A DNA stretch of 64,000 bases. It comes from an uncultured bacterium. Lineage in GTDB: Bacteria > Fermentibacterota > Fermentibacteria > Fermentibacterales > JCC-6. How positions within the stretch are numbered: the stretch's first letter is position 1; each line of letters starts with the position of its first letter. The stretch spans positions 1,963-65,962 of the forward strand of contig CBDUZS010000004.1 in NCBI GenBank assembly GCA_965371785.1, read 5' to 3'. This document shows, piece after piece, positions 1 through 64,000 of this stretch. The notes under the pieces are model-generated. The model searched no databases and was not told the DNA's origin. It saw nothing but the letters and a program-made list of their open reading frames with translations. Position numbers and translations under genes: made by a program.

Positions 1-1078
1 TCTCGTAACGATCAGGAAGAAAGCCAGATACGTTAGCCTGATCGATTGCATCGGATGCGGAATGTGCTACGAAGTGTGCCCGGTGTCACTGGAGAATGAG
101 TGGGAAGAATGCCTGATCGAAAAGAAAGCCATCTACATCCCATGTTCCGGAGCGCTTCCCAACGTACCGGTCATCGATTCGGAGCACTGTCTGCACCTGT
201 CCGGGTCGGAAGACTGCAACCTGTGTGTGGAATCCTGTGCTTTCGAGGCCATCAACCTGGATGACACTGATGAGCTGAGAGAGATAGGAGTCGGAGCAGT
301 CATACTGGCGACAGGCTCTGAGACCGTTGATCTGTCCCTGTTCCCCAATCTCGGGTACGGCAGACTTCCAGGGGTTTTCTCACCGCTCGAATTCGAGAGG
401 CTGTTCGCTTCCAACGGACCTACTCTTGGTGAAATAAGGCTTAGAAACTCAGAAGATGCTCCCCGCAGCGTTGCAATCATTCATTGCGTGGGGCGCACGA
501 TGCAGGAATACTGCTCTGCGGTCTGCTGCATGTACGCTTTCAAGTTCGTTCACTTCCTGAAGCAGAAGATCCCCGGAATCAGCATAAGTAACGTTTTCAC
601 GGATGTATGCGTTCCGGGAAAGAGCTATCAGACGTTCTACAGTGGCGTCTCACACGAAGACACGAAGATGCTGTACGCTTCCTCCATCGAGAACGTGCAC
701 GTCTCCGAGAGCGGTGACGGTCTGAAGGTGACCTATCCGGACGAATCGAGTGTAACCCGGGAACTCTCCGTCGACATGGTGATACTGACCGCAGCCATCG
801 TTCCCGACCCGGGACTTGTTGAACTCGCGAGTGTGGCAGGAGTCGAACTGGATTCTCACGGATTCGTCAGAACTGCAGCAAACACATCAGGGAGTACCGA
901 AACCTCCCGGAGGGGTGTATTCGCCGCGGGAACGGTCGAAGGGCCCAAGGATATCCAGATATCGGTCATCCAGGCGGAATCGGCAGCGGGAGAGGCAATG
1001 GCCATGCTGACTGAAGTAGCTGCAGGCAAGCTCGAAGCCGCTGATCACTCGGAAAGGATGGCGACTTGTCCGAAGTGA
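1..1078 (+). CDS. HdrA-like flavoprotein, 5'-truncated at window edge (FAD/thioredoxin-reductase-like region plus inserted 2x[4Fe-4S] ferredoxin part of a '1.5x HdrA')
   Basis: Frame 2 is open from nt 2 with no stop before the track's ATG at 62, so the gene starts upstream of the window. It carries the motifs CIGCGMCYEVCP and SEDCNLCVESCAF. IHCVGRT..CSAVCCMYAF parallels FIQCVGSRDE..CSSACCMFAI of the paralog at 5529..8588. It is collinear with roughly residues 110-440 of that paralog. Stop TGA at 1076-1078. Confidence 0.8.
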   Translation, partial: LVTIRKKARYVSLIDCIGCGMCYEVCPVSLENEWEECLIEKKAIYIPCSGALPNVPVIDSEHCLHLSGSEDCNLCVESCAFEAINLDDTDELREIGVGAVILATGSETVDLSLFPNLGYGRLPGVFSPLEFERLFASNGPTLGEIRLRNSEDAPRSVAIIHCVGRTMQEYCSAVCCMYAFKFVHFLKQKIPGISISNVFTDVCVPGKSYQTFYSGVSHEDTKMLYASSIENVHVSESGDGLKVTYPDESSVTRELSVDMVILTAAIVPDPGLVELASVAGVELDSHGFVRTAANTSGSTETSRRGVFAAGTVEGPKDIQISVIQAESAAGEAMAMLTEVAAGKLEAADHSERMATCPK

Positions 1079-1092
1079 GCCGGGACAGGCAG

Positions 1093-2778
1093 ATGAAGGC
1101 AAAAGTAGGGATCTACGTATGTGAATGCGGACCGAATATTTCGGAGAAGGTCGACATGGACCGCATTCTTGCCGAACTGTCCGAACTCGGTGATTACAAG
1201 GATATCGAACTCGTGGTGAAAAAATACGGCTTCCTCTGCTCAGGTCAGGGGCAGCAGTTCCTCGAGGAAGAGATAGCTGGCAACGGCTTCACGCATCTGG
1301 TCATCGGAGCCTGCTCCCCCAGGGATCATGACTCCACGTTCATGGGTGTATGCGGGAAGGCCGATCTCAATCCCTATCTCTACAAGCTCGTCAACATCCG
1401 AGAGCACTGCACCTGGGTCATCGACGATATCGAAAAGGCAACTGACAAAGCGATCACCTACATCCACGCAGGCATATCCAGAGTACTGCATCAGACAGAG
1501 CTTTTCGAGAAGCCGTTTGACATCAATCCTGACACTCTCGTGATCGGAGGCGGAATCACAGGTCTGGAAGCCGCCCTGTCCCTTTCAAGCGATTCCAGGA
1601 GAGTATTCCTCGTCGAGAAGGGCGACAGGCTGGGCGGCAGGGCCGGTTCTCTCGCGGGAATGTCTTTTGATCAGTCTGAGGGTGCCGATTTCATCTCCGA
1701 CAGGGTCGATTCAGTGAACGGAGACCGGAACATCACTGTCCTGCTGAACACTGAAGTCAGTAAGGTGATTGGTTTTCTGGGCAACTTCGAGATCGAGCTC
1801 TCCACGGGAGAAGGCGGCGGACCGAAAGACATCATGGTCGGTGCTATCGTAACCGCAACCGGCTGCATGCTGTACGACCCCTCTGAAGATGACCACTTCA
1901 GCTACTCCGGGTCAGACGAGGTGTATACATCAGAGAGTATGGGAACGATGTTCGCCGAAGAGGGCAGGATTGAACTCGCTTCAGGAGAACAACCTTCATC
2001 GGTTGCACTTGTTCACTGCGTGGGCCGGAACGACAGGAATTACTGCTCAGGCATCTGCTGCGGCTACATGATGAGACTGGCAGGTCTCTTCAGGCAGCAG
2101 TCCCCGGAAATTGAAATTACGGAGTTCTACCGGGATATCTGTCTTCCCGGCAAGAACGGTTCGGACACACTCCGAGCCGCCGAAAGTGCAGGAGTCTCAT
2201 TCGTGCGTGTCAAGGATATTCAACTGAACGGCACGTGCATTTCCTTCGAAGAAATCGATGGTCAGTCGAAGGATCGAACCTTCGACATGGTCGTCCTGGC
2301 GCCTGCGCTCATCCCGTCGACGGATGCTGGAGACCTTGCGGAACTCCTCGGGATCTCCCTCGATGAAACCGGTTTCTTTGTAGAAGCTCACAGGATGATC
2401 AATCCCTCTGGAACCTCAACCGATGGAGTTTTCGTTGCCGGGACAGCACACGGCCCCTCGGGTCTTGTCGATTCAATGCGTTTTGCCCGTGCAGCTGCGG
2501 GCCAGATACTCACACGGCTCATCCCGGGGGAGAAACTGATTCCAGAGGTAATGGTCTCCGAAGTGATGGAAGCCTACTGTACGGGTTGCGGAAATTGTCT
2601 TGATGTCTGCGTTTACGGTGCTATCTATGCCGATGACTCGAAGGGTGTTTCCGTCGTTAACGAAGCAGTCTGCAGGGGGTGCGGCAACTGTTTCGGGAGC
2701 TGTCCGTCCGGAGCACTCCGGACAAAGCACTTTACAAACGCACAGATCTACCGTGAAGTCGATGAGGCTCTGAGATGA
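1093..2778 (+). CDS. HdrA-like module (N-terminal 4-Cys domain, FAD-binding Rossmann fold, C-terminal 2x[4Fe-4S] ferredoxin); second half of a split 1.5x HdrA
   Basis: The start is the ATG at 1093, not the track's TTG at 1066. KVGIYVCECGPNISEKV matches the HdrA N-terminal domain motif RVGVFVCHCGINIAG. LVIGGGITGLEAAL is a dinucleotide-binding motif. HCVGRNDRNYCSGICCGYM and CTGCGNC..CRGCGNCFGSCPSGA are present. It aligns with the C-terminal ~560 aa of the fused paralog at 5529..8588. Confidence 0.8.
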   Translation: MKAKVGIYVCECGPNISEKVDMDRILAELSELGDYKDIELVVKKYGFLCSGQGQQFLEEEIAGNGFTHLVIGACSPRDHDSTFMGVCGKADLNPYLYKLVNIREHCTWVIDDIEKATDKAITYIHAGISRVLHQTELFEKPFDINPDTLVIGGGITGLEAALSLSSDSRRVFLVEKGDRLGGRAGSLAGMSFDQSEGADFISDRVDSVNGDRNITVLLNTEVSKVIGFLGNFEIELSTGEGGGPKDIMVGAIVTATGCMLYDPSEDDHFSYSGSDEVYTSESMGTMFAEEGRIELASGEQPSSVALVHCVGRNDRNYCSGICCGYMMRLAGLFRQQSPEIEITEFYRDICLPGKNGSDTLRAAESAGVSFVRVKDIQLNGTCISFEEIDGQSKDRTFDMVVLAPALIPSTDAGDLAELLGISLDETGFFVEAHRMINPSGTSTDGVFVAGTAHGPSGLVDSMRFARAAAGQILTRLIPGEKLIPEVMVSEVMEAYCTGCGNCLDVCVYGAIYADDSKGVSVVNEAVCRGCGNCFGSCPSGALRTKHFTNAQIYREVDEALR

Positions 2779-2797
2779 TTCCGGAAAGGACCGTCAG

Positions 2798-3958
2798 ATG
2801 ACCTCTTCCGAACAGTCCGGAGCAGTGCTGCAGGCCAACACAGGAACCTGCAATGCGATACTGGATTTTCTCAGAGAACTTATACGGAACGGACAGGTTG
2901 ATTCAGTGCTGCTCCCTGTGAGAGTACCCTCCGGTGATTCCTTTGCCTGGATTCTCACCGACGACGATTCGGTTCTTGCAGAAGCATCGCCGATTGCTCC
3001 GGTAATGCCGGTGCAGGGGGCGAGAGCCCTCCGGAGCCTGACCAGGAAGGGCGTGGGTAAGCAAAAGATCCTGGCCCTCATGAGACCCTGCGAGATCAGG
3101 GCAGCAATAGAACTCGTCAAACTGGGGCAGGTGCACACGGACAACCTCATACTTGCCAGCTTCGACTGCCCCGGCGCAATGCCCCTGAAGGATTACATGA
3201 ACGAACCGGGGGAAAGTGATCGAAATTTTTCGAAAATTCTGGAGACCGGCGAGCAGGACGGCCAAGTCAGACCAGTCTGTGAAACCTGTATTGAATTCTC
3301 CCGGGTGGGTTCGGACATCCATTTCTGTCACCTGGGGCTTGCTAATGAAAAAGTACTGGCTATACCCGGAAGCACCAGAGGTGAGGAACTGCTTGGCGGC
3401 TCTCTGTCCGACGTGTCTGGTGACGTTTCGCTATGGCAGAAGGAAGTGGACAGGCTCCGGAAGAACCGGTCTGCAGCTCTTGAGATTGCATTCGCTGCGA
3501 CGGGAGACGACATCAGGGGCTTTTCGGGAATGCAATCCGTTTTCGCTGACTGTATCGGCTGCCATAACTGCCAGAGTGCCTGCCCTATCTGCTATTGCAG
3601 GCTCTGCTACTTCGACTCGGAAACGGCTGGTCAGGATCCCGATGCTTTAATGGCTTCAGCCGCCAGGCGGGGAGGAATTTCCCTTCCGGTGGACAGAATC
3701 ATGTTCCATACCGGGAGAATGGCACACATGAGCCTCTCCTGCGTTTCATGCGGACAGTGTACGGATGTCTGTCCTGTTTCCATTCCCGTCGCAAATGTCT
3801 TCAGCTACGTAGCCGATCAAACGCAGCGAGCTTTCGAATACAGAGCAGGAGGAGACGCAGATGCTCCACTGCCTCTCCGGGAATTCAGGAAATCGGAACT
3901 GCAGGGAATTCAGGAGCTCGTCAAAGATGCCGGTCCGGAGGTTTCAACCGATGAGTAG
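2798..3958 (+). CDS. Fe-S flavoprotein subunit of the FlxB/FlxC - HydB/AsrA - FrhB-like family
   Basis: ATG at 2798. Cys clusters CIGCHNCQSACPICYC and CVSCGQCTDVCP. The N-terminal segment resembles the FrhB/FdhB N-domain (ILDFLRELIRNGQVDSVLLPV). It is a paralog of 3951..5039, 9001..9966 and 9972..11003. The family assignment comes from motif recognition only. Confidence 0.6.
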   Translation: MTSSEQSGAVLQANTGTCNAILDFLRELIRNGQVDSVLLPVRVPSGDSFAWILTDDDSVLAEASPIAPVMPVQGARALRSLTRKGVGKQKILALMRPCEIRAAIELVKLGQVHTDNLILASFDCPGAMPLKDYMNEPGESDRNFSKILETGEQDGQVRPVCETCIEFSRVGSDIHFCHLGLANEKVLAIPGSTRGEELLGGSLSDVSGDVSLWQKEVDRLRKNRSAALEIAFAATGDDIRGFSGMQSVFADCIGCHNCQSACPICYCRLCYFDSETAGQDPDALMASAARRGGISLPVDRIMFHTGRMAHMSLSCVSCGQCTDVCPVSIPVANVFSYVADQTQRAFEYRAGGDADAPLPLREFRKSELQGIQELVKDAGPEVSTDE

Positions 3959-5039
3959 CATTATCCTGGATATGGGAGTTTCAGAGGGAGTGACAGAACT
4001 CCTGCGCTACCTTCTCGACAGCGGCAAGGTGGACGGTGTCCTGACGACGAGGAGAATACCAGGTTCCTTTGACCTTGCTCTGATAACCGACTCATCGAAC
4101 CTCTCCGAAGCCGATCCTCTTGCACCGGTCATGACCGTGAACGCCGGACAGCCGCTGTCCTCAATCTCGTTCTCCGGCAAAAAGCTTGCAGCGGTTCTCA
4201 AACCCTGTGAGCTTCGGGCTTTTTGCGAGAGAGTGAAACGGGAGCAGGGCTCATTCGAGAATCTCCTGATAATCTCTTACACTTGCGGTGGTGTCTTCCC
4301 CCTGGAGAAGGTTGCGGCAGGTCAGATCGAAGAGCTGATGCCCGGGTACAGCGAAACCGTTTCGAAGGACGGAATACCTGACGGCACAAGAGACACGTGC
4401 AGGATCTGCGAGCATCCCATCCCGATCAATTCAGACATCACTGTATCAGTGGTAGGTGAAAGGGATCTCGACGGCAAATGCGTGATGTATCTCAATTCCG
4501 GGAAAGCTGAGGTTTACACAAAAGGTTTCAACGGAGAGCGGAACGGGCAGGAGTTCGATCCCGCCATACTGGAAAAGACTCTTGCCGCCAGGAGAAGCGG
4601 TAAGGAAGACCTGTTCGCTTCGATGAGCGAAACCAGCGGCGGACTCGATGGACTGCTGGACCTGTTCGGAAAATGTGTGGGATGTCACGGCTGCAGCAGA
4701 GTGTGCCCGATATGCTACTGTCTTCTCTGCGATTTCGAATCGTCCAATTTCGACTACAGCCTGTCCAACTGTGAAGAATACCTTTCGCGGAAAGGCGCGT
4801 TGCGGCTGCCTCCCGATACGATACTTTTTCATCTGGGCAGGCTGACTCACATGAGCTTCTCCTGCGTGGGGTGCGGCATGTGTTCAGACGTGTGCCCGGT
4901 GGACATTCCGGTTGCGACCGTTTTCAGTAAAACCGGGGAAAAGACGAGTGCGCTATTCGATTATCTGCCCGGAGGAGACATCGAAGAACCAGTCCCTGTC
5001 ATGGTGTTCAGGGAAGAGGAACTGTCAGATCTAGGATAA
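3951..5039 (+). CDS. Fe-S flavoprotein subunit, FlxB/FlxC - HydB/AsrA - FrhB-like family (tandem paralog)
   Basis: The start is ATG 3951 (MSSIILDMG) with GGAGG 9 nt upstream, overlapping the previous stop at 3956-3958. The track start at 3861 lies inside the upstream gene and is rejected. Motifs CVGCHGCSRVCPICYC and CVGCGMCSDVCPVDIP. The N-terminal VTELLRYLLDSGKVDGVL is FrhB-like. Confidence 0.6.
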   Translation: MSSIILDMGVSEGVTELLRYLLDSGKVDGVLTTRRIPGSFDLALITDSSNLSEADPLAPVMTVNAGQPLSSISFSGKKLAAVLKPCELRAFCERVKREQGSFENLLIISYTCGGVFPLEKVAAGQIEELMPGYSETVSKDGIPDGTRDTCRICEHPIPINSDITVSVVGERDLDGKCVMYLNSGKAEVYTKGFNGERNGQEFDPAILEKTLAARRSGKEDLFASMSETSGGLDGLLDLFGKCVGCHGCSRVCPICYCLLCDFESSNFDYSLSNCEEYLSRKGALRLPPDTILFHLGRLTHMSFSCVGCGMCSDVCPVDIPVATVFSKTGEKTSALFDYLPGGDIEEPVPVMVFREEELSDLG

Positions 5040-5073
5040 GCCGAGTGTACGGCGGATCCTGTAGGAGCCTGAT

Positions 5074-5499
5074 ATGAAGAAGGAATTCAACCCCAGGATA
5101 ACCAGTTTTCTGTGTAAGTGGTGTTCTTACACGGGAGCGGACCTGGCTGGTACCAGCAGACTGCAGTATCCGACATCGATCATCCCCCTGATGGTGATGT
5201 GCTCCAGCAGGGTCGATCCGATTTTTCTCATCAAGGCGTTCCTGAACGGTTCCGATGGTGTCATGCTCGGAGGTTGTCACCCTGGAGACTGTCACTACGA
5301 AACAGGCAACTACCATGCGAGAAGAAGATTTGCGATCGTGAAGAGTGTTTTCGAATCCCTCGGGCTCGAGGCTGACAGGCTGAAGTTATCCTGGATATCC
5401 GCATCGGAGGGGCCGAAATTCGCCCGGGTTGCCAACGAGTTCACCGAAGAGATCATCAGGCTCGGCGAGAATCCGACACGTAAGAACATTTTCCTGTGA
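5074..5499 (+). CDS. mvhD: MvhD/FlxD-type [2Fe-2S] electron-transfer subunit (methyl-viologen-reducing hydrogenase delta subunit family)
   Basis: Hallmark CKWCSYTGADLAG ... CSSRVDP ... GCHPGDCHY motifs. AGGAG RBS before ATG 5074. 141 aa. Confidence 0.85.
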   Translation: MKKEFNPRITSFLCKWCSYTGADLAGTSRLQYPTSIIPLMVMCSSRVDPIFLIKAFLNGSDGVMLGGCHPGDCHYETGNYHARRRFAIVKSVFESLGLEADRLKLSWISASEGPKFARVANEFTEEIIRLGENPTRKNIFL

Positions 5500-5528
5500 A
5501 AGAGGCTGACAGTGCGGCGGAGGAGCTG

Positions 5529-8500
5529 ATGGAAAACTGCAGTAACACGGTTCTCGTGCTTGGCGCCGGCATCGCGGGAATACAGGCTGCTCTGGATCTC
5601 GCGGAGATGGGAGCGGAGGTGCACCTCGTCGAGGATACACCCACTATTGGCGGAAGAATGCCGCAACTCGACAAGACGTTCCCGACAAATGACTGCTCCG
5701 TATGCATACTCGCTCCAAAGATGACCGAGTGCATCAGGCACCCGCTCATCAAGCTGCACGTGCTGTCCAGCCTCGAGGAGATATCGGGTTCGCCGGGGAA
5801 TTTCAGATGCAGGATAATCGAACGGGCAAAGTACGTTGATCCAGTCAAATGCGTATCCTGCGGCCTCTGTGAGGAGAAGTGCCCCGTAAAGCTCGATGAC
5901 GAATTCGATGCCGGACTCCGGAAAACGAAAGCCATCTCACGCTACTTCCTCCAGAGCGTTCCTTCCGAGTACACGATCAACCCCGAACATTGCCTCTACC
6001 TTACAAAGGGAGTCTGCAGACTCTGCGAAAAGGTCTGTCCGGCAGATGCGATAAACTTCGAGGATCAGGACAGGGAGATCGAAATTCTGGCTGGTGCAGT
6101 CATCCTCGCGACAGGTATCGATCCATTCGATCCAATTGGCTTCGGTCACTTCGGATACCACAGGTACAGCAACGTCGTAACCTCTCTCGAATTCGAGCGT
6201 ATGCTCTCCGCATCGGGCCCATTCGGCGGACACGTAGTGAAAGCGTCAGACGGCAAGCCGCCTAAAAGGCTGGCCTTCATCCAGTGTGTCGGTTCGAGGG
6301 ACGAGGGTATCGACAGGAACTACTGTTCGTCCGCCTGCTGCATGTTCGCCATAAAGCAGTCCATAATAGCAAGGGAACACAGCAGGGACCTGGAAGCAAC
6401 GATCTTCTACATGGACATAAGGGCTTTCGGCAAGGATTTCGACAGGTATTACGACAAGGCCGAGAAGCAGTACGGCGTAAGCTTCAAGAGATCCAGAGTA
6501 GCCGATATCATTGAGCTTCCGGACGGCAGCCTGAAACTGAAGTACACATTCGAGAACGGCGACATACAGTACGAAGTCTTCGACATGGTCGTTCTCTCGA
6601 TCGGTCTCGAACCCCGCAGTATCAACAGGAAACTGTCGAAGATCCTGGATGTGAAGCTGAACCGATTCGGGTTCTGCAGATCGAACACCTTCAGCCCTCT
6701 CAGCACCACCAGGGAGGGTGTGTTCGTATGCGGTGCAATGAACGGACCGAAAGATATCCCCGAGTCTGTGATATCCGCGTCAGGCGCTGTCGCGAATGCC
6801 GCCAGGTTCCTCGGGCTCGAAAGGCAGACCATTTCGACCGATGAAAAGACAATCGAAAAGGATGTTGCCGGGGAGAGACCCAGGGTCGGTGTGTTCGTGT
6901 GCCACTGCGGCATAAACATCGCTGGTGTCGTGGACGTGAAGGACGTAGCCGGTTACGCTGCCGGTCTCTACAATGTCGAACACTCCGAAGATGTAGTCTA
7001 CGCATGCTCTACCGATTGCCTGGAGACGATAAAGCAGCGTATCGAAGAGCATGATCTGAACAGGATTGTCGTCGCAGCCTGCACACCCAGGACCCACGAA
7101 CCTCTGTTCAGGGATACGATCAGTGAAGCCGGGCTGAACCCCTACCTGTTCGAGATGTCCAACATCCGTGACCAGTGCTCATGGGCGCACATGGACGAAC
7201 CAGAACTGGCAACGACAAAATCCAGGGATCTCGTGGAGATGGCTGTTGCCAAAGCGCGTGGTCTTGTTCCTTTGCAGAGACTTCCAATAGAGATCGATCC
7301 CGAAGCTCTTGTCATCGGCGGCGGGCTCTCCGGAATGACGGCGGCACTGGCCGTAGCGGATGCCGGGTACGAAGTCTTCCTGGTCGAGCGGGAAAACGTG
7401 CTCGGTGGCAATATGAGGGACATCTTCTTCAGTTTCGACGGGTCAGACCCCCAGCAGATTCTTACCGAAACCATCGAGAAAGTGCTTTCTCATGATAGGA
7501 TCAATGTATTTCTAGACAGCGAGATAACGGACATCTCCGGATACGTCGGGAACTTTCTCACCTCCCTCGTGAAGGGAGACGGATCGAGTGAAGAATTCAC
7601 CCATGGGGCAGTCATCGTAGCCACAGGCGGTGTACGCCACGAGACGGAGGATTACCTCTACGGTGAATCGAGTCGTGTGATCACTCAAATGGAATTCGAG
7701 CGGATGCTCCATGACAAGGCCTTTCCCGAAGGCCGGCTGCGGAATGTTGTAATGGTACAGTGCGTAGGTTCCAGAGAAGAAGGACGGATGTACTGCAGCC
7801 GTATCTGCTGTTCAAAGGCGGTAAAGAACGCCCTGGAACTGAAAAAGCGCAGGCGTAACACGAATATTTACTTCGCCTGCAGGGACATCAGAACCTATGG
7901 ATTCAGCGAGGAGTTCTATACGAGACTGCGGAACGAGGGAACACTGTTCTTCCGTTACACGCCCGAACGCAAGCCGCTCGTGAAGATGATCCAGCCGGAT
8001 GATCCGGACAGCAGGCTGAGGGTAACAGTCTTCGACTCCGTGCTGGAGGAGGAAGTCGTCATTGACGCCGACCTGCTGGTCCTGGCGACGGCTATCGACG
8101 CCCCGGAGGGGAACAGAAAGCTTGGTCAGATGCTCAAGGTACCGCTAAATTCCGACGGGCTGTTCCTGGAAGCACACGTGAAACTGCGCCCCGTTGACTT
8201 TGCCACCGAGGGTATTTTCGTCTGCGGGCTTGCCCACGGCCCCAAGGATATGAGTGAATCAATCGCCCAGTCCCTTGCGGCAGCCGCCAGGGCACTGACC
8301 TTCCTGTCGAAGAGGTCCATACTCGCCGAGGGTACCATTGCCCAGGTAAGGACTGACAGATGCTCCGGGTGCGGTTACTGCGAATCAGCATGCGCTTACT
8401 CAGCCATTGAAATCGATCCTGAAGAAAGCGTAGCCGTTATAAACGATGCACTTTGCAAGGGGTGTGGTGCGTGCGTCGCTTCATGCAGGTGTGGTGCTCT

Positions 8501-8588
8501 CGATCTTCGCGGATTCACCAACGATCAGCTCTTCTCGGTGTTCGATTCGCTTTCCATGGAGACTGTTGAGGGGAAAACAGCCGAATGA
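5529..8588 (+). CDS. hdrA: Fused 1.5x HdrA-like flavoprotein (FAD domain with DCSVC motif, inserted ferredoxin, then a second unit: 4-Cys N-domain, second FAD motif, C-terminal ferredoxin)
   Basis: The start is probably ATG 5529 (MENCSNT), with GGAGGAG 5 nt upstream. The track's GTG 5496 overlaps the mvhD stop and remains an alternative. Motifs in order: [19 protein letters not shown]; LDKTFPTNDCSVCILAPKM; CVSCGLCEEKCPV; FIQCVGSRDEG..CCMFAIKQ; RVGVFVCHCGINIAG; LVIGGGLSGMTAALAV; VQCVGSREEGRMYCSRICC; CSGCGYCESACAYSA..CKGCGACVASC. Confidence 0.85.
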   Translation: MENCSNTVLVLGAGIAGIQAALDLAEMGAEVHLVEDTPTIGGRMPQLDKTFPTNDCSVCILAPKMTECIRHPLIKLHVLSSLEEISGSPGNFRCRIIERAKYVDPVKCVSCGLCEEKCPVKLDDEFDAGLRKTKAISRYFLQSVPSEYTINPEHCLYLTKGVCRLCEKVCPADAINFEDQDREIEILAGAVILATGIDPFDPIGFGHFGYHRYSNVVTSLEFERMLSASGPFGGHVVKASDGKPPKRLAFIQCVGSRDEGIDRNYCSSACCMFAIKQSIIAREHSRDLEATIFYMDIRAFGKDFDRYYDKAEKQYGVSFKRSRVADIIELPDGSLKLKYTFENGDIQYEVFDMVVLSIGLEPRSINRKLSKILDVKLNRFGFCRSNTFSPLSTTREGVFVCGAMNGPKDIPESVISASGAVANAARFLGLERQTISTDEKTIEKDVAGERPRVGVFVCHCGINIAGVVDVKDVAGYAAGLYNVEHSEDVVYACSTDCLETIKQRIEEHDLNRIVVAACTPRTHEPLFRDTISEAGLNPYLFEMSNIRDQCSWAHMDEPELATTKSRDLVEMAVAKARGLVPLQRLPIEIDPEALVIGGGLSGMTAALAVADAGYEVFLVERENVLGGNMRDIFFSFDGSDPQQILTETIEKVLSHDRINVFLDSEITDISGYVGNFLTSLVKGDGSSEEFTHGAVIVATGGVRHETEDYLYGESSRVITQMEFERMLHDKAFPEGRLRNVVMVQCVGSREEGRMYCSRICCSKAVKNALELKKRRRNTNIYFACRDIRTYGFSEEFYTRLRNEGTLFFRYTPERKPLVKMIQPDDPDSRLRVTVFDSVLEEEVVIDADLLVLATAIDAPEGNRKLGQMLKVPLNSDGLFLEAHVKLRPVDFATEGIFVCGLAHGPKDMSESIAQSLAAAARALTFLSKRSILAEGTIAQVRTDRCSGCGYCESACAYSAIEIDPEESVAVINDALCKGCGACVASCRCGALDLRGFTNDQLFSVFDSLSMETVEGKTAE

Positions 8589-9004
8589 AAGAATGGCAGC
8601 CCAGAATACTCGCCATCCTGTGCAACTGGTGCTCGTATGCCGGCGCGGATCTTGCAGGTGTTTCGAGGATACAGTACCCCCCGAATATCCGGGTGGTGCG
8701 CGTTCCCTGTTCCGGGCGTGTAGACCCTCTTTTCGTGATGAAAAGCCTTTCTGCAGGATTCGACGGGGTGCTGATCTCCGGTTGCCATCCGGGTGATTGT
8801 CACTACATATCGGGCAACTACGTAGCGAGAAGGAAATTCGCCGTCCTGAACACAATCCTCGAATTCGTAGGGGTAGAGCCGGACCGGGTTCAGTTCTCCT
8901 GGATCTCTGCAGGAGAGGGTGAGCGATTCGCAGAAGTGGTGAGAAAGATAACCGAAGATGTCAGGGAACTGGGACCCTCGACCAGGCTGGTGAAGAAGGC
9001 ATGA
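8585..9004 (+). CDS. mvhD: MvhD/FlxD-type subunit
   Basis: CNWCSYAGADLAG, CSGRVDP and GCHPGDCHY motifs. The ATG overlaps the hdrA stop (ATGA). Confidence 0.85.
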   Translation: MKEWQPRILAILCNWCSYAGADLAGVSRIQYPPNIRVVRVPCSGRVDPLFVMKSLSAGFDGVLISGCHPGDCHYISGNYVARRKFAVLNTILEFVGVEPDRVQFSWISAGEGERFAEVVRKITEDVRELGPSTRLVKKA

Positions 9005-9966
9005 GTACTATGGAAGATCTTCGCAAAACCGTACGGGAGCTGCTCGCGGAGAATCGGATCGACCTTTTCATCGGATGGAAAAGCGGATCCCGCCCTCTGT
9101 CGGCAACACCTGTTTTCATCGACAACCCGGACGAGGCGGACGATCTCATTTTCGATATCACCTGCGGGAACAACCTGTCCGTTTTCTTCACGAAGGATAG
9201 AAAGCAGTTTACCGGGAAACGGATCGGAATCGCGGTAAAGGGCTGTGATGCAAGGTCACTTGTCCTGCATATCCTCGAGAAGCAGGTCGACCGCGAGAAC
9301 GTTGTAATAGTAGGAGTTCCATGCAATGGTGTGCTGGATCGAAAAAAAGTGCTCCGGAAGACTGACGGCAGGGAGATACTGGAACTGGAGGATTCAGGTT
9401 CGCAGATCGGTGTTACGGGCAACGGATTCGAACTCTCAATCAACCGCGAGGAGATACTGAGTTCGGCCTGTCTTACCTGTGTTCATCCCGACGCGAGGGA
9501 ATTCGATTTTTTCATGGGCGAGCCCAGGAAAGAAATTTCTGTAGAAGACAGGCTGAAAGAGGTGAGAGAATTCGAATCCCTGCCGGCTTCCCGGAGATGG
9601 GACCGGATGAAGCAGGAGTACGAGAAGTGCATACGCTGCTATGCCTGCAGGAATGTGTGCCCCTCATGCTACTGCAATGTGTGCTTCGTCGACCAGAACG
9701 ACCCGCGCTGGATAGGCAGCACCTGCGACTTCTCGGACACCATGATTTTTCATCTGATAAGAAACCTGCATGTGGCCGGGCGATGCGTTGAATGCGGCGC
9801 CTGCGAGAGAGCCTGTCCGATGGATATCAACCTCCTCCTTCTCAACAGGAAGGTAGCAGCCGAAGTGGAAACAAGATTCGGCGACGTAGCCGGTCTCGAT
9901 ATCGGCGGGAAACCGGCAATGGCTGACTACCGGGAAGACGAGAAGCAGGATTTCATAATGGGATAG
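9001..9966 (+). CDS. Fe-S subunit, FlxB/FlxC - HydB/AsrA-like family
   Basis: CIRCYACRNVCPSCYCNVC and CVECGACERACP clusters. The ATG overlaps the mvhD stop. It is a paralog of 2798..3958 and 9972..11003. Confidence 0.6.
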   Translation: MSTMEDLRKTVRELLAENRIDLFIGWKSGSRPLSATPVFIDNPDEADDLIFDITCGNNLSVFFTKDRKQFTGKRIGIAVKGCDARSLVLHILEKQVDRENVVIVGVPCNGVLDRKKVLRKTDGREILELEDSGSQIGVTGNGFELSINREEILSSACLTCVHPDAREFDFFMGEPRKEISVEDRLKEVREFESLPASRRWDRMKQEYEKCIRCYACRNVCPSCYCNVCFVDQNDPRWIGSTCDFSDTMIFHLIRNLHVAGRCVECGACERACPMDINLLLLNRKVAAEVETRFGDVAGLDIGGKPAMADYREDEKQDFIMG

Positions 9967-9971
9967 GGAGA

Positions 9972-11003
9972 ATGACAAGGCTGGACAAGAGTGATTTCGG
10001 GGATTTCATCCGTGAACTGGCAGAAGGCTACGACGTCTACGCTCCCGGCCTTCGTGGGAGTACAACGATCTTCGTTCCCGTTGGACCGGATGATGATATC
10101 GTCCAGGACTGTACGGTAACGGTCATGTCCCCGAAGAACGTGTTCTTTCCACAGGCCGAAGTGCTTTTCGAGTACGAGAATGGCGAGGTCAGAACGATAC
10201 CGGCCAGTACCAGACCGCTGGCAGTCTGGGGAATGAGAGGCTGCGATGTCCGCAGTCTTCACCTCCTGGACAAAGTCATGGGAGACGCAATACAGATGCC
10301 CGGGGACAAGAGATTCCAGGATCCCTACTGGAAGGAGAGGTTCGACGATTCCATCATCTTCTGTACCGCATGCAACGAGCCTCTTTCGACCTGCTTCTGC
10401 AACTGGTTCGGCGGCGGACCGCACAGCGGGACCGGAGCGGACGTCTTCGTGATCGACATCGGTGAAGCCTGGCTGATGGAACCTATGAGCGAGAAGGGTA
10501 CGGAACTCATCGCAGGGATTTCCTGCTTGAAAGACGTATCGGATGACGACCTGACAAGGGCTTCGGAGCTGGCTGCCAGGGCGGAATCTCTGATGACCGC
10601 TCCGGATGGTATCGAAGGCATCGACACGCACCTGACAGAATTGTTCGATGCCGAAGTGTGGGATAAGATCAGCGCCAAGTGTGTGACCTGCGGTGCATGC
10701 ACATTCTGCTGTCCCACCTGCCACTGCTTCGATCTCCAGGATGAGGGCAGCGGCGGCAGAGGCAAGAGGATCCGCATCTGGGACTCATGCATGTTCCCCA
10801 TATTCACGGCAGAAGCTTCTGGGCACAATCCCAGGGCTCTTTCGAAGGAACGTGTAAGGCAGAGGATCATGCACAAATTCAGTTACTACCCGGAAAGGTA
10901 CGGAGAGATGCTCTGCACTGGCTGCGGACGATGCATCTCCGCCTGTCCCGTCAACTTCGATGTAAGGGATGTGCTGAGAGAACTCCAGGAATGCGAGAGT
11001 TGA
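9972..11003 (+). CDS. Fe-S subunit, HydB/AsrA (sulfhydrogenase beta / anaerobic sulfite reductase A)-like, FlxB/FlxC-type
   Basis: CVTCGACTFCCPTCHCF and CTGCGRCISACPVNFDV motifs are typical of the HydB/AsrA family. AGGGAG RBS before ATG 9972. Confidence 0.65.
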   Translation: MTRLDKSDFGDFIRELAEGYDVYAPGLRGSTTIFVPVGPDDDIVQDCTVTVMSPKNVFFPQAEVLFEYENGEVRTIPASTRPLAVWGMRGCDVRSLHLLDKVMGDAIQMPGDKRFQDPYWKERFDDSIIFCTACNEPLSTCFCNWFGGGPHSGTGADVFVIDIGEAWLMEPMSEKGTELIAGISCLKDVSDDDLTRASELAARAESLMTAPDGIEGIDTHLTELFDAEVWDKISAKCVTCGACTFCCPTCHCFDLQDEGSGGRGKRIRIWDSCMFPIFTAEASGHNPRALSKERVRQRIMHKFSYYPERYGEMLCTGCGRCISACPVNFDVRDVLRELQECES

Positions 11004-11845
11004 GGATAGTCGTGTCGAATACCTACATTCCGCTGCAGATGAGAGTCGAGAAAATCGTCTCGGAAGATTCTGACAGGATGCTTCGCACCTATGACCTGAC
11101 CTTCCTGGACGAAGCGGAACGTAAGGCGTTCAACTACCTGCCCGGGCAGTTCTGCGAACTGTCAATACTCGGCAAGGGTGAATCACCTTTCGGGATAGCG
11201 TCCTCCCCTACTGAAGACGGCTATCTCCGTTTCACAGTGAGCAGGACCGGTACCGTAACCAACGAGATACATTACCTCAGAGTGGGTGATACCGTCGGGA
11301 TGAGAGGACCTCTCGGCAACTGGTATCCTGTGGAGGAGCTCAAGGGCGCTAACGTGTTGATAGTTGGTGGCGGGTTTGCTTTTACAACCCTGAGGTCACT
11401 TCTGGTGTACCTGCTGGAAAACAGGAGTGATTACGGAGACATAACCGTTGTTTACGGAGCGAGAACACCCGATCTCCTCATTTACAAGGACGAACTAGCC
11501 CTCTGGAAAGAGAGAGATGACCTCGAGCTGCATCTCACTATTGACAGACCGGTGGAAGGCTGGGACGGCAAGACCGGATTCGTACCGACGGTTACCGAAG
11601 AGATCGCACCCGACCGGGAAAATACGTTCGCCATCGTATGCGGACCTCCGATTATGATCAAGTTCACACTGCCGGTGCTCACAGCACTTGGATTCCCCGA
11701 CGACAGGATCTACACTTCCCTCGAACGGCGCATGAAGTGCGGCATAGGCAAGTGCGGGAGGTGTAACATCGGGTCGAAATACATCTGCATCGACGGGCCC
11801 GTGTTCTCGATGGCCGAGCTCAGGATGATACCCGAGCCTGTCTAG
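10991..11845 (+). CDS. FAD/NAD(P)H-binding oxidoreductase with C-terminal [2Fe-2S], FlxA / HydG / AsrB-like
   Basis: The start is ATG 10991 (MRELRIV), overlapping the previous stop. The track's upstream Met at 10787 is out of context. FNR-like fold motifs: YLPGQFCEL, VLIVGGGFAFTTL, CGPPIMI. The C-terminal CGIGKCGRCNIG is a 2Fe-2S motif. Confidence 0.7.
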   Translation: MRELRIVVSNTYIPLQMRVEKIVSEDSDRMLRTYDLTFLDEAERKAFNYLPGQFCELSILGKGESPFGIASSPTEDGYLRFTVSRTGTVTNEIHYLRVGDTVGMRGPLGNWYPVEELKGANVLIVGGGFAFTTLRSLLVYLLENRSDYGDITVVYGARTPDLLIYKDELALWKERDDLELHLTIDRPVEGWDGKTGFVPTVTEEIAPDRENTFAIVCGPPIMIKFTLPVLTALGFPDDRIYTSLERRMKCGIGKCGRCNIGSKYICIDGPVFSMAELRMIPEPV

Positions 11846-12331
11846 ATGGAGACTATAGAGATGAAGAAGATAATCCTCGCCGAGAAAGACCCGAACTTCA
11901 AGAATCAAATTGCATCACAGCCAGGTGCGGAGTCCTTCATGAAGTGCTTCACCTGCGGCACCTGCACGGCTACCTGCCCCGTGGCAGAGGTGCATGATGA
12001 GTACGATCCGAGAAAGATAATAAGGATGGCCATACTGGGTATGCGTGAGGAGGTCCTCTCCTCCGACATTCTCTGGATGTGTTCGAGATGCTACGCTTGC
12101 GCTGCCCTCTGCCCTCAGAACGTGAAGTTCACCGATGTCATCAGCATTCTCAGAGATATGGCTGTGAAAGAGGGATACGTTCCAGCAGAACGGCTCGAGA
12201 AGGCCAGGGAACTCGACAGAATCGTGCAGAGCCTTCGATGCAGGCTCATAGAACAGAAACTGCATCCTGACGACGAGAACAGAGCTGAAATCAAACGCGT
12301 GCTCGAGGGTGAACTGGAGGAATCATGGTAG
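11846..12331 (+). CDS. HdrC-like 2x[4Fe-4S] ferredoxin-type subunit
   Basis: Two CxxCxxCxxxCP motifs (CFTCGTCTATCP and CSRCYACAALCP). 161 aa. Immediately upstream of the giant HdrA. Confidence 0.6.
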   Translation: METIEMKKIILAEKDPNFKNQIASQPGAESFMKCFTCGTCTATCPVAEVHDEYDPRKIIRMAILGMREEVLSSDILWMCSRCYACAALCPQNVKFTDVISILRDMAVKEGYVPAERLEKARELDRIVQSLRCRLIEQKLHPDDENRAEIKRVLEGELEESW

Positions 12332-12377
12332 TTCTGCTTGATGCATTCCCCTGTTTGACACGGCGGGGCAGCTGAAC

Positions 12378-15300
12378 ATGTCCAACGGAGCGCCAGAGCC
12401 GAAGAAAGAATTGGTTACGACAGCCACACGTAGATCGGGAGCAGTGCTCGTGGTCGGCGGCGGCATAGCTGGAATCCAGTCATCTCTTGATCTGGCCGAC
12501 TCCGGATTCAAGGTTTACCTGGTCGAGGATTCACCCGCAATCGGCGGAATCATGGCCCAGCTGGACAAGACGTTCCCTACGAATGACTGCGCCATGTGTG
12601 TCATCTCTCCCAAGCTGGTTGAATGCGGGAGACATCTCAATATAGAACTGCTGACTGACTCGAATCTGGTCTCCCTTGAAGGTGAACCCGGCAACTTCAC
12701 GGCAAGAGTGTACAAACGTCCCCGCTTTGTCGATCTGGAAACCTGCACCGGCTGTGGTGAATGCGTAGAAGTGTGCCCCGTAAGCGTCTTGTCGTTGTTC
12801 GACGAGAACCTTGTCGATAGAAAGGCAATCTATAAGCCCTATGCCCAGGCCTCCCCGAACGCATTTGTCATCGACAAGGCAGAGACACCCCCCTGTCAAC
12901 TCGCCTGCCCGTCAGGGATTCACGTACAGGGCTACGTTGCTCTCGTGGCTGAAGGCAAGTACGAAGAGGCATACGACCTGATCAGGAAGAACAACCCGTT
13001 CGTCTCGGTCTGCGGAAGGGTCTGTCATCATCCGTGCGAAACGGAATGCCGTCGTGGAGAGTACGATGAGCCTGTCGATATCAGATCCATCAAGCGGTTC
13101 ATCGCCGATTACGTCCATGCACATCACGAGGAGTTCGAAAAGAACACTGACGAAACCGTTCCCGATAAGAGCGAGAAAGTTGCCGTGATAGGTGCGGGAC
13201 CCGCCGGGCTCACCTGCGCATTCTACCTGGCCAGGGAAGGTTATCAGGTCACCATATTCGAGAAGGATGACAAGGCAGGGGGAATGCTGCGATTGGGAAT
13301 CCCCTCCTACAGGCTCCCTGAGGAAGAACTCGACTGGGAGATAGAACAGATTTTGAGAGAGGGAATCGAGCTTCGTACGAATTCACCCATAGGCCCGGAG
13401 GATTTTGCCGGACTGCGGGAGCACTACGATGCTTTGTTCGTATCGGTCGGATTCTCCTACGGAAGAAAGCTGGACATCGATGGAGCAGATAACTCCGGAG
13501 TCCAGACCGGGATAGAATTCCTGAGAAAGGTGAACGGAAACGTCGAGCCCGACCTCGGTAAAAAAATGGTTGTCATAGGCGGCGGAAACGTAGCGATAGA
13601 TGTAGCGAAATCAGCAATCCGCCTTGGCTCGGAGGTGGAGCTTTACTGCCTGGAATCCCGAAGGGAAATGCCTGCCCACGGCTGGGAGATCACTGAGGCA
13701 ATCGAGGAAGGGATCCGGATCAATCCGTCATGGGGACCCGCGGAGATAATCGGTGAGAACGGCAGAGTGAAGGGTATCCGCTTGCGGAAATGCACTTCCG
13801 TTTTCGATTCGGAGGGAAATTTCAATCCGCAGTTCGATAATGAGGATGTTATAGAAACCGATTGCGACGATGTGATCATCGCCATCGGGCAGAGCTCTGA
13901 CATTACCTTCCTGAAGGAAACGGACTCCGGGCTGAAGCAGACGGTACCGGTGGATCCCCTGACATTTTCAACTTCCATCGATGGAGTGTTCGCAGCCGGA
14001 GACATCATTCGCGGCCCGGCTTCGGTCGTCGAGGCGGTAGGACAGGCTCACGAGGCGGCCCTGTCGATCGATCGATACCTCAGAGGCGAGGATATGTCCG
14101 ATGGAAGAACCGTGGAGGATGAGCTTCCAGCCAGGGAACCCCCTATGGATGTCCCGCTCAGGCAGCGTGTTCAGATGGGTTTCATTCCTCCAGCCGAGCG
14201 TGTGAAGGATTTCTGTGAAGTCGAACTCGGTTTCTCCGAAGAGGAGGTTCGCGAAGAAGCCGGACGCTGTCTCGAGTGCGGTCTCTGCTCACGCTGTCTG
14301 CAGTGCGAGGTCGTCTGTGAAGCAAATGCGATCAACCACGCCATGACCGGGGAAATGGTCGATATCCGGGTCGGAGCGGTCATTCTAACATCTGGAGCCG
14401 AGGCATTCGATCCTTCCCCGCTGCACGAGTTCGGCTACGGACGTTACGATAACGTATTAACCAGTATTCAGTTCGAGAGAATATTAGCCGCATCAGGTCC
14501 CTTCGAGGGGCATCTGCAGAGACCTTCCGACGACAAGGTTCCGACAAGGATAGCATGGCTTCAATGTGTCGGGTCGAGAACCGAGGACACTCACATGCCG
14601 TACTGCTCCTCCGTCTGCTGCATGTACGCGATCAAAGAGGCGATAATCGCAAAGGAGCATGTGAGCTCTGTTGAGCCGACCATGTTCTTCATGGACATGC
14701 GTGCACACGGCAAGGATTTCGACAGCTACTACGAACGGGCTGTCGAGATGGGTGTGAGGTTTGTCAGGTCAAGGGTCAGCAAGATAAGAGAAATCAACGA
14801 TTCCGGTAACCTCGAGCTGCGTTACGTGACAGAGGACGGCACCGTACGGTTCGAGGAGTTCGATCTCGTGGTTCTGTCCGTCGGTCTCGATCACAACAGG
14901 CTCAACGCAGAGATATCGGATAACCTCGGACTCCGTCTGAACGAGTACAGCTTCATCGACTCCTCACAGCATTCACCCATACTGACTTCGCGGCCGGGGG
15001 TCTTCGTTTCCGGACCTGCAGGTTCCCCGATGGATATCCCGGAGACCGTCACCCAGGCTTCGGGATCGGTAGCCGGTGCAGCGGAGATCCTTTCGGATAC
15101 CCGGGGCACGGAGATCATCGAGAAGGAGTATCCCGAAGAGATCGACGTAAGCGGGAAAAGACCAAGGATTGGTGTTTTCATCTGCCGTTGCGGAACCAAT
15201 ATCGCAAGCATTGTCGACGTACCCTCGGTAGTCGAATTCGCGCGAACCCTTCCGGATGTTGTTTACGCCGGTGAGAACCTGTTCACCTGCTCTCAGGACA

Positions 15301-16859
15301 CACAGAAGAAGATAAAGGAGATAATCGACGAGAATCGTCTGAACAGGATAGTCGTCTCTTCCTGCTCCCCCAGCACTCACGAACCGCTCTTTCAGGAAAC
15401 CATCAGGGAAGCAGGGCTTAACCGCTACCTGTTCAACATGGCCAACATCAGGAACCACTGCAGCTGGGTCCACCGGAACGATCCGGTGCAGGCGACGGAA
15501 AAGGCGAAGATCCTGACCCGAATCGCTGTGGGCAAGTCACGGCTGCTGAATCCCCTTCATACAGTCGTCCTCGATGTGGTGCAGAAGGGGCTGGTCGTCG
15601 GCGGGGGGCTTGCCGGTATGACTGCAGCACTCTCCGTCGCCGAACAGGGCTACGATGTGGCTCTGGTCGAGAGAGAAAGTGTGTTCGGCGGCAACCTGTT
15701 GCGGCTTACGAAGAAACCTGACGGTCTCGACGTACTCGAGTATCTGAATGACCTGATCAGCCGACTGGAATCCCATCCCCGCGTCCACATCTACCTGAAT
15801 TCCACTATCGATGCCGTTGATGGATACATCGGAAACTACCTTACATCGATCCGCAACAACGAAACTGAAGAGATCGAGGATTACAAGCACGGTATAATCA
15901 TCATCACCACGGGAGGAGTGGAAACCAGCCCGGACTCATATCTGTACGGGAATTCTGATGGAGCAGTTCTCACACAGCTGGAACTCGAGAAGGATCTCGA
16001 GCACGACTGCGACTCGTACGCCAGAATGAAGAGTGTTGTGATGATTCAGTGTGTGGGGTCGAGGGAAGAGGAACACCCATACTGTTCCAGAGTCTGCTGC
16101 ACACAGTCCGTCAAGAACGCTATCCGGCTCAAGGAGCTCAATCCTGATCTGAACGTCTACATCCTCTACAGAGATATGAGGACCTACGGATTCAACGAGC
16201 GATACTACCAGCAGGCCAGGGCAATGGGTGTCGTGTTCATGAGATTTGATAAGGACGAAAAGCCCATAGTCGAATTCGACGGAACCGGAGAAGACAGAAA
16301 GATCAGAGTCAGTGTGGTCGACCATGTTCTCGGTGCAACCATCGAGATAGCTCCCGACCGCGTGATCCTCGCACCCGCCATCGAGCCGAGGGAAGATGCT
16401 TCGCGACTGTCGCAGATGCTCAAGATACCGCTCAACGAAAACCGGTTCTTCATGGAAGCTCACGTTAAACTCAGACCCGTGGATTTTTCGGCGGAGGGGA
16501 TATACCTTGCCGGTCTGGCTCATTCTCCCAAGGGTATGGACGAGACGATCTCACAGGCCAAGGCTGCCGCGGAGAGAGCCTGCATCATTATCAGTTCGGA
16601 CGAGTACCTGGCAGTAGCCAACATTGCCAGTGTGGATCAGGACGTTTGCGTCGGCTGCGGGTTATGCGTTTCGGTCTGCCCATACAACGCTCTCGGGCTT
16701 GTCTGGCAAAGCGGGAAAAACGTCTGTTCGGTGAATACCGCTCTCTGCAAGGGTTGCGGCAGCTGTTCATCGGTATGCCCGTCCGGAGCCATGGAGCAGC
16801 TCGGATACACCGAAGAGCAGACACTGGAGATGGTCGAGCTTACCCAGATCATTTTCTGA
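12378..16859 (+). CDS. Giant HdrA-GltD-HdrA fusion flavoprotein (1493 aa): HdrA FAD/ferredoxin unit, inserted NADPH-dependent glutamate-synthase-beta/NfnB-like module, then a second HdrA-like unit with C-terminal ferredoxin
   Basis: HdrA-type motifs: [19 protein letters not shown]; LDKTFPTNDCAMCVISPKL; CTGCGECVEVCPV. GltD-type motifs: CGRVCHHPCETEC; VAVIGAGPAGLTCAFYLAREGY; VVIGGGNVAIDVA. Second HdrA unit: WLQCVGSRTED..CCMYAIKE; RIGVFICRCGTNIAS; LVVGGGLAGMTAAL; IQCVGSREEEHPYCSRVCC; CVGCGLCVSVCPY..CKGCGSCSSVCP. Confidence 0.8.
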   Translation: MSNGAPEPKKELVTTATRRSGAVLVVGGGIAGIQSSLDLADSGFKVYLVEDSPAIGGIMAQLDKTFPTNDCAMCVISPKLVECGRHLNIELLTDSNLVSLEGEPGNFTARVYKRPRFVDLETCTGCGECVEVCPVSVLSLFDENLVDRKAIYKPYAQASPNAFVIDKAETPPCQLACPSGIHVQGYVALVAEGKYEEAYDLIRKNNPFVSVCGRVCHHPCETECRRGEYDEPVDIRSIKRFIADYVHAHHEEFEKNTDETVPDKSEKVAVIGAGPAGLTCAFYLAREGYQVTIFEKDDKAGGMLRLGIPSYRLPEEELDWEIEQILREGIELRTNSPIGPEDFAGLREHYDALFVSVGFSYGRKLDIDGADNSGVQTGIEFLRKVNGNVEPDLGKKMVVIGGGNVAIDVAKSAIRLGSEVELYCLESRREMPAHGWEITEAIEEGIRINPSWGPAEIIGENGRVKGIRLRKCTSVFDSEGNFNPQFDNEDVIETDCDDVIIAIGQSSDITFLKETDSGLKQTVPVDPLTFSTSIDGVFAAGDIIRGPASVVEAVGQAHEAALSIDRYLRGEDMSDGRTVEDELPAREPPMDVPLRQRVQMGFIPPAERVKDFCEVELGFSEEEVREEAGRCLECGLCSRCLQCEVVCEANAINHAMTGEMVDIRVGAVILTSGAEAFDPSPLHEFGYGRYDNVLTSIQFERILAASGPFEGHLQRPSDDKVPTRIAWLQCVGSRTEDTHMPYCSSVCCMYAIKEAIIAKEHVSSVEPTMFFMDMRAHGKDFDSYYERAVEMGVRFVRSRVSKIREINDSGNLELRYVTEDGTVRFEEFDLVVLSVGLDHNRLNAEISDNLGLRLNEYSFIDSSQHSPILTSRPGVFVSGPAGSPMDIPETVTQASGSVAGAAEILSDTRGTEIIEKEYPEEIDVSGKRPRIGVFICRCGTNIASIVDVPSVVEFARTLPDVVYAGENLFTCSQDTQKKIKEIIDENRLNRIVVSSCSPSTHEPLFQETIREAGLNRYLFNMANIRNHCSWVHRNDPVQATEKAKILTRIAVGKSRLLNPLHTVVLDVVQKGLVVGGGLAGMTAALSVAEQGYDVALVERESVFGGNLLRLTKKPDGLDVLEYLNDLISRLESHPRVHIYLNSTIDAVDGYIGNYLTSIRNNETEEIEDYKHGIIIITTGGVETSPDSYLYGNSDGAVLTQLELEKDLEHDCDSYARMKSVVMIQCVGSREEEHPYCSRVCCTQSVKNAIRLKELNPDLNVYILYRDMRTYGFNERYYQQARAMGVVFMRFDKDEKPIVEFDGTGEDRKIRVSVVDHVLGATIEIAPDRVILAPAIEPREDASRLSQMLKIPLNENRFFMEAHVKLRPVDFSAEGIYLAGLAHSPKGMDETISQAKAAAERACIIISSDEYLAVANIASVDQDVCVGCGLCVSVCPYNALGLVWQSGKNVCSVNTALCKGCGSCSSVCPSGAMEQLGYTEEQTLEMVELTQIIF

Positions 16860-16941
16860 CGGCAACAAGCCCTCACTTCTCACGGCTTCCATGTAGGAAT
16901 GACGACGCTATACACTCCCACTGCCGGGAAGGAGTAAATCC

Positions 16942-17637
16942 ATGAGCAGTCAACAAGAGTTTGCCTTGCCGAAGTGCGCTTACTGCAAGGAGGAAAGGAA
17001 GGTCTGTACAAATCCTGCTGGAACCGGTCCCGTCTGGTGCCCGACTCTTACTCTGGAGGTTCTGGTCAGCAAAGCTTTCGAGGAGTACGATGACCGCGGC
17101 ACCATGGAGCTCGCTAGAGCTGCCACCGTACAGGAAGGTGAATGCTACATCGGCAGGTCGAGGGGTGCCGAAGCCGCTCCCTACCCCGTAAAGCCCAGGG
17201 CTCTGGAGATAATCGAACTCGCCGGGAAAATGGGCTACAGCAGAATAGGCATTGCCTTCTGCACGGGGCTGATGGAGGAGGCAAGGCTCTTCAGTGAAAT
17301 TCTCATATCAGCTGGTCTGGAGGCTGTTTCCGTCTGCTGCAAGGTGGGAAGAACTCCGAAGGAGAGAATAGGTGTTCTCGACGATCAGAAGATCCGTATC
17401 GGGGAGTTCGAGGCGATGTGCAGCCCGGTTGCCCAGGCTCGCATTCTCGATCGGAGCGGGACGGACCTCAACGTAGTCATCGGGCTTTGCGTCGGCCATG
17501 ATTCGCTGTTCTTCAAATACAGCTCAGTCCCGGTAACGGTGCTCGTAGCGAAGGACAGGGTTACGGGCCACAATCCCGCAGCGGTTCTGTACACCGCTCA
17601 CAGCTACTACAGGAACCTGTTGAAGGGACCTTTCTGA
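16942..17637 (+). CDS. Cys-rich metal-binding protein, DUF1847-like
   Basis: 231 aa. CAYCKEERKVC..WCP and LCVGHD motifs. AGGAG RBS before ATG 16942. The DUF assignment is from memory of the family signature. Confidence 0.45.
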   Translation: MSSQQEFALPKCAYCKEERKVCTNPAGTGPVWCPTLTLEVLVSKAFEEYDDRGTMELARAATVQEGECYIGRSRGAEAAPYPVKPRALEIIELAGKMGYSRIGIAFCTGLMEEARLFSEILISAGLEAVSVCCKVGRTPKERIGVLDDQKIRIGEFEAMCSPVAQARILDRSGTDLNVVIGLCVGHDSLFFKYSSVPVTVLVAKDRVTGHNPAAVLYTAHSYYRNLLKGPF

Positions 17638-17828
17638 TCCTTGACCTCCCTGAACAATCTACAGAACGTTGGCATTGCAAACGGGGCCGATTTTTGCACG
17701 GTGTTGTGGCAATCGTGCTACTCACCTTCTACGTTGCCGGATAATTATACTAGCCCCTTAAAACAGCTGAAGAGGAGACGGACATAGGCGGACAGAACAG
17801 AGTACTGCTGTTTCTGCTCATATTCATC

Positions 17829-19037
17829 ATGTTCTCGTTTGTTATCACCGGGATAGCTGTTGATGGACCAGGCAGAGCTTTCGGTGGATTTCTTGAGCTG
17901 CAGTTTCAGCCGGCAAGACTCATCACTGACTTCATAGCCACCAGCGGCACAGGCGCCGCCCTTGTCAACGCCGCAGCGGTTGGCATTGTGGGGTTATTCC
18001 TTACTACGATGTCAAAGGTCCAATTGTCTGGATCGACCTTTGCTGCCATTTTTACGATGATGGGTTTCGCCCTGTTCGGAAAAACACCAATGAACATCAT
18101 CCCGATAATCATTGGAGTTTACATTTCGGGAAAACTGGTCGGCAGGAGTTTTGCAGAATACATAATCATTGCCCTTTTCGGAACCGCTCTTGGTCCGCTG
18201 ATCAGCGTTTTTTCTTTTGAGCTGGGGCTTTCGGGATTACCTGCAATCGCCGTTGGAACTGCTGCAGGAATCGGAACGGGTTTTCTGCTTCCGGCAATTG
18301 CCGTGTCCATGCTGCATCTCCACCAGGGATACAACCTTTACAACATGGGTTTGTCCTGTGGTTTTTTCGCTCTCTTTGCAGCCGCACTGATCAGGGCGGG
18401 AGGGCACACTTTCGAGGGACTCCTGCAGTGGCATACGGAGGGATCTGCAACGCTTTCATTTCTGATACCCGCTCTCTCGGGCATCCTGATCCTGACGGGG
18501 CTGCTGGCAGGAGGCATGAAGAGCCTGAGGAGTTTTAAGGCCATCCAGAAACATTCGGGCCGACTCCCCTCGGATTTCATGGACATGGAATCGATGGAGG
18601 GAGCTCTGCTCAACGCCGGGTTTATCGGTCTTGCAGGCTCTCTTTACATTCTGCTGATCGGCGGGGATTTCAACGGTCCCACTATCGGGGGGCTCCTGAC
18701 CATCATGGGATTTGGTGCTTTCGGCACACATTTTCGTAATTCATGGCCGATCGTTCTCGGAGTTATCATTGCAACGGTTGTATTCGGCAAATCACTTACA
18801 GCTCCCGGTGCGATCCTTGCCGCAATTTTCTGTACAACCCTCGCACCGCTGGCAGGGGCATTCGGAGTTCTTACGGGATTGGTCGCCGGGTTCACGCACC
18901 TTGCCCTGGTTCATCAGACCGGATCCTGGCAGGGTGGTATGAACCTCTACAACAATGGTTTTGCCGGAGGCCTGACCGCTGCATTCATCGTCTCGGTTAT
19001 TATGTGGTATCGTTCAAAGGACACTGGTTATGAATAG
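17829..19037 (+). CDS. Polytopic integral membrane protein of unknown function with an internal two-fold repeat (DUF1576-like)
   Basis: 402 aa. Multiple hydrophobic segments. The motif HLHQGYNLYNMG is repeated as HQTGSWQGGMNLYNNGFAGG. No ATG/GTG/TTG occurs upstream in frame after the stop at 17751. Confidence 0.5.
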   Translation: MFSFVITGIAVDGPGRAFGGFLELQFQPARLITDFIATSGTGAALVNAAAVGIVGLFLTTMSKVQLSGSTFAAIFTMMGFALFGKTPMNIIPIIIGVYISGKLVGRSFAEYIIIALFGTALGPLISVFSFELGLSGLPAIAVGTAAGIGTGFLLPAIAVSMLHLHQGYNLYNMGLSCGFFALFAAALIRAGGHTFEGLLQWHTEGSATLSFLIPALSGILILTGLLAGGMKSLRSFKAIQKHSGRLPSDFMDMESMEGALLNAGFIGLAGSLYILLIGGDFNGPTIGGLLTIMGFGAFGTHFRNSWPIVLGVIIATVVFGKSLTAPGAILAAIFCTTLAPLAGAFGVLTGLVAGFTHLALVHQTGSWQGGMNLYNNGFAGGLTAAFIVSVIMWYRSKDTGYE

Positions 19038-19064
19038 GTTGTTGTTTCTCGGGAGAAGAAAACC

Positions 19065-19451
19065 ATGAAGAGAAAAGAACTGATTCTCCACCTGATCGGT
19101 GGAATATCGAATTACATGCTGGAGAACAATCCTTCAAGGCTGGTCATTTCACTTCATCAGGAGGAGGATGGGCTACACCTCTCCGCTTTCGATGACAGGG
19201 CTCACAGCGATGAGGAAATAGAGAGAATAGACCTGGCCTTGAACAGTCAGAAAAGACCAGAACTGGCGGGCTATTACGGGGCCATGACCGGCCACGACTT
19301 GCTGGGGGCTTCCCGGCTTAATCTGCTCGGCTGGCAGGTGAAACACTGTGATGTATCGAGAACCTCCAACGGCATTAAGGTAGACATCTGGCTGGGCGGA
19401 GATCGGTTTGAAAGCGATCGGTTTACGCTCCCGGTCAAGGACCAGCAATAG
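19065..19451 (+). CDS. Hypothetical protein (128 aa)
   Basis: GGAGAAG RBS before ATG 19065. No recognisable motif. Confidence 0.45.
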   Translation: MKRKELILHLIGGISNYMLENNPSRLVISLHQEEDGLHLSAFDDRAHSDEEIERIDLALNSQKRPELAGYYGAMTGHDLLGASRLNLLGWQVKHCDVSRTSNGIKVDIWLGGDRFESDRFTLPVKDQQ

Positions 19452-19573
19452 GGGTTTCCTTCGGATCGTTCCATACCGGGTTGAATCGTATCATGGTTCG
19501 TGGTATTGTAGCCTGAAAGGTTTCCGGACCGTCCAAGTGGCGGTGTAATCCATACACCCTGGAGGGGGAAGAA

Positions 19574-20044
19574 ATGAAACTTGTTATCGTACTTGCATCG
19601 GCAGTGATGCTCGTGCTCATGGCCTGCGGCGGAGGAGGCGGGCTGCCCGAGGATGCCGTGAAGGACTTCATCGGGGCAGTCAAGGCCGGTGACGGCGAGA
19701 AGGCTGCCAGTTACCTGTCCACCTACGCGCTGGAAGAGCTGGACGTGCAGCTCGAAGCACTAAAGGAGGATCCCGAGATGGCGGTTATGGCCCTCGGGAC
19801 CATGGGAGTCGAAACGACTGTCAGTGAAGTCGAGGATTGGACTTCCAGAGTCTTCTTCGCAGCACTCATCGAAACCGAAGCAATGAGGGCAGAGCTGGGT
19901 GACAAACTCGATGTGGAAGTCACCGGCTCGGAAATCGAAGGTGACGATGCACTCGTCTTCCTCAAAACCGTCGATGGTGAAGAGGAAGAAGTCGAAATGA
20001 CCCTCGAGAACGGAGAGTGGAAGATCTACGAAATGCCGGACTGA
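19574..20044 (+). CDS. Acidic lipoprotein of unknown function
   Basis: Signal peptide with lipobox LMAC-GGGGG. GGAGGGGG RBS. Followed by a terminator. Confidence 0.6.
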   Translation: MKLVIVLASAVMLVLMACGGGGGLPEDAVKDFIGAVKAGDGEKAASYLSTYALEELDVQLEALKEDPEMAVMALGTMGVETTVSEVEDWTSRVFFAALIETEAMRAELGDKLDVEVTGSEIEGDDALVFLKTVDGEEEEVEMTLENGEWKIYEMPD

Positions 20045-20062
20045 TTCCATCCGGTTACTTCT

Positions 20063-20099
20063 GGACGCCCCGTGACATTCCGATCACGGGGCGTTTTTC
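20063..20099. terminator. Bidirectional rho-independent terminator between convergent genes
   Basis: Stem ACGCCCCGTGA / TCACGGGGCGT followed by TTTTTCT. It sits between the lipoprotein stop (20044) and the stop of the minus-strand sigma-54 regulator (20112). Confidence 0.7.
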
Positions 20100-20111
20100 T
20101 GACCCCGCGGT

Positions 20112-21458
20112 TCAAAGATCTTTAGAAAGCCGATCGAGTTCAGAGATCGGGATTCCCAGTTCTCTGGCGGCTGATTCTCTGTCTCCCCGGTAGTACTCTA
20201 TCGTTCGAAGCACCTGCTCACTTACTACATCCGATAATTTTCTCGGCTCGAAGCTCGGTTCCAGGGCTCCAATCCTCTCGATAATGTAAGGAGACAGTGA
20301 TTCGATGGTTATCTGATCCGATTCCTCGTTAGCGACGGCTCCGGCGATGATAGTTTTCAACTCCTGTACGTTATCGGGGAAACCGTATCCTTTGAGAAGG
20401 CAGAGGAACTCCTCGGAGAAACCGGAAATATCGCGTTCGTTTCTCCTGATTTCCTCCTCGAGGAAATGCTGTGCGAGAAGCGGAATGTCCTCCACTCTCT
20501 CCCGGAGCGGAGGTATTCCAATCGAATTAACCATGAGATGGTAGAGGAGATCACGCGAAAAGGTGCTCTTGTATTCGGGTGCGGTCAGATCTACCGTCGA
20601 GGCAACGATGAAACGTATGTCAGCTTTTCTGATCCTAGTGGAACTCTCGCGATAGTACTCACCCGTCTGTATCACTCTCTTCAGCCTTACCTGTGCCGGA
20701 AGGGAAAGGGATTCGATGTTGTCGAGGAAAACCGTTCCATTTGCAGCCTCCTCCAGAATACCAGGAGTTTCCTCTCTTTCCCCGCTCCAGTCCTTCGCCT
20801 GACCGAAGAAAAAGGAACAGAAGTGCTCGGCATCCTGACTGTCGGCCTCTATTGCGATGAAGGGTTTACCGGCTCTGGTGCTGACCCTGTGTATGGCTCT
20901 TGCAAGTGCTTCCTTGCCGGTTCCATTCTCTCCCCAGATGAATACACTCAGATCACTGGAAGCCGTTCTCTCCGCCTGATGGAAGAGACGGATCATGGCT
21001 GGATCCTGTGTAGGGAACTGCTCGAACGCCGCCTGATGGGCCAGGTCCTCCCGCTTGAGCTGCCCGGAGAGACTATCTATCGTATCGATGAGGGCGCCAT
21101 GCTCGAGTGCGTTGTTCAGGACCTCCAGAAGATGGTCATCTTCCACCGGCTTGATGAGGTAGTCAAAGGCTCCCTGCTTCATCGCACGGACCGCAAGGTC
21201 GACATCGCTTACTCCGGTCAGAACCACAACTGGCGTGCCGATGCCCTTGCCGCGCATGTCACGGAGGATATCCATACCGCTCACGTTGGGCATATCCATG
21301 TCCAGCAAGATGATGTCATATTCTCCCTCAGCAAGGAGGTTGGCAACTTCGCGAGAATCGTTCACGATTGTGGAGTCGAAAAGACCTGTCTGCATGAGGA
21401 AGACCATGAAGTAGTTGGTTACGGCAACATCGTCGTCAACGATCATTATTCTCTTCAT
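20112..21458 (-). CDS. Sigma-54-dependent response regulator (REC + AAA+ sigma-54 interaction domain + HTH), NtrC family
   Basis: The start is ATG 21458 (MKRIMIVDDD) with GGGGAGGGG 7 nt upstream. The track's 21482 overlaps the kinase gene by 23 nt and is rejected. Motifs GENGTGKE (Walker A) and GAFDYLIKP. C-terminal HTH. Confidence 0.85.
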   Translation of the reverse strand: MKRIMIVDDDVAVTNYFMVFLMQTGLFDSTIVNDSREVANLLAEGEYDIILLDMDMPNVSGMDILRDMRGKGIGTPVVVLTGVSDVDLAVRAMKQGAFDYLIKPVEDDHLLEVLNNALEHGALIDTIDSLSGQLKREDLAHQAAFEQFPTQDPAMIRLFHQAERTASSDLSVFIWGENGTGKEALARAIHRVSTRAGKPFIAIEADSQDAEHFCSFFFGQAKDWSGEREETPGILEEAANGTVFLDNIESLSLPAQVRLKRVIQTGEYYRESSTRIRKADIRFIVASTVDLTAPEYKSTFSRDLLYHLMVNSIGIPPLRERVEDIPLLAQHFLEEEIRRNERDISGFSEEFLCLLKGYGFPDNVQELKTIIAGAVANEESDQITIESLSPYIIERIGALEPSFEPRKLSDVVSEQVLRTIEYYRGDRESAARELGIPISELDRLSKDL

Positions 21459-21459
21459 T

Positions 21460-23439
21460 TCACGCCCCTCCCCTGTTTCCATCGGTTGTCGGGATTCTGA
21501 TGGTAAAGGTCGTTCCCTCTCCCTGCTTGCTGGTCACAGTGATGTTTCCGTTGTGCTCCTCGATTATCCGGTAGGCTATCGCCAGGCCCAGCCCGGTACC
21601 CCCCCCTGCCCTTTTCGTAGTGAAGAATGGATCGAATATCTGCTTGAGTGTTTTCTCGTTCATGCCCTTGCCGTTATCCGATATCTCGATTACCACCACT
21701 CCGGGAGTCTCTAACCTCGTTCTAATGGTTATCACGCCCTTCCTGTCATCGGGAATCGCCTGCCCGGCATTCACCAGGAGGTTGATGAAAACCTGCTCGA
21801 TCTTCTGGGAATTTCCAGTGAACGAAGGAAGATTTTCTACGAGATCCAGTTCGATATCAGCCCTTTTGTGAATCTCGTTGTGTACAAGCCTGGTGCTGGC
21901 TTCTATAAGTGTGTTCACGTCGACGGTGTCGATAAGCAGTCCTTCATCCTTCCTGGCAAATCCCCTCAGTCCCTCGACGATTCCCTTGATCCGTTCCGAT
22001 CCATGGGCCATATCATCGACGAGCGTCATAATGTGCTGCCTGAAGAAATCGTACTTCAGCCTCGCAATTTTGAGATCCGGGTGGGTATCCCTGTACTCGT
22101 CCAGAATGGGAAGAATATCCTCTAGAGACTGTTTGATTATGTTGACGTTTCCCCTGATGAATTGATTCGGATTGTTTATCTCATGACCGATTCCGCTGAC
22201 GAGCTGACCCAGAGATGCCAGTTTGTCCGCCTGCTGAAGTTGTTGCTCATAGGTTTTCTCGAGGGTTACATCCCTGTAGAATTCAAGGATTCCATCAACT
22301 TCATGCTCGGTGTTGTACACTGGAAGCGCGTGAACCTGAAGGAATTTATCCTCGTTCTTCATCGTCAGTGTTATGGGTGTCTTATCCCTGATTATCCTTG
22401 ACAGGCGGCAGTCCTCACAGGGCACATCCCTGCCGAAATACGCTTTGTAGCAGCTGATTCCAGGTTTGATATCTTCCCGATTGGTCATGACGATCTTTCG
22501 ATTCTTGTCGATGAGCATCACATCGTCGGGAATGGCCTGAAAGGTCGTCTCCAGTCTGGATCTGGCTTCTTCCCAGCCCCTGTTGACCCTGTCCAGGTAG
22601 GAATTGACAATTCCGAGTTTCGCCCGCTGGGCTTCTACTTCCTCGGTTCTACCGGCTATCTCTTTCTTCAGCTCTTTCAGCCGCTGATTGTACTCGTCCT
22701 CTTCATCGATCTTGAGGGCCAGTCTCTCCCTGAGTTCCTTGCGTTCCAGAGCAAGGCTGAGCATCCGTCCGATCTCGTTGATCATCCGCTGTTCCTCGGG
22801 AAGCAGTTCATGGCTGTCGTCCAGGTAACCCACCCGGATCTCGCCTTCGATCTGCTGCCCAATCTCCAGCTCTACGGTAAGGTACTTACTGGAAGCAGGC
22901 TTCTGGCCGTACTCGATTCCCCGGAAACGGGACCACACTACGACCTCGTCGGGGATCATCATACCCGGGCCGATATATTTCGGCAGATCGGTGAAGAACC
23001 TGCGAATAGAATCGGATGTTTCAATCCATTTAGCTACCTCGTAAAGGCAGCCCAGTTCCTTGATTCGCTCTTCCTTCTCCCACTCGTCCTGTTTCCCGAG
23101 GGAACCTATCCGGTTGCCGAAGAAGAGAAAAATATCTCCACTCTCCGGACCGGCGTATCCGGCTTTCAGAGGTATCGATTTTGAGCTGTCAGACAGCGTG
23201 GAGAGCACAGCAATACCCCGTTCTCCAGCCTTTGCCTGAGCCATCGCCGAGCGGAACGTGTCAAGAGATGTCTGAGCAAGGAGTTCCTCGAGATTAGTCG
23301 TTTCTTCCGGAAGACCAGATGAACAGCAATCCCTTACAAGAGTATGGTTTGCATAAACAATCCGTTCTTCAGCATCGACAACGAGAAGGTAATCGAAGTT
23401 GCCTTCCAGGAAGGCGTACAGGCTCTCGAGTCTGACCAT
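21460..23439 (-). CDS. Cytoplasmic PAS-domain sensor histidine kinase
   Basis: HisKA H-box GHEINNP. HATPase_c motifs DNGKGM and GGTGLGLAIAYRII. Coiled-coil/PAS region. GGGGAAGGGAG RBS. Confidence 0.85.
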   Translation of the reverse strand: MVRLESLYAFLEGNFDYLLVVDAEERIVYANHTLVRDCCSSGLPEETTNLEELLAQTSLDTFRSAMAQAKAGERGIAVLSTLSDSSKSIPLKAGYAGPESGDIFLFFGNRIGSLGKQDEWEKEERIKELGCLYEVAKWIETSDSIRRFFTDLPKYIGPGMMIPDEVVVWSRFRGIEYGQKPASSKYLTVELEIGQQIEGEIRVGYLDDSHELLPEEQRMINEIGRMLSLALERKELRERLALKIDEEDEYNQRLKELKKEIAGRTEEVEAQRAKLGIVNSYLDRVNRGWEEARSRLETTFQAIPDDVMLIDKNRKIVMTNREDIKPGISCYKAYFGRDVPCEDCRLSRIIRDKTPITLTMKNEDKFLQVHALPVYNTEHEVDGILEFYRDVTLEKTYEQQLQQADKLASLGQLVSGIGHEINNPNQFIRGNVNIIKQSLEDILPILDEYRDTHPDLKIARLKYDFFRQHIMTLVDDMAHGSERIKGIVEGLRGFARKDEGLLIDTVDVNTLIEASTRLVHNEIHKRADIELDLVENLPSFTGNSQKIEQVFINLLVNAGQAIPDDRKGVITIRTRLETPGVVVIEISDNGKGMNEKTLKQIFDPFFTTKRAGGGTGLGLAIAYRIIEEHNGNITVTSKQGEGTTFTIRIPTTDGNRGGA

Positions 23440-23461
23440 GGAGCTCCCTTCCCCTAATTCG

Positions 23462-26400
23462 TCAGTACCTGACTCTGAATCGCTCCGTACCGACTTCCCT
23501 TATCTCCTTCTTGTACTTTTCACCGTGGGTAAGGGGGGGCTGAATTGAAGCAGCCTTCAATCCGGTGACCGGAACCACAAGACTTCCAGGTCCGGAGTGC
23601 TTTCGTTCCTGGCCTGTGTTCCAGTAGTACATCACGAATTCCCCGAGGCCTCGAGAAACTGCATTGCTCATCTCGGTCGTGACATCATCTGAGACTTCGA
23701 GCCCGAGTTCTCTCGCAAGAATTGTCAGAACTTCTTTGCCTGAAAGACCGGATGGAGGTTCGACTGCTCGTGGAAAGCTGTTCACGCTGCCCTCGAAATT
23801 CAGCCGTGTTCCCCTTGTCTCGAGGAATGTCGAACCAGGAAGAACGACGTCCGCGTACTGCGTTGTCTCGGTGTCCGTCCAGTCAACTGCTGCCAGGAAT
23901 TCGACGTTGCTGAACCAGCCACCGGTCCGGCCCCAGGCCATCGGGTCTTCACCGATGATCAGGGCTGCCTTGATAACACCCTCATCCAGAACCCTCCTGA
24001 GTTCCTGATGGGTGGAAACTCCATTCCCTGAAACAACCGGAATCCTGCCTGGTCTGAAGGCCGGATCGGCACCGGTTGCCTCCAGAGCAGCACTGTTGCT
24101 GATAATCCTGGGAAGAAGCAGTTCGGTCCGGATACCGGCACCTCTGAGGAGCACGACGAAATTCGCCAGTGTTTCCATATCTCCCGGGGCACTGTCCTGT
24201 GGTCTATCCGGGCTGTGGATGAAAACGATTCTTCCGGCTGCGCGAATGATGTCTGCAGCAGCCCGAATGTTTTCCTCGTCTACTCCCGACATCGCAGAAG
24301 CACTTTCGGGAGTTACATTTCTTGATGCAAGGAATTCCTCTGCTCTCTGGAGAGATTCAGTCTTCAGGTATTCTTCATCGATCAGTACCTGCATGATTCC
24401 ATTCCAGAGAATCGAGCTGCGTCCCCGCATGGGATCAAGAGCGACCGTAGCAAGAAGTTGATCGGTGCTGTCGAGAGTGGAGTTGGATACGATCAGCTTG
24501 GCACCGGACTTGACTGCAGAAACAACATCCACCGCAAGCACGAGGTGATCGGTCTCCATGGCCGTGTTGTTGCAGATTATCAGGTCCGCTGCAGCCAGAC
24601 AGCTCCGGTCAGCAGTGGACGCCGTGAAGCCGAATGATGCATCGAGCATCCCGGCTTCTTTCCCGGTGCCGAGAATCGAAAGGGAGCCGATGTTGCCGGT
24701 TCCGATCCCCTCCCTCGCGATTCTACCAGCAAGGTAGAGCTCCTCGCACGTCAGCTCCGGGGAAACGAATACGGCAACACTCCCTGGGCCATGCATCCGA
24801 GCGACGTTCCCGAGGGAAGCAGCAATCAGCTCAGAAGCCTCGAGTACGTCCACCTGCCTTCGAGAGCTGCCGGTTCGGATTTCAGCGGATGAAATCCTTT
24901 TCTGCCTGATGAACAGTTCGTGCCCGAATCTTCCATACCTGCACAGGTACTCGCCGGGTACACCGGAATTCGAAATGTAGTATCTCTCTTCACCGAACTT
25001 CTTGACCTCGAAGGAGCAGGCAAGCGAACAGAATCCGCAGTGCGCCGATACACTCTCAGAGCACAATGCAGCCCTTCCGGGGAATGGATACTTTGCAGTG
25101 AGAGCACCCGTAGGACATGCATCTATGCAGTTTCCGCAACTGACACAGCTGGTCTCGACAAGCGGGTCCTTCATCGCCGGGCGCATCTCCGTCCTGAACC
25201 CTCTGCCAACCAGGCCGATAGCCGAGATCGGGAGGATTCGGGCACACGTTCTGATACATCTGGAACAGAGGATACATTTGTTGGGGTCGTACACCAGGTA
25301 CGGATGCCTCTCATCTACGCTGTGTTTCCTGACGTAGCCCTTGTACCTCTCCATGTCCACGCCGTATTCCTCGGCGTAGAGCCTCAGGTCGCAATCGTCG
25401 AACCTGATGCAGCCGCACGAAAGGCATCTGTCGCATTCGTGCACGTTATCCTCGTACTCGAACCCGGTTGAAACCTCCGTGAAATTACCCCTGCGATCAT
25501 CGACAGCAATCGTGTGCACTTCATGCCGTGGGCTTTCCTTCACATCACCCAGTTCCGTTTTTCCCGGTTTTACCCAGAATTCCTTCTTCACTACAAAGCT
25601 TCTCTGTGGGGGATCTTCCCCAATGAGGAAGGAGTGTACCGCATCAGCTGCCAGGTGGCCGTCCCTTATCGCGTCGATGACAACCGTGGGTCCGTCGTCA
25701 GCGGCATCACCACCTGCGAAAACCCCCTCCTGGTTCGTTTTCATCGTCATGGTGTCTACTACGTAGGTGTTCCATTTCGTCAGCTCGATATCGTTTCCGT
25801 CAATCTTCGTAAGACCGTCCAGAACAGTGTTCTGGCCAATCGCAGGTAGAGCTGTGTCACAGGGCAGATCGAACTCCGATCCCTCGAGCGGCACGGGGCG
25901 GCGCCTTCCGGAGTCATCGGGTGCACCAAGCTTCATCCTGATGCATCTGAGAGCCAGAAGTCTGCCGTTCTCCTCGATTATGCCTACGGGAGCCGCGAGT
26001 TCCATGATCTCAATGCCTTCCTCGAGACAATCAGCGATCTCCATCTCATCTGCAGGCATTTCAGCCTTGGTTCGCCTGTAGAGAACGATCACCTTTTCCG
26101 CTCCCAGTCTCCAGGCAGTTCTGGCGACGTCCATGGCAGTGTTTCCACCGCCTATCACCACGATCGTTCCCGTGACTGGTTCGCGGGTTACAGCCTTCTC
26201 GGTGAGGAAGTCGGCGCCTGTTACAATACCCTCTGTATCGAATTCCCCTTCCACCCGCATAGGTTTGCCCGTCCAGGCTCCGGCCGCGATGTACACGGCA
26301 TCATGCTTCTCCCGCAATTCGTCGAGAGTTACATCCCTGCCTACTCTTACACCGCAACTAATCCGGGCACCCGTTCGGCAGATGTACTCGACTTCGGCAT

Positions 26401-27136
26401 CGAGAACATCATCCGGCAGCCTGTACTCGGGGATACCGTATCTGAGCATTCCACCAGAACGCTCCATTGCTTCGTACAGAGAAACCCTGTGCCCCCTTCT
26501 GCCGAGGAACCAGGCAGCGGTAAGGCCTGATGGTCCTGCTCCCACAATGCCCACGGTTTTCCCGCTCGGGGGGGCACATTCCGGCATGCCATCGTAAGTG
26601 CCTGGAGCATCCGTGACGAACCTCTTCACCGCGTTGATGCCAACAGGACTGTCCACGTCCTCCCTTCGGCATACGACTTCACATTTTCTGACACACACCC
26701 GCCCGCATGACGCGGGAAACGGGTTGGACTCGCGTATGAGATCAACTGCCTTTCGGTACTCCCCCATCGCAGAGAGCGCGATGTAACCCTGGGCATCAAC
26801 GTTGGCGGGACAGCCCTCGAGGCAGGGAGACTGGCAATCAGCGTAATGGTTCGACAAAAGCAGCTCCAGTGCGGTTTTCCTTGAAGCCAGTACCCTTTCG
26901 TTCCGGGTCTCGATCTCCATCCCGGGGGCGATTCTGGTTGCACAGGCCGGAACGAGATTCCAGCGTCCTTTCACCTCGACCACGCATACGAAGCACGAGC
27001 CGTAGGGCTCCAGTTCCGGAGAGTGACAGAGCGTGGGAATTTCGTCGAGATCGTTTTCCCTTACCACCTCCAGAATCGTTTTTCCAGGAGCAGCCTCTAT
27101 ACCGGTTCCGTTGATCGTAAGTCTGATATTCTCCAT
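23462..27136 (-). CDS. NuoG/FdhA-like multi-domain Fe-S protein: N-terminal [2Fe-2S] + inserted GltD/NfnB-like NAD(P)H-FAD module + [4Fe-4S] + molybdopterin-oxidoreductase-like domain that lacks the catalytic Sec/Cys-His
   Basis: The start is ATG 27136 (MENIRLTING) with GGGAG RBS. The track's 27196 overlaps nuoF by 50 nt. Motifs HYADCQSPCLEGCP; GltD motifs VGIVGAGPSGL and VVIGGGNTAMDVA; CDRCLSCGCIRFDDC; CILCSRCIRTC; MopB Fe-S HCGFCSLACS..EYLCRYG. The region aligning to FdhF CCARV-U-HGP reads GSLSILGTGKE, which has no Sec or Cys. Confidence 0.7.
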   Translation of the reverse strand: MENIRLTINGTGIEAAPGKTILEVVRENDLDEIPTLCHSPELEPYGSCFVCVVEVKGRWNLVPACATRIAPGMEIETRNERVLASRKTALELLLSNHYADCQSPCLEGCPANVDAQGYIALSAMGEYRKAVDLIRESNPFPASCGRVCVRKCEVVCRREDVDSPVGINAVKRFVTDAPGTYDGMPECAPPSGKTVGIVGAGPSGLTAAWFLGRRGHRVSLYEAMERSGGMLRYGIPEYRLPDDVLDAEVEYICRTGARISCGVRVGRDVTLDELREKHDAVYIAAGAWTGKPMRVEGEFDTEGIVTGADFLTEKAVTREPVTGTIVVIGGGNTAMDVARTAWRLGAEKVIVLYRRTKAEMPADEMEIADCLEEGIEIMELAAPVGIIEENGRLLALRCIRMKLGAPDDSGRRRPVPLEGSEFDLPCDTALPAIGQNTVLDGLTKIDGNDIELTKWNTYVVDTMTMKTNQEGVFAGGDAADDGPTVVIDAIRDGHLAADAVHSFLIGEDPPQRSFVVKKEFWVKPGKTELGDVKESPRHEVHTIAVDDRRGNFTEVSTGFEYEDNVHECDRCLSCGCIRFDDCDLRLYAEEYGVDMERYKGYVRKHSVDERHPYLVYDPNKCILCSRCIRTCARILPISAIGLVGRGFRTEMRPAMKDPLVETSCVSCGNCIDACPTGALTAKYPFPGRAALCSESVSAHCGFCSLACSFEVKKFGEERYYISNSGVPGEYLCRYGRFGHELFIRQKRISSAEIRTGSSRRQVDVLEASELIAASLGNVARMHGPGSVAVFVSPELTCEELYLAGRIAREGIGTGNIGSLSILGTGKEAGMLDASFGFTASTADRSCLAAADLIICNNTAMETDHLVLAVDVVSAVKSGAKLIVSNSTLDSTDQLLATVALDPMRGRSSILWNGIMQVLIDEEYLKTESLQRAEEFLASRNVTPESASAMSGVDEENIRAAADIIRAAGRIVFIHSPDRPQDSAPGDMETLANFVVLLRGAGIRTELLLPRIISNSAALEATGADPAFRPGRIPVVSGNGVSTHQELRRVLDEGVIKAALIIGEDPMAWGRTGGWFSNVEFLAAVDWTDTETTQYADVVLPGSTFLETRGTRLNFEGSVNSFPRAVEPPSGLSGKEVLTILARELGLEVSDDVTTEMSNAVSRGLGEFVMYYWNTGQERKHSGPGSLVVPVTGLKAASIQPPLTHGEKYKKEIREVGTERFRVRY

Positions 27137-27146
27137 GGCCAGCTCC

Positions 27147-28925
27147 CTAGCTCTTATAGACTGCGTCGAAGTTGCAGCTGCTGATGCACTTGCCACACTT
27201 GACGCATTTCGAGTTGTCTACCGTATGCAGCCCCTTCGGTTCACCCTGAATCGCATCGACGGGGCAGGCTTTGGCACAAAGAGTGCAGCCGATGCATTTC
27301 GATCCATCGATATGGAATTCGACAAGAGCTGAACATACGCCTGCCGGGCAGCATCCATCGTTGATGTGCTGCTCGTACTCGGAAAGGTAGTAGCGAATAG
27401 TGGAGAGAGCGGGATTGGGAGCTGACTGACCAAGACCACAGAGGCTTGCCTCCATGATACTCTTCCCCAGCGTGCCGAGCTTCTCGATGTCATCAGGTTC
27501 ACCCTCGCCCTTTGTGATTCTCGTCAGGATCTCGAGCATCCTGAGGGTGCCGATTCTGCAGAACGTGCACTTCCCGCACGATTCGTTCTGGGTGAACTCC
27601 AGGAAGAACCTGGCGATTTCGACCATGCATATGGAATCGTCCATCACCACTAGCCCACCAGAGCCCATGATGGCTCCGGTTGCAGGTATCGATTCGAAAT
27701 CAACGGGCGTGTCGCCAAGGGAAGCGGGGATGCAGCCGCCGGATGGACCACCCATCTGCACGGCCTTGAACTCACGCCCCTCCTTGATTCCACCGCCGAT
27801 TTTGAAGACGAGATCGTTTATCGTCGTTCCCATGGGAACCTCTGCCAGCCCACCATGAATAACCTTGCCGGCAAGAGCGAAAACTTTTGTGCCCGTACTC
27901 TTCTCGGTTCCATACGAGGCATACGCCTTCGCACCGTTCATGAGAATCCAGGGCACGTTGGCATAAGTTTCGACGTTGTTGTTGTTCGTCGGCTTCCTCC
28001 AGAGCCCCTTCTCCGCGGGAAACGGAGGTCTGATTCTGGGCATGCCCCGCTGGCCTTCTATCGAAGCGAAGAGAGCCGTCTCCTCACCGCAGACGAACGC
28101 TCCCGCTCCCTGCTTTATCTTGAGGTCGAAGTCGAAGCCGGAACCGAGAATGTCTTTTCCCAGGTACCCTTTCTCCCTGGCGCTTTCGATTGCGATCGTC
28201 AGGCGCCTGATTGCCAGGGGATATTCCGCCCGGCAGTAGACGTACCCGTAGGTTGCACCTATGGCTTTTGCACAAACGATCATTCCCTCGAGCACCGAGT
28301 GCGGATCTCCCTCGAGGATGGACCGATCCATGAATGCGCCGGGATCACCCTCGTCGGCATTGCAGACCACGTACTTGACGTCCCCCTCGTTGCCGGCGGC
28401 AAAGGACCATTTAAGTCCCGTGGGGAATCCTGCGCCTCCTCTTCCCCTCAGCCCCGAATCCTTGATTATCTGGATGATCTCGTCAGTAGACAGCTCCAGA
28501 AGAGCTTTACGGATGCCCTGATATCCTCCAGAGGACTCGTATTCGTCTATGGACTCGGGATCAATTGTACCGCAGTTCCTGAGAACGATCCTGCTCTGGA
28601 GGTCGAGAAAACCCTTCTCCGAGCCGTAGGTCGACCCGTCGGGAGAGATGCCGTACACAACGCTCGCGGTCAGCTCCTGACCATCAACAACGTGGCATCT
28701 GAATATCTCCTCTGCCAGGTCTGGAGTTGCTTCGCCGTAGACTACACGGGCGTCACCCTCTCGAACCTCGAGCAGGGGCTCTTTGTAACACATGCCTATG
28801 CAGCCCGTACTGGAGAGTTCGAAGGTTCCCGGATTCTCATCCGAGAGTTCCGTAAGTTTATCGTAGGTTGCCCTCGCGCCGGCTGACAAACCGCAAGTTC
28901 CCATTCCGATAATGATTTTCTTCAT
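27147..28925 (-). CDS. NuoF/HoxF/HydB-like NAD(H)-binding FMN flavoprotein with N-terminal thioredoxin-like [2Fe-2S] and C-terminal 2x[4Fe-4S]
   Basis: GRGGAGFPTGLKW motif. N-terminal IIGMGTCGLSAGA. C-terminal CIGCTLCAKACP and CVKCGKCISSC. Confidence 0.85.
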   Translation of the reverse strand: MKKIIIGMGTCGLSAGARATYDKLTELSDENPGTFELSSTGCIGMCYKEPLLEVREGDARVVYGEATPDLAEEIFRCHVVDGQELTASVVYGISPDGSTYGSEKGFLDLQSRIVLRNCGTIDPESIDEYESSGGYQGIRKALLELSTDEIIQIIKDSGLRGRGGAGFPTGLKWSFAAGNEGDVKYVVCNADEGDPGAFMDRSILEGDPHSVLEGMIVCAKAIGATYGYVYCRAEYPLAIRRLTIAIESAREKGYLGKDILGSGFDFDLKIKQGAGAFVCGEETALFASIEGQRGMPRIRPPFPAEKGLWRKPTNNNNVETYANVPWILMNGAKAYASYGTEKSTGTKVFALAGKVIHGGLAEVPMGTTINDLVFKIGGGIKEGREFKAVQMGGPSGGCIPASLGDTPVDFESIPATGAIMGSGGLVVMDDSICMVEIARFFLEFTQNESCGKCTFCRIGTLRMLEILTRITKGEGEPDDIEKLGTLGKSIMEASLCGLGQSAPNPALSTIRYYLSEYEQHINDGCCPAGVCSALVEFHIDGSKCIGCTLCAKACPVDAIQGEPKGLHTVDNSKCVKCGKCISSCNFDAVYKS

Positions 28926-29248
28926 GGAAGATCTCCCGACCTCTCCTCTGCCCTTTTGTACTCCCTGAGAAGTTTTCTGAGAATTGCGGGAGTCAATCTG
29001 CCATGGGTGTCATCGTTGACCATTATGACGGGGGCGAGAGAACAGCAGCCTATGCAGGCAACCGTGAACAGCGTGAAGAGGCCATCCTCAGTGGTTCCAC
29101 CGACTTCGATACCCAGTTCATCCTCTATGGTCTCGATTATCATCTTTGAATCTGAAACGTGGCATGCTGTTCCGGCGCACGCTCTGATCAGGTTCTTGCC
29201 CATGGGCTGGAGTCTGAACTGGCTGTAGAAAGTAATGACGCCGTACAC
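28922..29248 (-). CDS. NuoE/HoxE-like thioredoxin-fold [2Fe-2S] subunit; N-terminus unresolved (no canonical start upstream)
   Basis: VYGVITFYSQF ... CAGTACHV ... CIGCCSLAPV. Homology continues ~80 codons upstream (ELIPLLQSAQDHFGYVP) to a stop at 29458-29460. No ATG/GTG/TTG lies in that stretch. Confidence 0.65.
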   Translation of the reverse strand: MYGVITFYSQFRLQPMGKNLIRACAGTACHVSDSKMIIETIEDELGIEVGGTTEDGLFTLFTVACIGCCSLAPVIMVNDDTHGRLTPAILRKLLREYKRAEERSGDLP

Positions 29249-29529
29249 TTCGGATTCAGGAATTCCAGTGACACCGGAAATGTAGCCAATCGCTCTCCGG
29301 GGGACGTAACCGAAATGATCCTGTGCGGACTGCAGTAATGGGATCAGCTCACCCGGAGCACCGTCGTATCGCCAGAGACGGTAACTGAAATTCTCCTGCT
29401 TGACAGCCGTGGTTTCCTCTCCCTTCTCCAGCTTTCGACGGGCTGGATCATCCTCTATCCGTTACGTTCCGACCGGTCATGGCAGACGGGTCGAAACCAT
29501 CGCATTTCAGGTTGGGTTTACCGGGAGGC

Positions 29530-30522
29530 TCAGTCCTCCATCAGCTTGATGACCCTTGCTTCGCGTACGCGGAGAACGCCATCGATCTGGTTCAGTTTCT
29601 CGATAATCCTGGGTGTACGACCCACTGCGCCATGCCCGGTTATCATGCCTACGAGTTTCGAGCCATTCTCGATAACATCGCAGAAGAGAACTCCTTCGAT
29701 GAAGAAGACCGTCGTGAAGATCGTCTGGATTGCGTCCTTGTCGATATCGACGATTATGTAGCTTGTCGTTCCCGGCTGCTTCAGAGCGCTTGCCCTGGCA
29801 CTTCTCTTTACCGCTTTCTCGTACACATCGATGAACTCGTTTACATCCCTGTCCAGTTTCGGTCTTTCTATCTGCGACAGGGAGGACACTTCGATGCCAT
29901 CCATGGCAGCGATTCGAGCGAACAGCTCCTTTATCTCATCCTGGGAGGATGCCTGGGCAAGGATGATGATATCGAAGTCACCTCTGACCGCCTCGCAGGT
30001 CTGGATACCATCCATCATGTAGAGATCGGTGAATATCTCCATGCTCCGGTCGGTATCCGTGATACGTATGGTGAGGTACGCACTGACCGATTCGCGTATT
30101 GCAGGTTCATCCGCCGATGTGCCATCCCTGCTCTCGACACCGGTTGTGCCCGGTGAGAGTTCATCGAGGGCACTCACCAGCTCGGATATCTCGAACGGTT
30201 TGTCGAGGTACCCGGTGTTGTGCTCGGAAAGCGCGGTAGCCATCAATCTTTCATCACCGAATCCCGTTATCACCAGCACTGGAAGATCCGGATACTGGTT
30301 CTTAATGACCTTGAGGATCTTCAGCCCGTCGATATCCGGCATGAAGATGTCGGTTACGAGGTAATCGTAGGTTACGCCCTCTTTCCTTGCCCTGTTGAGC
30401 TCGTGGATTGCCGAGATGCCATCGGGACAGGCAACTGCTGTGTAATCCTCCTGAGTGAGACCGATGGTGAGATTCCGCCTGATCTCGGCCTCGTCATCGA
30501 TAATCAGTACTCGGCCTTTCAA
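29530..30522 (-). CDS. Response regulator: receiver domain plus two C-terminal ACT-like domains
   Basis: VLIIDDE, DYLVTDIFMPDIDG and LVITGFG receiver motifs. Two C-terminal beta-alpha-beta-beta-alpha-beta repeats (YLTIRITD.. and YIIVDIDK..). No DNA-binding domain is evident. Confidence 0.6.
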   Translation of the reverse strand: MKGRVLIIDDEAEIRRNLTIGLTQEDYTAVACPDGISAIHELNRARKEGVTYDYLVTDIFMPDIDGLKILKVIKNQYPDLPVLVITGFGDERLMATALSEHNTGYLDKPFEISELVSALDELSPGTTGVESRDGTSADEPAIRESVSAYLTIRITDTDRSMEIFTDLYMMDGIQTCEAVRGDFDIIILAQASSQDEIKELFARIAAMDGIEVSSLSQIERPKLDRDVNEFIDVYEKAVKRSARASALKQPGTTSYIIVDIDKDAIQTIFTTVFFIEGVLFCDVIENGSKLVGMITGHGAVGRTPRIIEKLNQIDGVLRVREARVIKLMED

Positions 30523-30618
30523 TGGGACCCTCCTAATTAATGGTTATCCTGCAGTGGAGTAAACGCTACAGGCCGCCCACCGTTGAAGTCAAGCTGTTTC
30601 TTCCCTTCTGCGCCCGCA

Positions 30619-32085
30619 CTACTGGTGTACGGCATCGGTAACATCCATTGCTTCTGCCAGATTGCTCCATCTTCCCGTATTCAGAAAGATGTTCATGGCT
30701 TTCGCAGCCGTTCGCCCATGACCCATTGCCAGGATCACCGTGGCTGCTCCAAGGACTATGTCTCCTCCCGCAAACACTCCTCTTACGGATGTCTGTCCGG
30801 TTTCCTCGTTAATGATAATCCCGCCCCACCTCGTAACCTCCAGCTCGGGGAATACACTGGGGACAAGAGGGTTGGGGCTGTTGCCGATTGCGACCAGAAC
30901 CGCATCCGTTTCGAGAATGTACTCGGAGCCCTCAATGGGAATCGGTCTTCTCCTGCCGGAGGAATCCGGTTCACCGAGTTCCATTCGAATGACTTCCATG
31001 CTCTTGACCCAGCCTGAGTCATCACCGATGAGCCGAACAGGATTGTTCAGGAGGTGGAACTCGATGCCCTCTTCCCGGGCATGGTGGATCTCCTCGAGCC
31101 TTGCAGGCATCTGTTCCTCCGCCCTCCTGTACACGATCAGCGAATGCTCTGCTCCAAGCCTGAGAGCTGTTCTGGCGCAGTCCATCGCCACGTTGCCGCC
31201 ACCGACGGTTACTACCTTTTTCGCTCGGAAGATGGGAGTGTCAGCGCGTGGAAACTCGTAAGCCTTCATGAGGTTCGCCCTGGTGAGGTACTCGTTGGCG
31301 GAGTACACTCCGAGAAGGTTCTCTCCAGGGACCTTCATGAACCTCGGAAGGCCCGCTCCCGTTGCGATGAAAACGGAATCGAATTGATCGATGAACACAT
31401 CCATCGGCGTTGTCATGCCTACAACGAAGTTGTACCTGAATTTGACACCGAGGCTCTCGAGGTAGTCGACTTCCTTCTGCACAATGGCCTTGGGAAGCCT
31501 GAACTCCGGGATGCCGTACACCAGCACGCCGCCAGCCTTGTGGAGAGCCTCGAAAACGGTAACCTCGTGACCGTTCTTCACGAGATCTCCCGCAACGGTC
31601 AGACCCGCAGGACCCGAACCGACAACCGCCACTGTCCTGCCGGTAGGTTTTGCCGGCTCGGGCAGCTCGAATCTGTTCTGCTCCCTTTCCCAGTCGGCGA
31701 GAAATCTTTCCAGTTTTCCTATCATCACCGAATCGCAGGGATTCTTTCTAGCCTTTCCGACCGTGCAGGTAAGCTGGCACTGTTCCTCCTGGGGGCAAAC
31801 TCTACCGCAAACTGCCGGCAGCAGATTCCCGTCCTTGAGGATGCGGACACCCTTCTGGAAGTCTCCCTCTTCGATCGCTCCGATGAACCCCGGGATGTCG
31901 ATCCTTACCGGGCAGCCATCGACACAGAACGGAATCTTGCATTGAAGGCACCTCTTTGCCTCCTGTATCGCCATTTCAGGGGTGTAGCCGAGAGGCACTT
32001 CCTTTACATTCTTCACCCTGTCCTCTGGAGCCTGTTCCGGCATGTCTACGGGTGGAATTGCGAGCCTTTCCTTTGCGCTCAGCAT
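30619..32085 (-). CDS. nfnB: NfnB / GltD-family NADPH-dependent FAD oxidoreductase subunit (NADH-dependent reduced ferredoxin:NADP+ oxidoreductase large subunit-like)
   Basis: CLQC..CVDGCP and CGRVCP Fe-S motifs. VAVVGSGPAGL and VTVGGGNVAMD dinucleotide motifs. The start overlaps nfnA by 7 nt. Confidence 0.75.
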   Translation of the reverse strand: MLSAKERLAIPPVDMPEQAPEDRVKNVKEVPLGYTPEMAIQEAKRCLQCKIPFCVDGCPVRIDIPGFIGAIEEGDFQKGVRILKDGNLLPAVCGRVCPQEEQCQLTCTVGKARKNPCDSVMIGKLERFLADWEREQNRFELPEPAKPTGRTVAVVGSGPAGLTVAGDLVKNGHEVTVFEALHKAGGVLVYGIPEFRLPKAIVQKEVDYLESLGVKFRYNFVVGMTTPMDVFIDQFDSVFIATGAGLPRFMKVPGENLLGVYSANEYLTRANLMKAYEFPRADTPIFRAKKVVTVGGGNVAMDCARTALRLGAEHSLIVYRRAEEQMPARLEEIHHAREEGIEFHLLNNPVRLIGDDSGWVKSMEVIRMELGEPDSSGRRRPIPIEGSEYILETDAVLVAIGNSPNPLVPSVFPELEVTRWGGIIINEETGQTSVRGVFAGGDIVLGAATVILAMGHGRTAAKAMNIFLNTGRWSNLAEAMDVTDAVHQ

Positions 32086-32939
32086 CCCTGATCACCTCCC
32101 TCGTTACACTTGCAGCCGCTTCGCGAGTAGTGATCCATGGCCTGTGATTCATGCTCGATGTATGAACTGAGCCTCAGTGTAAGCTCGTCGAAATCGACTC
32201 CGTGTCCGTCGAATTCAGGGCCGTCTACGCATGCGAATTTCGTCTCGCCGTTGACCGTGACGCGGCAGCAGCCGCACATGCCGGTACCGTCTATCATTAT
32301 CGGGTTCAGGCTCACTACCGTAGGGATACCGAGCTCCTTGGTGAGCAGACTTACGAATTTCATCATAACCGGGGGACCTATGGCAAACACCTGATGAATC
32401 TTCTCGCCCCGGTCCGAGACCATCTGGATTGCATCCGTGACAAGCCCCTTCATTCCGTAGCTTCCATCATCAGTGGTGATAATCACTTCGTCGCTGACAC
32501 CAGTCATCTCCTCTTCGAGGATAAGGAGATTCCGGGAACGGGCGCCGAGAATGCTGATAATCCTGTTGCCTGCCTCCTTGAGAGCCTTCGTTATCGGGTA
32601 CAGGGGAGCGTTGCCGATACCGCCTCCCACGCACAGAACGGTACCTACCTTCTCGATATGTGTTGCTTTGCCCAGAGGTCCGGTAACATCGGGTATGGAA
32701 TCACCCTCTTCGAGCCTGGACATCTGAACGGTGCTCTTCCCGACAGCCTGCACTACGAGCGTTATCGTTCCCTCATCGGGATCCGAATCAGCGATGGTGA
32801 GCGGGATTCGTTCCCCTTCTTCACATATTCTCACGATAACGAACTGACCCGGTTTTCTGTACCTGGCGACTTCAGGCGCGGTTATCCTGTACCTGTGGAT
32901 ATCCGGTCCGAGTATTTCCTTGGATACGATCACATGCAT
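32079..32939 (-). CDS. nfnA: NfnA / SudB-like FAD + [2Fe-2S] subunit (PyrK-like fold)
   Basis: The start is ATG 32939 (MHVIVSKE) with GGAGGTG RBS. The track's 32957 is rejected. Motifs CVGGGIGNAPL and CGCCRVTVNGETKFACVDGPEF. Confidence 0.75.
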   Translation of the reverse strand: MHVIVSKEILGPDIHRYRITAPEVARYRKPGQFVIVRICEEGERIPLTIADSDPDEGTITLVVQAVGKSTVQMSRLEEGDSIPDVTGPLGKATHIEKVGTVLCVGGGIGNAPLYPITKALKEAGNRIISILGARSRNLLILEEEMTGVSDEVIITTDDGSYGMKGLVTDAIQMVSDRGEKIHQVFAIGPPVMMKFVSLLTKELGIPTVVSLNPIMIDGTGMCGCCRVTVNGETKFACVDGPEFDGHGVDFDELTLRLSSYIEHESQAMDHYSRSGCKCNEGGDQGC

Positions 32940-33015
32940 ATCTGGGGCACCTCCCACAATGATGAATCACCGATCTTTCTCCGGTCGAGTGCGGGCTGGA
33001 AACAGAAAAAGACCG

Positions 33016-33039
33016 GCTACGGTCTTTTCAGGGGATAAT
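33016..33039. terminator. Bidirectional rho-independent terminator (A5-GACCG-GCTA-CGGTC-T4)
   Basis: Perfect 7-bp stem flanked by an A-tract and a T-tract. It lies ~70 nt downstream of the relic minus-strand gene end at 33106, and upstream of the nfnA start. Confidence 0.6.
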
Positions 33040-33099
33040 CAGTGTATGTAAATATCGAACAGGATCTCCTCCGTAAACGTTCATTAAAAGATGCGATTC

Positions 33100-33198
33100 G
33101 CCTTCTCATTCCGTCTGCTCGAAACCAGCCGATCGCTTAAGCATAACTCCTTTACCCGATCTTCCGTCAATCATCACTTTCACCGGATATTCGAGCAT
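33100..33198 (+). repeat. ~100-nt direct repeat copy A: relic 3' end of a PPDK_N-family gene on the minus strand (partner at 36400..36498)
   Basis: The shared core CTACCCGATCTTCCGTCAATCATCACTTTCACCGGATATTCGAGC is identical in both copies. On the minus strand it encodes LEYPVKVMIDGRSGKGVMLKRS, which matches the C-terminus of the 36403..39384 protein. Confidence 0.7.
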
Positions 33199-33372
33199 GA
33201 ACGGATCTGCTTCGAGGATGGCTGTCTCTTGACCCGCCAGCGCCGTCGGGGCATCTACAGAGAGCGGCACCAGATCCTCACACACCATCCGGAAGGATCG
33301 ATATTGAGGGACAGGAATCTCGACCGCATAGCAGGCAAGCGGGGAACCGACCCGATACCCCTCTACTCGCTA

Positions 33373-36303
33373 ATGTCCAGAAGGGTGGGACGCATCCTGC
33401 TCGTATCCAGCCTGTACGACTCGTTCACCCTGGAGGAGGACGGCAGATTCACTGAAATCCTCTTCTCAGAGTACCTCTCACTCAACCTCCGCTATGCCCC
33501 CAGGGTTACCAGGGTCTCCACAGCCGAGGAGGCACTGGAACTTATTGGGAAGGAATTGTTCGACCTGGTCATCTCCATGGTAAGAGTGGGGTCCATGAAG
33601 ATCGAGCAGTTCAGCAGGGCGATCAAGGAGCTATGCCCGACCCTTCCCATTGTCGTGCTTGCGTACACTGCCAGGGACCTGGAGGTTCTCAGGGAGGCCG
33701 GAAGGCTGGAGTCCGTCGACAAAGCCTTCACCTGGCAGGGTGATGTCATGCTCTTCCTAGCCATTGTCAAATTGGTTGAGGACAGGCTTAACGTTGAGCA
33801 TGACTCGGAGATAGCAGGTGTGAAGTGTATCATCCTCGTCGAGGATTCCATCAGGTTCTGCTCCTCTTACATCCCCATGCTCTACACGGAGCTGATGGAG
33901 CAGACCCAGATACTCATGACCGATGGCGTTAACAATATGCAGAAGCTCATGCGCATGAGGGCACGCCCGAAAATTCTCCATGCAGAGACCTACGAACAGG
34001 CGCTGGACCTCTACCAGAGGTTCTCGAAGCATATCCTCGGCGTCATCCTTGACACCAGGTTCGAGCGGGAAGGAGCTGAGGATCCACATGCAGGCTTCGC
34101 CCTGGCCCGGGAGATAAGGATCGAGGACCCTGAATGTCCAATCCTCTTCCAGTCAACGGAAGAGGAGAACAGGACCGAAGCCCACAGGATGAATGCCGCC
34201 TTCATCGATAAGAACTCCCCTACGCTCCTGGCCGATCTGAGAGAGTTCATGAGGAGCTACCTCGGGTTCGGAGACTTCTTGTTCAGGAGCCCGGACGGCA
34301 GGGAGGAAGCCAGGGCAGCAGACATGAGGAGCCTGTATCACGCGGTCAGAGAGATCTCAGACGATAGTCTCCTTTACCATGCCAGAAGGAATGACTTTTC
34401 CACATGGTTGATGGCAAGGACCGAGTTTGACCTGGCACATGCGCTGAAGCCTCAGAAGGTGGAGGACTTCAAGTCGGTGGCCGACCTCAGGAACTACCTC
34501 CTCTCATCCCTGAAGGTCTGGAGGGAGAAGCACAGGGCAGGACAGGTGGAGGAGTTCTCGAATGAATCCTTCGATCTGGACACGGAGTTCGTGAAAATAG
34601 GCTCCGGGTCCCTTGGGGGGAAGGGCAGGGGGCTTGCCTTCGTGAACGCTCTGCTGAATGACTACCTCATCGACGAGAGGTTCCCGGACGTGAGCATCTC
34701 CATCCCTCCCACGGCTGTGATCGCCACTGATGTATTCGATAGCTTCATGGAAACGTCAGGATTGAAGGAGCTGGTTTTCGACCAGACCCTCGAAGAGAAG
34801 CTGAGCCCGTCAGGACGCGATTCCAGGGTGGCATCGGCCTTTGTCGAGACAGACCTTCCCGCCAAGGTCGTCAGGATACTCAAGGTGTTTCTGGAGAACG
34901 TCACCTATCCCATTGCAGTGCGCTCCTCCAGCCTCCTCGAAGATTCACCGGCTCAGCCTTTTGCCGGCATCTACAGCACGTACATGCTCCCGAACAACAG
35001 CTCCGATATAGCGGTGAGGCTGCACCAGCTCTGCGATGCAGTCAAGCTCGTTTACGCTTCAACCTTTTACTCCGATTCGGTCTCCTACATCGAGACAACT
35101 CCCAACAGGCTCGAAGAAGAGAGGATGGCGGTCGTCATACAGCAAGTCGTGGGTCAGGAGCACGGTGAAAGTTTCTATCCGAACCTGGCCGGTGTCGCGA
35201 GGTCATACAACTTCTATCCGCTGGAGGGCATGACGGAGGAAGACGGTGTAGTCTCCGTGGTCCTGGGGCTCGGCGGGACTGTAGTAGAGGGAGGGAAGTG
35301 CATCCGCTTCTCCCCCGCAGCACCTAAGAGGCTCTACCAGTTCTCGTCGACTGATGAATTCCTGAGGAACTCCCAGAGAGATTTCCTGGCTCTGAACCTC
35401 GGCGGGATCTCCGGAGAGCCAACCGTCAACCCGGGGGATGACCCGCACCTGGAGAAGCTTGACCTTGAACGTGCTCAGAAGGATGGCACACTTCTGCCTG
35501 TGGGCTCCGTATACTCGACAGACAACGACATGATAATCGACGGCACCTACCGTCCAGGGGTCAAGCTGGTGACCATGGCGGGCGTACTGAAGGGAGACAG
35601 CTTCCCCCTCGCCCCAGTGCTGGGGTTCCTGCTGAAGATGGGAAAGGCGGCGTTCTCCTGTGAAGTGGAGATCGAGTTTGCCGTGAACCTCCCGCAAGGC
35701 AGTGGCAGCGGAAGGGGGGACTTCGGCTTCCTGCAGATACGACCGATGGGATTCAGCACCGAGATGGGTCCCGATCTCTCAGAAGTGGATACCTCCAGAG
35801 CCATCTGCGTCTCGCACAACGTCTTGGGCTACGGCGCGGTGGAGGGTATCAGGGACATCATCTACGTACCCGGTGAGAGCTTCCCGAGGAGCATGTCCCT
35901 GAAGGTGGCTGGAGAGATCGAGCAGATCAACCGTATGCTGAAGAAGCTTGATCGGCATTCCCTGCTCATCGGTCCCGGCAGGTGGGGTAGTACCGACAGC
36001 TGGCTCGGCATTCCAGTGAAATGGTCCCAGATATCCACGGTGAGGTGCTTTGTCGAGACGCCCCTCGAGGACATGGACGTGATACCCTCCCAGGGCTCTC
36101 ATTTCTTCCAGAACATCACGTCTCTCGGCCTCGGCTATTTCACAGTCTCGAGGTCCGAAGTCAACCTCCTCGACACCAGATGGCTGAGTTCCATCGATGC
36201 GGTTTTCTCCACAGAACATGTGAGACACATCAGGCTCGATAAACCTCTGGAGATACTGATGGACCGCAAGGTCAGGATGGGCGTTATACTGGAGGGAATA
36301 TGA
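33373..36303 (+). CDS. Receiver-domain-fused PEP-utilizer-N (pyruvate phosphate dikinase N-terminal ATP-grasp, PPDK_N) protein with a conserved unknown C-terminal domain
   Basis: The start is ATG 33373 (MSRRVGRILLVSS). The track's start at 33091 runs across the relic/terminator region. Pseudo-REC, then a REC with ILVEDS .. GVILDTRF .. QSTEE .. IDKNSP. PPDK_N signature GKGRGLAF and VRSSSLLEDSPAQPFAGIY. C-terminal LLIGPGRWGSTDSWLGIP ... SQGSHFFQN. Confidence 0.7.
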   Translation: MSRRVGRILLVSSLYDSFTLEEDGRFTEILFSEYLSLNLRYAPRVTRVSTAEEALELIGKELFDLVISMVRVGSMKIEQFSRAIKELCPTLPIVVLAYTARDLEVLREAGRLESVDKAFTWQGDVMLFLAIVKLVEDRLNVEHDSEIAGVKCIILVEDSIRFCSSYIPMLYTELMEQTQILMTDGVNNMQKLMRMRARPKILHAETYEQALDLYQRFSKHILGVILDTRFEREGAEDPHAGFALAREIRIEDPECPILFQSTEEENRTEAHRMNAAFIDKNSPTLLADLREFMRSYLGFGDFLFRSPDGREEARAADMRSLYHAVREISDDSLLYHARRNDFSTWLMARTEFDLAHALKPQKVEDFKSVADLRNYLLSSLKVWREKHRAGQVEEFSNESFDLDTEFVKIGSGSLGGKGRGLAFVNALLNDYLIDERFPDVSISIPPTAVIATDVFDSFMETSGLKELVFDQTLEEKLSPSGRDSRVASAFVETDLPAKVVRILKVFLENVTYPIAVRSSSLLEDSPAQPFAGIYSTYMLPNNSSDIAVRLHQLCDAVKLVYASTFYSDSVSYIETTPNRLEEERMAVVIQQVVGQEHGESFYPNLAGVARSYNFYPLEGMTEEDGVVSVVLGLGGTVVEGGKCIRFSPAAPKRLYQFSSTDEFLRNSQRDFLALNLGGISGEPTVNPGDDPHLEKLDLERAQKDGTLLPVGSVYSTDNDMIIDGTYRPGVKLVTMAGVLKGDSFPLAPVLGFLLKMGKAAFSCEVEIEFAVNLPQGSGSGRGDFGFLQIRPMGFSTEMGPDLSEVDTSRAICVSHNVLGYGAVEGIRDIIYVPGESFPRSMSLKVAGEIEQINRMLKKLDRHSLLIGPGRWGSTDSWLGIPVKWSQISTVRCFVETPLEDMDVIPSQGSHFFQNITSLGLGYFTVSRSEVNLLDTRWLSSIDAVFSTEHVRHIRLDKPLEILMDRKVRMGVILEGI

Positions 36304-36399
36304 TCCCCCCTCCACTCCGTCGCCCCATCCGCTTGCTTACCTTCTGCTGAACACTGCCTGTTGCGATTGACATGAGGAGGCTGCTAAAATCAAATGGTC

Positions 36400-36498
36400 T
36401 TTTCATTCGATCCGCTCGAGATCAGACGATCTCTTGAGCATTACTCCTCTACCCGATCTTCCGTCAATCATCACTTTCACCGGATATTCGAGCCTGAT
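36400..36498 (+). repeat. ~100-nt direct repeat copy B, forming the genuine 3' end of the minus-strand gene 36403..39384
   Basis: See copy A; about 90% identity over ~95 nt. Confidence 0.7.
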
Positions 36499-39384
36499 GC
36501 GGCGCACATATTTCGTTTCCTCCACCGCAGGATTACAATCCAGCCAATCCCAGTCGATAGCATTGCCCTCCCGTACATGTGAGACCGAAAAGTAGCCAAC
36601 TCCGAGTGAGGTCATGTTCTGGAAGAAATGAGAGCCCTGAGAGGGTTCCACGTTCATATTTGTAAGGCTTACCTCGACAATCGAGGTCGCTCCGCAGATC
36701 TGGCTCCAGGTGACCGGTATACCCAGCCAGGAATCCGCTGATCCCCATCGACCGGGACCTATGAGGATGTAGGGAGTTCCAGCCGAGAACAGGCTGCTGT
36801 TCATTCGCGCTATCTCGACTGCGATATCCCGCGTGAGTGAAGCATCGAATGATTCCGGTCGAACGTAGACTATATCATGAATCGAATCGCTGACTCCGTT
36901 TCCGAGAACACTGTCACTCGTGCAGAACACCTGGTCCCTGTCAACGTCGCCGAGATCGACTTCGACCAGCTGCTCCGCCACGACCATCGGTCTGATCTGG
37001 AGAAGGGAGAATGTGGCCGGCAGCGGTTTTCTCCTGCCGAGTTCGACAGCGAATTCGATCTCTACCGGGCATCCCATCGCATGCTCACCCAGCTTCAGCA
37101 GCGTATCCGTAAGAGGGGCAAGCGGAAAGAGCTTGTTCTTGAGCACGTGGGCAAAGTTGATCACCCTTGGGCCTGCCCGGTTGATGCCGTCAACGATCAT
37201 GTCGTTATCGGCATCGTACGTGGAGGCAATGTAGTCGAGTGTCCCATCGGTTTCGGCGGAAGCAAGCTCCCGCGAAACCAGGAACTGATCTTCGTCTTCA
37301 ATGGATCTGTAGGTCGAATGATCCATGCTAATTGCGTAGAATTGCCTCTGGGAATCGTTGAGTGCGCTCCTGATCGTACCAAATTGCGGGAGGATTCTGG
37401 GATACTTCGGAGTGAACCTGAGGGATACCCCACCGTCAACGATTGTCTTCCCGAGCCCCAGGGCAACGTTTACAACTCCATCTTCGGGGTCAGCAGAACC
37501 TGTAGGATAGAAATTATACGAACGCCCCACTCCGGAGAAGTGCGGGTAGAATCCGCCGGGGAATTCGGATCCTGCCACTTCCTGTATCAGTATGGCCATC
37601 TTCTCCTCCTCGATCCTGTGATTCGTCGCCTCGATGTAGGATCGAGCAGCATGAAAGAAAGTGGATGCGTATACGAATTTAATCGAGGCTGCCAGATCGT
37701 TGAACCTCTTGTCGAAGGATATCGAATTATTAGGCAGCATCTTCGTGGTATAAATACCAGCAAATGGTTGACATAGCGCATCTTCCAGAAGACTGGAAGA
37801 TCTAACGGCAAGAGGTGTTCTCACCTCACCCAGGAAATCTCTCAGATCTCCCAGAATGACCGGGGGAAGATCTGCATTCAGAAACTGCCGAATTATGGAA
37901 AGATCTCGAGACGCATCCACAGCGAAACTGAGAAGGTCGTTCTGCATGATGAACTTGTCGAAGATATCGCTCGTTAGCACCAGTGTGCGTGGAATGGTCA
38001 CTGTCACATCCCTGAAACGACTTCCGTCGAAATTCAGGGCGAGTACGCGATCCAGGAATGCAAGGCCACGTCCCTTCCCTCCGATGGAGCCTCTGCCGAT
38101 TCTGCTGAACTGGGCATACTCCCGGTAGAATGTTCTACTGTAGGGAACGATCCTGCCCCTGTAGCTCTCCCTGCGGTATTCCCGGACAATACGGCTTGCT
38201 TCCCTGCGCAGTTCATCCCCGGCTGCACCGGAATCCTCTGTAAGGATATCCAGCCTGTCCGCTAGTTCGAGCTCCGTGTGTGATCTGAGCCATCTCGTCA
38301 TCTCTCCGGAACGGAGAGTAGAGGATACCGCATTCCCCGGGAGTTTATCGAGAGCAATACTCAGTGCTTCCAGGTTCGATACGCTGGTGATGCTCCTGCC
38401 GGAAGTATCTTTGAAAACAAGGCTTCCAAGACAGAACTTGCCTGCGAACTGTTCCCCTATATCTCTGAGCAGTGTTGGCGAACTTTTGGAAACGAATCCG
38501 GTCCCGAGTTCTTCCGCAATCAGTGAGGCATCCTCCTCGCTTGACTGTATCGATACCGGCATGCCCGGAAACCTGGCGCGGACGTATTCTATCAGATGGC
38601 GTCCCGCATCCGGATCGAGAACACCATCTCTCGGGAAACGAAGATCGGTAAAGAGCCCCAGGAGGTGTTTCCCATAATTGTCTACAAGCTGGATGGCTTC
38701 TTCGTAACAGGTGGCGAGAAGAAGTTTTGGCCTGGCCATTGCTCTCAATCTCCTGGAGGAATAGGAGACGTGCCCCTTCACTATCTCGCTTGTCTTGTCC
38801 CGTATCATCCCCAGCAGGCGGTGAATGTATCTCGAGTAGAAGAGGACGTTGTCCTCGACGAGAAGAAGGCTCAGGACACCACCCTGGCCGCTGTCGTGTG
38901 CAGCGTTCTTCATATCCTCTGCGAGCTGGATGATTCCGAGCAGAACTTCGCCATCGCCCTGCCAGAGGAAGACCCAGTCTACGGCATTGGTGTGATCCAG
39001 TGTCATGAACCTCTGCAGCTCGTACGTGTTGTAGGCAAGAACGGCAACGGGTGTGTCCGGTTTGAGTTCCTTCACCTTCCTGCCGAGAGTCACAGAATCC
39101 ATACCCTCTATCTGCATCATGCACACGACCAGATCGAATGGCTCACTCTCCAGCATCTCGAGAGCCTTCTCTCCCCCGGATACCTGGCTGATCGACGGGA
39201 AGTACCCCATCTCGTTTCTGCTGTACCACTGGGCGAGGAGATCGTTGAGTCGCCCATCCTCCTCGAGCATGAAGAAGTCGTACAGGCTGGAGACGAAGAG
39301 CACTTTTCTCACCTTGAACGGCATGAGCTGATGCAGCCTCGAGACGAATCTGCTGTCCAGCTGGAGGGAATCTGCCCCTGGCAC
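36403..39384 (-). CDS. Receiver-domain-fused PPDK_N (PEP/pyruvate-binding ATP-grasp) protein, convergent paralog
   Basis: Pseudo-REC plus REC (LLLVEDN .. LFTDLRF .. SIQSSEED .. VSKSSP). GKGRGLAFLD and VRSSSLLEDALCQPFAGIY. C-terminal ILIGPGRWGSADSWLGIP ... SQGSHFFQN. Confidence 0.7.
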   Translation of the reverse strand: MPGADSLQLDSRFVSRLHQLMPFKVRKVLFVSSLYDFFMLEEDGRLNDLLAQWYSRNEMGYFPSISQVSGGEKALEMLESEPFDLVVCMMQIEGMDSVTLGRKVKELKPDTPVAVLAYNTYELQRFMTLDHTNAVDWVFLWQGDGEVLLGIIQLAEDMKNAAHDSGQGGVLSLLLVEDNVLFYSRYIHRLLGMIRDKTSEIVKGHVSYSSRRLRAMARPKLLLATCYEEAIQLVDNYGKHLLGLFTDLRFPRDGVLDPDAGRHLIEYVRARFPGMPVSIQSSEEDASLIAEELGTGFVSKSSPTLLRDIGEQFAGKFCLGSLVFKDTSGRSITSVSNLEALSIALDKLPGNAVSSTLRSGEMTRWLRSHTELELADRLDILTEDSGAAGDELRREASRIVREYRRESYRGRIVPYSRTFYREYAQFSRIGRGSIGGKGRGLAFLDRVLALNFDGSRFRDVTVTIPRTLVLTSDIFDKFIMQNDLLSFAVDASRDLSIIRQFLNADLPPVILGDLRDFLGEVRTPLAVRSSSLLEDALCQPFAGIYTTKMLPNNSISFDKRFNDLAASIKFVYASTFFHAARSYIEATNHRIEEEKMAILIQEVAGSEFPGGFYPHFSGVGRSYNFYPTGSADPEDGVVNVALGLGKTIVDGGVSLRFTPKYPRILPQFGTIRSALNDSQRQFYAISMDHSTYRSIEDEDQFLVSRELASAETDGTLDYIASTYDADNDMIVDGINRAGPRVINFAHVLKNKLFPLAPLTDTLLKLGEHAMGCPVEIEFAVELGRRKPLPATFSLLQIRPMVVAEQLVEVDLGDVDRDQVFCTSDSVLGNGVSDSIHDIVYVRPESFDASLTRDIAVEIARMNSSLFSAGTPYILIGPGRWGSADSWLGIPVTWSQICGATSIVEVSLTNMNVEPSQGSHFFQNMTSLGVGYFSVSHVREGNAIDWDWLDCNPAVEETKYVRRIRLEYPVKVMIDGRSGRGVMLKRSSDLERIE

Positions 39385-39618
39385 TGTGCTGCTCCATCAA
39401 AGGTTCGGGAAATGTCGCGTTCTACTGCAGTCTGAAGCATACTGTAAGGCAGGAATTGTGTCATTGCCGCCGACACTCCCTGCCGATGTTCCTGCATGTG
39501 AAATCACCAACGTGATATTCACTTGACGAGAGTATGGTCACTGGAATAGGCTACTGCATCTGTCAGAATATACTGTTGGTTCAACCGTTCACATTCACCA
39601 GGAGGAGGTCACGGGTAA

Positions 39619-40971
<1,353 letters not shown>

Positions 40972-41000
40972 CAGGCCCGGAATCGGAACCGAGGGGCACG

Positions 41001-41033
41001 GAGTAACCGTGCCCCTTTCTCTTGGACCAGGGA
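41001..41033 (+). terminator. Rho-independent terminator after gdhA
   Basis: GGGGCACGG-AGTAA-CCGTGCCCC followed by TTTCTCTT. Confidence 0.7.
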
Positions 41034-41073
41034 CAGCGCCTGGCAAAGAGCTGTTCAGAGAAAAGGACTCGAG

Positions 41074-41472
41074 ATGAAAATGGAAATTCTGTTCCCCGGC
41101 GGCAAGAGAGTGGACGCCCTGTTCGATGGTTTCACGGTGCAGACGGATCAACCCGTCAGCTCGGGCGGGGAAAACTCTGCACCGGCGCCATTCGATCTCT
41201 TCCTGGCATCGATAGGCACGTGTGCAGGCATATACATTCTCTCCTTCTGCCAGCAGAGGAGTATACCAACTGAGGAAATCAGACTCGTGCAGAACAACGG
41301 CAGAAATCCCGAAACCGGGTTCCTTGAGATAGGAATCGATATAGTGGTTCCATCCGGTTTCCCCGAGAAGTACCGAAACGCCCTGATCAGATCGGCAGAA
41401 CTCTGTGCCGTGAAGAAACACATAACCGATCAACTCATCAGATTCTCGATTGAAACCAGCACGAAGGAATGA
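41074..41472 (+). CDS. OsmC/Ohr-family protein
   Basis: 132 aa with two conserved Cys (GTCAG ... ELCAV) in OsmC-like spacing. Confidence 0.6.
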   Translation: MKMEILFPGGKRVDALFDGFTVQTDQPVSSGGENSAPAPFDLFLASIGTCAGIYILSFCQQRSIPTEEIRLVQNNGRNPETGFLEIGIDIVVPSGFPEKYRNALIRSAELCAVKKHITDQLIRFSIETSTKE

Positions 41473-41504
41473 CAGGCTGTAAGATCTGTAACTGCCGGGT
41501 CGTT

Positions 41505-43862
41505 CTATCTGGTCAGGTACCCGATTGCCGAGTCGGTATTTCCATCCATGACAACCGACAGGCTTGCTCCATCGGACTCCATGGATACCTGAACTACCTT
41601 GATCTGTTTTGCCAGGTGCTTCGCGCCGGGAACGAGCTTGCACAGCCTGTTCCGTGACTTCATGAAGAAATCCTCGTTGAATATTATGCCTGGTTCGTCC
41701 GGGTACAGCGGCAGGTATATGATTCCCGCTTCGACCAGGTCCTGGAAGAAATGTGTTCCGAAAGACAGATCGGGCATGTACCCCTTCTTCATCCTGGCGA
41801 CTTCGATAAGCATTGCGGTGTTGTTGATGTCGGCGTAACCGACCTTGACGCCGAGTTTGATGTCTCCCCTGCTCCCCCACCTGCCGGGCCCAATCAGTAT
41901 GAATTTCCGCTGAGGCAGAACCTTGTTCAGCCTACCGACAACGTGTCCCACTTCAATGAGTTCTTCGAGACTTTCCAGCCTGTCGTACTCCACAGGGTCA
42001 ACGTAGACGACGAATTCGATGCCTTCACAGATGCCGGATGTAATGTACTTACCGGCGGTGAATACTATGTCCTCCTCGGGAACATCGTCCGGGACGACCA
42101 CCTCTCCGATTTCTCCGGAATAGCTCTGTGGTCTGCACTGGAGCAGGTAGGGAACCTGGATGTCATCGGCGTATGCGAATTCGACGTCTACGGGAACACC
42201 TATTTCCTTCTCCAGTATCTGGAGTATCGTCTGAATCAGCAGAGGGAACGGGCTTCTCGAGAGCAGGCGAGAGAATGTAATGACCGTTTCCTCGTTCTCC
42301 ACGTTGAAAAGGCTTCCCATCGGCGGAGAGAGGTTACCATCTTTGTATAGTGATATGATGTAAGAGAGAACGGGATAACTGCTTCCATGTGCCTTTACGA
42401 GATCGTCGAAGAGAACGGTCTCGAACCTGCGGTTTTCGAGATTGATCACGTCGATATGCTTCTGGGCATATCGAATCGTTTCCTCGGGTGTGACATTCAC
42501 TCTCAGACCCGGCTGTCCGGGGCAGAGAAGCATCGGAAAATCCTGACCCGTCCTGTCCACTGCCCTGGTTCCAAGGCCTGTAACCAGCCTTACTATTCCG
42601 TCCTCGCGCCTGATCCTGGGAGACCACCGGAACTCGTTCCTGCTGAAAGCTACACCTGCAAAAGCGGGGAAGTAGTACTTGCCGACCCGTTTTCCGACGA
42701 CTTCCTGGATGATGATTCCCATTTCCTCGTTGAAATCGAGAAGGCCGCGCTCCCTTCTGTACTCTATCGGGTCGGGACTGAACACACTTGCATAGACTTC
42801 CATTATCGCGTCTGCAAGCGCTTCCAGCCTTTCCATCTTGCTTCCGACGTTGGCGACGAAGAGGCTCTTGTATTTACCCGCAAAGGCAGACCCTACACTG
42901 TCTTCGAGCAGACTGGACGAGCGGACAACGAGCGGTACGTTTCCGAACTGATCGAGCGCAACGTTGAGCCCCGACATTATTCCCGCTGGCAGCAGAGAGC
43001 TCTTGAAGATCTGCCGAAGCAGACTGTACTCCTTTCTAAGCTCATCCGGATCGGAATATTTTATCGACAACAGTTCTTCGAGTGCATTGTGGTGGATGAA
43101 TTCGAAGATGGCATCACTGGATATGTACCATGTTTTGGGGACCTTCAGGTTCCTGAGAACGACGTTGTCTTTCCTGGCGGAATAGGATTCCAGTATCTTT
43201 TTCGCCCTGAACAGACCCGCTGCCTTTCCCCCGAGTCTGCCGCTGCCCGTGGCCGGGCCGATCGTGTGGTCGAGAACCTCGATGAAGTCAATAATTCTTA
43301 CACGGTTCTTGGTCGTGTTGATGTATGTGAGATCGGTACTGAACAGCCTCCTGATGAGAGCGACTCTGATTCCCATGCTCTCTTCCTTGTCGAGCACCTT
43401 GTGTGATTCGGGAAGAAGGGAGAACCTGTCGAGAGCCGCACTGAGCTCGACCAGAGGTACATCTTTCTGCTCTACCAGGATGGAGAGGAACCGTGTGCTT
43501 TCGTACCGGAGCCAGCGGGTCAGCATTGCGGATATCTCGCTCGAGGACAGTTCCTCCTCTGCGATCCTGAAAACCTCGCTGGTGAAGAACTCGATTGCGG
43601 AATGGTTGATCCTCGGCATCGGCTGGTTTTCTCCCCAGGCCGCACCCGTTTCGTAATCGTCAGGACTGTATACCAGCAGGCGTTCCATGACGTCGCTCAT
43701 CTTCTTCACGTTACGTTTGAACAGGTAGTTCATCATCTTCCGGCCAAGACGTTTCATGAGAATGGGATTGGTTTCGCTGAGAAGGCTGACGATCACCTTC
43801 CATTCAGGATCACTTCTCTCAGTGTTTTTCTTCCTGATATCGCGTTTGTCGGCATCGTGCAT
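41505..43862 (-). CDS. PPDK_N (PEP/pyruvate-binding ATP-grasp) domain protein without receiver domains; third paralog
   Basis: GGKAAGLFRA and VRSSSLLEDSVGSAFAGKY. C-terminal ILIGPGRWGSRGDIKLGV ... SFGTHFFQD. 785 aa. Confidence 0.7.
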   Translation of the reverse strand: MHDADKRDIRKKNTERSDPEWKVIVSLLSETNPILMKRLGRKMMNYLFKRNVKKMSDVMERLLVYSPDDYETGAAWGENQPMPRINHSAIEFFTSEVFRIAEEELSSSEISAMLTRWLRYESTRFLSILVEQKDVPLVELSAALDRFSLLPESHKVLDKEESMGIRVALIRRLFSTDLTYINTTKNRVRIIDFIEVLDHTIGPATGSGRLGGKAAGLFRAKKILESYSARKDNVVLRNLKVPKTWYISSDAIFEFIHHNALEELLSIKYSDPDELRKEYSLLRQIFKSSLLPAGIMSGLNVALDQFGNVPLVVRSSSLLEDSVGSAFAGKYKSLFVANVGSKMERLEALADAIMEVYASVFSPDPIEYRRERGLLDFNEEMGIIIQEVVGKRVGKYYFPAFAGVAFSRNEFRWSPRIRREDGIVRLVTGLGTRAVDRTGQDFPMLLCPGQPGLRVNVTPEETIRYAQKHIDVINLENRRFETVLFDDLVKAHGSSYPVLSYIISLYKDGNLSPPMGSLFNVENEETVITFSRLLSRSPFPLLIQTILQILEKEIGVPVDVEFAYADDIQVPYLLQCRPQSYSGEIGEVVVPDDVPEEDIVFTAGKYITSGICEGIEFVVYVDPVEYDRLESLEELIEVGHVVGRLNKVLPQRKFILIGPGRWGSRGDIKLGVKVGYADINNTAMLIEVARMKKGYMPDLSFGTHFFQDLVEAGIIYLPLYPDEPGIIFNEDFFMKSRNRLCKLVPGAKHLAKQIKVVQVSMESDGASLSVVMDGNTDSAIGYLTR

Positions 43863-44063
43863 TATCGGGTTACCCTCCGGAAAGATTCATTGTCGGTATC
43901 AGTAGTGTTTATGCGCTATGGCAAAGGCAATGTCCATGATACCGAAGTACTTTCTCGGAACAGATTTTCCGGTTGACCTGGCGGGTAGCATCGTCTATTA
44001 CATCCTTCTGCCCGAACGAGTCAATTGAGTATCAGACCTTATCTTTTCCTTTGAGGAGGGGTA

Positions 44064-45197
44064 ATGAAACTCGAGGAATTTCAGGCGAAATCACTTTTCA
44101 AGGCATCCGGAATTCCCGTTCCGGACGGCATTATGGTGACCACGGCAGACGATGCCGGAAAGGCAGCGGAAAAAATCGGCTGCCCCGTCGTCGTCAAGGC
44201 TCAGGTCCAGGCGGGCGGACGGGGCAAGGCGGGTGGAGTCAAAATCGCAAAGACGCCCGACGAGGCCGCTTCCCTTGCTGAAGACATCCTTGGAATGTCG
44301 ATCAAGGGTTTCCCGGTGGAGAGGCTCCTCATCGACCCCGCAGTTTCCATACAGGATGAGTTCTACGTAGGAATCACAATCGACAGAAGAAAGAAGGGGC
44401 CTGTCCTGATGGCATCCCCGGCCGGAGGTGTGGATATCGAGAAGGTGGCTAGAGAAACACCGGAAAAGATTTTCTTCCACACCATACATCCCATTCATGG
44501 CCTCAGACTCTTCGAAGCGAAAAAGGTTGCGTTCAAACTTTTTTCTGAGAAGAAGCAGGCGCTCACGGCTGCATCTATCATGACCAGGCTCTGGCAGTGC
44601 TTCAGGGACTCACATGCCTCTCTTGCAGAGATAAACCCACTGGTTCGACTCACGGACGGTTCACTTCTGGCAATCGATGCCAAAATCGTGCTAGATGACA
44701 ACGCGTTGTACTTGAATCCGGACCTCGAGAATATGAGACTCCCCTCCCTGGATGAACGGAAGGAACTCGAGGCAAAGGAGCACGGGTTGAGCTTCGTCAA
44801 GCTCGACGGTGAGATTGGCTGCATGGTAAACGGCGCGGGGCTTGCCATGGCTACAATGGACCTCATCAAGCACATGGGTGGTACACCGGCCAATTTCCTC
44901 GACATCGGAGGCAGCTCGAACCCGGACAAGGTTATCAAGGCAATGGAACTGCTCGTATCCGATCCCAACGTGAAGGCCATCTTCATAAACGTCTTCGGAG
45001 GAATCACCAGATGTGATGACGTGGCCAGGGGTCTCGTAACAGCGCTCGAGGTTGTCGGAACCGATCTTCCACTGGTAGTAAGGCTTACGGGAACAAACGG
45101 GAAAGAGGGAAGAGCGATTCTTGCCGATGCGGGAATCGAAGCATTCACCGACATGATGGAAGGCGCTGAGAAGGTCATCGGCTTGACCGTCTCATGA
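44064..45197 (+). CDS. sucC: Succinyl-CoA synthetase (ADP/GDP-forming) beta subunit
   Basis: Strong N-terminal match to SucC (EFQAKSLF.., VVKAQVQAGGRGKAGGVK). GGAGGGG RBS. Confidence 0.9.
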   Translation: MKLEEFQAKSLFKASGIPVPDGIMVTTADDAGKAAEKIGCPVVVKAQVQAGGRGKAGGVKIAKTPDEAASLAEDILGMSIKGFPVERLLIDPAVSIQDEFYVGITIDRRKKGPVLMASPAGGVDIEKVARETPEKIFFHTIHPIHGLRLFEAKKVAFKLFSEKKQALTAASIMTRLWQCFRDSHASLAEINPLVRLTDGSLLAIDAKIVLDDNALYLNPDLENMRLPSLDERKELEAKEHGLSFVKLDGEIGCMVNGAGLAMATMDLIKHMGGTPANFLDIGGSSNPDKVIKAMELLVSDPNVKAIFINVFGGITRCDDVARGLVTALEVVGTDLPLVVRLTGTNGKEGRAILADAGIEAFTDMMEGAEKVIGLTVS

Positions 45198-45220
45198 GCC
45201 GGGTCTGAAGGGAAATACAA

Positions 45221-46096
45221 GTGAGCATTCTAATAGATGAGAATACGAGAGTCCTCGTTCAGGGACTCGGGAGAGACGGATCCTTTCACGCCCAGCAGAT
45301 GCTCGACTACGGAACAAAGATCGTTTCGGGTGTGCATCCCGGCAAAGGCGGCTCGACAGTCGCATCCTTTCCGGTCTTCAACACCTGCACCGAGGCCCTA
45401 GAGAGCACCGGCGCGGAATGCAGCATCATTTTCGTACCTGCTGCATTCGCAGCGGACGCTATCCTCGAGGCTGCTAACGCCGGAATCAGACTCATCGTAT
45501 CCGTAAGCGAAGGAATTCCCATTCTCACGATGACCGAAGTCGTTCACGAACTCGATTCACTCGGGGTATCTCTCCTCGGACCGAATTGCCCCGGGTTGAT
45601 CTCCCCGGGCAAGTCGAAAGTCGGGATAATGCCCGGAAGCATCTTCCGCAGGGGAAACATCGGCGTAGTTTCGAGAAGCGGAACTCTTACCTACGAAGTA
45701 GTAGACCACCTCACAGCCGCCGGGCTCGGCCAGTCGACCGCGATAGGCATGGGTGGAGATCCCGTTGTCGGTCTTAAATTCATCGAATACCTGCAGCTGT
45801 TCGAGGAGGATCCCGAAACGGATGCCATCGTAATGGTAGGTGAAATCGGCGGAACCGACGAGGAAGATGCCGCTGACTTTGCAGGGCAAAACCTGTCCAA
45901 GCCGGTGGTGGGCTTCATCGTCGGCAGAAGTGCGCCTCCCGGCAAACGTATGGGTCATGCGGGAGCAATAGTCTCCGGTGGAACCGGCACTGCAGAGAAC
46001 AAAGTAGAAGCCATGGAGAGAAACGGCATTCCCGTTGCCGAAACGATAGTGGATATCGTGGATCTCCTGAAGCAGAGAATTGGAGGTTCCAATTGA
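45221..46096 (+). CDS. sucD: Succinyl-CoA synthetase alpha subunit
   Basis: [31 protein letters not shown] and GIGGDP motifs. A phosphohistidine loop is present. Confidence 0.9.
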
Positions 46097-46938
46097 GAGA
46101 GCTGGATGTAGCACTGATCACATCCGCGATGAAGGACCTGTCCATCTCCTGCAACCTCTTTCTCGGCGACGATGTGAAGGACTCGCTCCGGGAAGCCTAC
46201 GAGAACGAGGAATCGCCTCTCGGCAGAGAGATTCTCGGGGTTGTACTGGAGAACCACGATATCGCCGCGGAAAAGAGTATGCCCCTGTGCCAGGACTGCG
46301 GGGTTGCGGTGGTATTCATCGACATCGGTCAGGATGTTCATCTCACTGGCGGTAACCTGGAAGACGCAATCAATGAGGGTGTCAGACGGGGATACTCAGA
46401 GGGCTATCTCAGGAAATCAATGGTATCTGATCCCGCCATCGACAGGAAGAACACGGGAGACAACACGCCGGCCGTGATCCATACCAGAATCGTTCCCGGG
46501 GAAAAGATCAGGCTTCGCTTCGCGCCGAAGGGCGGAGGTGCCGAGAACATGAGCGAGGTCAGGATGATGACCGCAGCAGACGGCATCGAGGGCATAAAGG
46601 ACTTCGTAGTGGACAGGGTGAAGAGATCGGGAGGGAACCCTTGTCCTCCGATGGTTGTTGGAGTCGGGATAGGGGGCAATTTCGAGAAGTGTGCACTCCT
46701 TGCAAAGGAATCTCTTTTCAGGACCCTGGGAGAGCACAACCCCGATCCGAGATACGCAGACGCCGAGAGGGAAATCCTCGATAGAGTGAACAAGCTGGGA
46801 ATTGGTCCACAGGGCCTGGGCGGACGAACAACAGCGCTTGCCGTGAACATCGAGTACATGCCATGCCATATTGCCTGCATGCCGGTAGCCGTGAACATAC
46901 AGTGCCATGCTCACCGGCACGCTGAGATAGAGATATAG
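46093..46938 (+). CDS. Class I fumarate hydratase / Fe-S hydro-lyase alpha (N-terminal catalytic) subunit
   Basis: CQDCG ... PKGGGAEN ... GVGIGG motifs of the FumA/TtdA-alpha family. The ATG overlaps the sucD stop. Confidence 0.75.
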
Positions 46939-46948
46939 GAGGCGCCCA

Positions 46949-47503
46949 ATGAAGACATTCGAGCTCACAACACCCCTGACCACCGAACAGCTCTCCGAGC
47001 TTCAGGTAGGCGACAAGGTTCTTCTCTCCGGTGAAGTGTTCACCGCAAGGGATGCGGCACACAAAAGGCTTGTCACACTGATTGAGGAAGGCAAGGAGCT
47101 TCCATTCGATCTCGAAGGCGCGGTGATCTACTTCGTGGGTCCGGCACCTTCCCGACCCGGGCAGGTGATGAACTCGGCTGGTCCAACGACCAGTTACCGG
47201 ATGGACTCTTTTACCCCTCTTCTCATGGACCATGGTCTCAAAGGAACGATCGGCAAGGGCTCGAGATCGCAGGAGGTCAGGCAAGCGATTGTTCGCAACG
47301 GCGGTGTGTACTTCGGCGCTGTTGGCGGGGCCGCTGCAGGAATAGCTTCAACCGTGAAGGAAGCAGAAGTAATAGCGTACGAAGACCTCGGTCCTGAAGC
47401 TGTCAGACGGCTCGTAGTAGAGAAAATGCCCCTCTTCGTAATCAATGACGTTCACGGGGGAGACCTCTTCGAGATCGGCGTATCACAGTACTGTTGTGAT
47501 TGA
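46949..47503 (+). CDS. Class I fumarate hydratase / Fe-S hydro-lyase beta (C-terminal) subunit
   Basis: GTIGKGSRS and VYFGAVGGAAA motifs of the FumB/TtdB-beta family. Confidence 0.75.
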   Translation: MKTFELTTPLTTEQLSELQVGDKVLLSGEVFTARDAAHKRLVTLIEEGKELPFDLEGAVIYFVGPAPSRPGQVMNSAGPTTSYRMDSFTPLLMDHGLKGTIGKGSRSQEVRQAIVRNGGVYFGAVGGAAAGIASTVKEAEVIAYEDLGPEAVRRLVVEKMPLFVINDVHGGDLFEIGVSQYCCD

Positions 47504-47532
47504 TAAGCCTTACAACCGGGCATCTTTGCCTG

Positions 47533-48000
47533 CTAGTTGTCCTGGTACCTTTCGGTGGAGAACCTGTAGCCGTCCGCAGATATGCCTGCACCCGCGCCGA
47601 ACAGCCACCGGGAGCAGCAACCTCCCCGGTCCTCGATGACAAGGAAGTTATACTCCACTCGAATCGAGAGGCTACAGGCAGCCTGGCCATCGTTTGTATC
47701 GACGATATCGGTAAATACCAGAGCATCATCGACCAGAACCATGGGAAGAGGTCCGTCTTCCCCTGCGATTTCACAGATATGATAATTGGTGCCAACGATT
47801 CTCCCGGTCACTTCGTACCTGCCATCCTCCCGGGGAAGGATCCTCAGCCAGCTTCTCTCGATCGTCGACTCTCCGGTAGCGATTGATGTAATCTCTTCAT
47901 CGTTGTAGTAGTACCCGCTGAAATCAATCACCCTGGAAGAACAGCCCGAGAGAGCGGCCAGCACGAACGGGAACAGCATCGCAAGTGTTCCTCTTCCCAT
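47533..48000 (-). CDS. Lipoprotein of unknown function
   Basis: Signal peptide plus lipobox LSGC. 155 aa. Confidence 0.5.
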   Translation of the reverse strand: MGRGTLAMLFPFVLAALSGCSSRVIDFSGYYYNDEEITSIATGESTIERSWLRILPREDGRYEVTGRIVGTNYHICEIAGEDGPLPMVLVDDALVFTDIVDTNDGQAACSLSIRVEYNFLVIEDRGGCCSRWLFGAGAGISADGYRFSTERYQDN

Positions 48001-48015
48001 AACATCACTCTCCGA

Positions 48016-50763
48016 TCATTGTGCCCTTAGCCGCAGTCTTCTTCGCTTACTGGATTTCAGCAGTTCGAACACTCCCAGAAAGATACCGGCAGCACCGAGC
48101 ACGTAGAGCCAGTCCTGAAAACCCGGACCGGCAAAGTGCAGGAAATCACTGATGAAAGGTCCATAGACACCCAGCAGGATGAACCCGATTGAGGCAACTA
48201 TTGACCAAAGGAGAATCCTGTTCTCGAAGAAATTACGATTGAAGATCGATGTGCAGTCGTACCTTCTCGAGAGAACGTTGGCGAACTGACAGAAACCGAT
48301 GGTCAGGTAACTGAGGGTTGTGGCACGAGCGTAGTGGATTTCCGCGCTTGAAGAAAGGTCTTTTCGTGCCATGTAAAGAGCGAAATTAGCGAAAGCCAGC
48401 CCCCCTATGAGCACACCGAGAAGCGCAACTTCGACCGAACTCCTTTTGCCCATGATGTGGCAGCTCTGATCACGGGGTGAAGACTCCATCGTTCCCTTTG
48501 ATGAAGGATCGAATGTCAGGCATGTAAGCGGCATTACTTCTGCGAGCAGATCTATGGCCAGGATCTGGATTGCAAGAATGGGAATCGCCCAGTCCCCGAT
48601 GGCAACCGCCGCAAGGCCCAGGAGGACGATGGCAAGTTCCGCACCGTTAGTCGTCATCGATGCCAGAACGGTCTTCTTGAGATTGGCGTAGATCGTACGG
48701 CCTTCCCTGATAGCTTCCACGAGTGTAGGGAAACTGTCATCGAGAAGCACGAGCTCTGCGGCTTCCTTCGCGACATCGGTTCCCGTCTGACCCATGGCAA
48801 CTCCGATATCGGCTCTCTTCAAAGCCGGGGCGTCGTTGACTCCGTCGCCCGTAACCGCGACAACTTCGCCCTGGGCTTCGAGAAGCTCCACGATTCTCAG
48901 TTTGTGCTCGGGATTGACCCTTGAAAATATCACTGCCTCGTGTGACTCAAGAATCCCGCTCAGCTCGGTATCATCCATCTTCTCGAGCTGCACTCCCGTA
49001 TACACCTTCGGCTCACCGGTAAGAGATAATCCGATTTCCCTGCCTACTGCCTGTGCGGTGATCGAGTGATCTCCCGTCATGATGAAGATCCTGATCTGAG
49101 CCTTATGACACGCCGCAATTGCCTCCCGGACACCTTCCTTGGGAGGATCGGTCATGCCGACGAGCCCGAGGAATACGACATCCTTCTCGATCTCTTCGAT
49201 GTTGTAATCATCACCGTTGATTTCCAGCGGACGGAATGCTATCGCAAGCACGCGAAGAGCCTGCCGTGAATACTCTTCGTTCATCTCACGAATTCTCTGT
49301 TCGTCCTCCTCCGTGATTGGAACCATCTCACCGTTTCTGTAGATGTACTTCGAAATGGACAGAACACTGTCCGTAGCACCCTTCATTGCAAGCTGAATTC
49401 GATCGCCGAATCTGCGGACCGAGCTCATCCGCTTACGCTCTGAATCGAAGGGAAACTCGAACAGCTCCGGATTCTCCTCGTCCTCCGTCGGGCTGCGGGT
49501 ACCGATCTTGGTGGACATCGCAACCAGCGCTGCTTCGGTGGGATCACCGATAGGATACCAGCCGGCATGATCCTCATCGGGCGGATGTATCTCGGCATTG
49601 GATGCCATGGTCCCCGCATCCATCATTATCTCTATCCCGGCTATCTGCTCTCTCGAGAGCGGGACTCCCTCGCCGTCCTGTATCTCCCCCTCGGGAGCGT
49701 AACCGACACCCGTGATTCCATACTCTCTGCCGTCGAACCAGACGGTGGTCGCAGTCATCTCGTTCTTCGTGAGCGTGCCGGTTTTATCGGTACATATCAC
49801 CGTTGTCGAGCCGAGCGTTTCCACAGAGGGAAGATTCTTCACAACCGCATTTCTGTCCGCCAGCCGGTTGCTTGCTGCCGTAAGCGCTACGGTGACCTGG
49901 GCAGGCAGAGCCTGGGGTACTGCCGCAACTGCGACTCCCAGTGCGAGTATCATGCTCGTAAGAATCGTAAACCCCTGCCAGACCGCAACTGCAAAAAGCC
50001 CAACGCTGATCAGGAAAACGATGATCGTGAGCCATTTTGCCAGAATACCAAGCTCCTTCTGAAGTGGAGATTTTACGGTGGTTATCTTCTGGGTCATGCT
50101 GGCGATCTTGCCCATCTCGGTATCCATGCCGGTTCGAACGACAACTCCCAGTGCACTTCCCGTGGCTACCGTCGTCCCCGTGAAGGCCATGTTCTCCCTG
50201 TCGGCAAGGATACACTCCTCGTGAATTGCAGTGCTGTTCTTTTCCTGGGGCATCGATTCCCCGGTCAGTGAGAATTCGATGGTTCGGAAATCAAAGGATT
50301 CCAGAATACGCAGATCGGCGGGGATCTTGTCACCTGCATCTATCTCCACCACATCACCCGGTACGAGCATCGACTGCGAAACTTCCTGCAGCTCGCCATC
50401 CACCATGATCTTGGTTGGTGACTTTATCAGCTCTTTCAGCCGCTCCAGAATCTTGCTGGCCTTGTACTCCTGAGCGAAACCGATCGCTGCGTTTATGAGT
50501 ACGATCAGGAACATCACAATTCCGTCACTGAAGCTGCCGATAGCGATCGATATCGTTCCCGCGATGATCAACACGATAACCAACAGGTTCCGGAACTGTG
50601 TCAGGAAGAGAAGCCACTTTGGAATGGCGGTATCGGCGATTATCTCGTTCAGACCGTATTCCTCGCGGTAACGCTCCGCGGTCTTCCGGGGCAACCCCTT
50701 TTCAGTGGATTCAAGAGCATCGAGGGTTTCACGTGCGGTCATTCTGTAGAAATCGGTGCTCAT
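48016..50763 (-). CDS. Cation-transporting P-type ATPase (P2/P3-type, Ca2+/Mg2+-like)
   Basis: DKTGTLT phosphorylation motif. TGDHSITAQAVGREIG. GDGVNDAPALKRADIGVAMG. About 10 TM segments. 915 aa. Confidence 0.85.
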   Translation of the reverse strand: MSTDFYRMTARETLDALESTEKGLPRKTAERYREEYGLNEIIADTAIPKWLLFLTQFRNLLVIVLIIAGTISIAIGSFSDGIVMFLIVLINAAIGFAQEYKASKILERLKELIKSPTKIMVDGELQEVSQSMLVPGDVVEIDAGDKIPADLRILESFDFRTIEFSLTGESMPQEKNSTAIHEECILADRENMAFTGTTVATGSALGVVVRTGMDTEMGKIASMTQKITTVKSPLQKELGILAKWLTIIVFLISVGLFAVAVWQGFTILTSMILALGVAVAAVPQALPAQVTVALTAASNRLADRNAVVKNLPSVETLGSTTVICTDKTGTLTKNEMTATTVWFDGREYGITGVGYAPEGEIQDGEGVPLSREQIAGIEIMMDAGTMASNAEIHPPDEDHAGWYPIGDPTEAALVAMSTKIGTRSPTEDEENPELFEFPFDSERKRMSSVRRFGDRIQLAMKGATDSVLSISKYIYRNGEMVPITEEDEQRIREMNEEYSRQALRVLAIAFRPLEINGDDYNIEEIEKDVVFLGLVGMTDPPKEGVREAIAACHKAQIRIFIMTGDHSITAQAVGREIGLSLTGEPKVYTGVQLEKMDDTELSGILESHEAVIFSRVNPEHKLRIVELLEAQGEVVAVTGDGVNDAPALKRADIGVAMGQTGTDVAKEAAELVLLDDSFPTLVEAIREGRTIYANLKKTVLASMTTNGAELAIVLLGLAAVAIGDWAIPILAIQILAIDLLAEVMPLTCLTFDPSSKGTMESSPRDQSCHIMGKRSSVEVALLGVLIGGLAFANFALYMARKDLSSSAEIHYARATTLSYLTIGFCQFANVLSRRYDCTSIFNRNFFENRILLWSIVASIGFILLGVYGPFISDFLHFAGPGFQDWLYVLGAAGIFLGVFELLKSSKRRRLRLRAQ

Positions 50764-50882
50764 TCGCTTCGGGGCCCGTCAGGTTTACATTGGACTCGAT
50801 GTCGCTTCAGACTTTGCCGATGTACTCGATTGTGATTACCGGTTCTGAGTTCATGCATACGGAACTGCTGCAGGAATGTGGA

Positions 50883-51086
50883 TCAGAAGATGAACATCGA
50901 AACAGTGAGAGTGACGAAGATGAACCATGTAACCTGGTTCCGCAGGTGCTCGGAGGAGGTATCGGAGTTCAATCGGATTGAGTGCCACGAATCGCTTTCC
51001 GGTTCTCCGGCAAGACGCAAAACCTCGCTACCGTTTGATTTACCATTACTTGCTGCAGAGAGATGAGCGTTCTCATCCGCCATCAA
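50883..51086 (-). CDS. Candidate leader-encoded small protein (67 aa) upstream of the P-type ATPase
   Basis: GGAGGGG RBS 8 nt before the ATG. The C-terminal segment is hydrophobic (VTWFIFVTLTVSMFIF). It lies inside the ~360-nt 5' leader. It may be a spurious ORF. Confidence 0.25.
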   Translation of the reverse strand: MMADENAHLSAASNGKSNGSEVLRLAGEPESDSWHSIRLNSDTSSEHLRNQVTWFIFVTLTVSMFIF

Positions 51087-51130
51087 GGAATCCCCTCCGG
51101 TTCGTATGCAGCAGAGCAGAATTAATCACA

Positions 51131-51159
51131 TTTATACTCTTTTCCCTGTAGAGGTCCAA
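51131..51159 (-). promoter_or_regulatory. Sigma-70-like promoter (TTGGAC-17 nt-TATAAA) reading toward the P-type ATPase
   Basis: Minus-strand -35 TTGGAC at 51154-51159 and -10 TATAAA at 51131-51136 with 17-nt spacing. Predicted by eye only. Confidence 0.35.
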
Positions 51160-51221
51160 CATGGTATTTCCAGGCTGAACATGAGGGGCTTTCGAAGGCT
51201 GGAATCAAAGGTCCGAGGGGA

Positions 51222-51458
51222 TCACTTCCCTTCCCTATCGGTTTTCAGATCGGACCTGTTCTTCTTCCTGTGGTGTTCGAAACTGCTGAGCATCCAGCCG
51301 ATGACGGTACCGGTTGCGATGAACAGGAAAACCAGAAGAGCCCCCGACATGGAAACGGACCAGAAGAGGAATCGAATCTCAATTACTGCTACATTCTGAA
51401 CGATGAATACGATGGTCAGGGCAGCAAGAATCAGCAGCAGAACCAGTCTTGAATTCAT
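51222..51458 (-). CDS. LapA-like (DUF1049) small inner-membrane protein
   Basis: 78 aa. Two TM helices with the characteristic IRFLFWSVSMSGALLVFLF...GWMLS pattern. Confidence 0.55.
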   Translation of the reverse strand: MNSRLVLLLILAALTIVFIVQNVAVIEIRFLFWSVSMSGALLVFLFIATGTVIGWMLSSFEHHRKKNRSDLKTDREGK

Positions 51459-51525
51459 ACGTCTGTTTCACCTTTCAATCGGGGGTATTGAATAACCGTT
51501 GGATCCAGCCGGTAACCAGACCTCT

Positions 51526-52227
51526 TCACCTTCCTCTCTCGAGAGCAGATTCCTGTGTCCCTTTGCCTTTTCCTTTGCTCCTCGACATTCTCAACAGGAA
51601 GAGAGTCATACCCGCCAGTGAGATGAGAAACAGAGGCCAGCTGAAACCGGAAGGTCGCACCTGACTCAGGGCTTCGATACCGGCAGGCAATGCATGCAGA
51701 GCATCCTTCATGAACACGTACAGAGCCAGCAACGTACTGAAGGCGATAACGATCAGATCAACGAGCGTAAACCTCAGCTTCTGTTCCCGTTCAGTCTTCA
51801 AGACGGCTATCCCTCCCCCTGCGACCATCATCACGGCAATGAGCAGTGGGGACAACACAGGACCCCACCATGGAAGCGGTATCAGAAAGAGCAGGTCCCA
51901 GTCGAGCAGAGACTTCGGCCATCCTATGAAGATTGCCAGCCAGATGTAGTAGAAAATATCCCACAAACCAAACGCGAACACGGAATAGCCGACCCTGTCC
52001 TGCCACCGTCGTCCGGCAATCCAGCCTATCAGTACGAGGATTATCAGGGTGACAGCTTCTCGACCAATCTCAATAACGGTGTACAGGTCGGTCATGAGCG
52101 GAATATCCTGCAGCAGATCTTCTATCCCGTACATGGCCCGGAGGTATACGACGACTGCAGCTTCGAGATAGGCCATCATTACAGCCAACAGCCCAACCTG
52201 AATAAGTCTAGGTCCCGGTTTCGTCAT
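51526..52227 (-). CDS. Integral membrane protein of unknown function
   Basis: 233 aa. 6-7 hydrophobic segments. Basic C-terminal tail. Confidence 0.5.
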   Translation of the reverse strand: MTKPGPRLIQVGLLAVMMAYLEAAVVVYLRAMYGIEDLLQDIPLMTDLYTVIEIGREAVTLIILVLIGWIAGRRWQDRVGYSVFAFGLWDIFYYIWLAIFIGWPKSLLDWDLLFLIPLPWWGPVLSPLLIAVMMVAGGGIAVLKTEREQKLRFTLVDLIVIAFSTLLALYVFMKDALHALPAGIEALSQVRPSGFSWPLFLISLAGMTLFLLRMSRSKGKGKGTQESALERGR

Positions 52228-52243
52228 TCCCTTGCCAGTTCAC

Positions 52244-53434
52244 TCACATTAGGCTGATAAGAGAGTTCCAGCGATCCATCTCGGTATCTGCAGGCAAACC
52301 CTTTCCGGCAAGAAAGGATACGATTTCCACGTCATTGAATCTCAGGAACGGGTCAATTCTCTTCTCAAGTTCGAGTGTTGCCCGTACGTGAGCAGGGTCG
52401 TAGTCAGCCATGTAGGAATCGAAGAACAGGTTTTCGGGATCGAGTCGACGAGCGAACTCAATGTACTCCTCCACGTAGTCATGACCGGCGTATACAACCG
52501 TCTCCCCCGGGAGTTCGAGAAGCTTGCCGATGGACTGGAAAAAGGAGACGAGATCATCGGTAAAACACCTGCCTACCTTGCCGTTGAACAGAGTGTCACC
52601 TGAAACGAGCACGTTGTCGAAGTAGAAGCAAACCGAATCCTCTGTGTGGCCCGGTGTATGAATCACACGGATTCTTTCACCATCGAGTTCTACGAAACCC
52701 ATTGCGAGAAGGGCTTCAGTGCTCAGAAATTCTGCGCCCGACTGCTCGAGAAGAGCTCGATTCCCGGTTGTATGATCGCAATGGGAATGAGTGTTGGTGA
52801 CGTATAAGAGCTCGAGATCTTTCGTTCGTACAAAATCCAGAATCTGTTCGACGGCTCCGCCGTCGACTGCCATGGCGGACCGGTTTCCGTAGATCAGATA
52901 ACCCAGATTATCTGCGGAGTATCGGAACTGTTTGATCTTCATTGTACCCCCTGGTCTTCCGTTATCGGATTCCATCAGGTCAAGCTCCCAGTAGACGACA
53001 CCGGAAAGAGGATTCTCGTAGTACGTGTCACATTCGAGGAAGCCCATCGATTCGTAGAGCTTCATCGCACTTTTCAATCTGTCAAGCGTATCCAGGCGCA
53101 TGGTGGAGTAGCCTGATTCAATTGCCGTCTTCACCACGCTGTTCGCCAGTTTCCTTCCGAGCCCCCTCCCCCTGAATTCAGGCCTGACGTACAGCCGCTT
53201 CACCTCGCAGATCCCATCTTCCAGCTTTCTGAGTGCGACGCATCCTGCAGCACCCACTCTTCCGAGCGCTATCAGAAGGGCTCCGTCTGGAGGGGAGTAC
53301 TTCCCGGGAAGTCCTGCCAGCTCCTCCTCGAACCCCTGAAAACAGAGATCCACGTTCAGAAAGGTTTCGTACTCCCGGAACAGAACGCGAACCTCTTCGA
53401 TTTCCTCGACGGTCCTGGCTTGAAGTATCTCCAT
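52244..53434 (-). CDS. GNAT N-acetyltransferase fused to an MBL-fold metallo-hydrolase (glyoxalase II-like)
   Basis: The start is ATG 53434 (MEILQART). GNAT motif RPEFRGRGLGRKL. MBL motifs THSHCDHTTGN, HTPGHT and GDTLF. Confidence 0.7.
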   Translation of the reverse strand: MEILQARTVEEIEEVRVLFREYETFLNVDLCFQGFEEELAGLPGKYSPPDGALLIALGRVGAAGCVALRKLEDGICEVKRLYVRPEFRGRGLGRKLANSVVKTAIESGYSTMRLDTLDRLKSAMKLYESMGFLECDTYYENPLSGVVYWELDLMESDNGRPGGTMKIKQFRYSADNLGYLIYGNRSAMAVDGGAVEQILDFVRTKDLELLYVTNTHSHCDHTTGNRALLEQSGAEFLSTEALLAMGFVELDGERIRVIHTPGHTEDSVCFYFDNVLVSGDTLFNGKVGRCFTDDLVSFFQSIGKLLELPGETVVYAGHDYVEEYIEFARRLDPENLFFDSYMADYDPAHVRATLELEKRIDPFLRFNDVEIVSFLAGKGLPADTEMDRWNSLISLM

Positions 53435-53658
53435 GAAATCACCCCGGTTGACTATTCGGTTACCACGATCCTGGTCGTACTCTATGACTTCTTCAGACGG
53501 AGAACCATCCCATTTGCCTGATCGGATTATCAAATGACCGTTCATCCCTTGCATCAGCTCAATTAACATGGGAACCTGTCACAGGTTCGGCATTGAGGAA
53601 ACATACTGCGTCGATCGGAGTAGAAAGAGAAATAAGATACACGGAGAGTAGGGAAATA

Positions 53659-53901
53659 ATGAAAGAAGAGGACAGAAAGAAGATTGAGGAAATCGTTGAC
53701 GGAATGCAGTGTCCCAGAGATTTTATATGCGTGGAGTCCGGTTTCGAGCGTATGTGCCAGGCAAAGGATTTCGGGCTGGAAAGCTACCTGGAATGCCTGG
53801 ATGACAATCCCCAGGGTTGTCCTTTTTCCCTTTCTTTTGGAGAGGGGCACTTCTGCCAGTGTCCATTACGCGTGTATCTCAGCAAGAAACTGAAGAGGTA
53901 G
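53659..53901 (+). CDS. Small Cys-rich protein (80 aa, 8 Cys)
   Basis: GGAGAGTAGGG before ATG 53659. CPRDFIC ... C ... C ... CPFS ... CQCP. Confidence 0.4.
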   Translation: MKEEDRKKIEEIVDGMQCPRDFICVESGFERMCQAKDFGLESYLECLDDNPQGCPFSLSFGEGHFCQCPLRVYLSKKLKR

Positions 53902-54198
53902 TCGAACAAAGCCTGATGACTGCGAGATTCGGCAACTCGATCCATTGATCGGCAGAGTAAAAAGCACTCAGGTCCTGACTAACACATTCATTTGCGACCT
54001 GTTATCATATCTTTCTGAGTTGGGAAAAAGAACTGGAACCTTGTGTCTAGGAGATTCACTCAGTGGAGAAGGTTCAGGTAAACAGAACCCTTCCAGCAGA
54101 TTGCCCTCCATCAGGAGAGATTGAACCCGAATACACATTCAACAGTTTGAACCTCATGTCGCCGTTTATCCTGCAGCGACTGCACGAGGGAGTGTAAA

Positions 54199-54495
54199 AT
54201 GAAGTACTGGCGCAAGCCCCTGGACATCGACAAGGTGAAGATCCCGCACGGTACCGTCACCATCATCGCAGAAAGGTGCAAGGGTTGTGGCTTCTGTGTG
54301 GAGTACTGCCCGAAGGAAGTTCTGGTCATGTCCGAAGAGTTCAATGCAAAGGGTTATCATCCTCCCAAGGTTATCAAGGAGGGCGAATGCGTCAACTGCA
54401 ACCTCTGCGAGATGATATGCCCCGACTTCGCCATCTTCAGCGTTGAATCACCCGAAGAGGAATCACCGGAAGAGTCCGGGAACTCAGAGGAATAA
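54199..54495 (+). CDS. 2-oxoacid:ferredoxin oxidoreductase delta subunit (2x[4Fe-4S] ferredoxin)
   Basis: CKGCGFCVEYCP and CVNCNLCEMICP. The acidic C-tail is typical of PorD/KorD. Confidence 0.8.
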   Translation: MKYWRKPLDIDKVKIPHGTVTIIAERCKGCGFCVEYCPKEVLVMSEEFNAKGYHPPKVIKEGECVNCNLCEMICPDFAIFSVESPEEESPEESGNSEE

Positions 54496-54508
54496 GGAGG
54501 GAATCGCT

Positions 54509-55666
54509 GTGAAAGCAGACCCAGCAGGTGTGCTGACCGGTGTCCACTACCTGGACGGTGACTTCGCTTGCGGTGAGGGCGCGATGGCCGCGGGCTGCCG
54601 TTTCGTGGCAGGATACCCGATCACGCCCTCTACAGAAGTTGTGGAGAGGATCTCGCGGAGATTCCCATTCATGGGAGGAACGTTCATCCAGATGGAGGAC
54701 GAACTGGGGAGTATGGCAGCGGTTGTTGGCGCCGCATGGACGGGATCGAAGTCCCTGACCGTCACCAGTGGACCCGGATTCAGCCTGATGATGGAGAACA
54801 TCGGACTGGCCGCGATGATGGAAACACCCTGCGTAATCGTGAACGTTATGCGCGGGGGACCGTCTACCGGACTGCCGACGATGGTCGGGCAGGCTGACAT
54901 CATGCAGGCGCGCTGGGGTTCTCATGGCGACTACGAAATAATTGCCCTCAGCCCGCAGTCCCCTCAGGAGGCCTTCGACCTCTGCATCGAAGCCTTCAAC
55001 CTCTCGGAGGTCTACAGGGTACCGGTGATGCTGATGCTGGATGAATGCGTCGGCCACATGACCGAGAAGGTAGTGATTCCTCCGGCTTCGGAGATAGAGA
55101 TCACTCCCAGGATACTCTCCTCCAAGAGCCCTGAAGATTACTATCCCTACGATTTCGAAGGGGATTCCATTCCCGAGTTCGTCAGGGCAGGCGACGGGTA
55201 CAGGTTCCACACCACAGGACTGACCCATGACAAACGGGGTTATCCTCTAATGAGCACGGACTGCCAGGAGTGGAACGTCCGCCACCTGATAGACAAGATA
55301 CGGAACAACGTTGACAAGATCACGCGATACGATGAAGAGGATCTCGATGGAGCAGAAGTAGTGGTTCTTGCCTACGGAATCACCTCCAGGGTCACCCGCA
55401 TGGGGATCGACATGGCGAGGAAGAAGGGGGTCAAGGTCGGCTTCATAAGGCTGATCGTTATCTGGCCCTTCCCCGAGAAGCTCATCAGGGACCTCGCCTC
55501 TAAGGTCAAGGCTTTTGTTGTTCCGGAGATAAACTACGGGCAGATAGTGCTCGAGGTGGAGAGGTGCGCCGGGGACAAGGCTGAAGCGATATGCGTACCC
55601 CACGGGGGAGGCAGTGTACACGACCCGGAGTGCATCTGCAAGGCGATCATGGAGGCAGCGAAATGA
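54509..55666 (+). CDS. 2-oxoacid:ferredoxin oxidoreductase alpha subunit
   Basis: GTG 54509 with AAGGAGGG RBS. GYPITPSTE and TSGPGFSLM motifs. Confidence 0.85.
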   Translation: MKADPAGVLTGVHYLDGDFACGEGAMAAGCRFVAGYPITPSTEVVERISRRFPFMGGTFIQMEDELGSMAAVVGAAWTGSKSLTVTSGPGFSLMMENIGLAAMMETPCVIVNVMRGGPSTGLPTMVGQADIMQARWGSHGDYEIIALSPQSPQEAFDLCIEAFNLSEVYRVPVMLMLDECVGHMTEKVVIPPASEIEITPRILSSKSPEDYYPYDFEGDSIPEFVRAGDGYRFHTTGLTHDKRGYPLMSTDCQEWNVRHLIDKIRNNVDKITRYDEEDLDGAEVVVLAYGITSRVTRMGIDMARKKGVKVGFIRLIVIWPFPEKLIRDLASKVKAFVVPEINYGQIVLEVERCAGDKAEAICVPHGGGSVHDPECICKAIMEAAK

Positions 55667-56556
55667 GCGCACCAGAGTCAGGTACAGCAGCAACCGTAGA
55701 GCATCCGATATCACCATACCTCCGGATGGATCGTATTCCCCACATATGGTGTCCCACTTGCGGAATAGGCACCGTCGTCAAGTGTTTCGCAACGGCCCTG
55801 GGAGAACTGGAGATGGACCTGGACAAGTGCGCCATCGTCTCCGGAATAGGGTGTACCGGCCGGGTGGCCGGGTACATGAAACTCGATGCGTTCCACACGA
55901 CTCACGGAAGGGCGATACCATTCGCAACTGGTCTCCACCTGGGCAGACCCGAACTGAATGTTACCGTGTTCTCCGGGGACGGCGACCTGGTGGGCATCGG
56001 TGGTAACCACTTCATCCATGCCGCCAGAAGGAATATCGACCTTCTGGTGATCCTGATAAACAACTTCATCTACGCCATGACCGGCGGTCAGAACGCTCCG
56101 ACGACACCGATCTCTGCAAAGTCATCCACCATGCCCTTCGGCAATTACGAACAGCCGTTCAACATCCCCTACCTCGCTGACTGCTGCGGCGCCAACTACG
56201 TGGCACGCTGGACGAGCCTGCACATAAGAAGGGTTACCAAGGCCTTCAAGGAAGCTCTCCAGAAGAAGGGCTTCCGTCTGATCGAAGTCATAACCCCCTG
56301 CTCCACTCTCTACTCGCGGCTGAACAAGCTTGGATCCGGGCTGGATCTGATGCGTTTCTATCACGACAACGCCGAGATCCGCCATGGAGCCGACACCAGA
56401 GAGCTGGCGATTGACTTCCAGAAGAAGATCATCTGCGGCAAGTTCATCGACAGGGAGAGACCATCCTTCAGTGAAAGCAGGACCGCACACTACGAGAGAA
56501 CGCTCGGAGACAAGTTCGTTCCCATGCCCCCGGATGGGGGGTGGCTCCATGAGTAA
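55663..56556 (+). CDS. 2-oxoacid:ferredoxin oxidoreductase beta subunit (TPP-binding)
   Basis: WCPTCGIG, GIGCTGR and GDGDLVGIGGNH TPP motif. Confidence 0.85.
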   Translation: MSAPESGTAATVEHPISPYLRMDRIPHIWCPTCGIGTVVKCFATALGELEMDLDKCAIVSGIGCTGRVAGYMKLDAFHTTHGRAIPFATGLHLGRPELNVTVFSGDGDLVGIGGNHFIHAARRNIDLLVILINNFIYAMTGGQNAPTTPISAKSSTMPFGNYEQPFNIPYLADCCGANYVARWTSLHIRRVTKAFKEALQKKGFRLIEVITPCSTLYSRLNKLGSGLDLMRFYHDNAEIRHGADTRELAIDFQKKIICGKFIDRERPSFSESRTAHYERTLGDKFVPMPPDGGWLHE

Positions 56557-57148
56557 GAGGATCGAAATACGCATTACCGGGTTCGGAGGACAGGGCGTCG
56601 TGCTCTCAGGTCATATCGTCGGGCGTGCTTTTGCAGTCGAAGCCGGACACCACGCAACCATGATACAGAGCTTCGGTCCCGAAGCACGTGGTTCCGCGTG
56701 CAGCACCACACTCACCCTTTCAGATACCGAGGTGCTCTACCCGTACATACACAGGCCGGACTTCTTCGTCGTCATGTCCTCCGAGGGCTACGACAAGTTC
56801 AGAGACGAACTCAAACCAAAGGGCATCCTGTGCTACGAAAAGGATCTCGTGAAGCCTGAACTGAAAAAGGGCCAGCCCTCCTATGGGATATCCTCGACGA
56901 GAATCGCCGAGTCACTGGGCAGGACTATTGTACAGAACATAGTGATGGTCGGTTTCTTTGCCGCAGCTTCAGGGATCGTCAGCCGTTTACAGATGCGGAG
57001 CTCGGTGGAGCATTCCGTTCCTCCAGGCACGGAGGAGCTGAACCTCAAAGCATTCGACGCCGGCTGGAACTACTTTCAGGAGGAGTACGGCAAGGGGAAA
57101 ACCGGCAGTGCGAAAAAGAAGTCAGCCGGAACGAAGAAGACTGGATAG
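56549..57148 (+). CDS. 2-oxoacid:ferredoxin oxidoreductase gamma subunit
   Basis: ATG 56549 (MSKRIEIRITGFGGQGVV) overlaps the beta-subunit stop. Lys-rich C-terminus. Confidence 0.8.
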   Translation: MSKRIEIRITGFGGQGVVLSGHIVGRAFAVEAGHHATMIQSFGPEARGSACSTTLTLSDTEVLYPYIHRPDFFVVMSSEGYDKFRDELKPKGILCYEKDLVKPELKKGQPSYGISSTRIAESLGRTIVQNIVMVGFFAAASGIVSRLQMRSSVEHSVPPGTEELNLKAFDAGWNYFQEEYGKGKTGSAKKKSAGTKKTG

Positions 57149-57151
57149 CAT

Positions 57152-60100
57152 ATGCAGGACCAAGAAACTGACCGGGATCCGGAGATCATGGAGGAGGAAC
57201 CGGTAGTCGAGAAGAGGGCTCTGGTCATAGGTGGAGGAATTGCGGGCATACAGGCCGCTCTCGACCTTGCGGATGCAAGGATTCCAGTGACCCTCGTGGA
57301 GAGGTCCCCGGCCCTGGGCGGCCGGATGGCTCAGCTGGCCAAGACCTTTCCCTCGATGTACTGCTCCACTTGAATATTCGGGCCCAAGGCCATGGATGCC
57401 GGGCGGCATCCTCTGATCGACCTGGTGACGAATGCGGAGGTCATCGAATGCGAAGGTGACCCTGGCAGTTTCCATGTGAAAATCCGAAGGTATCCCCGCT
57501 ACGTGCTAGAGTCCTGCGTGGCATGCGGCCAGTGCGAGGATGTCTGCCCACAGGTCGGCGGCAACGAGTTCGACATGGGACTCAAGGCCAGGAAAGCGAT
57601 CTACAGACCCTACCCGCAGTCCGTTCCATCTACTTATACCATCGATCCCGATGCCTGCCTCAATTTCATGAGCTTCCTGACCGAGAAACAGAAGCAGAGG
57701 TTCGCGAAAGTTCAGACAGCCAAGCAAAAGAAAGACTCCGACTACGTACCCAACATCCTCGTGTGCGGTCACTGTCAGAAGGCCTGTGACGTGAACGCAA
57801 TAGACTTCGACATGACGGTAGAAGACCTCGAATTAGACGTTGGAGCCATACTGGTCGCTGTCGGCTTCAAGGAGTTCGACGCAAGGAAGCTTGGTAACTA
57901 CGGGTACGGACGCCTGCCGAACGTCGTCACAAGCCTCGAGCTCGAACGCATGCTAAGTCCCGCAGGTGTGACACAGGGTCACGTGGTGCGTCCCTCCGAC
58001 AGAAAGGTTCCGAGGCGCATTGTATTCATCCAGTGCGTCGGGGCAAGGGGTGAGGGCGGCAGACCTTACTGCAGCAGGTTCTGCTGCATGAACGCGGTCA
58101 AGGATTCCATGCTGATACGTCAGCATCAACCAGAAATCGAGGAGATATCCATCCTCTACACCGACCTGCGTGCCTTCGGAAAAGGTTTCGACGACTTCGT
58201 TCAGCGCTCGTTCAACGAGGAGAGTGCCGTGTACATCAGGGGACGACCCGCGAAAGTGGATCACCTGCCCGACGGTGACACGCTGGAGGTCTTCGTAGAG
58301 GACACCCTGGGTCACGAACAGAGACGCATACCTGCAGACATGGTCGTCCTTTCGGTTGCAGCAGCACCAAACGATGGTGCGGTGGAGCTGGCAGGCATTC
58401 TGGGAATAGACACTGACGAGTACGGATTCATCGCCCGTAAAGATGCAGCAATCTCGGCCGTCGAATCCACAAGGGAGGGCATCTACGTTTGCGGGAGTGC
58501 AGTAGGTCCCCAGATAATACCCGACTGCGTTGCGCAGGCGTCGGCATCTGCAGCGAGAGCAGGACTCTACCTTGCTGCACACAGGAAGGAAGAGGAAGAG
58601 AGGAAGGTCGAGCCCATGGACCTCTCCGGTCCTCCACGCGTTGGCGTTCTGATCTGTCATTGTGGGATGAACATAGCAGGCGTGCTGGACATCGAGAACC
58701 TGGTGGACTTCGCATCGACGCTTCAAGACGTTGTCGCCGTGAAGGAAGACATCTTCGCATGCTCCATGACAGGTCAGGACGAGCTGATCGAGATGATAAA
58801 GGAACACGGTCTCAACAGGATTGTTGTTGCAGCCTGTACACCCCGCACGCACGAGCCGGTTTTTCGCGATGCACTCGACCGGATAGGATTCAACCCCTAC
58901 CTGCTGGAGATGGCCAACATCAGGGATCAGTGCTCCTGGGTCCACTCGAAGCAGGTGAACGAAGCACAGGAGAAAGCCAGAGTGCTGATCCACATGAGCG
59001 TGGCAAGGGCAAAGAGACTCGAACCGCTGTACCAGACCGAAGCACCCATGACCAGGGCAGCTCTGGTCATCGGGGGCGGAATCGCAGGTATCCAGGCCGC
59101 AACCGACATGGCCATTCAGGGATTCCACGTAACACTCGTGGAGAAGACGGGCCGGCTCGGGGGACGCCTGGCAGACCCATGTCTGAAGCATCTCTACCCG
59201 AATATGAGATTAGCCTCGGAAGTGCTTGAAAAGAAGACCAGACTGCTCGAAGAAAGCGGTGCTGACGTACTGCTCAACACCGAAGTCGACCGGATAGAAG
59301 GGTTTGTCGGCAGCTTTGAAGTTACGTTCAAGGGAGAAACGACCGGAACGGCACCATTCGGCGCGATAATCATCGCTATCGGAGCAGACCTCTACGAGCC
59401 CGGGGACGGTGAGTTCGGGTACGGGAAGTTCGGCAACGTGATTACAAGCGAGCAACTCGAGAAAGCTTTCTGCAAAGGTGATGAGCTGAAATTCGGTGGG
59501 ATAGAGCCTAAGACCGCATCGTTCATTCTCTGCGTAGGCTCCCGGGAGAGAGACGGTTTCACAGGCTGTTCCCGATACTGCTGCCCGACCGCTATCAAAC
59601 AGGCGATGGAGCTGCACCGTCGGGGGATCGACACGACCGTTTTCTACAGGGACATAAGGACTGTATCCACGGGTGCCGAGGAGATGTACCGGCAGGCCCG
59701 TGGCGAGGGAGTCCTATTCATCAGGATTCCCCCCGAGCAGAAACCGGAGGTAGAGGGCAGAAAGCGGGTCGAGGTCGTCCGATGCTTCGATGACCTCCTC
59801 GGCAGGAAACTGGAAGTACCAACCGACCTCGTTGTACTCAGTGTGGGCATGAGACCCCTTCAGCCCGAGACGGAAACGTTCAAGGAGATGCTCAAGACCA
59901 GCGTCGGACTGGACGGATTCCTGCTCGAACGTCATGCCGATCTGGCACCCGTCGAGACAGTGGTCGAAGGAGTCATGCTGGCCGGGACGGCTCAGGGACC
60001 CAAGGATATCGTCGATTCGGTCGCACAGGCTTCGGCCGCAGCGGCAAAGGCAACAGTGTTCCTGGCGTTCGACAGTGTAAAACTCGATCCGACGATATCC

Positions 60101-60340
60101 GTTGTCAACGAAGAGAAATGCCGTGGCTGCGGTAAATGCCAGGAGATCTGCGACTTCAACGCACCGAAACTCGAAGAGATCGAACCCGGGCTCTTCGTAG
60201 CAAGAATTAATGCTTCCCTCTGCAAGGGCTGCGGAACCTGCGCCAGCTGGTGTCCGTCCGGAGCAATCGTCGCGAAGCACTTCACTGACGGACAGGTATA
60301 CGCGATGATCAGCGCCTTCTTCGGAGAAGAGAGCGTATGA
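57152..60340 (+). CDS. hdrA: Selenocysteine-containing fused 1.5x HdrA-like flavoprotein (in-frame UGA at 57371-57373 read as Sec)
   Basis: ORFs 57152..57373 and 57392..60340 share one frame. Across the UGA the protein reads [26 protein letters not shown], which matches the HdrA motif DCSxC-ILAPKM with Sec at the second Cys. The rest is collinear with 5529..8588 ([15 protein letters not shown]; [15 protein letters not shown]; C-terminal [19 protein letters not shown]). Confidence 0.8.
57394..57411 (+). promoter_or_regulatory. SECIS-like hairpin 21 nt downstream of UGA (GGAUGCC-GGGC-GGCAUCC)
   Basis: Perfect 7-bp stem with a 4-nt loop. Its position and spacing are identical to the second Sec site at 62617..62634. 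Confidence 0.6.
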
Positions 60341-60804
60341 CACCCGCGAAGAAGAGGACCAGCTGGGACCCCTCTATTGTCGTTTTCGCATGCAACTGGT
60401 GCTCCTACGCCGGGGCAGACACGGCTGGGGTATCGCGGTTCGAACACCAGCCGCACTTCAGGATGATAAGGGTGATGTGCTCGGGGAGAATTCAGCCGGC
60501 ATTCGTCTTTCGTGCTTTCGAGAAGGGTGCGGACGGCGTCATGGTTTCCGGGTGCCATTTCGGTGAGTGCCACTACATCTTCGGTAATGAGAGAGCAGTC
60601 GAACAGTTCGAGAAAACGATGAACGTGGTGAAGATGCTCGGAATAGAGGAGGGAAGGCTTCGGCTCGAGTGGATAAGCTCTGCTGAAGGAGCACGATTCG
60701 CCGAGATCATCGACGAATTCACAGACCAGGTTCGTGCGCTGGGTCCGAATCCCCTGGGCGGCAGGCCGGGCGGAAAAATACGCAAGAAGGGTGTTGCAGA
60801 GTGA
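60337..60804 (+). CDS. mvhD: MvhD/FlxD-type subunit
   Basis: CNWCSYAGADTAG, CSGRIQP and GCHFGECHY motifs. The ATG overlaps the hdrA stop. Confidence 0.85.
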   Translation: MTPAKKRTSWDPSIVVFACNWCSYAGADTAGVSRFEHQPHFRMIRVMCSGRIQPAFVFRAFEKGADGVMVSGCHFGECHYIFGNERAVEQFEKTMNVVKMLGIEEGRLRLEWISSAEGARFAEIIDEFTDQVRALGPNPLGGRPGGKIRKKGVAE

Positions 60805-61955
60805 GCAGTCAGAACGCCGGATCGATTCAGGAGCTGGCCAGCAGAACTAGAGCCTGGGCCTGCTACGACTGTGGGAAGTGTACGGCTACATGCCCGATAA
60901 CAAGGGCAGGCGCTGACTACAGCCCGCGGAAGCATGTTCTCGAAACGAACCTGGCTCACATTGAGGAGATCAGGGCCGATGGAAGCCTCGCAGTTTGCCT
61001 TACGTGCAGCCAGTGCGACGAGAGGTGCCCCGTCGAGGTCGATTATACCGGGCTGGTCCAGGGTCTCCGCGAGATGGTCTTCGACCCTTCTGCCGAACCG
61101 GAGTGCCCACACGGCGGTGCTCTCCAGTCCATTATGAGAATGATGGCGCGGGGGGGCACACAGCAGGCCAGACTCGACTGGATCGACGATTCCCTCGAGG
61201 TAAGCGCGAAGAAGGGGAAGGTCTTCTACTGGACCGGCTGCACCATGTACTTCGATGCCTTCTTCCCGGAATTCGAAGTTGCAACTCTGGGGGGAACGAA
61301 AGCAGCTATCCGATTACTCAACGCCCTCGGTGAGAAACCCGTGGTGTCACCAGACGAGAGGTGCTGCGGACACGATCTCCTCTGGAACGGTGACAGAAAC
61401 AGCTTCGAAGCTCTCGCGAAGTACAATATCAGCCTGGTGGAGAAGAGCGGAGCCGAACTCCTGGTTACATCCTGCGCCGAGTGCCTCCGCACGTGGAAAA
61501 TCGACTACAAACCCTACTACAGCACGAATCCACCGAAGATCATGCACATCTCAGAGCTGCTGGCCAACAGAACCGAGGATCTGAAACTGCAGATGACGGA
61601 AGAGAAGAAGGTCACATTCCAGGACCCCTGCCGCATGGGTCGACACCTCGGGATATACGACCCGCCAAGGCAGGTGCTGACCTCCGTTCCAGGCGTGGAA
61701 CTGATCGATATGCCGCGATCTGGTCGAGGTGCAATCTGCTGCGCGGGCGGCACCTGGTCGAACTGCGACCGCTACTCAAAGAAGATCCAGGTGAACCGCC
61801 TCAGGGAGGCCAGGGCAACCGACGCCGAGATACTGGTAACCGCCTGTCCGAAGTGCCAGGTTCACTACCGGTGCGCAATGAATGACCCGAACATCGGAGA
61901 CGATATCGCTATAGAGCTGCGCGACGTAGCAGAGATAGTCGCCGAAGCATTGTAG
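60801..61955 (+). CDS. HdrD-like (HdrC+HdrB fusion-type) protein: N-terminal 2x[4Fe-4S] ferredoxin plus two CCG domains
   Basis: CGKCTATCP and CSQCDERCP clusters. Two CCG motifs: ERCCGHDLLWNG..CAEC and AICCAGGTWSN..CPKC. GTG 60801 overlaps the mvhD stop. Confidence 0.7.
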   Translation: MSSQNAGSIQELASRTRAWACYDCGKCTATCPITRAGADYSPRKHVLETNLAHIEEIRADGSLAVCLTCSQCDERCPVEVDYTGLVQGLREMVFDPSAEPECPHGGALQSIMRMMARGGTQQARLDWIDDSLEVSAKKGKVFYWTGCTMYFDAFFPEFEVATLGGTKAAIRLLNALGEKPVVSPDERCCGHDLLWNGDRNSFEALAKYNISLVEKSGAELLVTSCAECLRTWKIDYKPYYSTNPPKIMHISELLANRTEDLKLQMTEEKKVTFQDPCRMGRHLGIYDPPRQVLTSVPGVELIDMPRSGRGAICCAGGTWSNCDRYSKKIQVNRLREARATDAEILVTACPKCQVHYRCAMNDPNIGDDIAIELRDVAEIVAEAL

Positions 61956-61987
61956 AAGAGTGTTCTGAACCAAGCGAAGGGAGGGTG

Positions 61988-64000
61988 ATGACTCCAGAGA
62001 AGACGGAGGATCAACTGAGGATCGGAGTGTTCGTCTGCGACTGCGGATCGAACATAGCCGGCACGGTTGATACCGCCGCACTCGCCGAATGGTCCAGCAG
62101 CCTGCCCGATGTGGTGTACGTCGGGAGGAACAGGTACTGCTGCGCGGACCCTGGTCAGAACGAAATCAAGGAGGCCATCGCTGAACACCGCCTTGACCGG
62201 GTGGTCGTAGCTGCCTGCACTCCCAGGCAGCACGAGTTCACGTTCAGGCAGTGTGTGAGCGATGCAGGGCTCAACCCCTACCTCCTCGAGATGGCCAACC
62301 TGAGGGAGCACTGCTCATGGGTTCACCGTAAGGACCCCGATGGTGCCAACCTGAAGGCCCGGGACCTGGTGGCGAGTGCAGTCGGGAGGGCTCACTTCCT
62401 CGAGCCGCAGGAGGAGATGACCATGCCTGTAACGCGAAAAGCGCTGGTCATCGGAGGCGGTATCTCAGGGATAGAAGCAGCCCTCGAACTCGCAGATTCA
62501 GGCCACAGGGTGGTCCTGGTGGAAAAGGAGGCATCAGTCGGTGGGATAATGGCACAACTCTACAAGACCTATCCCACAATGGACTGCTCGATATGAATAC
62601 TCGGGCCGAAGGCCATGGATGTCGGTCGGCATCCGAATATCGAGCTTCTGACGTTCTCCGAGATCGAAGAGGTTTCCGGTTACGTCGGTAACTTCACCGT
62701 CAGGATCAGAAAGAAAGCAAGGTACGTAGACCCCGATCAGTGCAATTCCTGCGGGGACTGTGTAGACGTTTGCCCCGTTGCCGTACCCGACGAGTTCCAG
62801 CTGGGTCTATCCTCGCGAAAAGCTATCTATATACCATTTCCGCAAGCGGTTCCCTGTACATACATCCTTAACATGAAGGACTGCCTGGGGAATAACCCCA
62901 TTGCATGCGGTGAGTGCGCAATAGTCTGTGAAAAGGAAGCAATCAACTACGACGACGAGGACGAGATCATAACGCGTGAGGTGGGAACGGTAATAATCGC
63001 CACCGGCCTCGACGTCTACGATCCAACCGAAATGGATGAGTACGGGTACTCTCGGTTCGACAACGTGATCACCTCTATGGAGTTCGAGCGGCTGATCTCC
63101 GCAGGCGGGCCAACTATGGGTCATTTCGTGAGACCATCCGATCAGACGCAGCCGAAACGCATTGGCTTCATCCAGTGCGTGGGTTCGCGAAACACGAAGA
63201 TCGGTAGACCCTACTGCTCCAACATCTGTTGTATGAACACGGTGAAGGACACCCTCCTCCTGGCCGAACACTACTCGGATATCGAGAACAACGTCTTCTA
63301 CCAGGATATCAGGGCGTTCGGAAAGTCCTTCGAGGACCTGTACCAGAGGTCCAAGGAAGCGGGAACCCGCTACATCAGGGGAATACCCGGTGACATAGAG
63401 GAGGATCCCGAAACCAGGAACCTCGTGCTCACCGTGGAGAACACGACTTCCGGGAAACTGGAGCGACATGAGCTGGACATGGTCGTTCTCTCCGTCGGCG
63501 TAGTGCCCTCCGAGGGTCAACAGAAGGTATCGAGCCAGTTCAATCTGTCGAAGACATCTGACGGCTTCTTCATGGAGTCGCACCCCAAACTCAGACCGGT
63601 GGAAGCACCCACAAGGGGCGTCTACTTCGCCGGATTCTGCGAAGCGCCAAAGGACATCAAGGACTCGGTCTGCCAGGCTGGAGCCGCAGCTTCCAAGGCT
63701 GGGGTTCTCCTCAACGCGGGCAAGATAAAGATCGAGGCGATAACCAGCGTTATAGATCCGGACCTGTGCATGAAATGCGGCATATGTGCGAAGGTCTGCC
63801 CGTACGGTGCAATTCACTGGAAGAAGGGTGAGATCGCCACCGTCATAGAAGCTGCCTGCGCCGGATGCGGCAACTGCGGCGCAGCGTGCGCTTTCGGTGC
63901 CATCACAATGCGCCACTTCACCGATGCCCAGCTCATGGCACAGATCAGGGCTATCCTGGCGGAGAATGCAAAGGACAAGGTCTTCGTCTTCGCCTGTAAC
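61988..64000 (+). CDS. hdrA: Selenocysteine-containing canonical HdrA fused to a C-terminal MvhD domain (3'-truncated at window edge; in-frame UGA at 62594-62596)
   Basis: ATG 61988 with GGGAGGG RBS. N-domain RIGVFVCDCGSNIAG. LVIGGGISGIEAALELAD. The motif TYPTMDCSI-U-ILGPKAMDVGRHPNIELL has Sec at the second Cys of DCSxC. Downstream: CNSCGDCVDVCPV, IQCVGSRNTKIGRPYCSNICCMNTVKD, CMKCGICAKVCPY..CAGCGNCGAAC. The last codons KVFVFACN begin an MvhD-type CNWC motif. Confidence 0.8.
62617..62634 (+). promoter_or_regulatory. SECIS-like hairpin 21 nt downstream of UGA (GGAUGUC-GGUC-GGCAUCC; GGUC apical loop)
   Basis: 7-bp stem with one G-U pair. The GGUC loop resembles the bacterial SECIS apical loop. 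It is a near-identical counterpart of 57394..57411. Confidence 0.6.

Follow-up and report, generated by a model that had tools for sequence, protein, structure and literature searches.

The window analysed here (64,000 nt of contig CBDUZS010000004.1 from an uncultured Fermentibacterota bacterium) opens with two adjacent HdrA-like genes which together resemble a single-chain HdrA encoded shortly downstream. This raises the question of whether the pair is one broken gene or a genuine two-gene protein, and of how it relates to the other HdrA copies. The window proved to contain several old, diverged paralogues of an asymmetric two-lobed HdrA, occurring in two-gene (..1078 + 1093..2778), single-chain (5529..8588 and 12378..16859) and selenocysteine (57152..60340, likewise one chain) forms.

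One layout, encoded in one or two genes

The genes at the start of the window are:

1..1078, + strand: half I of the two-gene HdrA (A6-like), an FAD domain of thioredoxin-reductase type into which a 2x[4Fe-4S] ferredoxin is inserted
1093..2778, + strand: half II of the two-gene HdrA (A12-like), in which an N-terminal [4Fe-4S] domain is followed by a second FAD domain and a C-terminal 2x[4Fe-4S] ferredoxin
2798..3958, + strand: FdhB-like Fe-S protein, 386 aa (ferredoxin domains only in Pfam)
3927..5039, + strand: FrhB/FdhB-like flavo-Fe-S protein, 370 aa (weak FrhB_FdhB_N and FrhB_FdhB_C matches)
5074..5499, + strand: MvhD/FlpD [2Fe-2S] adaptor protein (PF02662, E = 1.6e-49)
5529..8588, + strand: single-chain (type II) HdrA with Cys, 1019 aa (three stretches match 5odc_A)

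Gene 1 is cut by the window edge, with its last 358 codons inside; the complete gene (450 aa) starts 275 nt left of the window and was taken from an independent assembly (L001:1033-2385). In this form it corresponds to residues 6-428 of the 5529..8588 protein (35% identity, E = 5e-79), and gene 2 to residues 450-1006 (30% identity, E = 8e-84), while a three-way alignment extends the end-to-end collinearity to the TGA-containing copy at 57152..60340. The collinearity claimed by the first-pass annotation is thus genuine and far above chance, and the unusual domain order it described is common to all copies. Some details required correction, i.e., the FAD/DCSxC motif ascribed to gene 1 exists (as ECSTC in L001) but lies outside the window and must have been extrapolated, and the length of 1030 aa given for the fused chain belongs to a GTG start at 5496. 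Moreover, a further copy of the same layout, not counted among the three originally listed, was found:

12378..16859, + strand: fourth two-lobed HdrA, HdrL-like, 1493 aa

This copy has Cys at position 197 (DCAMC) and carries a GltD/NfnB-like NAD(P)H module of ~470 aa inside its inserted-ferredoxin domain (residues 169-557 are covered by Pfam Fer4_20 and Pyr_redox_2). Its identity to the 5529..8588 protein is 48% across an 850-aa stretch and 46% across the first 168 aa.

The two halves are complementary. Half I has neither the N-terminal domain nor the C-terminal ferredoxin, and every half I retains the Cys197-type CxxC (ECSTC in the split pair), E356, K409 and the four-Cys cluster motif (CxGx..CSxxCC). 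Every half II lacks Cys197 and possesses both the N-terminal domain and the C-terminal ferredoxin, and the second FAD domain in half II of the split pair has no ferredoxin insert. In the window's half II, Arg replaces K409 and E356 is lost; since both residues are reported to be necessary for a bifurcating flavin, this second FAD site may not bifurcate.

Comparison with PDB structures indicated that both lobes of the fused chain are HdrA-like, with no solved structure of a two-lobed HdrA among the matches. An AF2 model of the 5529..8588 protein (pLDDT 82) predicts that the chain folds as one compact body (pTM 0.84), the loop carrying Cys59 (residues 39-56) being modelled with low confidence. 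Full-length homologues of this protein number more than 100, at about 1011-1057 aa.

The two-gene form is genuine and ancient

At the junction, the stop codon of gene 1 (TGA, 1076-1078) is separated by a 14-nt spacer from the ATG of gene 2 (1093) with a change from frame 2 to frame 1, as had been described, and this ATG agrees with the starts of its orthologues (MKAKVG.YVCECGPNI). An assembly or sequencing frameshift in one truly fused gene would be conceivable at this point, as both frames are open over 1045..1075 and a one-base change would join the ORFs. For that very reason, however, such a fusion, which the first-pass annotation had regarded as the sign of an assembly error, is uninformative, and it is the comparative evidence that decides. 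Despite its low coverage (3.7x), the L001 assembly is 99.89% identical over 11 kb, with 12 SNPs, no gaps and an identical junction, and relatives at 96% and 91% identity end half I at the identical residue (...SERMATCPK). Halves I and II are separate ORFs, in an unchanged 11-gene order, in 20 other loci from at least six phyla (Fermentibacterota, Krumholzibacteriota, Delongbacteria, Marinimicrobia, Cloacimonadota and a 'Bacteroidales' MAG), and their junctions vary (4-nt overlaps, a 12-nt gap, a 55-nt gap). In addition, stand-alone homologues of half I form a family of more than 100 members of 419-450 aa. The frameshift reading is thereby effectively refuted.

A recent, lineage-specific fission of a duplicated neighbouring fused gene, possibly on its way to becoming a pseudogene, might instead be suspected from the fused copy of like layout just 2.7 kb downstream and from the residues lost in half II. 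Nevertheless, the split and fused copies are only 32-35% identical, all Fe-S and FAD motifs of the split pair are intact, and the two-gene form is spread over the phyla listed above. The phylogeny of the copies, which the first-pass annotation had proposed, further revealed that the split family and the fused family are both recovered as monophyletic in 100/100 bootstraps, and that they cover one common set of phyla with parallel branching; the split or fusion event must therefore be ancient, and a recent fission is scarcely credible. The initial interpretation of a fission or fusion rather than a sequencing error thus stands as far as the reality of the split is concerned, but the event was neither local nor recent.

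Nor do the copies constitute three parallel versions of one module in a single neighbourhood, as had been proposed. Since the three copies are only 32-44% identical to each other and each resides in its own conserved gene cluster with a differing partner module, they are distant paralogues rather than parallel duplicates. The selenocysteine copy is located 49 kb away from the other two.

The split pair and the fused-Cys gene share an 11-gene cluster

Across the 20 loci, the split pair and the fused-Cys gene are constant neighbours in one conserved cluster. The split pair is preceded by an MvhD gene and followed by the two FdhB/FrhB-like genes and another MvhD. The PDB relatives of the 2798..3958 protein (9t1s_M, 8rvu_E and 7bkb_E) are beta subunits of F420 formate dehydrogenases in Hdr complexes, and the 3927..5039 protein matches 9t1s_M over its full length (E = 1e-36). 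Downstream of the fused-Cys gene follow:

8585..9004, + strand: MvhD/FlpD (PF02662, E = 1e-54)
9010..9966, + strand: FlxC-like Fe-S protein, a relative of the C-terminal FdhB region
9972..11003, + strand: FlxB-like Fe-S protein (Fer4_22), related to AsrA and the sulfhydrogenase beta subunit (NCBIfam ShyB, HydB and AsrA matches, all under cut-off)
11012..11845, + strand: FlxA-like NAD(P)H/FAD/[2Fe-2S] protein (FAD_binding_6, NAD_binding_1, DHODB_Fe-S_bind), related to AsrB and the sulfhydrogenase gamma subunit
11846..12331, + strand: HdrC-like 2x[4Fe-4S] protein (Fer4_8, Fer4_17)

The earlier statement that Flx-type genes and MvhD follow each copy is consequently accurate for the fused-Cys copy, but does not apply as a whole to the split pair or the selenocysteine copy. 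An HdrB-type CCG subunit is absent from this cluster.

The unvarying gene order in 20 loci, together with the intergenic gaps of 0-46 nt and the lack of any terminator signal above chance within the window's cluster, might suggest that the split and fused-Cys units assemble into a single large complex instead of forming two enzymes. Bifurcation or confurcation in two stages would then be conceivable, sulfur-linked in many lineages, given that TusA, DsrE, rhodanese and YeeE-like genes lie directly upstream of the cluster in 5/5 non-Fermentibacterota loci, and type II HdrA clusters have been proposed to support two successive bifurcations (PMC12054007). However, co-transcription does not imply physical association, the presence of a separate MvhD and a separate FdhB-like partner for each unit also fits two enzymes, and these sulfur genes were found neither in the window nor in any Fermentibacterota locus examined. 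A single complex is therefore possible but rather unlikely.

The distal copy is a selenoprotein candidate

The distal part of the window contains:

54443..57148, + strand: 2-oxoacid:ferredoxin oxidoreductase (subunits alpha, beta and gamma), immediately preceding the selenocysteine copy
57152..60340, + strand: single-chain (type II) HdrA with selenocysteine, 1062 codons (UGA 57371-57373 at the Cys197 position)
57394..57411, + strand: putative bacterial SECIS hairpin (GGAUGCC-GGGC-GGCAUCC), starting 20 nt past the UGA
60337..60804, + strand: MvhD/FlpD
60801..61955, + strand: HdrD-like protein with an HdrC-type ferredoxin and two HdrB-type CCG domains
61985..64000, + strand: canonical-order HdrA fused to MvhD (type Ia, HdrA2-like), running past the window end

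The association of the oxidoreductase with this copy recurs in three loci (L009, L010 and L011). The in-frame TGA aligns with the second Cys of DCSxC, i.e., Cys197 of PDB 5ODC chain A. If it were a true stop, 57152..57373 and 57392..60340 would be two genes or a pseudogene, and gene callers do break the gene at this codon in nearly all records. Sec-insertion genes and tRNA-Sec are also missing from the window, and no Rfam SECIS family gave a match. On the other hand, the codon coincides exactly with a cluster-ligating Cys, and the piece upstream of it (66-80 aa) contains the GxGxxG motif, which is indispensable for FAD binding, and keeps its reading frame in three phyla, the UGA and its context being common to Fermentibacteria, Phycisphaerales and Acidobacteriota. 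The best 120 homologues all begin after the UGA, so that they cover no more than 92% of the query; 116 have MDAGRH or MDVGRH as their first residues, seven codons past it. The hairpin is present at 7/7 Sec sites in 4 organisms, where the synonymous choices GAU, CAU and NGG are invariant, contrary to codon bias (joint background probability 0.02-0.07 per site). Moreover, the HdrA at 61985..64000 has an in-frame UGA at the equivalent position (62594-62596, with a hairpin at 62617-62634), pointing to a second selenocysteine HdrA that had been overlooked, and NCBI gene models of 820-823 aa continue through the corresponding UGA in the neighbouring HdrA-MvhD gene. Finally, CxxU-type HdrA is an established family of selenoproteins (PMC13188914; PMC2702500). 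A true stop is thus very unlikely. The position of the TGA on Cys197, its conservation across phyla and the conserved hairpin make selenocysteine in the 57152..60340 candidate well supported, in line with the original proposal.

Proposed working of the asymmetric units

Canonical HdrA is a homodimer in which Cys197 of one protomer serves as the fourth ligand to the [4Fe-4S] cluster of the other's N-terminal domain. In the copies described here, the dimer would instead consist of two unlike halves. Half I would contribute its FAD domain, Cys197 (or Sec) and the inserted two-cluster ferredoxin as the presumed exit to ferredoxin; half II would contribute the N-terminal cluster domain, the second FAD domain and the C-terminal two-cluster ferredoxin, the latter being the presumed docking site of MvhD and entry point. 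The sequences themselves establish the domain order, which domains each half has or lacks, their conservation, the genuineness and age of the split, and the placement and conservation of the UGA. Bifurcation, the direction in which electrons flow and the ligation of a cluster by both halves are inferred by homology to solved Hdr complexes.

Each unit has its own MvhD and a different partner module, i.e., the two FdhB-like flavo-Fe-S proteins for the split pair, the Flx-like NAD(P)H module for the fused-Cys unit, the built-in GltD/NfnB-like NAD(P)H module for the HdrL-like unit, and the 2-oxoacid:ferredoxin oxidoreductase, the HdrD-like disulfide-reductase subunit and a further HdrA-MvhD for the Sec unit. 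Because of these separate adaptors and partners, the units are most likely distinct flavin-based cores of electron bifurcation or confurcation, which connect ferredoxin with different donors and acceptors, rather than redundant copies. Overall, old asymmetric HdrA paralogues acting as such distinct cores, with their halves forming an unlike dimer, constitute the best explanation of the locus (with a probability of roughly 80%).

Comparison with known systems

The architecture is uncharacterised biochemically, as the first-pass annotation had it, but it has been published and is not new as a design: tandem and fused heterodimeric HdrA have been described (PMC9012536), and type II HdrA is a fusion of classes A6 and A12 (PMC12054007). 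These forms are known from ANME, methanogenic archaea and the MetFV-HdrABC-MvhD complex of Moorella thermoacetica (PMC9012536; PMC12054007). Type II HdrA and the window copies have in common a pair of FAD domains of thioredoxin-reductase type, the placement of Cys197 and the N-terminal cluster domain on opposite halves, a single inserted and a single C-terminal ferredoxin, associated MvhD and FdhB-like genes, and both fused and tandem two-gene forms. The window examples differ in being bacterial (Fermentibacterota, with others in further candidate phyla), in the adjoining of split and fused forms in one conserved operon, and in the use of Sec by one copy; the molybdopterin protein and HdrBC of the published archaeal clusters are both missing from the split/fused-Cys cluster.

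Canonical HdrA (HdrABC-MvhAGD, PDB 5ODC; Fdh-Hdr and Elp-Hdr, 7BKB and 8RVU) shares domains and cofactor motifs with the window copies at 36-44% identity per domain, likewise with MvhD and FdhB-type partners encoded nearby. It is, however, a homodimer of ~650-aa chains that each contain all four domains, whereas here each accessory domain occurs once per pair, and all NCBIfam HdrA models score under cut-off. The genes past 5529..8588 resemble FlxABCD-HdrABC ('Flox-Hdr') of Desulfovibrio vulgaris in comprising an MvhD-type FlxD, two Fe-S proteins and an AsrB/HydG-type NAD(P)H/FAD protein, but their order is reversed, only an HdrC-like gene (no HdrB) is present and HdrA is two-lobed.

HdrL of Desulfobacterium autotrophicum (PMC2702500) is a partly Sec-containing HdrA/glutamate-synthase fusion, and 12378..16859 similarly joins HdrA domains to a GltD-type NAD(P)H module, a likeness at the level of the published description; the window protein differs in that its insert interrupts an HdrA with two lobes. 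Both genomes hold several Sec/Cys Hdr paralogues with adjoining MvhD genes. The sHdr system of sulfur oxidisers has TusA, DsrE and rhodanese as partners, and TusA/DsrE/rhodanese/YeeE-like genes immediately precede the orthologous cluster in five phyla. In contrast to sHdr, the window's cluster lacks HdrB1/B2, HdrC1/C2, LbpA and the sulfur genes, and sHdrA (6TJR) is a 340-aa single-domain protein, unlike the two-lobed HdrA described here.

Gene structure of the split pair

The first-pass annotation had proposed that one unusual HdrA architecture is present three times in the window, i.e., as two adjacent genes (the split pair), as a single chain (fused-Cys) and as a chain with selenocysteine (fused-Sec), and that the split copy reflects a fission or fusion event instead of a sequencing error. 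The genes involved are as follows.

Window start to 1078: gene 1 of the split pair (half I)
1093..2778: gene 2 of the split pair (half II)
5529..8588: fused-Cys HdrA
57152..60340: fused-Sec HdrA (third copy)

Gene 1 is open in reading frame 2 from the window start, which lies inside the gene, to a TGA at 1076-1078, while gene 2 starts with an ATG at 1093 in frame 1 and ends at 2778 (561-aa ORF), in agreement with the 14-nt spacer and the change of frame originally described. A 12.4-kb contig of another assembly (L001; ENA ERZ25748748) spans window positions 1..11117 at 99.89% identity (12 substitutions, 0 gaps) and reaches 1307 nt further left. In this contig, the full gene 1 (450 aa) begins 275 nt to the left of the window, with an MvhD gene before it. 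The complete gene 1 carries a GxGxxG FAD motif, an ECSTC motif, a two-cluster ferredoxin insert and a CxG...CSxxCC cluster motif, and gene 2 carries a Cys-rich HdrA N-terminal-type domain, a second FAD motif and a C-terminal two-cluster ferredoxin. The FAD/CxxC region attributed to the split copy thus exists, as seen in L001, although it falls outside the window.

That a single-base change at the junction would fuse both ORFs had been put forward as the mark of an assembly error. Both frames are open over 1045..1075, so the ORFs can be joined, yet this is uninformative on whether an error occurred. Comparative evidence points to a genuine split: the junction in L001 is identical to that in the window despite differences at 12 other sites, and gene 1 proteins from other samples (96% and 91% identity) are also 450 aa long and share the same ...SERMATCPK end, with substitutions nearby. 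Moreover, most of the best 120 homologues of gene 1 stand alone as proteins of 419-450 aa (53-96% identity), and the two halves are encoded by separate ORFs in 20 other loci having enough flanking DNA. These loci come from Ca. Aegiribacteria, Fermentibacteria, Sabulitectum, Krumholzibacteriota, Delongbacteria, Marinimicrobia, Cloacimonadota and one "Bacteroidales" MAG; the named genomes nearest to the window are Aegiribacteria and Fermentibacteria (70-73% identity). Judged from these sequence comparisons, the two-gene split is genuine and the artefact reading is rejected. Programmed frameshifting at the gene 1/gene 2 junction was rejected as well, since no slippery heptamer is present in 1045..1075 and the junction geometries of orthologous loci (4-nt overlaps, a 12-nt gap or a 55-nt gap) are unrelated.

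In one Ca. Sabulitectum MAG (L023:1800-3540), half II is interrupted, giving ORFs of 129 and 456 aa, through a frameshift, pseudogenisation or an assembly error at this site. A search for exact copies of the 561-aa gene 2 product gave no match; one with the MvhD product did.

Relations among the copies

The gene 1 product aligned with residues 6-428 of the fused-Cys protein (35% identity, E = 5e-79), and that of gene 2 with residues 450-1006 (30% identity, E = 8e-84). The fused-Sec gene contains one in-frame TGA (57371-57373) and could be aligned over its whole length with both the split pair and fused-Cys. This end-to-end alignment bears out the proposed collinearity of the three copies; the length of 1030 aa given for fused-Cys is incorrect, as 5529..8588 encodes 1019 aa.

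Pairwise amino acid identity of the three copies, per half
Split vs. fused-Cys: N half 35%, C half 32%
Split vs. fused-Sec: N half 35%, C half 33%
Fused-Cys vs. fused-Sec: N half 44%, C half 42%

At these distances, the split, fused-Cys and fused-Sec forms are distant paralogues. A phylogeny of the copies, suggested together with the original observation, was built by neighbour-joining (one tree per half, 100 bootstraps). The split and fused-Cys families were each monophyletic (100/100 bootstraps), and for each half the branching inside the split family parallels that inside the fused-Cys family. The fission or fusion is therefore ancient, its direction not being given by the trees. The order among the three families differed by half, with split grouping with fused-Cys for the N half (85%) and fused-Cys with fused-Sec for the C half (49%). 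Because neighbour-joining could not order the families, we make no claim on fission versus fusion. The full-length homologues of fused-Cys form a family of more than 100 members, which are mostly 1000-1057 aa long (54-99% identity) and come from the same phyla as the split family.

Two-lobed layout and conserved motifs

Compared with 5ODC, the solved canonical HdrA, residues 7-375 of the fused protein correspond to the FAD domain with its inserted ferredoxin (145-510), residues 449-602 to the N-terminal domain (2-155), and residues 868-1011 to the last part of the FAD domain together with the C-terminal ferredoxin. In each copy, both halves carry the TrxR-type FAD signature (Pfam Pyr_redox_2, FAD_oxidored and NAD_binding_8 matches), and each copy has the pair of TrxR-type FAD domains, on a single chain or encoded by tandem genes, that defines type II/heterodimeric HdrA. 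The [4Fe-4S] cluster motif of the TrxR domain (CxGxRD..CSxxCC) is likewise present in both halves of all copies and orthologues.

The second Cys of the DCSxC motif aligns with Cys197 of 5ODC. Every half I among the window copies and about 45 homologues keeps Cys197, E356, K409 and the four-Cys motif, and every half II in the same set lacks Cys197 and has the N-terminal domain and C-terminal ferredoxin. In the fused copies, half II also keeps E356 and K409, which adjoin the bifurcating FAD (5ODC numbering; PMC12054007). The split half II of the window (1093..2778, about residues 290 and 337) has Arg for K409 and no Glu at E356, while 4 of 5 orthologues keep both residues. With these substitutions, the split pair may be unable to bifurcate at its second flavin site in the window's lineage.

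The AF2 model of fused-Cys had a pLDDT of 82 and a pTM of 0.84, with a pLDDT below 50 for the CxxC-bearing loop. Foldseek with this model retrieved canonical HdrA only (query-normalised TM-score of at most 0.46; TMt of 0.92 to the HdrA core 8rwn_A), and no solved single-chain equivalent of the fused HdrA was found in this search.

Probable selenocysteine in the third copy and a neighbouring HdrA

The third copy has an in-frame UGA at the second-Cys position of the CxxC motif, and its reading frame is conserved before and after this codon. HdrA proteins with CxxU are recognised as a selenoprotein family (PMC13188914; PMC2702500). The best 120 homologues (70-95% identity) all cover only 92% of the query, and 116 of them start with MDAGRH or MDVGRH, seven codons past the UGA. 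In three comparison genomes, a 66-80 aa ORF with the FAD motif is followed by a TGA at the Cys197 position and then by the main ORF. Current MAG annotations split the Sec gene into such 66-80 aa and about 980 aa pieces, and label all of them "heterodisulfide reductase".

A hairpin (GGAUGCC-GGUC-GGCAUCC) starts 20 nt after the UGA at all seven sites compared (four organisms, three HdrA types). Its stem is 7 bp and its loop GGUC or GGGC; one G-C to G-U change and no true compensatory change were seen among the seven sites, and the overlapping peptide is also conserved. The synonymous choices that maintain the hairpin (GAU, CAU and NGG) are fixed at 7/7 sites against codon bias, with a joint background probability of 0.02-0.07 per site. 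Because the seven sites are related by descent, this fixation is support and not proof. Scanning the complete window against Rfam at gathering thresholds gave no match, hence no curated SECIS model stands behind the hairpin, and z-scores for folding of the entire 70-nt segment downstream of each UGA (+0.26 and -1.0) were not significant, so that only the seven-site comparison is informative. No tRNA is present in the window and no sel genes (selA, selB, selD) were seen in it.

At 61985..>64000 lies a canonical-order HdrA fused to MvhD (HdrA2-like), with a second TGA (62594-62596) at the Cys197 position and a hairpin of the same kind downstream of it (62617-62634). A minus-strand ORF (62807..63916) overlapping this gene has no Pfam match and is probably spurious. 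In a Phycisphaerales genome (CP070744.1), a Sec version of an HdrL-like protein (L010:11090-15598), called as 70 + 1425 aa around its TGA, is placed between a Sec type II HdrA and MvhD.

The 11-gene cluster and its partner modules

The split pair and fused-Cys belong to an 11-gene cluster with the same order in all comparison loci. It starts with MvhD, followed by half I and half II (about 430 and about 561 aa), an FdhB-like Fe-S protein of about 385 aa, an FrhB/FdhB-like one of about 365 aa, a second MvhD, the fused HdrA of about 1015 aa, a third MvhD, and FlxC-like, FlxB-like and FlxA-like proteins. The window also contains the following genes.

2798..3958, 3927..5039 and 9010..9966: three Fe-S proteins, all FdhB relatives
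9972..11845: NAD(P)H-linked module like AsrA/AsrB and sulfhydrogenase beta/gamma subunits, all scores being below family cut-offs
11846..12331: HdrC-like gene, preceding 12378..16859
12378..16859: fourth copy of the layout (1493 aa), overlooked in the first-pass annotation
16942..17637 and 17829..19037: DUF1847 and DUF1576 proteins, directly downstream of the HdrL-like gene (12378..16859)
23462..28925 (minus) and 30619..32957 (minus): 1244-aa fusion of a 2Fe-2S domain, a GltD-like domain and a molybdopterin (formate-dehydrogenase-like) domain, adjoining a NuoF-like flavoprotein, and also an NfnAB-like pair; further candidate bifurcating modules in the same 64 kb
33091..36303 (plus), 36403..39384 (minus) and 41505..43862 (minus): three large PPDK_N (PEP-utilising, ATP-binding) paralogues, two of which also have a response-regulator receiver domain
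60801..61955: the sole CCG protein of the window

FdhB is the flavo-Fe-S subunit that passes electrons via MvhD to HdrA in the solved Fdh-Hdr and Elp-Hdr complexes. Each copy had been described as followed by Flx-type genes; this holds for fused-Cys only (8585..11845), and the partner modules of the other copies differ. The fourth copy (48% identity to fused-Cys over 850 aa) has a GltD/NfnB-like NAD(P)H module of about 470 aa within its inserted-ferredoxin domain. Upstream of the Sec copy is a 2-oxoacid:ferredoxin oxidoreductase, and downstream of it come MvhD, an HdrD-like protein with two CCG domains and a further HdrA, a neighbourhood kept in Fermentibacteria, Phycisphaerales and Acidobacteriota. 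Between the upstream MvhD and 16859, intergenic gaps measure 0-46 nt, making one long operon over this stretch a plausible prediction. A promoter/terminator scan of 1..19500 yielded fewer sites than shuffled controls and was uninformative.

A possible link to sulfur metabolism

Directly upstream of the 11-gene cluster, genes for TusA, DsrE, rhodanese, a porin and a YeeE-like Sulf_transp protein were found in 5/5 loci from outside Fermentibacterota; none of them occurs in any Fermentibacterota locus or anywhere in the window.

Upstream sulfur genes in the comparison loci
L004:207-2800
L007:265-5351
L008:3325-3927
L026:3594-9441
L027:7624-8976

We tentatively propose, at a probability of roughly 0.15, that the 11-gene cluster might encode a single HdrB-less supercomplex with two asymmetric HdrA cores in series, which in many phyla would couple NAD(P)H and ferredoxin to sulfane-sulfur reduction or oxidation (via TusA, DsrE and rhodanese). 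If true, this would be an undescribed sulfur-linked bifurcating enzyme type across Fermentibacterota, Krumholzibacteriota, Delongbacteria, Marinimicrobia, Cloacimonadota and others; the gene neighbourhood, on which this idea is based, leaves room for such an enzyme. A literature search, with subscription journals outside its scope, found no paper describing the 11-gene cluster in these phyla.

Novelty is modest. It lies in how these proteins are distributed among bacteria, in a two-gene and a single-chain form being invariably paired in one operon, in a type II HdrA with Sec that occurs across several phyla, and in the sulfur-transferase genes directly upstream of the cluster in five other phyla. 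Type II HdrA proteins are biochemically among the least understood cores of flavin-based electron bifurcation, and one operon and genome here offer a natural comparison of the same design in the form of two genes, one chain, a chain with a built-in NAD(P)H module and a Sec variant. This might guide the choice of expression constructs and the reading of MAG annotations, a practical and incremental value that overturns nothing.

Comparison with known Hdr systems

The NCBIfam models for bona fide CoB-CoM heterodisulfide reductase HdrA (NF041778, NF041891 and NF040770; whole-protein score above the curated cut-off) were not reached, with best scores of 1001.6 bits vs. 1100 for NF040770 and 760.9 bits vs. 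1400 for NF041778, and 344-388 bits for the split halves. No Qmo model (QmoA/QmoB) was among the NCBIfam matches of either half at E <= 1e-5. The sHdr hallmarks (HdrB1/B2, HdrC1/C2, short sHdrA and lipoate-binding LbpA) are absent among the cluster genes, and sHdr 6tjr_A is only a distant TrxR-domain relative of the window HdrA.

In FlxABCD-HdrABC, FlxA (NAD(P)H/FAD), FlxB, FlxC and FlxD (MvhD) lie beside HdrA, an arrangement matched by fused-Cys only (8585..11845). That system has both HdrB and HdrC in its cluster, whereas here only the HdrC-like gene (11846..12331) is present and no CCG domain occurs in 1..17700. The fourth copy is of the same type as HdrL of Desulfobacterium autotrophicum.

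The design of the window proteins is already published. Chadwick et al. described the same complementary pattern in tandem and fused HdrA of ANME archaea and in Moorella HdrA. They took it to represent a built-in heterodimer, since in the solved complex the N-domain cluster of one protomer is ligated by Cys197 from its partner (PMC9012536). A 2025 survey named the fused form type II HdrA, arising from fusion of class A6, which has neither the N-terminal domain nor the C-terminal ferredoxin, with class A12, with MvhD and FdhB genes nearby, and reported that no type II HdrA had been studied experimentally or biochemically (PMC12054007). Genomes rich in Hdr paralogues, including Sec and Cys variants, are also known (PMC2702500). 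The window copies share with type II/heterodimeric HdrA the complementary distribution of Cys197 and the N-terminal domain, and the putative cluster ligation across halves would follow the same scheme.

Follow-up and report, generated by a model that had tools for sequence, protein, structure and literature searches.

An FlxDCBA module in the usual gene order, with an HdrC-like protein and no HdrB, in a three-unit HdrA operon of Fermentibacterota and other phyla

Among the closest described systems, the FlxABCD-HdrABC cluster of Desulfovibrio is written hdrCBA-flxDCBA in those parts of the literature that treat it (PMC12125255, PMC4759654). A Flx-like locus without HdrB and HdrC is known from Desulfotomaculum reducens, where a locus of such architecture was reported as orthologous to Flx (PMC4759654), and in Desulfobacterium autotrophicum hdrBC is absent at eight of the nine hdrA/hdrL-mvhD loci (PMC2702500). 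The assertion in an earlier note on the present DNA that Flx systems always carry HdrB is thus too strong. While HdrB-less Flx and HdrL loci were known before, the 13-gene layout in three units dealt with here, and its spread in the FCB group, are not described in PMC2702500 and PMC4759654.

The window, that is, the whole 64-kb stretch of DNA analysed, opens within one operon, some 13 genes long, that encodes three MvhDs, three pseudo-dimeric double HdrAs (HdrA'+HdrA'', HdrA2x and HdrL), FdhB-like adaptors, FlxCBA and an HdrC-like protein. Near-identical contigs place the start of the operon 0.8 kb before the window, at a further mvhD, ahead of which lies a divergently oriented methyltransferase gene; in loci L002/L003 hdrA' is full-length and the mvhD upstream of it, beyond the window edge, is the first gene of the operon. 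The features within the window are as follows:

1–1078, + strand: hdrA', 3' part (complete product 450 aa), the leading half of a pseudo-dimeric double HdrA split over two genes (Pfam Pyr_redox_2; aligns with HdrA 265–570)
1066–2778, + strand: hdrA'', 570 aa, the trailing half of that split HdrA (Pfam FAD/Fer4; aligns with HdrA 7–276 and 337–669)
2798–3958, + strand: FdhB/FrhB-like Fe-S protein, 386 aa (PDB FdhB chains 9t1s_M, 4e-28, 8rvu_E and 7bkb_E)
3927–5039, + strand: FdhB/FrhB-like Fe-S protein, 370 aa, FlxC paralogue (PDB 9t1s_M, 2e-36)
5074–5499, + strand: mvhD, 141 aa, second of the operon's three (PF02662, E 2e-49)
5496–8588, + strand: double HdrA, 1030 aa, the hdrA preceding flxD (NCBIfam HdrA2, 1002 bits)
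8585–9004, + strand: flxD/mvhD, 139 aa, [2Fe-2S] connector to HdrA (PF02662, E 1e-54)
9001–9966, + strand: flxC, 321 aa, FdhB/FrhB-family Fe-S protein (PDB 7bkb_E, 1e-29)
9972–11003, + strand: flxB, 343 aa, HydB/ShyB/AsrA-like Fe-S protein (PF17179, E 3e-33; NCBIfam ShyB, 3e-49; PDB 9nez_B, 3e-43)
11012–11845, + strand: flxA, 277 aa, HydG/AsrB/PyrK-like FAD, NAD(P)H and [2Fe-2S] protein (Pfam NAD_binding_1, FAD_binding_6 and DHODB_Fe-S_bind; PDB 9nez_C, 2e-54)
11846–12331, + strand: HdrC-like protein, putatively HdrB-independent, 161 aa, two [4Fe-4S] motifs (TIGR03290, 2e-27; PDB HdrC 8rvu_c, 1.6e-23)
12378–16859, + strand: hdrL, 1493 aa, double HdrA with an NfnB/GltD-like NADPH-FAD domain inserted in copy 1 (Pfam Fer4_20, Pyr_redox_2)
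16942–17637, + strand: DUF1847 Cys-rich protein, 231 aa, lineage-specific (PF08901, E 7e-53)

The five genes from 8585 to 12331 are tightly packed on one strand, where the earlier note had placed them, and its reading of the module as Flx-like held: all four Flx proteins have full-length homologues, at 38–70% identity, in Desulforamulus/Desulfotomaculum loci and in HdrB-carrying loci. For FlxA, identity with its counterparts in the Desulforamulus/Desulfotomaculum loci is 58–59%, and for FlxD, with MvhD of related Flx loci, 58–86%. Domain scans upheld the HydB/AsrA-like call for the second Fe-S gene, flxB (NCBIfam matches from 3e-49 to 1e-41), the HydG/AsrB-like call for flxA, whose true start is GTG 11012 (or TTG 11000) and not 10787, and the hdrC-like call, but reclassified the first Fe-S gene, flxC, which had also been called HydB/AsrA-like and belongs over its full length to the FdhB/FrhB family. 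FlxC (n = 2038 homologues) has cluster motifs alone in common with FlxB, and the best Foldseek matches of its AlphaFold (AF2) model (pLDDT 87.4) were 7bkb_E and 8rvu_E (TM 0.72–0.74), with 7bkb_E on top (fold TM 0.74). In solved Fdh-Hdr complexes an FdhB-type subunit is found alongside MvhD and HdrA. On these assignments the region can be regarded as a bona fide FlxDCBA module, its orthology to the Desulfovibrio Flx proteins being supported indirectly, and FlxA as its predicted pyridine-nucleotide entry site.

The gene order had been described as inverted. This is not the case, because the Desulfovibrio cluster itself is written hdrCBA-flxDCBA, a notation that we take to be the order of transcription, and because related loci agree: MvhD-FlxC-FlxB-FlxA was found in 82 of 82 loci with a FlxC homologue, and an HdrA-type gene lies directly upstream in about 66 of the 71 readable ones. 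A Bacillota locus (L080) reads hdrC-hdrB-hdrA-mvhD-hdrA-mvhD-flxC-flxB-flxA. The usual order is hdrA-flxD-flxC-flxB-flxA, and the 1030-aa double HdrA, absent from the gene list of the earlier note, is the hdrA that canonically accompanies flxDCBA. Its copy 1 aligns with HdrA 169–570, the N-terminal region and the ferredoxin domain at the C-terminus being missing, and its copy 2 with HdrA 16–243 and 335–668, without the inserted ferredoxin domain. The stop of this hdrA and the flxD start share 4 nt (ATGA), and from there through the start of hdrL the intergenic gaps are −4, −4, 5, 8, 0 and 46 nt. The genes of the module are intact and translationally coupled, and no excess of terminators or promoters was found.

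The module lacks HdrB, as had been noted, and the first 17.6 kb hold no CCG protein: PF02754 was found in no gene of 1–19 kb, and a CCG motif regex run over the ORFs of positions 1–22000 gave no match in this block, nor, with one exception, in the ORFs of related HdrB-free loci. An HdrB HMM run over every ORF of at least 50 aa in the whole window matched solely the HdrD-like gene at 60801–61955 (PF02754, E 5e-28), which is indeed the only CCG protein of the window, and the near-identical contigs carry no HdrB just upstream, where one would have spoken against an HdrB-free module. The operon belongs to a supercluster present in 48 loci, phylogenetically non-independent, from at least eight phylum-level groups, with hosts among Fermentibacterota, Cloacimonadota, Marinimicrobia, Krumholzibacteriota, WOR-3 and others. 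The comparison of neighbourhoods across related genomes that had been proposed showed order and HdrB absence to be conserved alike, the latter being the state of the whole clade of loci and not an oddity of one window. In three FCB-group loci (L006, L008, L009) the module proteins are 54–86% identical, FlxB about 48–60%. The view of an aberrant Flx module, inverted and deprived of HdrB as a local oddity or through decay, agrees with the actual absence of HdrB; it is nevertheless extremely improbable, being refuted by the universal synteny and opposed by the intact, coupled genes, by a layout conserved across phyla and by the high conservation of the HdrC-like protein. Because HdrB is absent, the gene set does not give the terminal acceptor, which, as the earlier note suggested, may be something other than a heterodisulfide.

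The match of the HdrC-like protein to 8rvu_c is confined to residues 15–114, and its C-terminal tail (LRC..I..KLHP....W) is conserved and clade-specific, with an identity of 46% among clade members, compared with 13% to canonical HdrC. In canonical enzymes the HdrC tail contacts HdrB. In neighbour joining, the HdrC-like proteins that have no CCG protein encoded next to them formed a clade (bootstrap 39/60), with canonical HdrC separate (55/60), which suggests, with moderate support and from phylogenetically non-independent loci, a distinct HdrB-independent clade. Both types stand side by side in L050 and L069, and at two loci, L069 and L074, the gene for the HdrC-like protein is separated from flxA and placed immediately before hdrL. 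The protein is among the best conserved of the module (69–79% identical in L006, L008 and L009); it matches qmoC in NCBIfam (1e-21), and Pfam gave neither a membrane nor a haem domain. Within the 6 kb downstream, 29 of 34 informative HdrC-like cases have an NfnB-like or NuoF-like module, belonging to HdrL or NuoEF-HdrA, compared with one of 12 other HdrCs.

A disulfide reductase could still arise if an HdrB/HdrD-type CCG protein, such as the HdrD-like protein of this window, docked in trans and reduced a DsrC-like or low-molecular-weight disulfide. Besides the presence of that protein, L050 has a separate hdrC-hdrB-hdrA/mvhD unit beside its HdrB-free cluster, and the HdrB-less Flx locus of D. 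reducens was proposed to cooperate with a second hdr locus (PMC4759654). This is judged improbable, since the HdrD-like protein has a fused HdrC-like domain and, in a POR-linked cluster, its own adjacent HdrA and MvhD, and since the HdrC-like protein bears, across phyla, a different tail in place of the HdrB-contacting one. Furthermore, 47 of the 48 loci have no CCG protein within ~10 kb (at the remaining one it lies in a separate divergent unit), and published descriptions of Fermentibacterota genomes report no sulfate reduction (PMC5030696).

In the upstream part of the operon hdrA' and hdrA'' overlap by 13 nt, HdrA'' comprising an N-terminal domain, a FAD domain and a C-terminal ferredoxin domain; the 370-aa FdhB-like protein, starting with ATG at 3927, is 24% identical to FlxC over the full length (E 3e-24). 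Besides three FdhB/FrhB-family subunits as here, most relatives encode a fourth, whose gene comes right behind the HdrC-like one and which has strong FrhB_N and FrhB_C domains. One of these FdhB/FrhB-family subunits might bind flavin and a hydride carrier or small substrate and be the real third bifurcation partner, as FlxC and the 386-aa and 370-aa proteins match FdhB over most of their length and the FrhB family includes subunits reacting with F420, siroheme domains and chlorophyll intermediates. The idea is highly improbable, however, given that FdhB is mainly an electron connector in the solved Fdh-Hdr complexes, that the fourth gene is missing in the lineage of the window with the other genes unchanged, and that no cofactor-biosynthesis genes lie nearby. 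The giant HdrA seen earlier after the hdrC-like gene is HdrL, with the insert of copy 1 at residues ~170–646 (domain map) and PDB matches to HdrA 5odc_A (1e-182), 9bov_A (5e-102) and NfnI 5jca_L (6e-75). The DUF1847 gene is missing from the 96%-identical L003/L005, its product is not CCG-like (hhalign probability 0.4%), and it probably lies outside the conserved system. NfnAB-like and Stn-like enzymes are encoded elsewhere in the window.

The reading we favour, with a probability of about 0.5, is that FlxDCBA in its usual order and an HdrB-independent HdrC paralogue would work within a soluble NAD(P)H/ferredoxin bifurcating or confurcating complex. NAD(P)H would be oxidised by FlxA (FAD, [2Fe-2S]), and the electrons would pass through the Fe-S clusters of HydB-like FlxB and FdhB-like FlxC to the [2Fe-2S] cluster of FlxD/MvhD and on to the flavin of the double HdrA encoded directly upstream, the whole operon presumably specifying one flavin-based complex between NAD(P)H and ferredoxin. 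In place of the branch ending at the CCG clusters of HdrB in HdrABC, the 2x[4Fe-4S] HdrC-like protein may lead to a second pyridine-nucleotide flavoprotein as third partner, putatively the NfnB-like domain of HdrL here and a NuoEF-type module in relatives, so that the complex itself would be without disulfide chemistry. Several observations stand against this proposal. HdrL (NADPH-type) and NuoEF (NADH-type) swap between lineages, which is awkward for a simple NADH/NADPH transhydrogenase, and a further transhydrogenase would be redundant because of the NfnAB-like and Stn-like enzymes already present. Bifurcation from NAD(P)H to ferredoxin requires an acceptor of higher potential than NAD(P)+, for which the gene set supplies no candidate, and sulfur-carrier genes inside many related operons point to a different partner.

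The main rival, which we hold to be unlikely, is electron exchange with a protein-bound sulfur species (TusA/DsrE persulfide or thiosulfate-derived sulfane) that would serve as donor or as the high-potential acceptor replacing the heterodisulfide, at a non-CCG site such as a flavin/cysteine site in the thioredoxin-reductase-like HdrA or in an NfnB-like or HydB-like domain. S0/polysulfide reductase activity in vitro is known for HydBG and SudA/NfnB homologues. Genes for TusA, DsrE, a YeeE-type transporter or rhodanese, assigned with confirmation by Pfam, lie in or at the ends of 18 of the 48 HdrB-free loci and of none of 34 distant loci (Fisher p 2e-5, uncorrected for phylogeny). TusA is the sole recurrent flanking family and conserves its CPxP active-site cysteine; in Cloacimonadota, TusA-YeeE-rhodanese occupies the position where hdrB follows hdrC in other phyla, DsrE lies between hdrA and mvhD, and an Hdr-TST-TusA-transporter cluster had been noticed in MAGs (Williams et al. 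2021, PMC8542988). On the other hand, none of the four occurs in the 64-kb window or its 96%-identical relatives, and they are missing at about half of the loci, many of those truncated. Of the known sites for persulfide reduction or oxidation none turned up, with no CCG among the ORFs of these loci and no lipoate-binding or siroheme protein in the gene lists of the Pfam-annotated loci (L003, L006–L009), and the L009 rhodanese has Ser where the catalytic Cys is expected.

Compared with FlxABCD-HdrABC of Desulfovibrio (Nitratidesulfovibrio) vulgaris, as far as it is described in PMC12125255 and PMC4759654 (citing Ramos et al. 2015), the locus shares the hdrA-flxD-flxC-flxB-flxA order, the NAD(P)H flavoprotein FlxA, two Fe-S subunits, MvhD-like FlxD, an HdrC-type protein and, presumably, flavin-based bifurcation at HdrA. 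It differs in lacking HdrB, in an HdrC of another clade and tail, in a fused double HdrA, and in two more HdrA/MvhD units plus HdrL in the operon; DsrC is an unlikely acceptor here because the host is a fermentative FCB-group bacterium and not a sulfate reducer. With the hdrL/hdrA-mvhD loci of D. autotrophicum HRM2 and Dred_0137-48 of D. reducens (PMC2702500, PMC4759654) it shares an HdrL in which a glutamate-synthase-type NAD(P)H domain is joined to HdrA, an always adjacent mvhD, FdhB-like genes and mostly no hdrBC; those loci are smaller and their hosts are sulfate reducers with HdrBC/DsrC elsewhere, whereas TusA/DsrE accompany the cluster in relatives of the window.

The methanogen Fdh-MvhD-HdrABC and Elp-Hdr complexes (PDB 7bkb, 8rvu, 9t1s), whose FdhB chains are the best sequence and fold matches of FlxC, have in common an FdhB-type subunit and MvhD docking on HdrA and the 2x[4Fe-4S] core of HdrC; here there is no formate dehydrogenase or hydrogenase catalytic subunit and no HdrB, and NAD(P)H input would run via HydB/HydG-like subunits. 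QmoABC of sulfate reducers likewise combines HdrA-like flavoproteins having an MvhD-like domain with an HdrC-like di-cluster domain working without HdrB, but QmoC has a membrane haem-b domain and serves AprAB, whereas the HdrC-like protein is small and Apr genes are absent. Relatives of the window resemble sHdr systems with TusA/DsrE/LbpA (PMC11094781) in having Hdr-type genes beside TusA, DsrE and rhodanese; HdrB1/B2 and a lipoate-binding protein are absent, Flx, MvhD and HdrL are present, and the window itself has no sulfur-gene association. Finally, NfnAB, Stn-type transhydrogenases and the β/γ subunits of Pyrococcus sulfhydrogenase (PDB 5jca, 8oh5/9bov, 9nez) also provide a link from pyridine nucleotides to Fe-S chains and to ferredoxin, the HdrL insert being NfnB-like, FlxA NfnA/PyrK/HydG-like and FlxB HydB-like; here, without hydrogenase subunits, these domains are grafted onto HdrA/MvhD machinery.

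The window opens with 17.6 kb of plus-strand genes in a single run, overlapping or separated by very short gaps, in which a scan revealed no excess of promoter-like or terminator-like sites (fewer than in shuffled controls), a result consistent with one operon and otherwise uninformative. The part from 8585 to 12331 is a Flx-type member within a conserved HdrB-free Hdr/HdrL supercluster, which was not found described as such in the literature searched. The genes of this part and its direct neighbours are as follows.

5496-8588, + strand: double HdrA, 1030 aa, directly 5' of mvhD, its stop codon overlapping the mvhD start
8585-9004, + strand: MvhD/FlxD (PF02662, E-value 1e-54)
9001-9966, + strand: FlxC, a 321-aa Fe-S protein of the FdhB type (7bkb_E, 1e-29)
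9972-11003, + strand: FlxB, a HydB/ShyB/AsrA-like Fe-S protein (PF17179; NCBIfam, 3e-49 to 1e-41; PDB sulfhydrogenase beta subunit 9nez_B, 3e-43)
11012-11845, + strand: FlxA, a HydG/AsrB-like FAD/NAD(P)/[2Fe-2S] protein (Pfam FAD_binding_6, NAD_binding_1 and DHODB_Fe-S_bind; PDB 9nez_C, 2e-54)
11846-12331, + strand: HdrC-like di-cluster protein (TIGR03290, 2e-27; PDB HdrC 8rvu_c, 1.6e-23)
12378-16859, + strand: HdrL, an HdrA fusion of 1493 aa

The two Fe-S genes following mvhD had both been taken for HydB/AsrA-like in the earlier note, which is correct for FlxB; FlxC is of the FdhB type by sequence and predicted fold. Among solved structures it comes closest to the FdhB subunits of methanogen Fdh-Hdr complexes, and its AlphaFold model (pLDDT 87.4, pTM 0.86) gave 7bkb_E (TM 0.74) and 8rvu_E (TM 0.72) as best fold matches, followed by FrhB, Fsr and HCAR. 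FlxC has only the cluster motifs in common with FlxB, and is a full-length paralogue of the 370-aa product of the gene at 3927-5039, which is FdhB-like, as is the gene at 2798-3958. The same pair of FlxC and FlxB types was seen in all related loci, those of Desulforamulus/Desulfotomaculum included. The flxA ORF as listed, from 10787, starts too early. Furthermore, the 1030-aa double HdrA upstream of mvhD had been overlooked. Mapped against a single HdrA, this fused protein, the split form HdrA'+HdrA'' and HdrL have the same asymmetric two-copy design, and the operon thus encodes three pseudo-dimeric HdrAs together with three MvhDs. In HdrL, copy 1 contains an insert (residues ~170-646) that is an NfnB/GltD-like NADPH-FAD domain.

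The order of the Flx genes, previously described as inverted, is MvhD-FlxC-FlxB-FlxA in the window and in all 82 loci examined (from a set of 79 taken from species-representative genomes by alignment of FlxC homologues, plus several metagenome contigs), with an HdrA-type gene directly 5' of mvhD in ~66 of the 71 readable loci. The loci were annotated with the window proteins as references, and none of the closest 80 relatives listed by the genome scan for FlxC came from Desulfovibrionales. The cluster name hdrCBA-flxDCBA, which we take to reflect the order of transcription, would read hdrA, flxD, flxC, flxB, flxA in its latter part. The Desulfovibrio cluster is so written in papers citing Ramos et al. 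2015 (PMC12125255, PMC6103483). The order hdrC-hdrB-hdrA-mvhD-hdrA-mvhD-flxC-flxB-flxA is present in a Bacillota locus (L080). In addition, the four window Flx proteins have full-length homologues (38-70% identity) in Desulforamulus/Desulfotomaculum loci, and for a D. reducens locus of this architecture orthology to the Flx proteins of D. vulgaris has been reported (PMC4759654); identity to loci of this type is 38-59%. Judged from the literature name, the synteny of the 82 loci (including L080 and L058) and the homology to the Desulforamulus/Desulfotomaculum loci, the window order is the normal one, the tie to Desulfovibrio running indirectly through the name and the related loci.

The supercluster starts with mvhD, hdrA'+hdrA'' (the split double HdrA), two FdhB-like genes, mvhD and the double hdrA, and ends with mvhD(flxD), flxC, flxB, flxA, the hdrC-like gene, an FrhB-like gene in most lineages, and then either hdrL or nuoE-nuoF-(2Fe-2S)-hdrA. 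The source organism most likely belongs to Fermentibacterota or to a close relative in the FCB group; the nearest named homologues are from Aegiribacteria (74%) and Sabulitectum (70%). With regard to the CCG domain (PF02754), the mark of HdrB, Pfam detected it in no gene of the block, a regular expression for the CCG motif matched none of the ORFs of the block, and an HdrB HMM derived from related loci, run on all window ORFs of at least 50 aa, matched solely the HdrD-like gene at 60801-61955. Because the HMM misses divergent HdrC-CCG fusions (e.g. that of locus L057), the motif search and a Pfam check of examples had been added. In line with the earlier note, the block has no CCG protein. In the near-identical contigs L002 and L003 another mvhD, ~0.8 kb upstream of position 1, is the first gene of the operon; before it lies a divergently oriented methyltransferase gene, and no HdrB was found there immediately outside the window.

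The absence of HdrB is a conserved trait. The 48 loci in which FlxC has 46% or more identity to that of the window span Fermentibacterota/Aegiribacteria, Krumholzibacteriota, Eisenbacteria, Cloacimonadota, Delongbacteria, Marinimicrobia, WOR-3 and Stahlbacteria, and a CCG protein was met in one of them (L050), in a separate divergent hdrC-hdrB-hdrA/mvhD unit. The remaining 34, more distant loci include 12 with a CCG protein (Dehalococcoidia, Anaerolineae, Bacillota, Bathyarchaeia, Aerophobetes, Fibrobacterota and Desulfotomaculum), often directly 3' of flxA-hdrC or fused to HdrC. The earlier observation was largely right and its interpretation half so: a Flx-like module lacking HdrB stands, the inverted order does not. 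Nor does the statement that Flx always carries HdrB, since HdrB-less relatives have been published, namely the Flx-like locus Dred_0137-48 of D. reducens (PMC4759654) and eight of the nine hdrA/hdrL-mvhD loci of D. autotrophicum (PMC2702500). A Cys-rich DUF1847 protein was weighed as a replacement for HdrB and discarded, its hhalign probability against HdrB being 0.4% and the protein being missing from 96%-identical relatives. Its gene (16942-17637, + strand) is located between hdrL and a DUF1576 membrane protein gene; it is present in the window and in contig L001, and missing at the same site in the 96%-identical contigs L003 and L005.

An HdrC-like gene follows flxA in all 34 informative loci of the 48 as read from gene strings, and an automatic count placed it within 400 nt of flxA in 32 of these. 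Its product is among the best conserved of the module (69-79% identity in three FCB-group loci). It retains the cluster-binding core; the tail bears no relation to that of HdrB-adjacent HdrCs (13% identity), and the last ~50 residues show 46% mean identity within the group, with the motif LRC..I..KLHP....W. In a neighbour-joining tree, the 44 HdrC-like proteins without an adjacent CCG protein, from the 48 loci and from Latescibacterota, Desulfobacterota and one Bacillota copy, formed a separate clade (bootstrap 39/60), as did the canonical HdrB-adjacent HdrCs (55/60). Both kinds occur side by side in L050 and L069. An NfnB-like (HdrL) or NuoF-like module lies at most 6 kb downstream in 29 of 34 informative HdrC-like cases, compared with 1 of 12 for other HdrCs, and in loci L069 and L074 the HdrC-like gene is directly 5' of hdrL, apart from flxA. 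Owing to this association, the own clade and the tail, 11846-12331 is read as a probable partner of HdrL rather than a remnant of HdrBC.

In the proposed mechanism, NAD(P)H would be oxidized at FlxA and the electrons would pass through FlxB, FlxC and FlxD to the flavin of the upstream double HdrA, the FlxC-FlxD step presumably resembling that of FdhB-MvhD in solved methanogen complexes. HdrA would split or merge electron pairs with ferredoxin, and the branch otherwise bound for HdrB may instead run over the clusters of the HdrC-like protein to the flavin of the NfnB-like HdrL domain (in relatives, NuoEF). This model has weak points: NAD(P)+ is ill suited as high-potential acceptor in a bifurcation that starts from NAD(P)H, the NADPH-type (HdrL) and NADH-type (NuoEF) modules swap between lineages, and the window already has NfnAB-like and Stn-like genes. 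The latter two points also speak against the operon being a plain NADH/NADPH transhydrogenase, a role that was downgraded for these reasons. The NfnAB-like pair (30619-32957, - strand), canonical-looking, consists of a 488-aa GltD/NfnB-like and a 292-aa PyrK/NfnA-like protein. The Stn-like block (23462-29461, - strand) contains NuoE-like and NuoF-like genes and encodes a 1244-aa protein (2Fe-2S, NfnB-like, NuoG-like and molybdopterin domains) matching, over nearly its full length, 9bov_A (2e-229) and 8oh5_C (1e-206), the latter presumably from a Stn-type bifurcating transhydrogenase.

Another lead concerns sulfur. Genes for TusA, DsrE, a YeeE-type transporter or rhodanese were found in 18 of the 48 HdrB-free loci versus 0 of the 34 distant loci, a count that covers each fetched locus (~10 kb either side), is uncorrected for phylogeny and refers to genes that lie for the most part within the cluster or at its ends. 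In Cloacimonadota, TusA-YeeE-rhodanese directly follows the HdrC-like gene and DsrE lies between hdrA and mvhD. TusA is the sole recurrent flanking family. One type (CPMP) accompanies a YeeE-like transporter and a lipoprotein rhodanese in which the catalytic Cys is replaced by Ser; a second (CPQP), with additional conserved cysteines, marks cluster ends in four phyla, Fermentibacterota, Cloacimonadota, Delongbacteria and Stahlbacteria (loci of the two types: L009, 8265-10273; L006, 20703-20936; L018, 3-350; L049, 5551-5817). The association was seen in Antarctic Cloacimonadota MAGs by Williams et al. 2021 and interpreted as sHdr-like sulfur oxidation (PMC8542988), although the hallmark HdrB1/B2 subunits of sHdr are missing and no LbpA is seen among the annotated genes. 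No TusA, DsrE or other sulfur-carrier gene was found in the window, nor any sulfur-carrier gene in its 96% relatives, which weakens the lead for this organism. That the supercluster encodes an undescribed multi-site bifurcating megacomplex of FCB-group and allied bacteria, its partner being carrier-bound sulfur (TusA/DsrE persulfide or imported thiosulfate sulfur) handled without a CCG cluster, is a speculation that we consider unlikely; if true, cytoplasmic sulfur would here be reduced or oxidized by a novel catalytic route, with coupling to ferredoxin and NAD(P)H.

Several features of the surroundings and of the relatives were also recorded. A sigma-54-dependent response regulator and a PAS histidine kinase (20112-23439, - strand), directly 3' of the operon on the opposite strand, are a possible regulator pair of the operon; the response regulator is at the same place in the 96% relatives, the contigs of which end before the kinase. 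An ArsR-type regulator upstream in Sabulitectum was dismissed as not recurrent. HdrA-MvhD-FlxC-FlxB-FlxA with FlxC of 43-46% identity occurs in Bathyarchaeia and in a Helarchaeota (Asgard) MAG (loci L054-L066, L072 and L082), so the Flx module is not restricted to bacteria. A Desulfotomaculum sp. locus (L084) has a tandem duplication of HdrA-MvhD-FlxC-FlxB-FlxA with an HdrC-CCG fusion gene between the copies, in agreement with the literature, where the FlxA copies Dred_0141 and Dred_0148 of D. reducens are noted to be identical. An in-frame TGA is present in 50 mvhD genes of relatives at G-[C/U]-HPGDCHY (L009, L029-L044, L053, L067, L081, L084-L086, L088 and other loci), where selenocysteine is probably used; all three window MvhDs have Cys at this position, and this operon would not share the trait.

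At 54443-64000 (+ strand), three genes for pyruvate:ferredoxin oxidoreductase are followed by HdrA, MvhD, the HdrD-like CCG protein and another HdrA, a set similar to the 'HdrAL/POR' locus of Syntrophobacter fumaroxidans. An in-frame TGA occurs in each of the two HdrA genes (57371-57373 and 62594-62596) at the Cys of the motif C-x-x-[C/U]-I-x-G-P-K, and both products are consequently probably selenoproteins that extend beyond the listed ORFs; in the Flx operon the HdrAs carry Cys at this position. Three large PPDK_N (PEP-utilising, ATP-binding) proteins are clustered on both strands at 33091-43862; two also have a response-regulator-like domain at the N-terminus.

Anaerobes depend centrally on Hdr/Flx-type complexes to conserve energy, and to our knowledge biochemical work has dealt only with forms that contain HdrB. 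The HdrB-less form is more than an isolated case: as an operon of ~13 genes it is strongly conserved in Fermentibacterota, Cloacimonadota, Marinimicrobia, Krumholzibacteriota, WOR-3 and others, groups of fermenters and syntrophs that abound in digesters and sediments, and it has its own HdrC lineage and, in many lineages, sulfur-carrier genes beside it. Its recognition corrects likely mis-annotations in the literature ('sulfhydrogenase', 'HdrABC', 'sHdr-like sulfur oxidation') and gives a testable target, the role of an HdrA bifurcation module without the disulfide-reducing subunit.

Among known systems, FlxABCD-HdrABC and HdrABC have a two-CCG HdrB as the disulfide-reducing site, which is found neither in the window operon nor in 47 of the 48 related loci. 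The same is true of the HdrB1/B2 CCG subunits of the sHdr system, and no LbpA lipoate-binding protein was seen among the Pfam-annotated genes of the relatives L003 and L006-L009, as read from gene lists. The 161-aa HdrC-like protein is not QmoC, as it comprises the di-cluster part without a membrane haem-b domain; the aprBA linkage of QmoABC was likewise absent, the window having no apr genes. A sulfhydrogenase (HydABDG/ShyABCD) was also rejected: beside the beta-like and gamma-like genes no [NiFe] large or small subunit was found, and no hydrogenase domain was detected in the genes of the operon or in the further large genes of the window that were scanned. 'Sulfhydrogenase' calls may stem from HydB/HydG-like genes of this kind (flxB, flxA) that lack hydrogenase subunits; one was inferred in Fermentibacterota by Kirkegaard et al. 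2016, where Hdr is not mentioned (PMC5030696). In common with FlxABCD, the operon has an FAD/NAD(P) protein with a [2Fe-2S] site (FlxA), two Fe-S subunits (FlxC of the FdhB type, FlxB of the HydB type) and an MvhD-like FlxD, in the single operon hdrA-flxD-flxC-flxB-flxA with overlapping or adjacent genes. In common with HdrL systems, it combines HdrA domains and a GltD/NfnB-type NAD(P)H domain in one protein with mvhD nearby (three in the operon).

Follow-up and report, generated by a model that had tools for sequence, protein, structure and literature searches.

An HdrL-type gene from an uncultured Fermentibacterota bacterium encodes two fused HdrA units with an NfnB/StnC-type module nested in the first

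The stretch of DNA analysed here (the window, 64 kb in length) derives from an uncultured Fermentibacterota bacterium. From 5074 to 16859, its genes follow one another with operon-like spacing (intervals of -4 to 46 bp in all cases computed) and comprise the following:

5074..5499, + strand: second MvhD-like gene (141 aa), from comparison of the independent contig and of locus genes
5496..8588, + strand: paralogous tandem HdrA (about 1012-1030 aa), from gene annotation, NCBIfam and alignment to HdrL
8585..9004, + strand: MvhD/FlxD-like protein (FlpD domain), from domain annotation
9001..9966, + strand: FlxC-like iron-sulfur protein, 321 aa, from domain annotation
9972..11003, + strand: FlxB-like (AsrA/HydB-like, Fer4_22) iron-sulfur protein, from domain annotation and NCBIfam
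10991..11845, + strand: FlxA-like protein (AsrB/HydG/NfnA fold family), from domain annotation, NCBIfam and a start check
11846..12331, + strand: HdrC-like 2x[4Fe-4S] protein (161 aa), from TIGR03290 (2e-27, under the curated cutoff)
12378..16859, + strand: HdrL-type ORF, from ORF, motif, Pfam, NCBIfam and PDB evidence

The paralogous tandem HdrA shares the two-unit scaffold of HdrL, to whose core it is 46-48% identical, and lacks the NfnB-like insert. The FlxA-like protein, which probably starts at the ATG at 10991, is predicted to bind FAD and NAD(P)H and has a C-terminal [2Fe-2S] site; the HdrC-like gene lies 46 bp upstream of HdrL. Domain annotation of the operon genes revealed no HdrB/CCG, MetFV or DsrC, and MetF/MetV homologues were found neither across the 64-kb window nor on a 45-kb sister contig around the gene. 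The window also encodes a canonical NfnAB and a Stn/NfnABC-like enzyme. The original prediction of a self-contained enzyme, operating without Flx/Mvh partners, does not survive this inventory: two MvhD genes, FlxA/B/C-like genes and an HdrC-like gene share the operon. Related loci contradict it too, since MvhD directly follows HdrL in 34/47 of them, with MetV and MetF right after; MvhD genes are HdrL companions almost everywhere. It is possible that the operon genes make up two distinct complexes and not a single one.

The HdrL-type ORF starts with ATG and encodes 1493 aa, with a stop only at its terminus. A motif scan located DCAMC at aa 70, CGRVCHHPCETEC at 212, GAGPAG at 272 and GGGNVA at 401, followed in the second half by CRCGTNIAS at aa 936, CCTQ at 1240 and two CxxCxxCxxxC motifs at aa 1424-1467, all as originally placed. 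From such conserved motifs, the protein is predicted to hold three FAD and about nine [4Fe-4S] clusters. Pfam assigned Fer4_20 to aa 169-249 (8e-20) and Pyr_redox_2 to aa 267-557 (8e-54), while NCBIfam returned the HdrA2 profile (4e-280) and PRK12771 (2e-167, exceeding its curated cutoff). PDB searches matched HdrA 5ODC (1e-182) and NfnABC/Stn/NfnI subunits (1e-102 to 1e-75). These matches are far beyond chance; in the domain-scan test set beforehand, they confirm that the middle module is GltD/NfnB-like, and domain and PDB alignments confirm HdrA-like parts on both sides of it.

It is barely conceivable that a sequencing or assembly error merged three adjacent genes. Sister Fermentibacteria loci do divide the region equivalent to HdrL among three genes; however, these split loci hold another insert, a NuoE/F/G-like module that replaces the NfnB-like one in the same domain. 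An independent JGI metagenome contig yields a 93%-identical protein of equal length (1493 aa) in identical gene order, and contiguous full-length copies occur in 50/80 species-representative loci; the gene is therefore no frameshift or assembly artefact, and the single gene originally proposed stands against its possible dissolution into three. Moreover, >100 protein clusters of ~1480 aa contain a contiguous NfnB-type gene, and >100 full-length homologues at 50-93% identity are spread over many phyla. HdrA numbering also runs on unbroken either side of the insert in the 5ODC alignment.

In that alignment, HdrA residues 146-291 and 292-510 correspond to aa 23-168 and 630-852, and residues 3-155 and 475-645 to aa 928-1080 and 1315-1485. 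The HdrL-type ORF is two complementary HdrA units fused as a single-chain pseudo-heterodimer, not two complete HdrAs, and the NfnB/StnC-type module (FAD, two [4Fe-4S] and a pyridine-nucleotide site) sits in unit 1's inserted ferredoxin domain, at the exact point between its two cluster motifs. The insert-free paralogue marks the boundaries, aligning with HdrL aa 20-179 and 640-1487. The parts are:

12435..12881, + strand: HdrA unit 1, N-terminal part (aa 20-168), from gapless alignment to 5ODC_A 146-291 and Cys invariant in 69 homologues
12882..14285, + strand: nested NfnB/StnC-type module (aa 169-636), from Pfam, NCBIfam, alignments, absence from the paralogue and structure match
13563..13670, + strand: pyridine-nucleotide specificity stretch (aa 396-431), GGGNVAIDVAKSAIRLGSEVELYCLESRREMPA, from alignments and motif comparison
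14286..15098, + strand: HdrA unit 1, C-terminal part (aa 637-907), from 5ODC alignment, homologue conservation, AlphaFold2 model and structure match
15159..15557, + strand: HdrA unit 2, N-terminal [4Fe-4S] domain (aa 928-1060; C936, C938, C971, C996, C1028), aligning with 5ODC_A 3-155
15579..16607, + strand: HdrA unit 2, thioredoxin-reductase-like FAD domain (aa 1068-1410), from motifs, NCBIfam, 5ODC alignment and paralogue comparison
16620..16802, + strand: HdrA unit 2, C-terminal 2x[4Fe-4S] ferredoxin domain (aa 1415-1475), from Pfam and 5ODC alignment

The HdrA-GltD-HdrA layout first proposed was thus right in its module types and wrong in their order, since the GltD/NfnB-like module nests within unit 1. 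That three-module list also overlooked aa 637-907, the remainder of unit 1 with its own CCMYAIK cluster/FAD motif. Unit 1 keeps C74 and the inserted ferredoxin domain, and has neither the N-terminal domain of HdrA nor the C-terminal ferredoxin domain. GGGIAG, an FAD Rossmann motif, lies in its N-terminal part together with the TFPTNDCAMC loop, whose C74 matches Cys197 in methanogen HdrA, and the inserted ferredoxin domain's first CxxCxxCxxxCP motif (C123-C133). The C-terminal part of unit 1 comprises the second ferredoxin motif (C637xxC640xxC643xxxC647), the remaining thioredoxin-reductase-like FAD domain, cluster cysteines C730, C743, C747 and C748, and K753, the counterpart of Lys409. The unit 2 FAD domain features GGGLAG and CSRVCCTQSVK (K1246), and lacks the Cys197 motif and an inserted ferredoxin domain. 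In methanogen HdrA, the C-terminal 2x[4Fe-4S] ferredoxin domain takes electrons from MvhD (PMC9012536).

Across 69 homologues, 16 cysteines near the insert junction are kept (15 invariant, C212 in at least 90%), which suffices for four clusters; C74, K753 and R312, the counterpart of NfnI-L R201, are invariant. AlphaFold2 predicts aa 1-920 with confidence (pLDDT 88.5, pTM 0.84); the model is weak only at aa 1-16 and in the Cys197 loop, whose partner domain is outside the modelled segment. In structure searches it matched Stn/NfnABC subunits (E about 1e-49) and, spanning the insertion, HdrA cores (TM-score 0.87-0.92, normalised to target).

Within the insert, cluster cysteines C173, C177, C212, C216, C220 and C224 accompany the FAD (GAGPAG) and NAD(P)H (GGGNVA) Rossmann motifs. 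The NfnB 'head' (NfnI-L residues 15-46) aligns with aa 604-635, a displaced position ending in RC631LEC634, and the insert is colinear with 9bov_A, 8oh5_C and 9n5u_A; these alignments show a circular permutation with respect to canonical NfnB/GltD, as in StnC. Leu425-Glu426 stand where the YRR(T) motif has Arg-Arg, and the NfnB and StnC-like genes elsewhere in the window retain YRR. Because the NADPH-type Arg-Arg is swapped for Leu-Glu, NADH is the likely nucleotide of the insert, a preference read from one motif; the sister loci, whose NuoE/F/G-like module occupies the same domain and is of a kind typical for NADH, suggest likewise.

In Cloacimonadota, Marinimicrobia and Delongbacteria, orthologues from identically ordered loci have the NADPH-type YRR motif, which would suit an Hdr-scaffolded, Nfn-like transhydrogenase of NADH, NADPH and ferredoxin. 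Here the FlxA-like protein and the NfnB-like insert would be two pyridine-nucleotide sites, with the HdrA units standing in for free ferredoxin as low-potential partner, or connecting to it. The matches of the FlxA-like protein to AsrB/HydG/PyrK-type NfnA relatives (FAD, NAD(H), [2Fe-2S]) and the absence of another substrate-specific subunit point the same way. Such an enzyme is nonetheless decidedly improbable: the window's insert has the NADH-like Leu-Glu, NfnAB and the Stn/NfnABC-like enzyme are already present, and FlxB is the normal partner of FlxA. Moreover, FlxABC-like genes lie within 9 kb upstream in only 12 of 50 full-length loci (12/37 where the upstream sequence reaches 6 kb or more), while the 34/47 noted above pair with MvhD-MetV-MetF.

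The order tandem-HdrA, MvhD, FlxC/B/A-like, (HdrC), HdrL recurs in Cloacimonadota, Neomarinimicrobiota, Delongbacteria, several Desulfobacteraceae and the independent contig, so a position beside an Flx-like module is not the rarity first supposed. HdrL, MvhD, MetV and MetF occur in this order in ~40/80 related loci (Desulfobacterota, Planctomycetes, Spirochaetes, Leptospirales), and four Desulfobacteraceae loci combine Flx-like genes upstream of HdrL with MvhD-MetVF downstream. These loci raise the question of an NAD(P)H-dependent methylene-tetrahydrofolate reductase core like that of Moorella, whose complex has NADH and a fused double HdrA (PMC5861303; PMC9012536), with MetFV encoded elsewhere in the genome. 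We consider this very unlikely, as MetF/MetV are missing from the window and the sister contig, and were not found in the same-order Cloacimonadota, Marinimicrobia and Delongbacteria loci.

These data are best explained by a soluble multi-subunit, flavin-based bifurcating or confurcating complex built on the HdrL-type pseudo-heterodimer with its NfnB-type insert, to which we assign a probability of roughly 60%; the NAD(P)H-linked HdrA scaffold originally envisaged is thereby supported as a sensible reading. NAD(P)H, probably NADH, would exchange hydride with the NfnB-like FAD. By homology, a hard-wired chain would carry single electrons through both NfnB-type clusters, then the pair of inserted-ferredoxin clusters and on to the unit 2 N-domain cluster, completed in trans by C74 of unit 1, with the chain ending at an HdrA FAD. 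Both the continuous wire and the trans ligation are predicted from homology. Gene order suggests that HdrL is linked to the two MvhD proteins, the FlxA/B/C-like proteins and the second tandem HdrA, and the resulting complex would couple NAD(P)H to ferredoxin as well as to a third partner, which would not be a classical HdrB-bound heterodisulfide because HdrB is missing from the operon. In solved methanogen HdrA complexes, low-potential electrons leave for ferredoxin or polyferredoxin via the inserted-ferredoxin arm; PMC13518236 assigns the low-potential branch to the inserted ferredoxin domain, and NfnB clusters form the low-potential path from the bifurcating FAD of NfnB (PMC10482914). A counterpoint to our explanation is that it places NAD(P)H (-320 mV) on this usual exit arm.

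A simple non-bifurcating NAD(P)H dehydrogenase wire is possible, if rather unlikely. Electrons would then run from NAD(P)H through FAD to two [4Fe-4S] clusters, as in GltD or dihydropyrimidine dehydrogenase (DPD, N-terminal part), and the HdrA flavins would be one-/two-electron converters to one acceptor, without energy coupling. GltD and DPD homologues match the insert region, and their equivalent clusters serve as wires; the operon has no obvious high-potential disulfide-reducing subunit (HdrB), and to our knowledge many HdrA-like proteins, e.g. Qmo subunits, are without proven bifurcation. Against this, the full bifurcating HdrA core is kept (the two FAD sites and their conserved Lys, the in-trans Cys, and all three exit arms), the insert is nearest to the NfnB-like domains of bifurcating Stn/NfnABC and keeps Arg312, and several separate input/output modules are encoded in the operon.

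Overall, the HdrL-type ORF is an ordinary member of a known, widespread type of giant iron-sulfur flavoprotein, and no new invention. HdrL was published in Desulfobacterium autotrophicum in 2009 as an Hdr/glutamate synthase fusion with MvhD co-located (PMC2702500), and Chadwick et al. described in 2022 an ANME-1 HdrA with an NfnB-like insertion within the inserted ferredoxin domain (PMC9012536), so the arrangement once called unusual was already in print. The searchable literature yielded no purification or assay of HdrL, and the PDB no solved structure of a tandem or NfnB-inserted HdrA. New here are the permuted StnC-like insert, the Leu-Glu in place of Arg-Arg, the HdrB-less operon and the NuoE/F/G-like variant in sister loci.

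HdrL1-3 of D. autotrophicum HRM2 and HdrL of Syntrophobacter fumaroxidans (Sfum_0824) are likewise large and soluble, pair HdrA-like sequence with an NAD(P)H/FAD module resembling the glutamate synthase small subunit, and have MvhD co-located; NAD(P)H is their proposed electron source (PMC2702500; PMC5947623). By published descriptions, the D. autotrophicum proteins partly contain selenocysteine, whereas the window protein has Cys at all positions, and HdrL3 has an extra fumarate-reductase-like region. In D. autotrophicum MvhD directly follows HdrL, and dsr genes follow HdrL1, whereas the window has MvhD upstream of HdrL, and the neighbouring genes encode Flx-like and HdrC-like proteins and a second tandem HdrA. 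ANME-1 HdrA9/10/11 share the NfnB-like insertion, and the idea of two flavin sites coupled to NAD(P)H fits both, although they are archaeal; in fused HdrAs, Cys197 and the N-domain complement each other, with the N-domain unit first and the Cys197 unit second in HdrA3/4, the reverse of the window protein (PMC9012536).

The insert finds its best matches, in sequence as in fold, in the NfnB-like domains of StnC (Sporomusa ovata StnABC, 8OH5) and NfnABC (9BOV, 9N5U), which are colinear with it even in the displaced head after the flavin domains. They are, however, fused to HydA/formate-dehydrogenase-like iron-sulfur domains with NuoE/F-like partners, and have the NADPH-type YRR. NfnAB, GltD and the N-terminal module of DPD share with the insert two [4Fe-4S], FAD and NAD(P)H Rossmann domains, and the GRVC...C...C and GG(M/V)L.(Y/L)GIP.(F/Y)RLP motifs; the insert differs in its permutation and in lacking the Arg pair that binds the 2'-phosphate. 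Unlike NfnAB, HdrL has no fused or adjacent NfnA, save the distantly related FlxA-like protein.

In the FlxABCD-HdrABC system from Desulfovibrio vulgaris (Ramos et al. 2015, as cited by PMC6037941 and PMC5861303), FlxA/B/C/D(MvhD)-like genes likewise adjoin HdrA-/HdrC-like genes and the role is that of an NADH-linked Hdr-type complex; here HdrB is absent and the role of HdrA partner falls to two tandem HdrAs, of which one has an NAD(P)H module of its own. MetFV-HdrABC-MvhD of Moorella thermoacetica resembles the window operon in its fused double HdrA, two FAD, MvhD and NADH (PMC5861303; PMC9012536), and differs in having MetFV and HdrB, which are absent from the window.

BamE and BamGHI of class II benzoyl-CoA reductase reportedly feature in work by Kung et al. 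in 2009 and Huwiler et al. in 2019. BamE is tandem HdrA-like, and its partner BamGHI is a distinct NuoE/F/G-like module that binds NAD(H). The Fermentibacteria NuoE/F/G-like variant looks like a fused form of this pairing; relative to benzoyl-CoA reductase, the window operon lacks the BamBC substrate module, and the NAD(P)H module of HdrL is NfnB-type and intramolecular.

The HdrL open reading frame (12378-16859, + strand; HdrL denotes a fused HdrA pair with an NfnB-like insert) runs for 4482 nt from an ATG start and encodes 1493 aa with no internal stops. The original prediction had described this protein as an HdrA-GltD-HdrA triple-module fusion, and a motif check on the protein found every one of its motifs in place:

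Motifs located in HdrL
aa 70: DCAMC
aa 212: CGRVCHHPCETEC
aa 272: GAGPAG Rossmann motif
aa 401: GGGNVA Rossmann motif
aa 936: CRCGTNIAS
aa 1240: CCTQ
aa 1424-1467: double CxxCxxCxxxC, C-terminal

Pfam assigns Fer4_20 to aa 169-249 and Pyr_redox_2 to aa 267-557, NCBIfam HdrA profiles match in four stretches (4e-280 and 8e-209), HdrA of the PDB matches at 1e-182, and the NfnB-like family PRK12771 matches aa 165-668 with 558 bits (cutoff 516). These profile searches leave no doubt that HdrL is homologous to the HdrA and NfnB-like families. That the middle module is GltD/NfnB-like, as had been predicted, is confirmed by the Pfam and NCBIfam scans and by matches to NfnI, GltD and DPD chains. The protein scores below the curated HdrA equivalog cutoffs (NF040770, 931 vs 1100; NF041778, 695 vs 1400; NF041891, 683 vs 1300). 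An origin by frameshift or by merging of three genes was considered and rejected, since an independent JGI metagenome contig encodes, among the same neighbours, a protein that is equally long and 93% identical. Moreover, over 100 protein clusters of ~1470-1690 aa cover at least 97% of HdrL at 50-93% identity, and a contiguous full-length copy occurs in 50 of 80 species-representative genome loci; the gene is therefore not an assembly artefact. HdrL shows no selenocysteine recoding, with no in-frame stop and with cysteines at C71 and C74; selenocysteine is a trait of some HdrL members only, and is not obligatory for the family (Strittmatter et al. 2009).

Alignment to the solved methanogen HdrA (5ODC_A) reveals how the modules are arranged:

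Correspondence of HdrL to 5ODC_A
HdrL aa 23-168: 5ODC_A residues 146-291
HdrL aa 630-852: 5ODC_A residues 292-510
HdrL aa 928-1080: 5ODC_A residues 3-155
HdrL aa 1315-1485: 5ODC_A residues 475-645

HdrA numbering thus continues unbroken across an insertion of ~470 aa. The three modules had been predicted to follow one another in a row, whereas the alignments nest the GltD/NfnB-like module inside the first HdrA unit. The serial layout was rejected on this alignment and on a paralogue in the same operon (5496-8588), which has the HdrL scaffold without the insert and aligns to HdrL aa 20-179 and 640-1487 at 46-48% identity. Unit 1 (aa 20-168 and 637-907) comprises the FAD motif, C74 (the equivalent of methanogen HdrA Cys197), the inserted ferredoxin domain, the cluster cysteines of the thioredoxin-reductase domain (C730, C743, C747 and C748) and K753, and has neither an N-terminal domain nor a C-terminal ferredoxin domain. 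Unit 2 (aa 928-1475) brings together a cluster domain at the N-terminus, an FAD domain (GGGLAG, CCTQSVK) and the C-terminal di-cluster ferredoxin domain; neither the Cys197 motif nor an inserted ferredoxin domain is present in it. All four canonical HdrA domains, their cofactor ligands and Cys197 are therefore present, split between two complementary units of one chain. PMC9012536 describes such complementarity for HdrAs that, being fused or in tandem, serve as heterodimeric partners to themselves; in its fused archaeal examples, the order of the units is opposite to that of HdrL.

The best matches of the insert (aa 169-636), with which it is also colinear, are the NfnB-like domains found in NfnABC and Stn, both of them bifurcating enzymes (9bov_A at 6.5e-103, 9n5u_A, 8oh5_C); canonical NfnI-L, NfnB, GltD and DPD come next. 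Canonical NfnB is built from a two-cluster domain and then FAD and NADPH Rossmann domains; the insert holds these domains in permuted order. The permutation is circular: the N-terminal head of NfnI-L (residues 15-46, ending RCLxC) corresponds to aa 604-635 of HdrL, where it sits after both Rossmann domains. The return junction, RC631LEC634GLC637SRC640LQC643EVVC647, consequently reads as the CxxC of the NfnB head followed at once by a perfect ferredoxin CxxCxxCxxxC. Together with C123, C126, C129, C133, C173, C177, C212, C216, C220 and C224, the cysteines C631, C634, C637, C640, C643 and C647 bring the junction to 16, enough for four predicted [4Fe-4S] clusters. Among 69 homologues, 15 of the 16 are invariant, and C212 is kept in at least 90%. 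An AlphaFold2 model restricted to aa 1-920 is confident (pLDDT 88.5, pTM 0.84), the weak parts being the first 16 residues and the 65-74 loop, whose partner domain lay outside the modelled span. Foldseek searches with this model retrieved Stn/NfnABC subunits (E ~1e-49) and matched HdrA cores across the insertion (target-normalised TM-score 0.87-0.92); a PDB search for solved structures with tandem or NfnB-inserted HdrA returned none. HdrL R312, invariant in the 69 homologues, aligns to R201 of Pf NfnI-L, the equivalent of Tm NfnB R187, an arginine at N5 of the bifurcating FAD. This residue alone is no proof of bifurcation, and a rival reading holds that the NfnB-like flavin merely turns hydride into single electrons, as in GltD and DPD, making HdrL a plain wire. 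GltD and DPD are indeed among the matches of the insert; the bifurcating enzymes rank ahead of them.

HdrL is encoded in a cluster that extends upstream into further HdrA-like and iron-sulfur genes (62-5039, + strand):

Features of the HdrL cluster
62-1078 (+): C-terminal part of an HdrA, cut by the window edge, forming an unfused pair with the next gene
1066-2778 (+): 570-aa HdrA unit with N-domain and C-terminal ferredoxin domain
2798-3958 and 3861-5039 (+): iron-sulfur proteins of ~390 aa each, with an HdrC-type Fer4_8 domain
5074-5499 and 8585-9004 (+): MvhD/FlpD genes, in the same-strand cluster with HdrL
16942-19037 (+): DUF1847 (231 aa) and DUF1576 (402 aa) genes following HdrL, here and on the 93%-identical sister contig

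The gene order is MvhD, tandem HdrA, MvhD, FlxC-like, FlxB-like, FlxA-like, HdrC-like, HdrL and DUF1847, with all genes from 5074 to 17637 on the + strand and separated by -4 to 82 bp (computed for 5496 to 17637); the MvhD gene at 5074-5499 had escaped a 150-aa ORF filter. Against Aegiribacteria and Fermentibacteria genomes, the core proteins show 77-90% identity, which makes the source probably a member of this group. On the sister contig, the ~390-aa iron-sulfur proteins give a faint FrhB/FdhB-like signal. DUF1847 and DUF1576 were considered as conserved partners and rejected, being absent from all 80 species-level loci and kept only on the sister contig; they are probably lineage-specific neighbours. 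In NfnAB, an NfnA partner contacts the bifurcating FAD; the FlxA-like protein of this operon belongs to the NfnA fold family and is at most a candidate for such docking on the insert. Another rival reading is that the HdrL complex is an Nfn-like transhydrogenase employing FlxA. A scan of 4800-20200 for promoters and terminators gave fewer matches than shuffled sequence and is uninformative; a tRNA scan found none.

HdrB, the partner of canonical HdrA, reduces a heterodisulfide and has CCG domains with non-cubane clusters. The genes predicted between 62 and 20041 include no HdrB and no other protein with CCG domains. The only CCG protein of the window (~60801-61955) lies in a separate cluster with POR genes, a tandem HdrA, an MvhD and an HdrD-like gene:

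Features of the second Hdr cluster (54443-62596, + strand)
54443-57148 (+): pyruvate:ferredoxin oxidoreductase subunits
57392-60340 (+): tandem HdrA (982 aa)
60337-60804 (+): MvhD
~60801-61955 (+): HdrD-like HdrC/HdrB fusion with CCG domains
61985-62596 (+): start of a further HdrA-like gene

This second cluster resembles the 'HdrAL/POR' cluster of Syntrophobacter fumaroxidans. Between the two clusters lie additional redox and regulatory genes:

Features between the Hdr clusters
20112-23439 (-): sigma-54-type response regulator and PAS histidine kinase, converging on the end of the HdrL cluster
23462-29353 (-): operon that looks Stn/NfnABC-like, with a 1243-aa protein of the 8OH5_C/9BOV_A type (Fer2_4, NfnB-like, Nqo3-like and molybdopterin-like domains), a NuoF-like gene (27147-28925) and a NuoE-like stretch (~28955-29353)
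30619-32957 (-): canonical NfnAB, comprising NfnB (30619-32085; full Fer4_20 and Pyr_redox_2, YRR) and an NfnA-like gene (32079-32957)
33091-39384: two large proteins (1070 and 993 aa) with response-regulator receiver and PEP-utilising PPDK_N domains

With the HdrL insert, the StnC-like protein and canonical NfnB, the organism would have three different NfnB-type modules within 20 kb.

The second Rossmann strand of NfnI-L, StnC and NfnABC finishes with YRR(T), whose arginine pair serves the 2'-phosphate of NADPH. HdrL has Y-C-L-E-S-R-R in this stretch (13563-13670, aa 396-431), and in the alignment Leu425-Glu426 takes the position of the Arg-Arg pair; the window's canonical NfnB (30619-32085) and its StnC-like gene (23462-27196) both retain YRR. 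As a general rule, an acidic residue ending the second Rossmann strand favours NAD(H), and by this rule the glutamate of HdrL points to NADH rather than NADPH as its probable nucleotide. Motif classes counted from a MAFFT alignment of 121 sequences (the query and 120 homologues) comprise 80 of the C-L-E type, 25 of the YRR type and 16 others, mostly close variants such as C-V-E. The YRR type occurs in the same-gene-order loci of Cloacimonadota, Neomarinimicrobiota and Delongbacteria, and the CLE type in the window protein and in loci of Desulfobacterota, Planctomycetes and Spirochaetes. Judging from these residues, Leu-Glu vs Arg-Arg is probably an NADH-vs-NADPH switch that splits the HdrL family.

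Comparison with related loci also bears on two further claims of the original prediction. The arrangement beside an Flx-like module had been called unusual, but of the 37 full-length loci whose upstream sequence reaches at least 6 kb, 12 have Flx-like genes upstream of HdrL, these 12 including Cloacimonadota, Neomarinimicrobiota, Delongbacteria and four Desulfobacteraceae, and the HdrL architecture had already been published. Nor is HdrL self-contained, as had been supposed: an MvhD gene lies directly downstream in 34 of 47 loci, and the window cluster holds two, although here neither is directly downstream of HdrL. Where MvhD directly follows HdrL, MetV and then MetF come next, and the order HdrL, MvhD, MetV (DUF5981), MetF recurs in ~40 of 80 related loci (L012-L078, e.g. 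L026:9941-16490), belonging to Desulfobacterota, Planctomycetes, Spirochaetes and Leptospirales. In L014, L034, L061 and L067, all from Desulfobacteraceae, the MvhD-MetV-MetF order is combined with upstream tandem-HdrA/MvhD/FlxCBA genes. The HdrL-MvhD-MetV-MetF order points to a methylene-tetrahydrofolate reductase that would be built on HdrL, linked to NAD(P)H and free of HdrBC. A MetFV-linked reductase is a third rival reading of the HdrL complex. However, tblastn with MetV and MetF of L026 detected no MetFV in the window, the same queries matching the ~40 other loci.

Sister genomes show a different variant. At eleven loci, which belong to Fermentibacteria, Aegiribacteria and Sabulitectum or are unclassified (L030:9986-16032; L041, L046, L050, L063, L064, L068, L072, L073, L076, L079), the core is 70-76% identical and the upstream cluster is the same, and the NfnB-like insert is absent from all; L030 carries an additional FrhB/FdhB-like gene after the HdrC-like gene. 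In place of the insert, unit 1 is split after the first ferredoxin motif, and the region is encoded by three translationally coupled genes:

Genes of the NuoE/F/G variant
Gene 1 (291 aa): HdrA N-terminal fragment up to ferredoxin motif 1, in fusion with a NuoE-like [2Fe-2S] domain
Gene 2 (630 aa): NuoF-like FMN/NADH subunit
Gene 3 (1091 aa): NuoG/HydA-like iron-sulfur region at the N-terminus, in fusion with the remainder of unit 1 and with unit 2

The break point lies ~30 residues upstream of the NfnB insertion point, and the two insertion events therefore look independent. Two different pyridine-nucleotide modules have thus been grafted into one and the same HdrA ferredoxin domain.

[quoted passage not shown] The sequence shows the predicted NfnB-like arm and the HdrA inserted-ferredoxin arm joined covalently in HdrL. 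A continuous wire may accordingly be envisaged, in which electrons would pass from NAD(P)H to the NfnB-like FAD, then to the two NfnB-type clusters, the two inserted-ferredoxin clusters and the unit 2 N-domain cluster, which C74 would complete, and finally to an HdrA FAD, with HdrC and MvhD/Flx attached at the remaining two ports. A more far-reaching reading is that HdrL, the second tandem HdrA, the two MvhD, the FlxABC-like proteins and HdrC would constitute one HdrB-independent super-complex, in which two bifurcation-type flavins, the NfnB-like FAD and an HdrA FAD, would be hard-wired through their low-potential arms without free ferredoxin between them. We consider this reading unlikely, with a probability of roughly 15%. 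If true, it would represent a new serial or double bifurcation, such as Hdr-scaffolded NADH/NADPH/ferredoxin exchange or the reduction of a very low-potential acceptor, and the exchange of NfnB-like for NuoE/F/G-like modules would mark the inserted-ferredoxin arm as a general plug-in socket for pyridine-nucleotide modules. The wiring, if confirmed, would show a built-in pyridine-nucleotide module on an HdrA scaffold replacing diffusible ferredoxin. Sulfate reducers, syntrophs and many uncultured anaerobic phyla are rich in HdrL-type proteins, and no purified HdrL is reported in the literature searched; the reaction of these proteins is a genuine gap in the picture of anaerobic bioenergetics. 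With an all-in-one operon that is free of selenocysteine and comes from a Fermentibacteria-like bacterium, the window could supply a convenient candidate for expression.

The circular permutation with its 16-cysteine junction, the CLE vs YRR split of the family, the lack of HdrB in the Flx-linked gene order and the NuoE/F/G replacement found no mention in the literature searched on HdrL; these four points are refinements of modest weight and do not amount to a new system. Compared with canonical HdrABC, the window system lacks HdrB and its equivalog scores are sub-threshold; compared with canonical NfnB, the insert is permuted and lacks the Arg pair. The FlxABCD-HdrABC system is matched by FlxA/B/C/D-like, HdrA-like and HdrC-like genes, but not by an HdrB. 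In the MetFV-HdrABC-MvhD methylene-THF reductase, metF and metV adjoin hdrA and mvhD, whereas the window has no MetFV. The name HdrL was given in 2009 to a 'heterodisulfide reductase/glutamate synthase fusion' that has an NADH-binding site and a co-located MvhD (PMC2702500); HdrL was later found to be abundant in sulfate-grown S. fumaroxidans (PMC5947623) and was invoked again in 2025 (PMC12142623), and a nested NfnB-like insertion is described for ANME-1 HdrA9-11 (PMC9012536). Like the HdrL type (Strittmatter et al. 2009), the window protein is one large, predicted-soluble chain with HdrA regions, a GltD/NfnB-like NAD(P)H-FAD module and a co-located mvhD; it has the defining features of HdrL, and its architecture is one already known.
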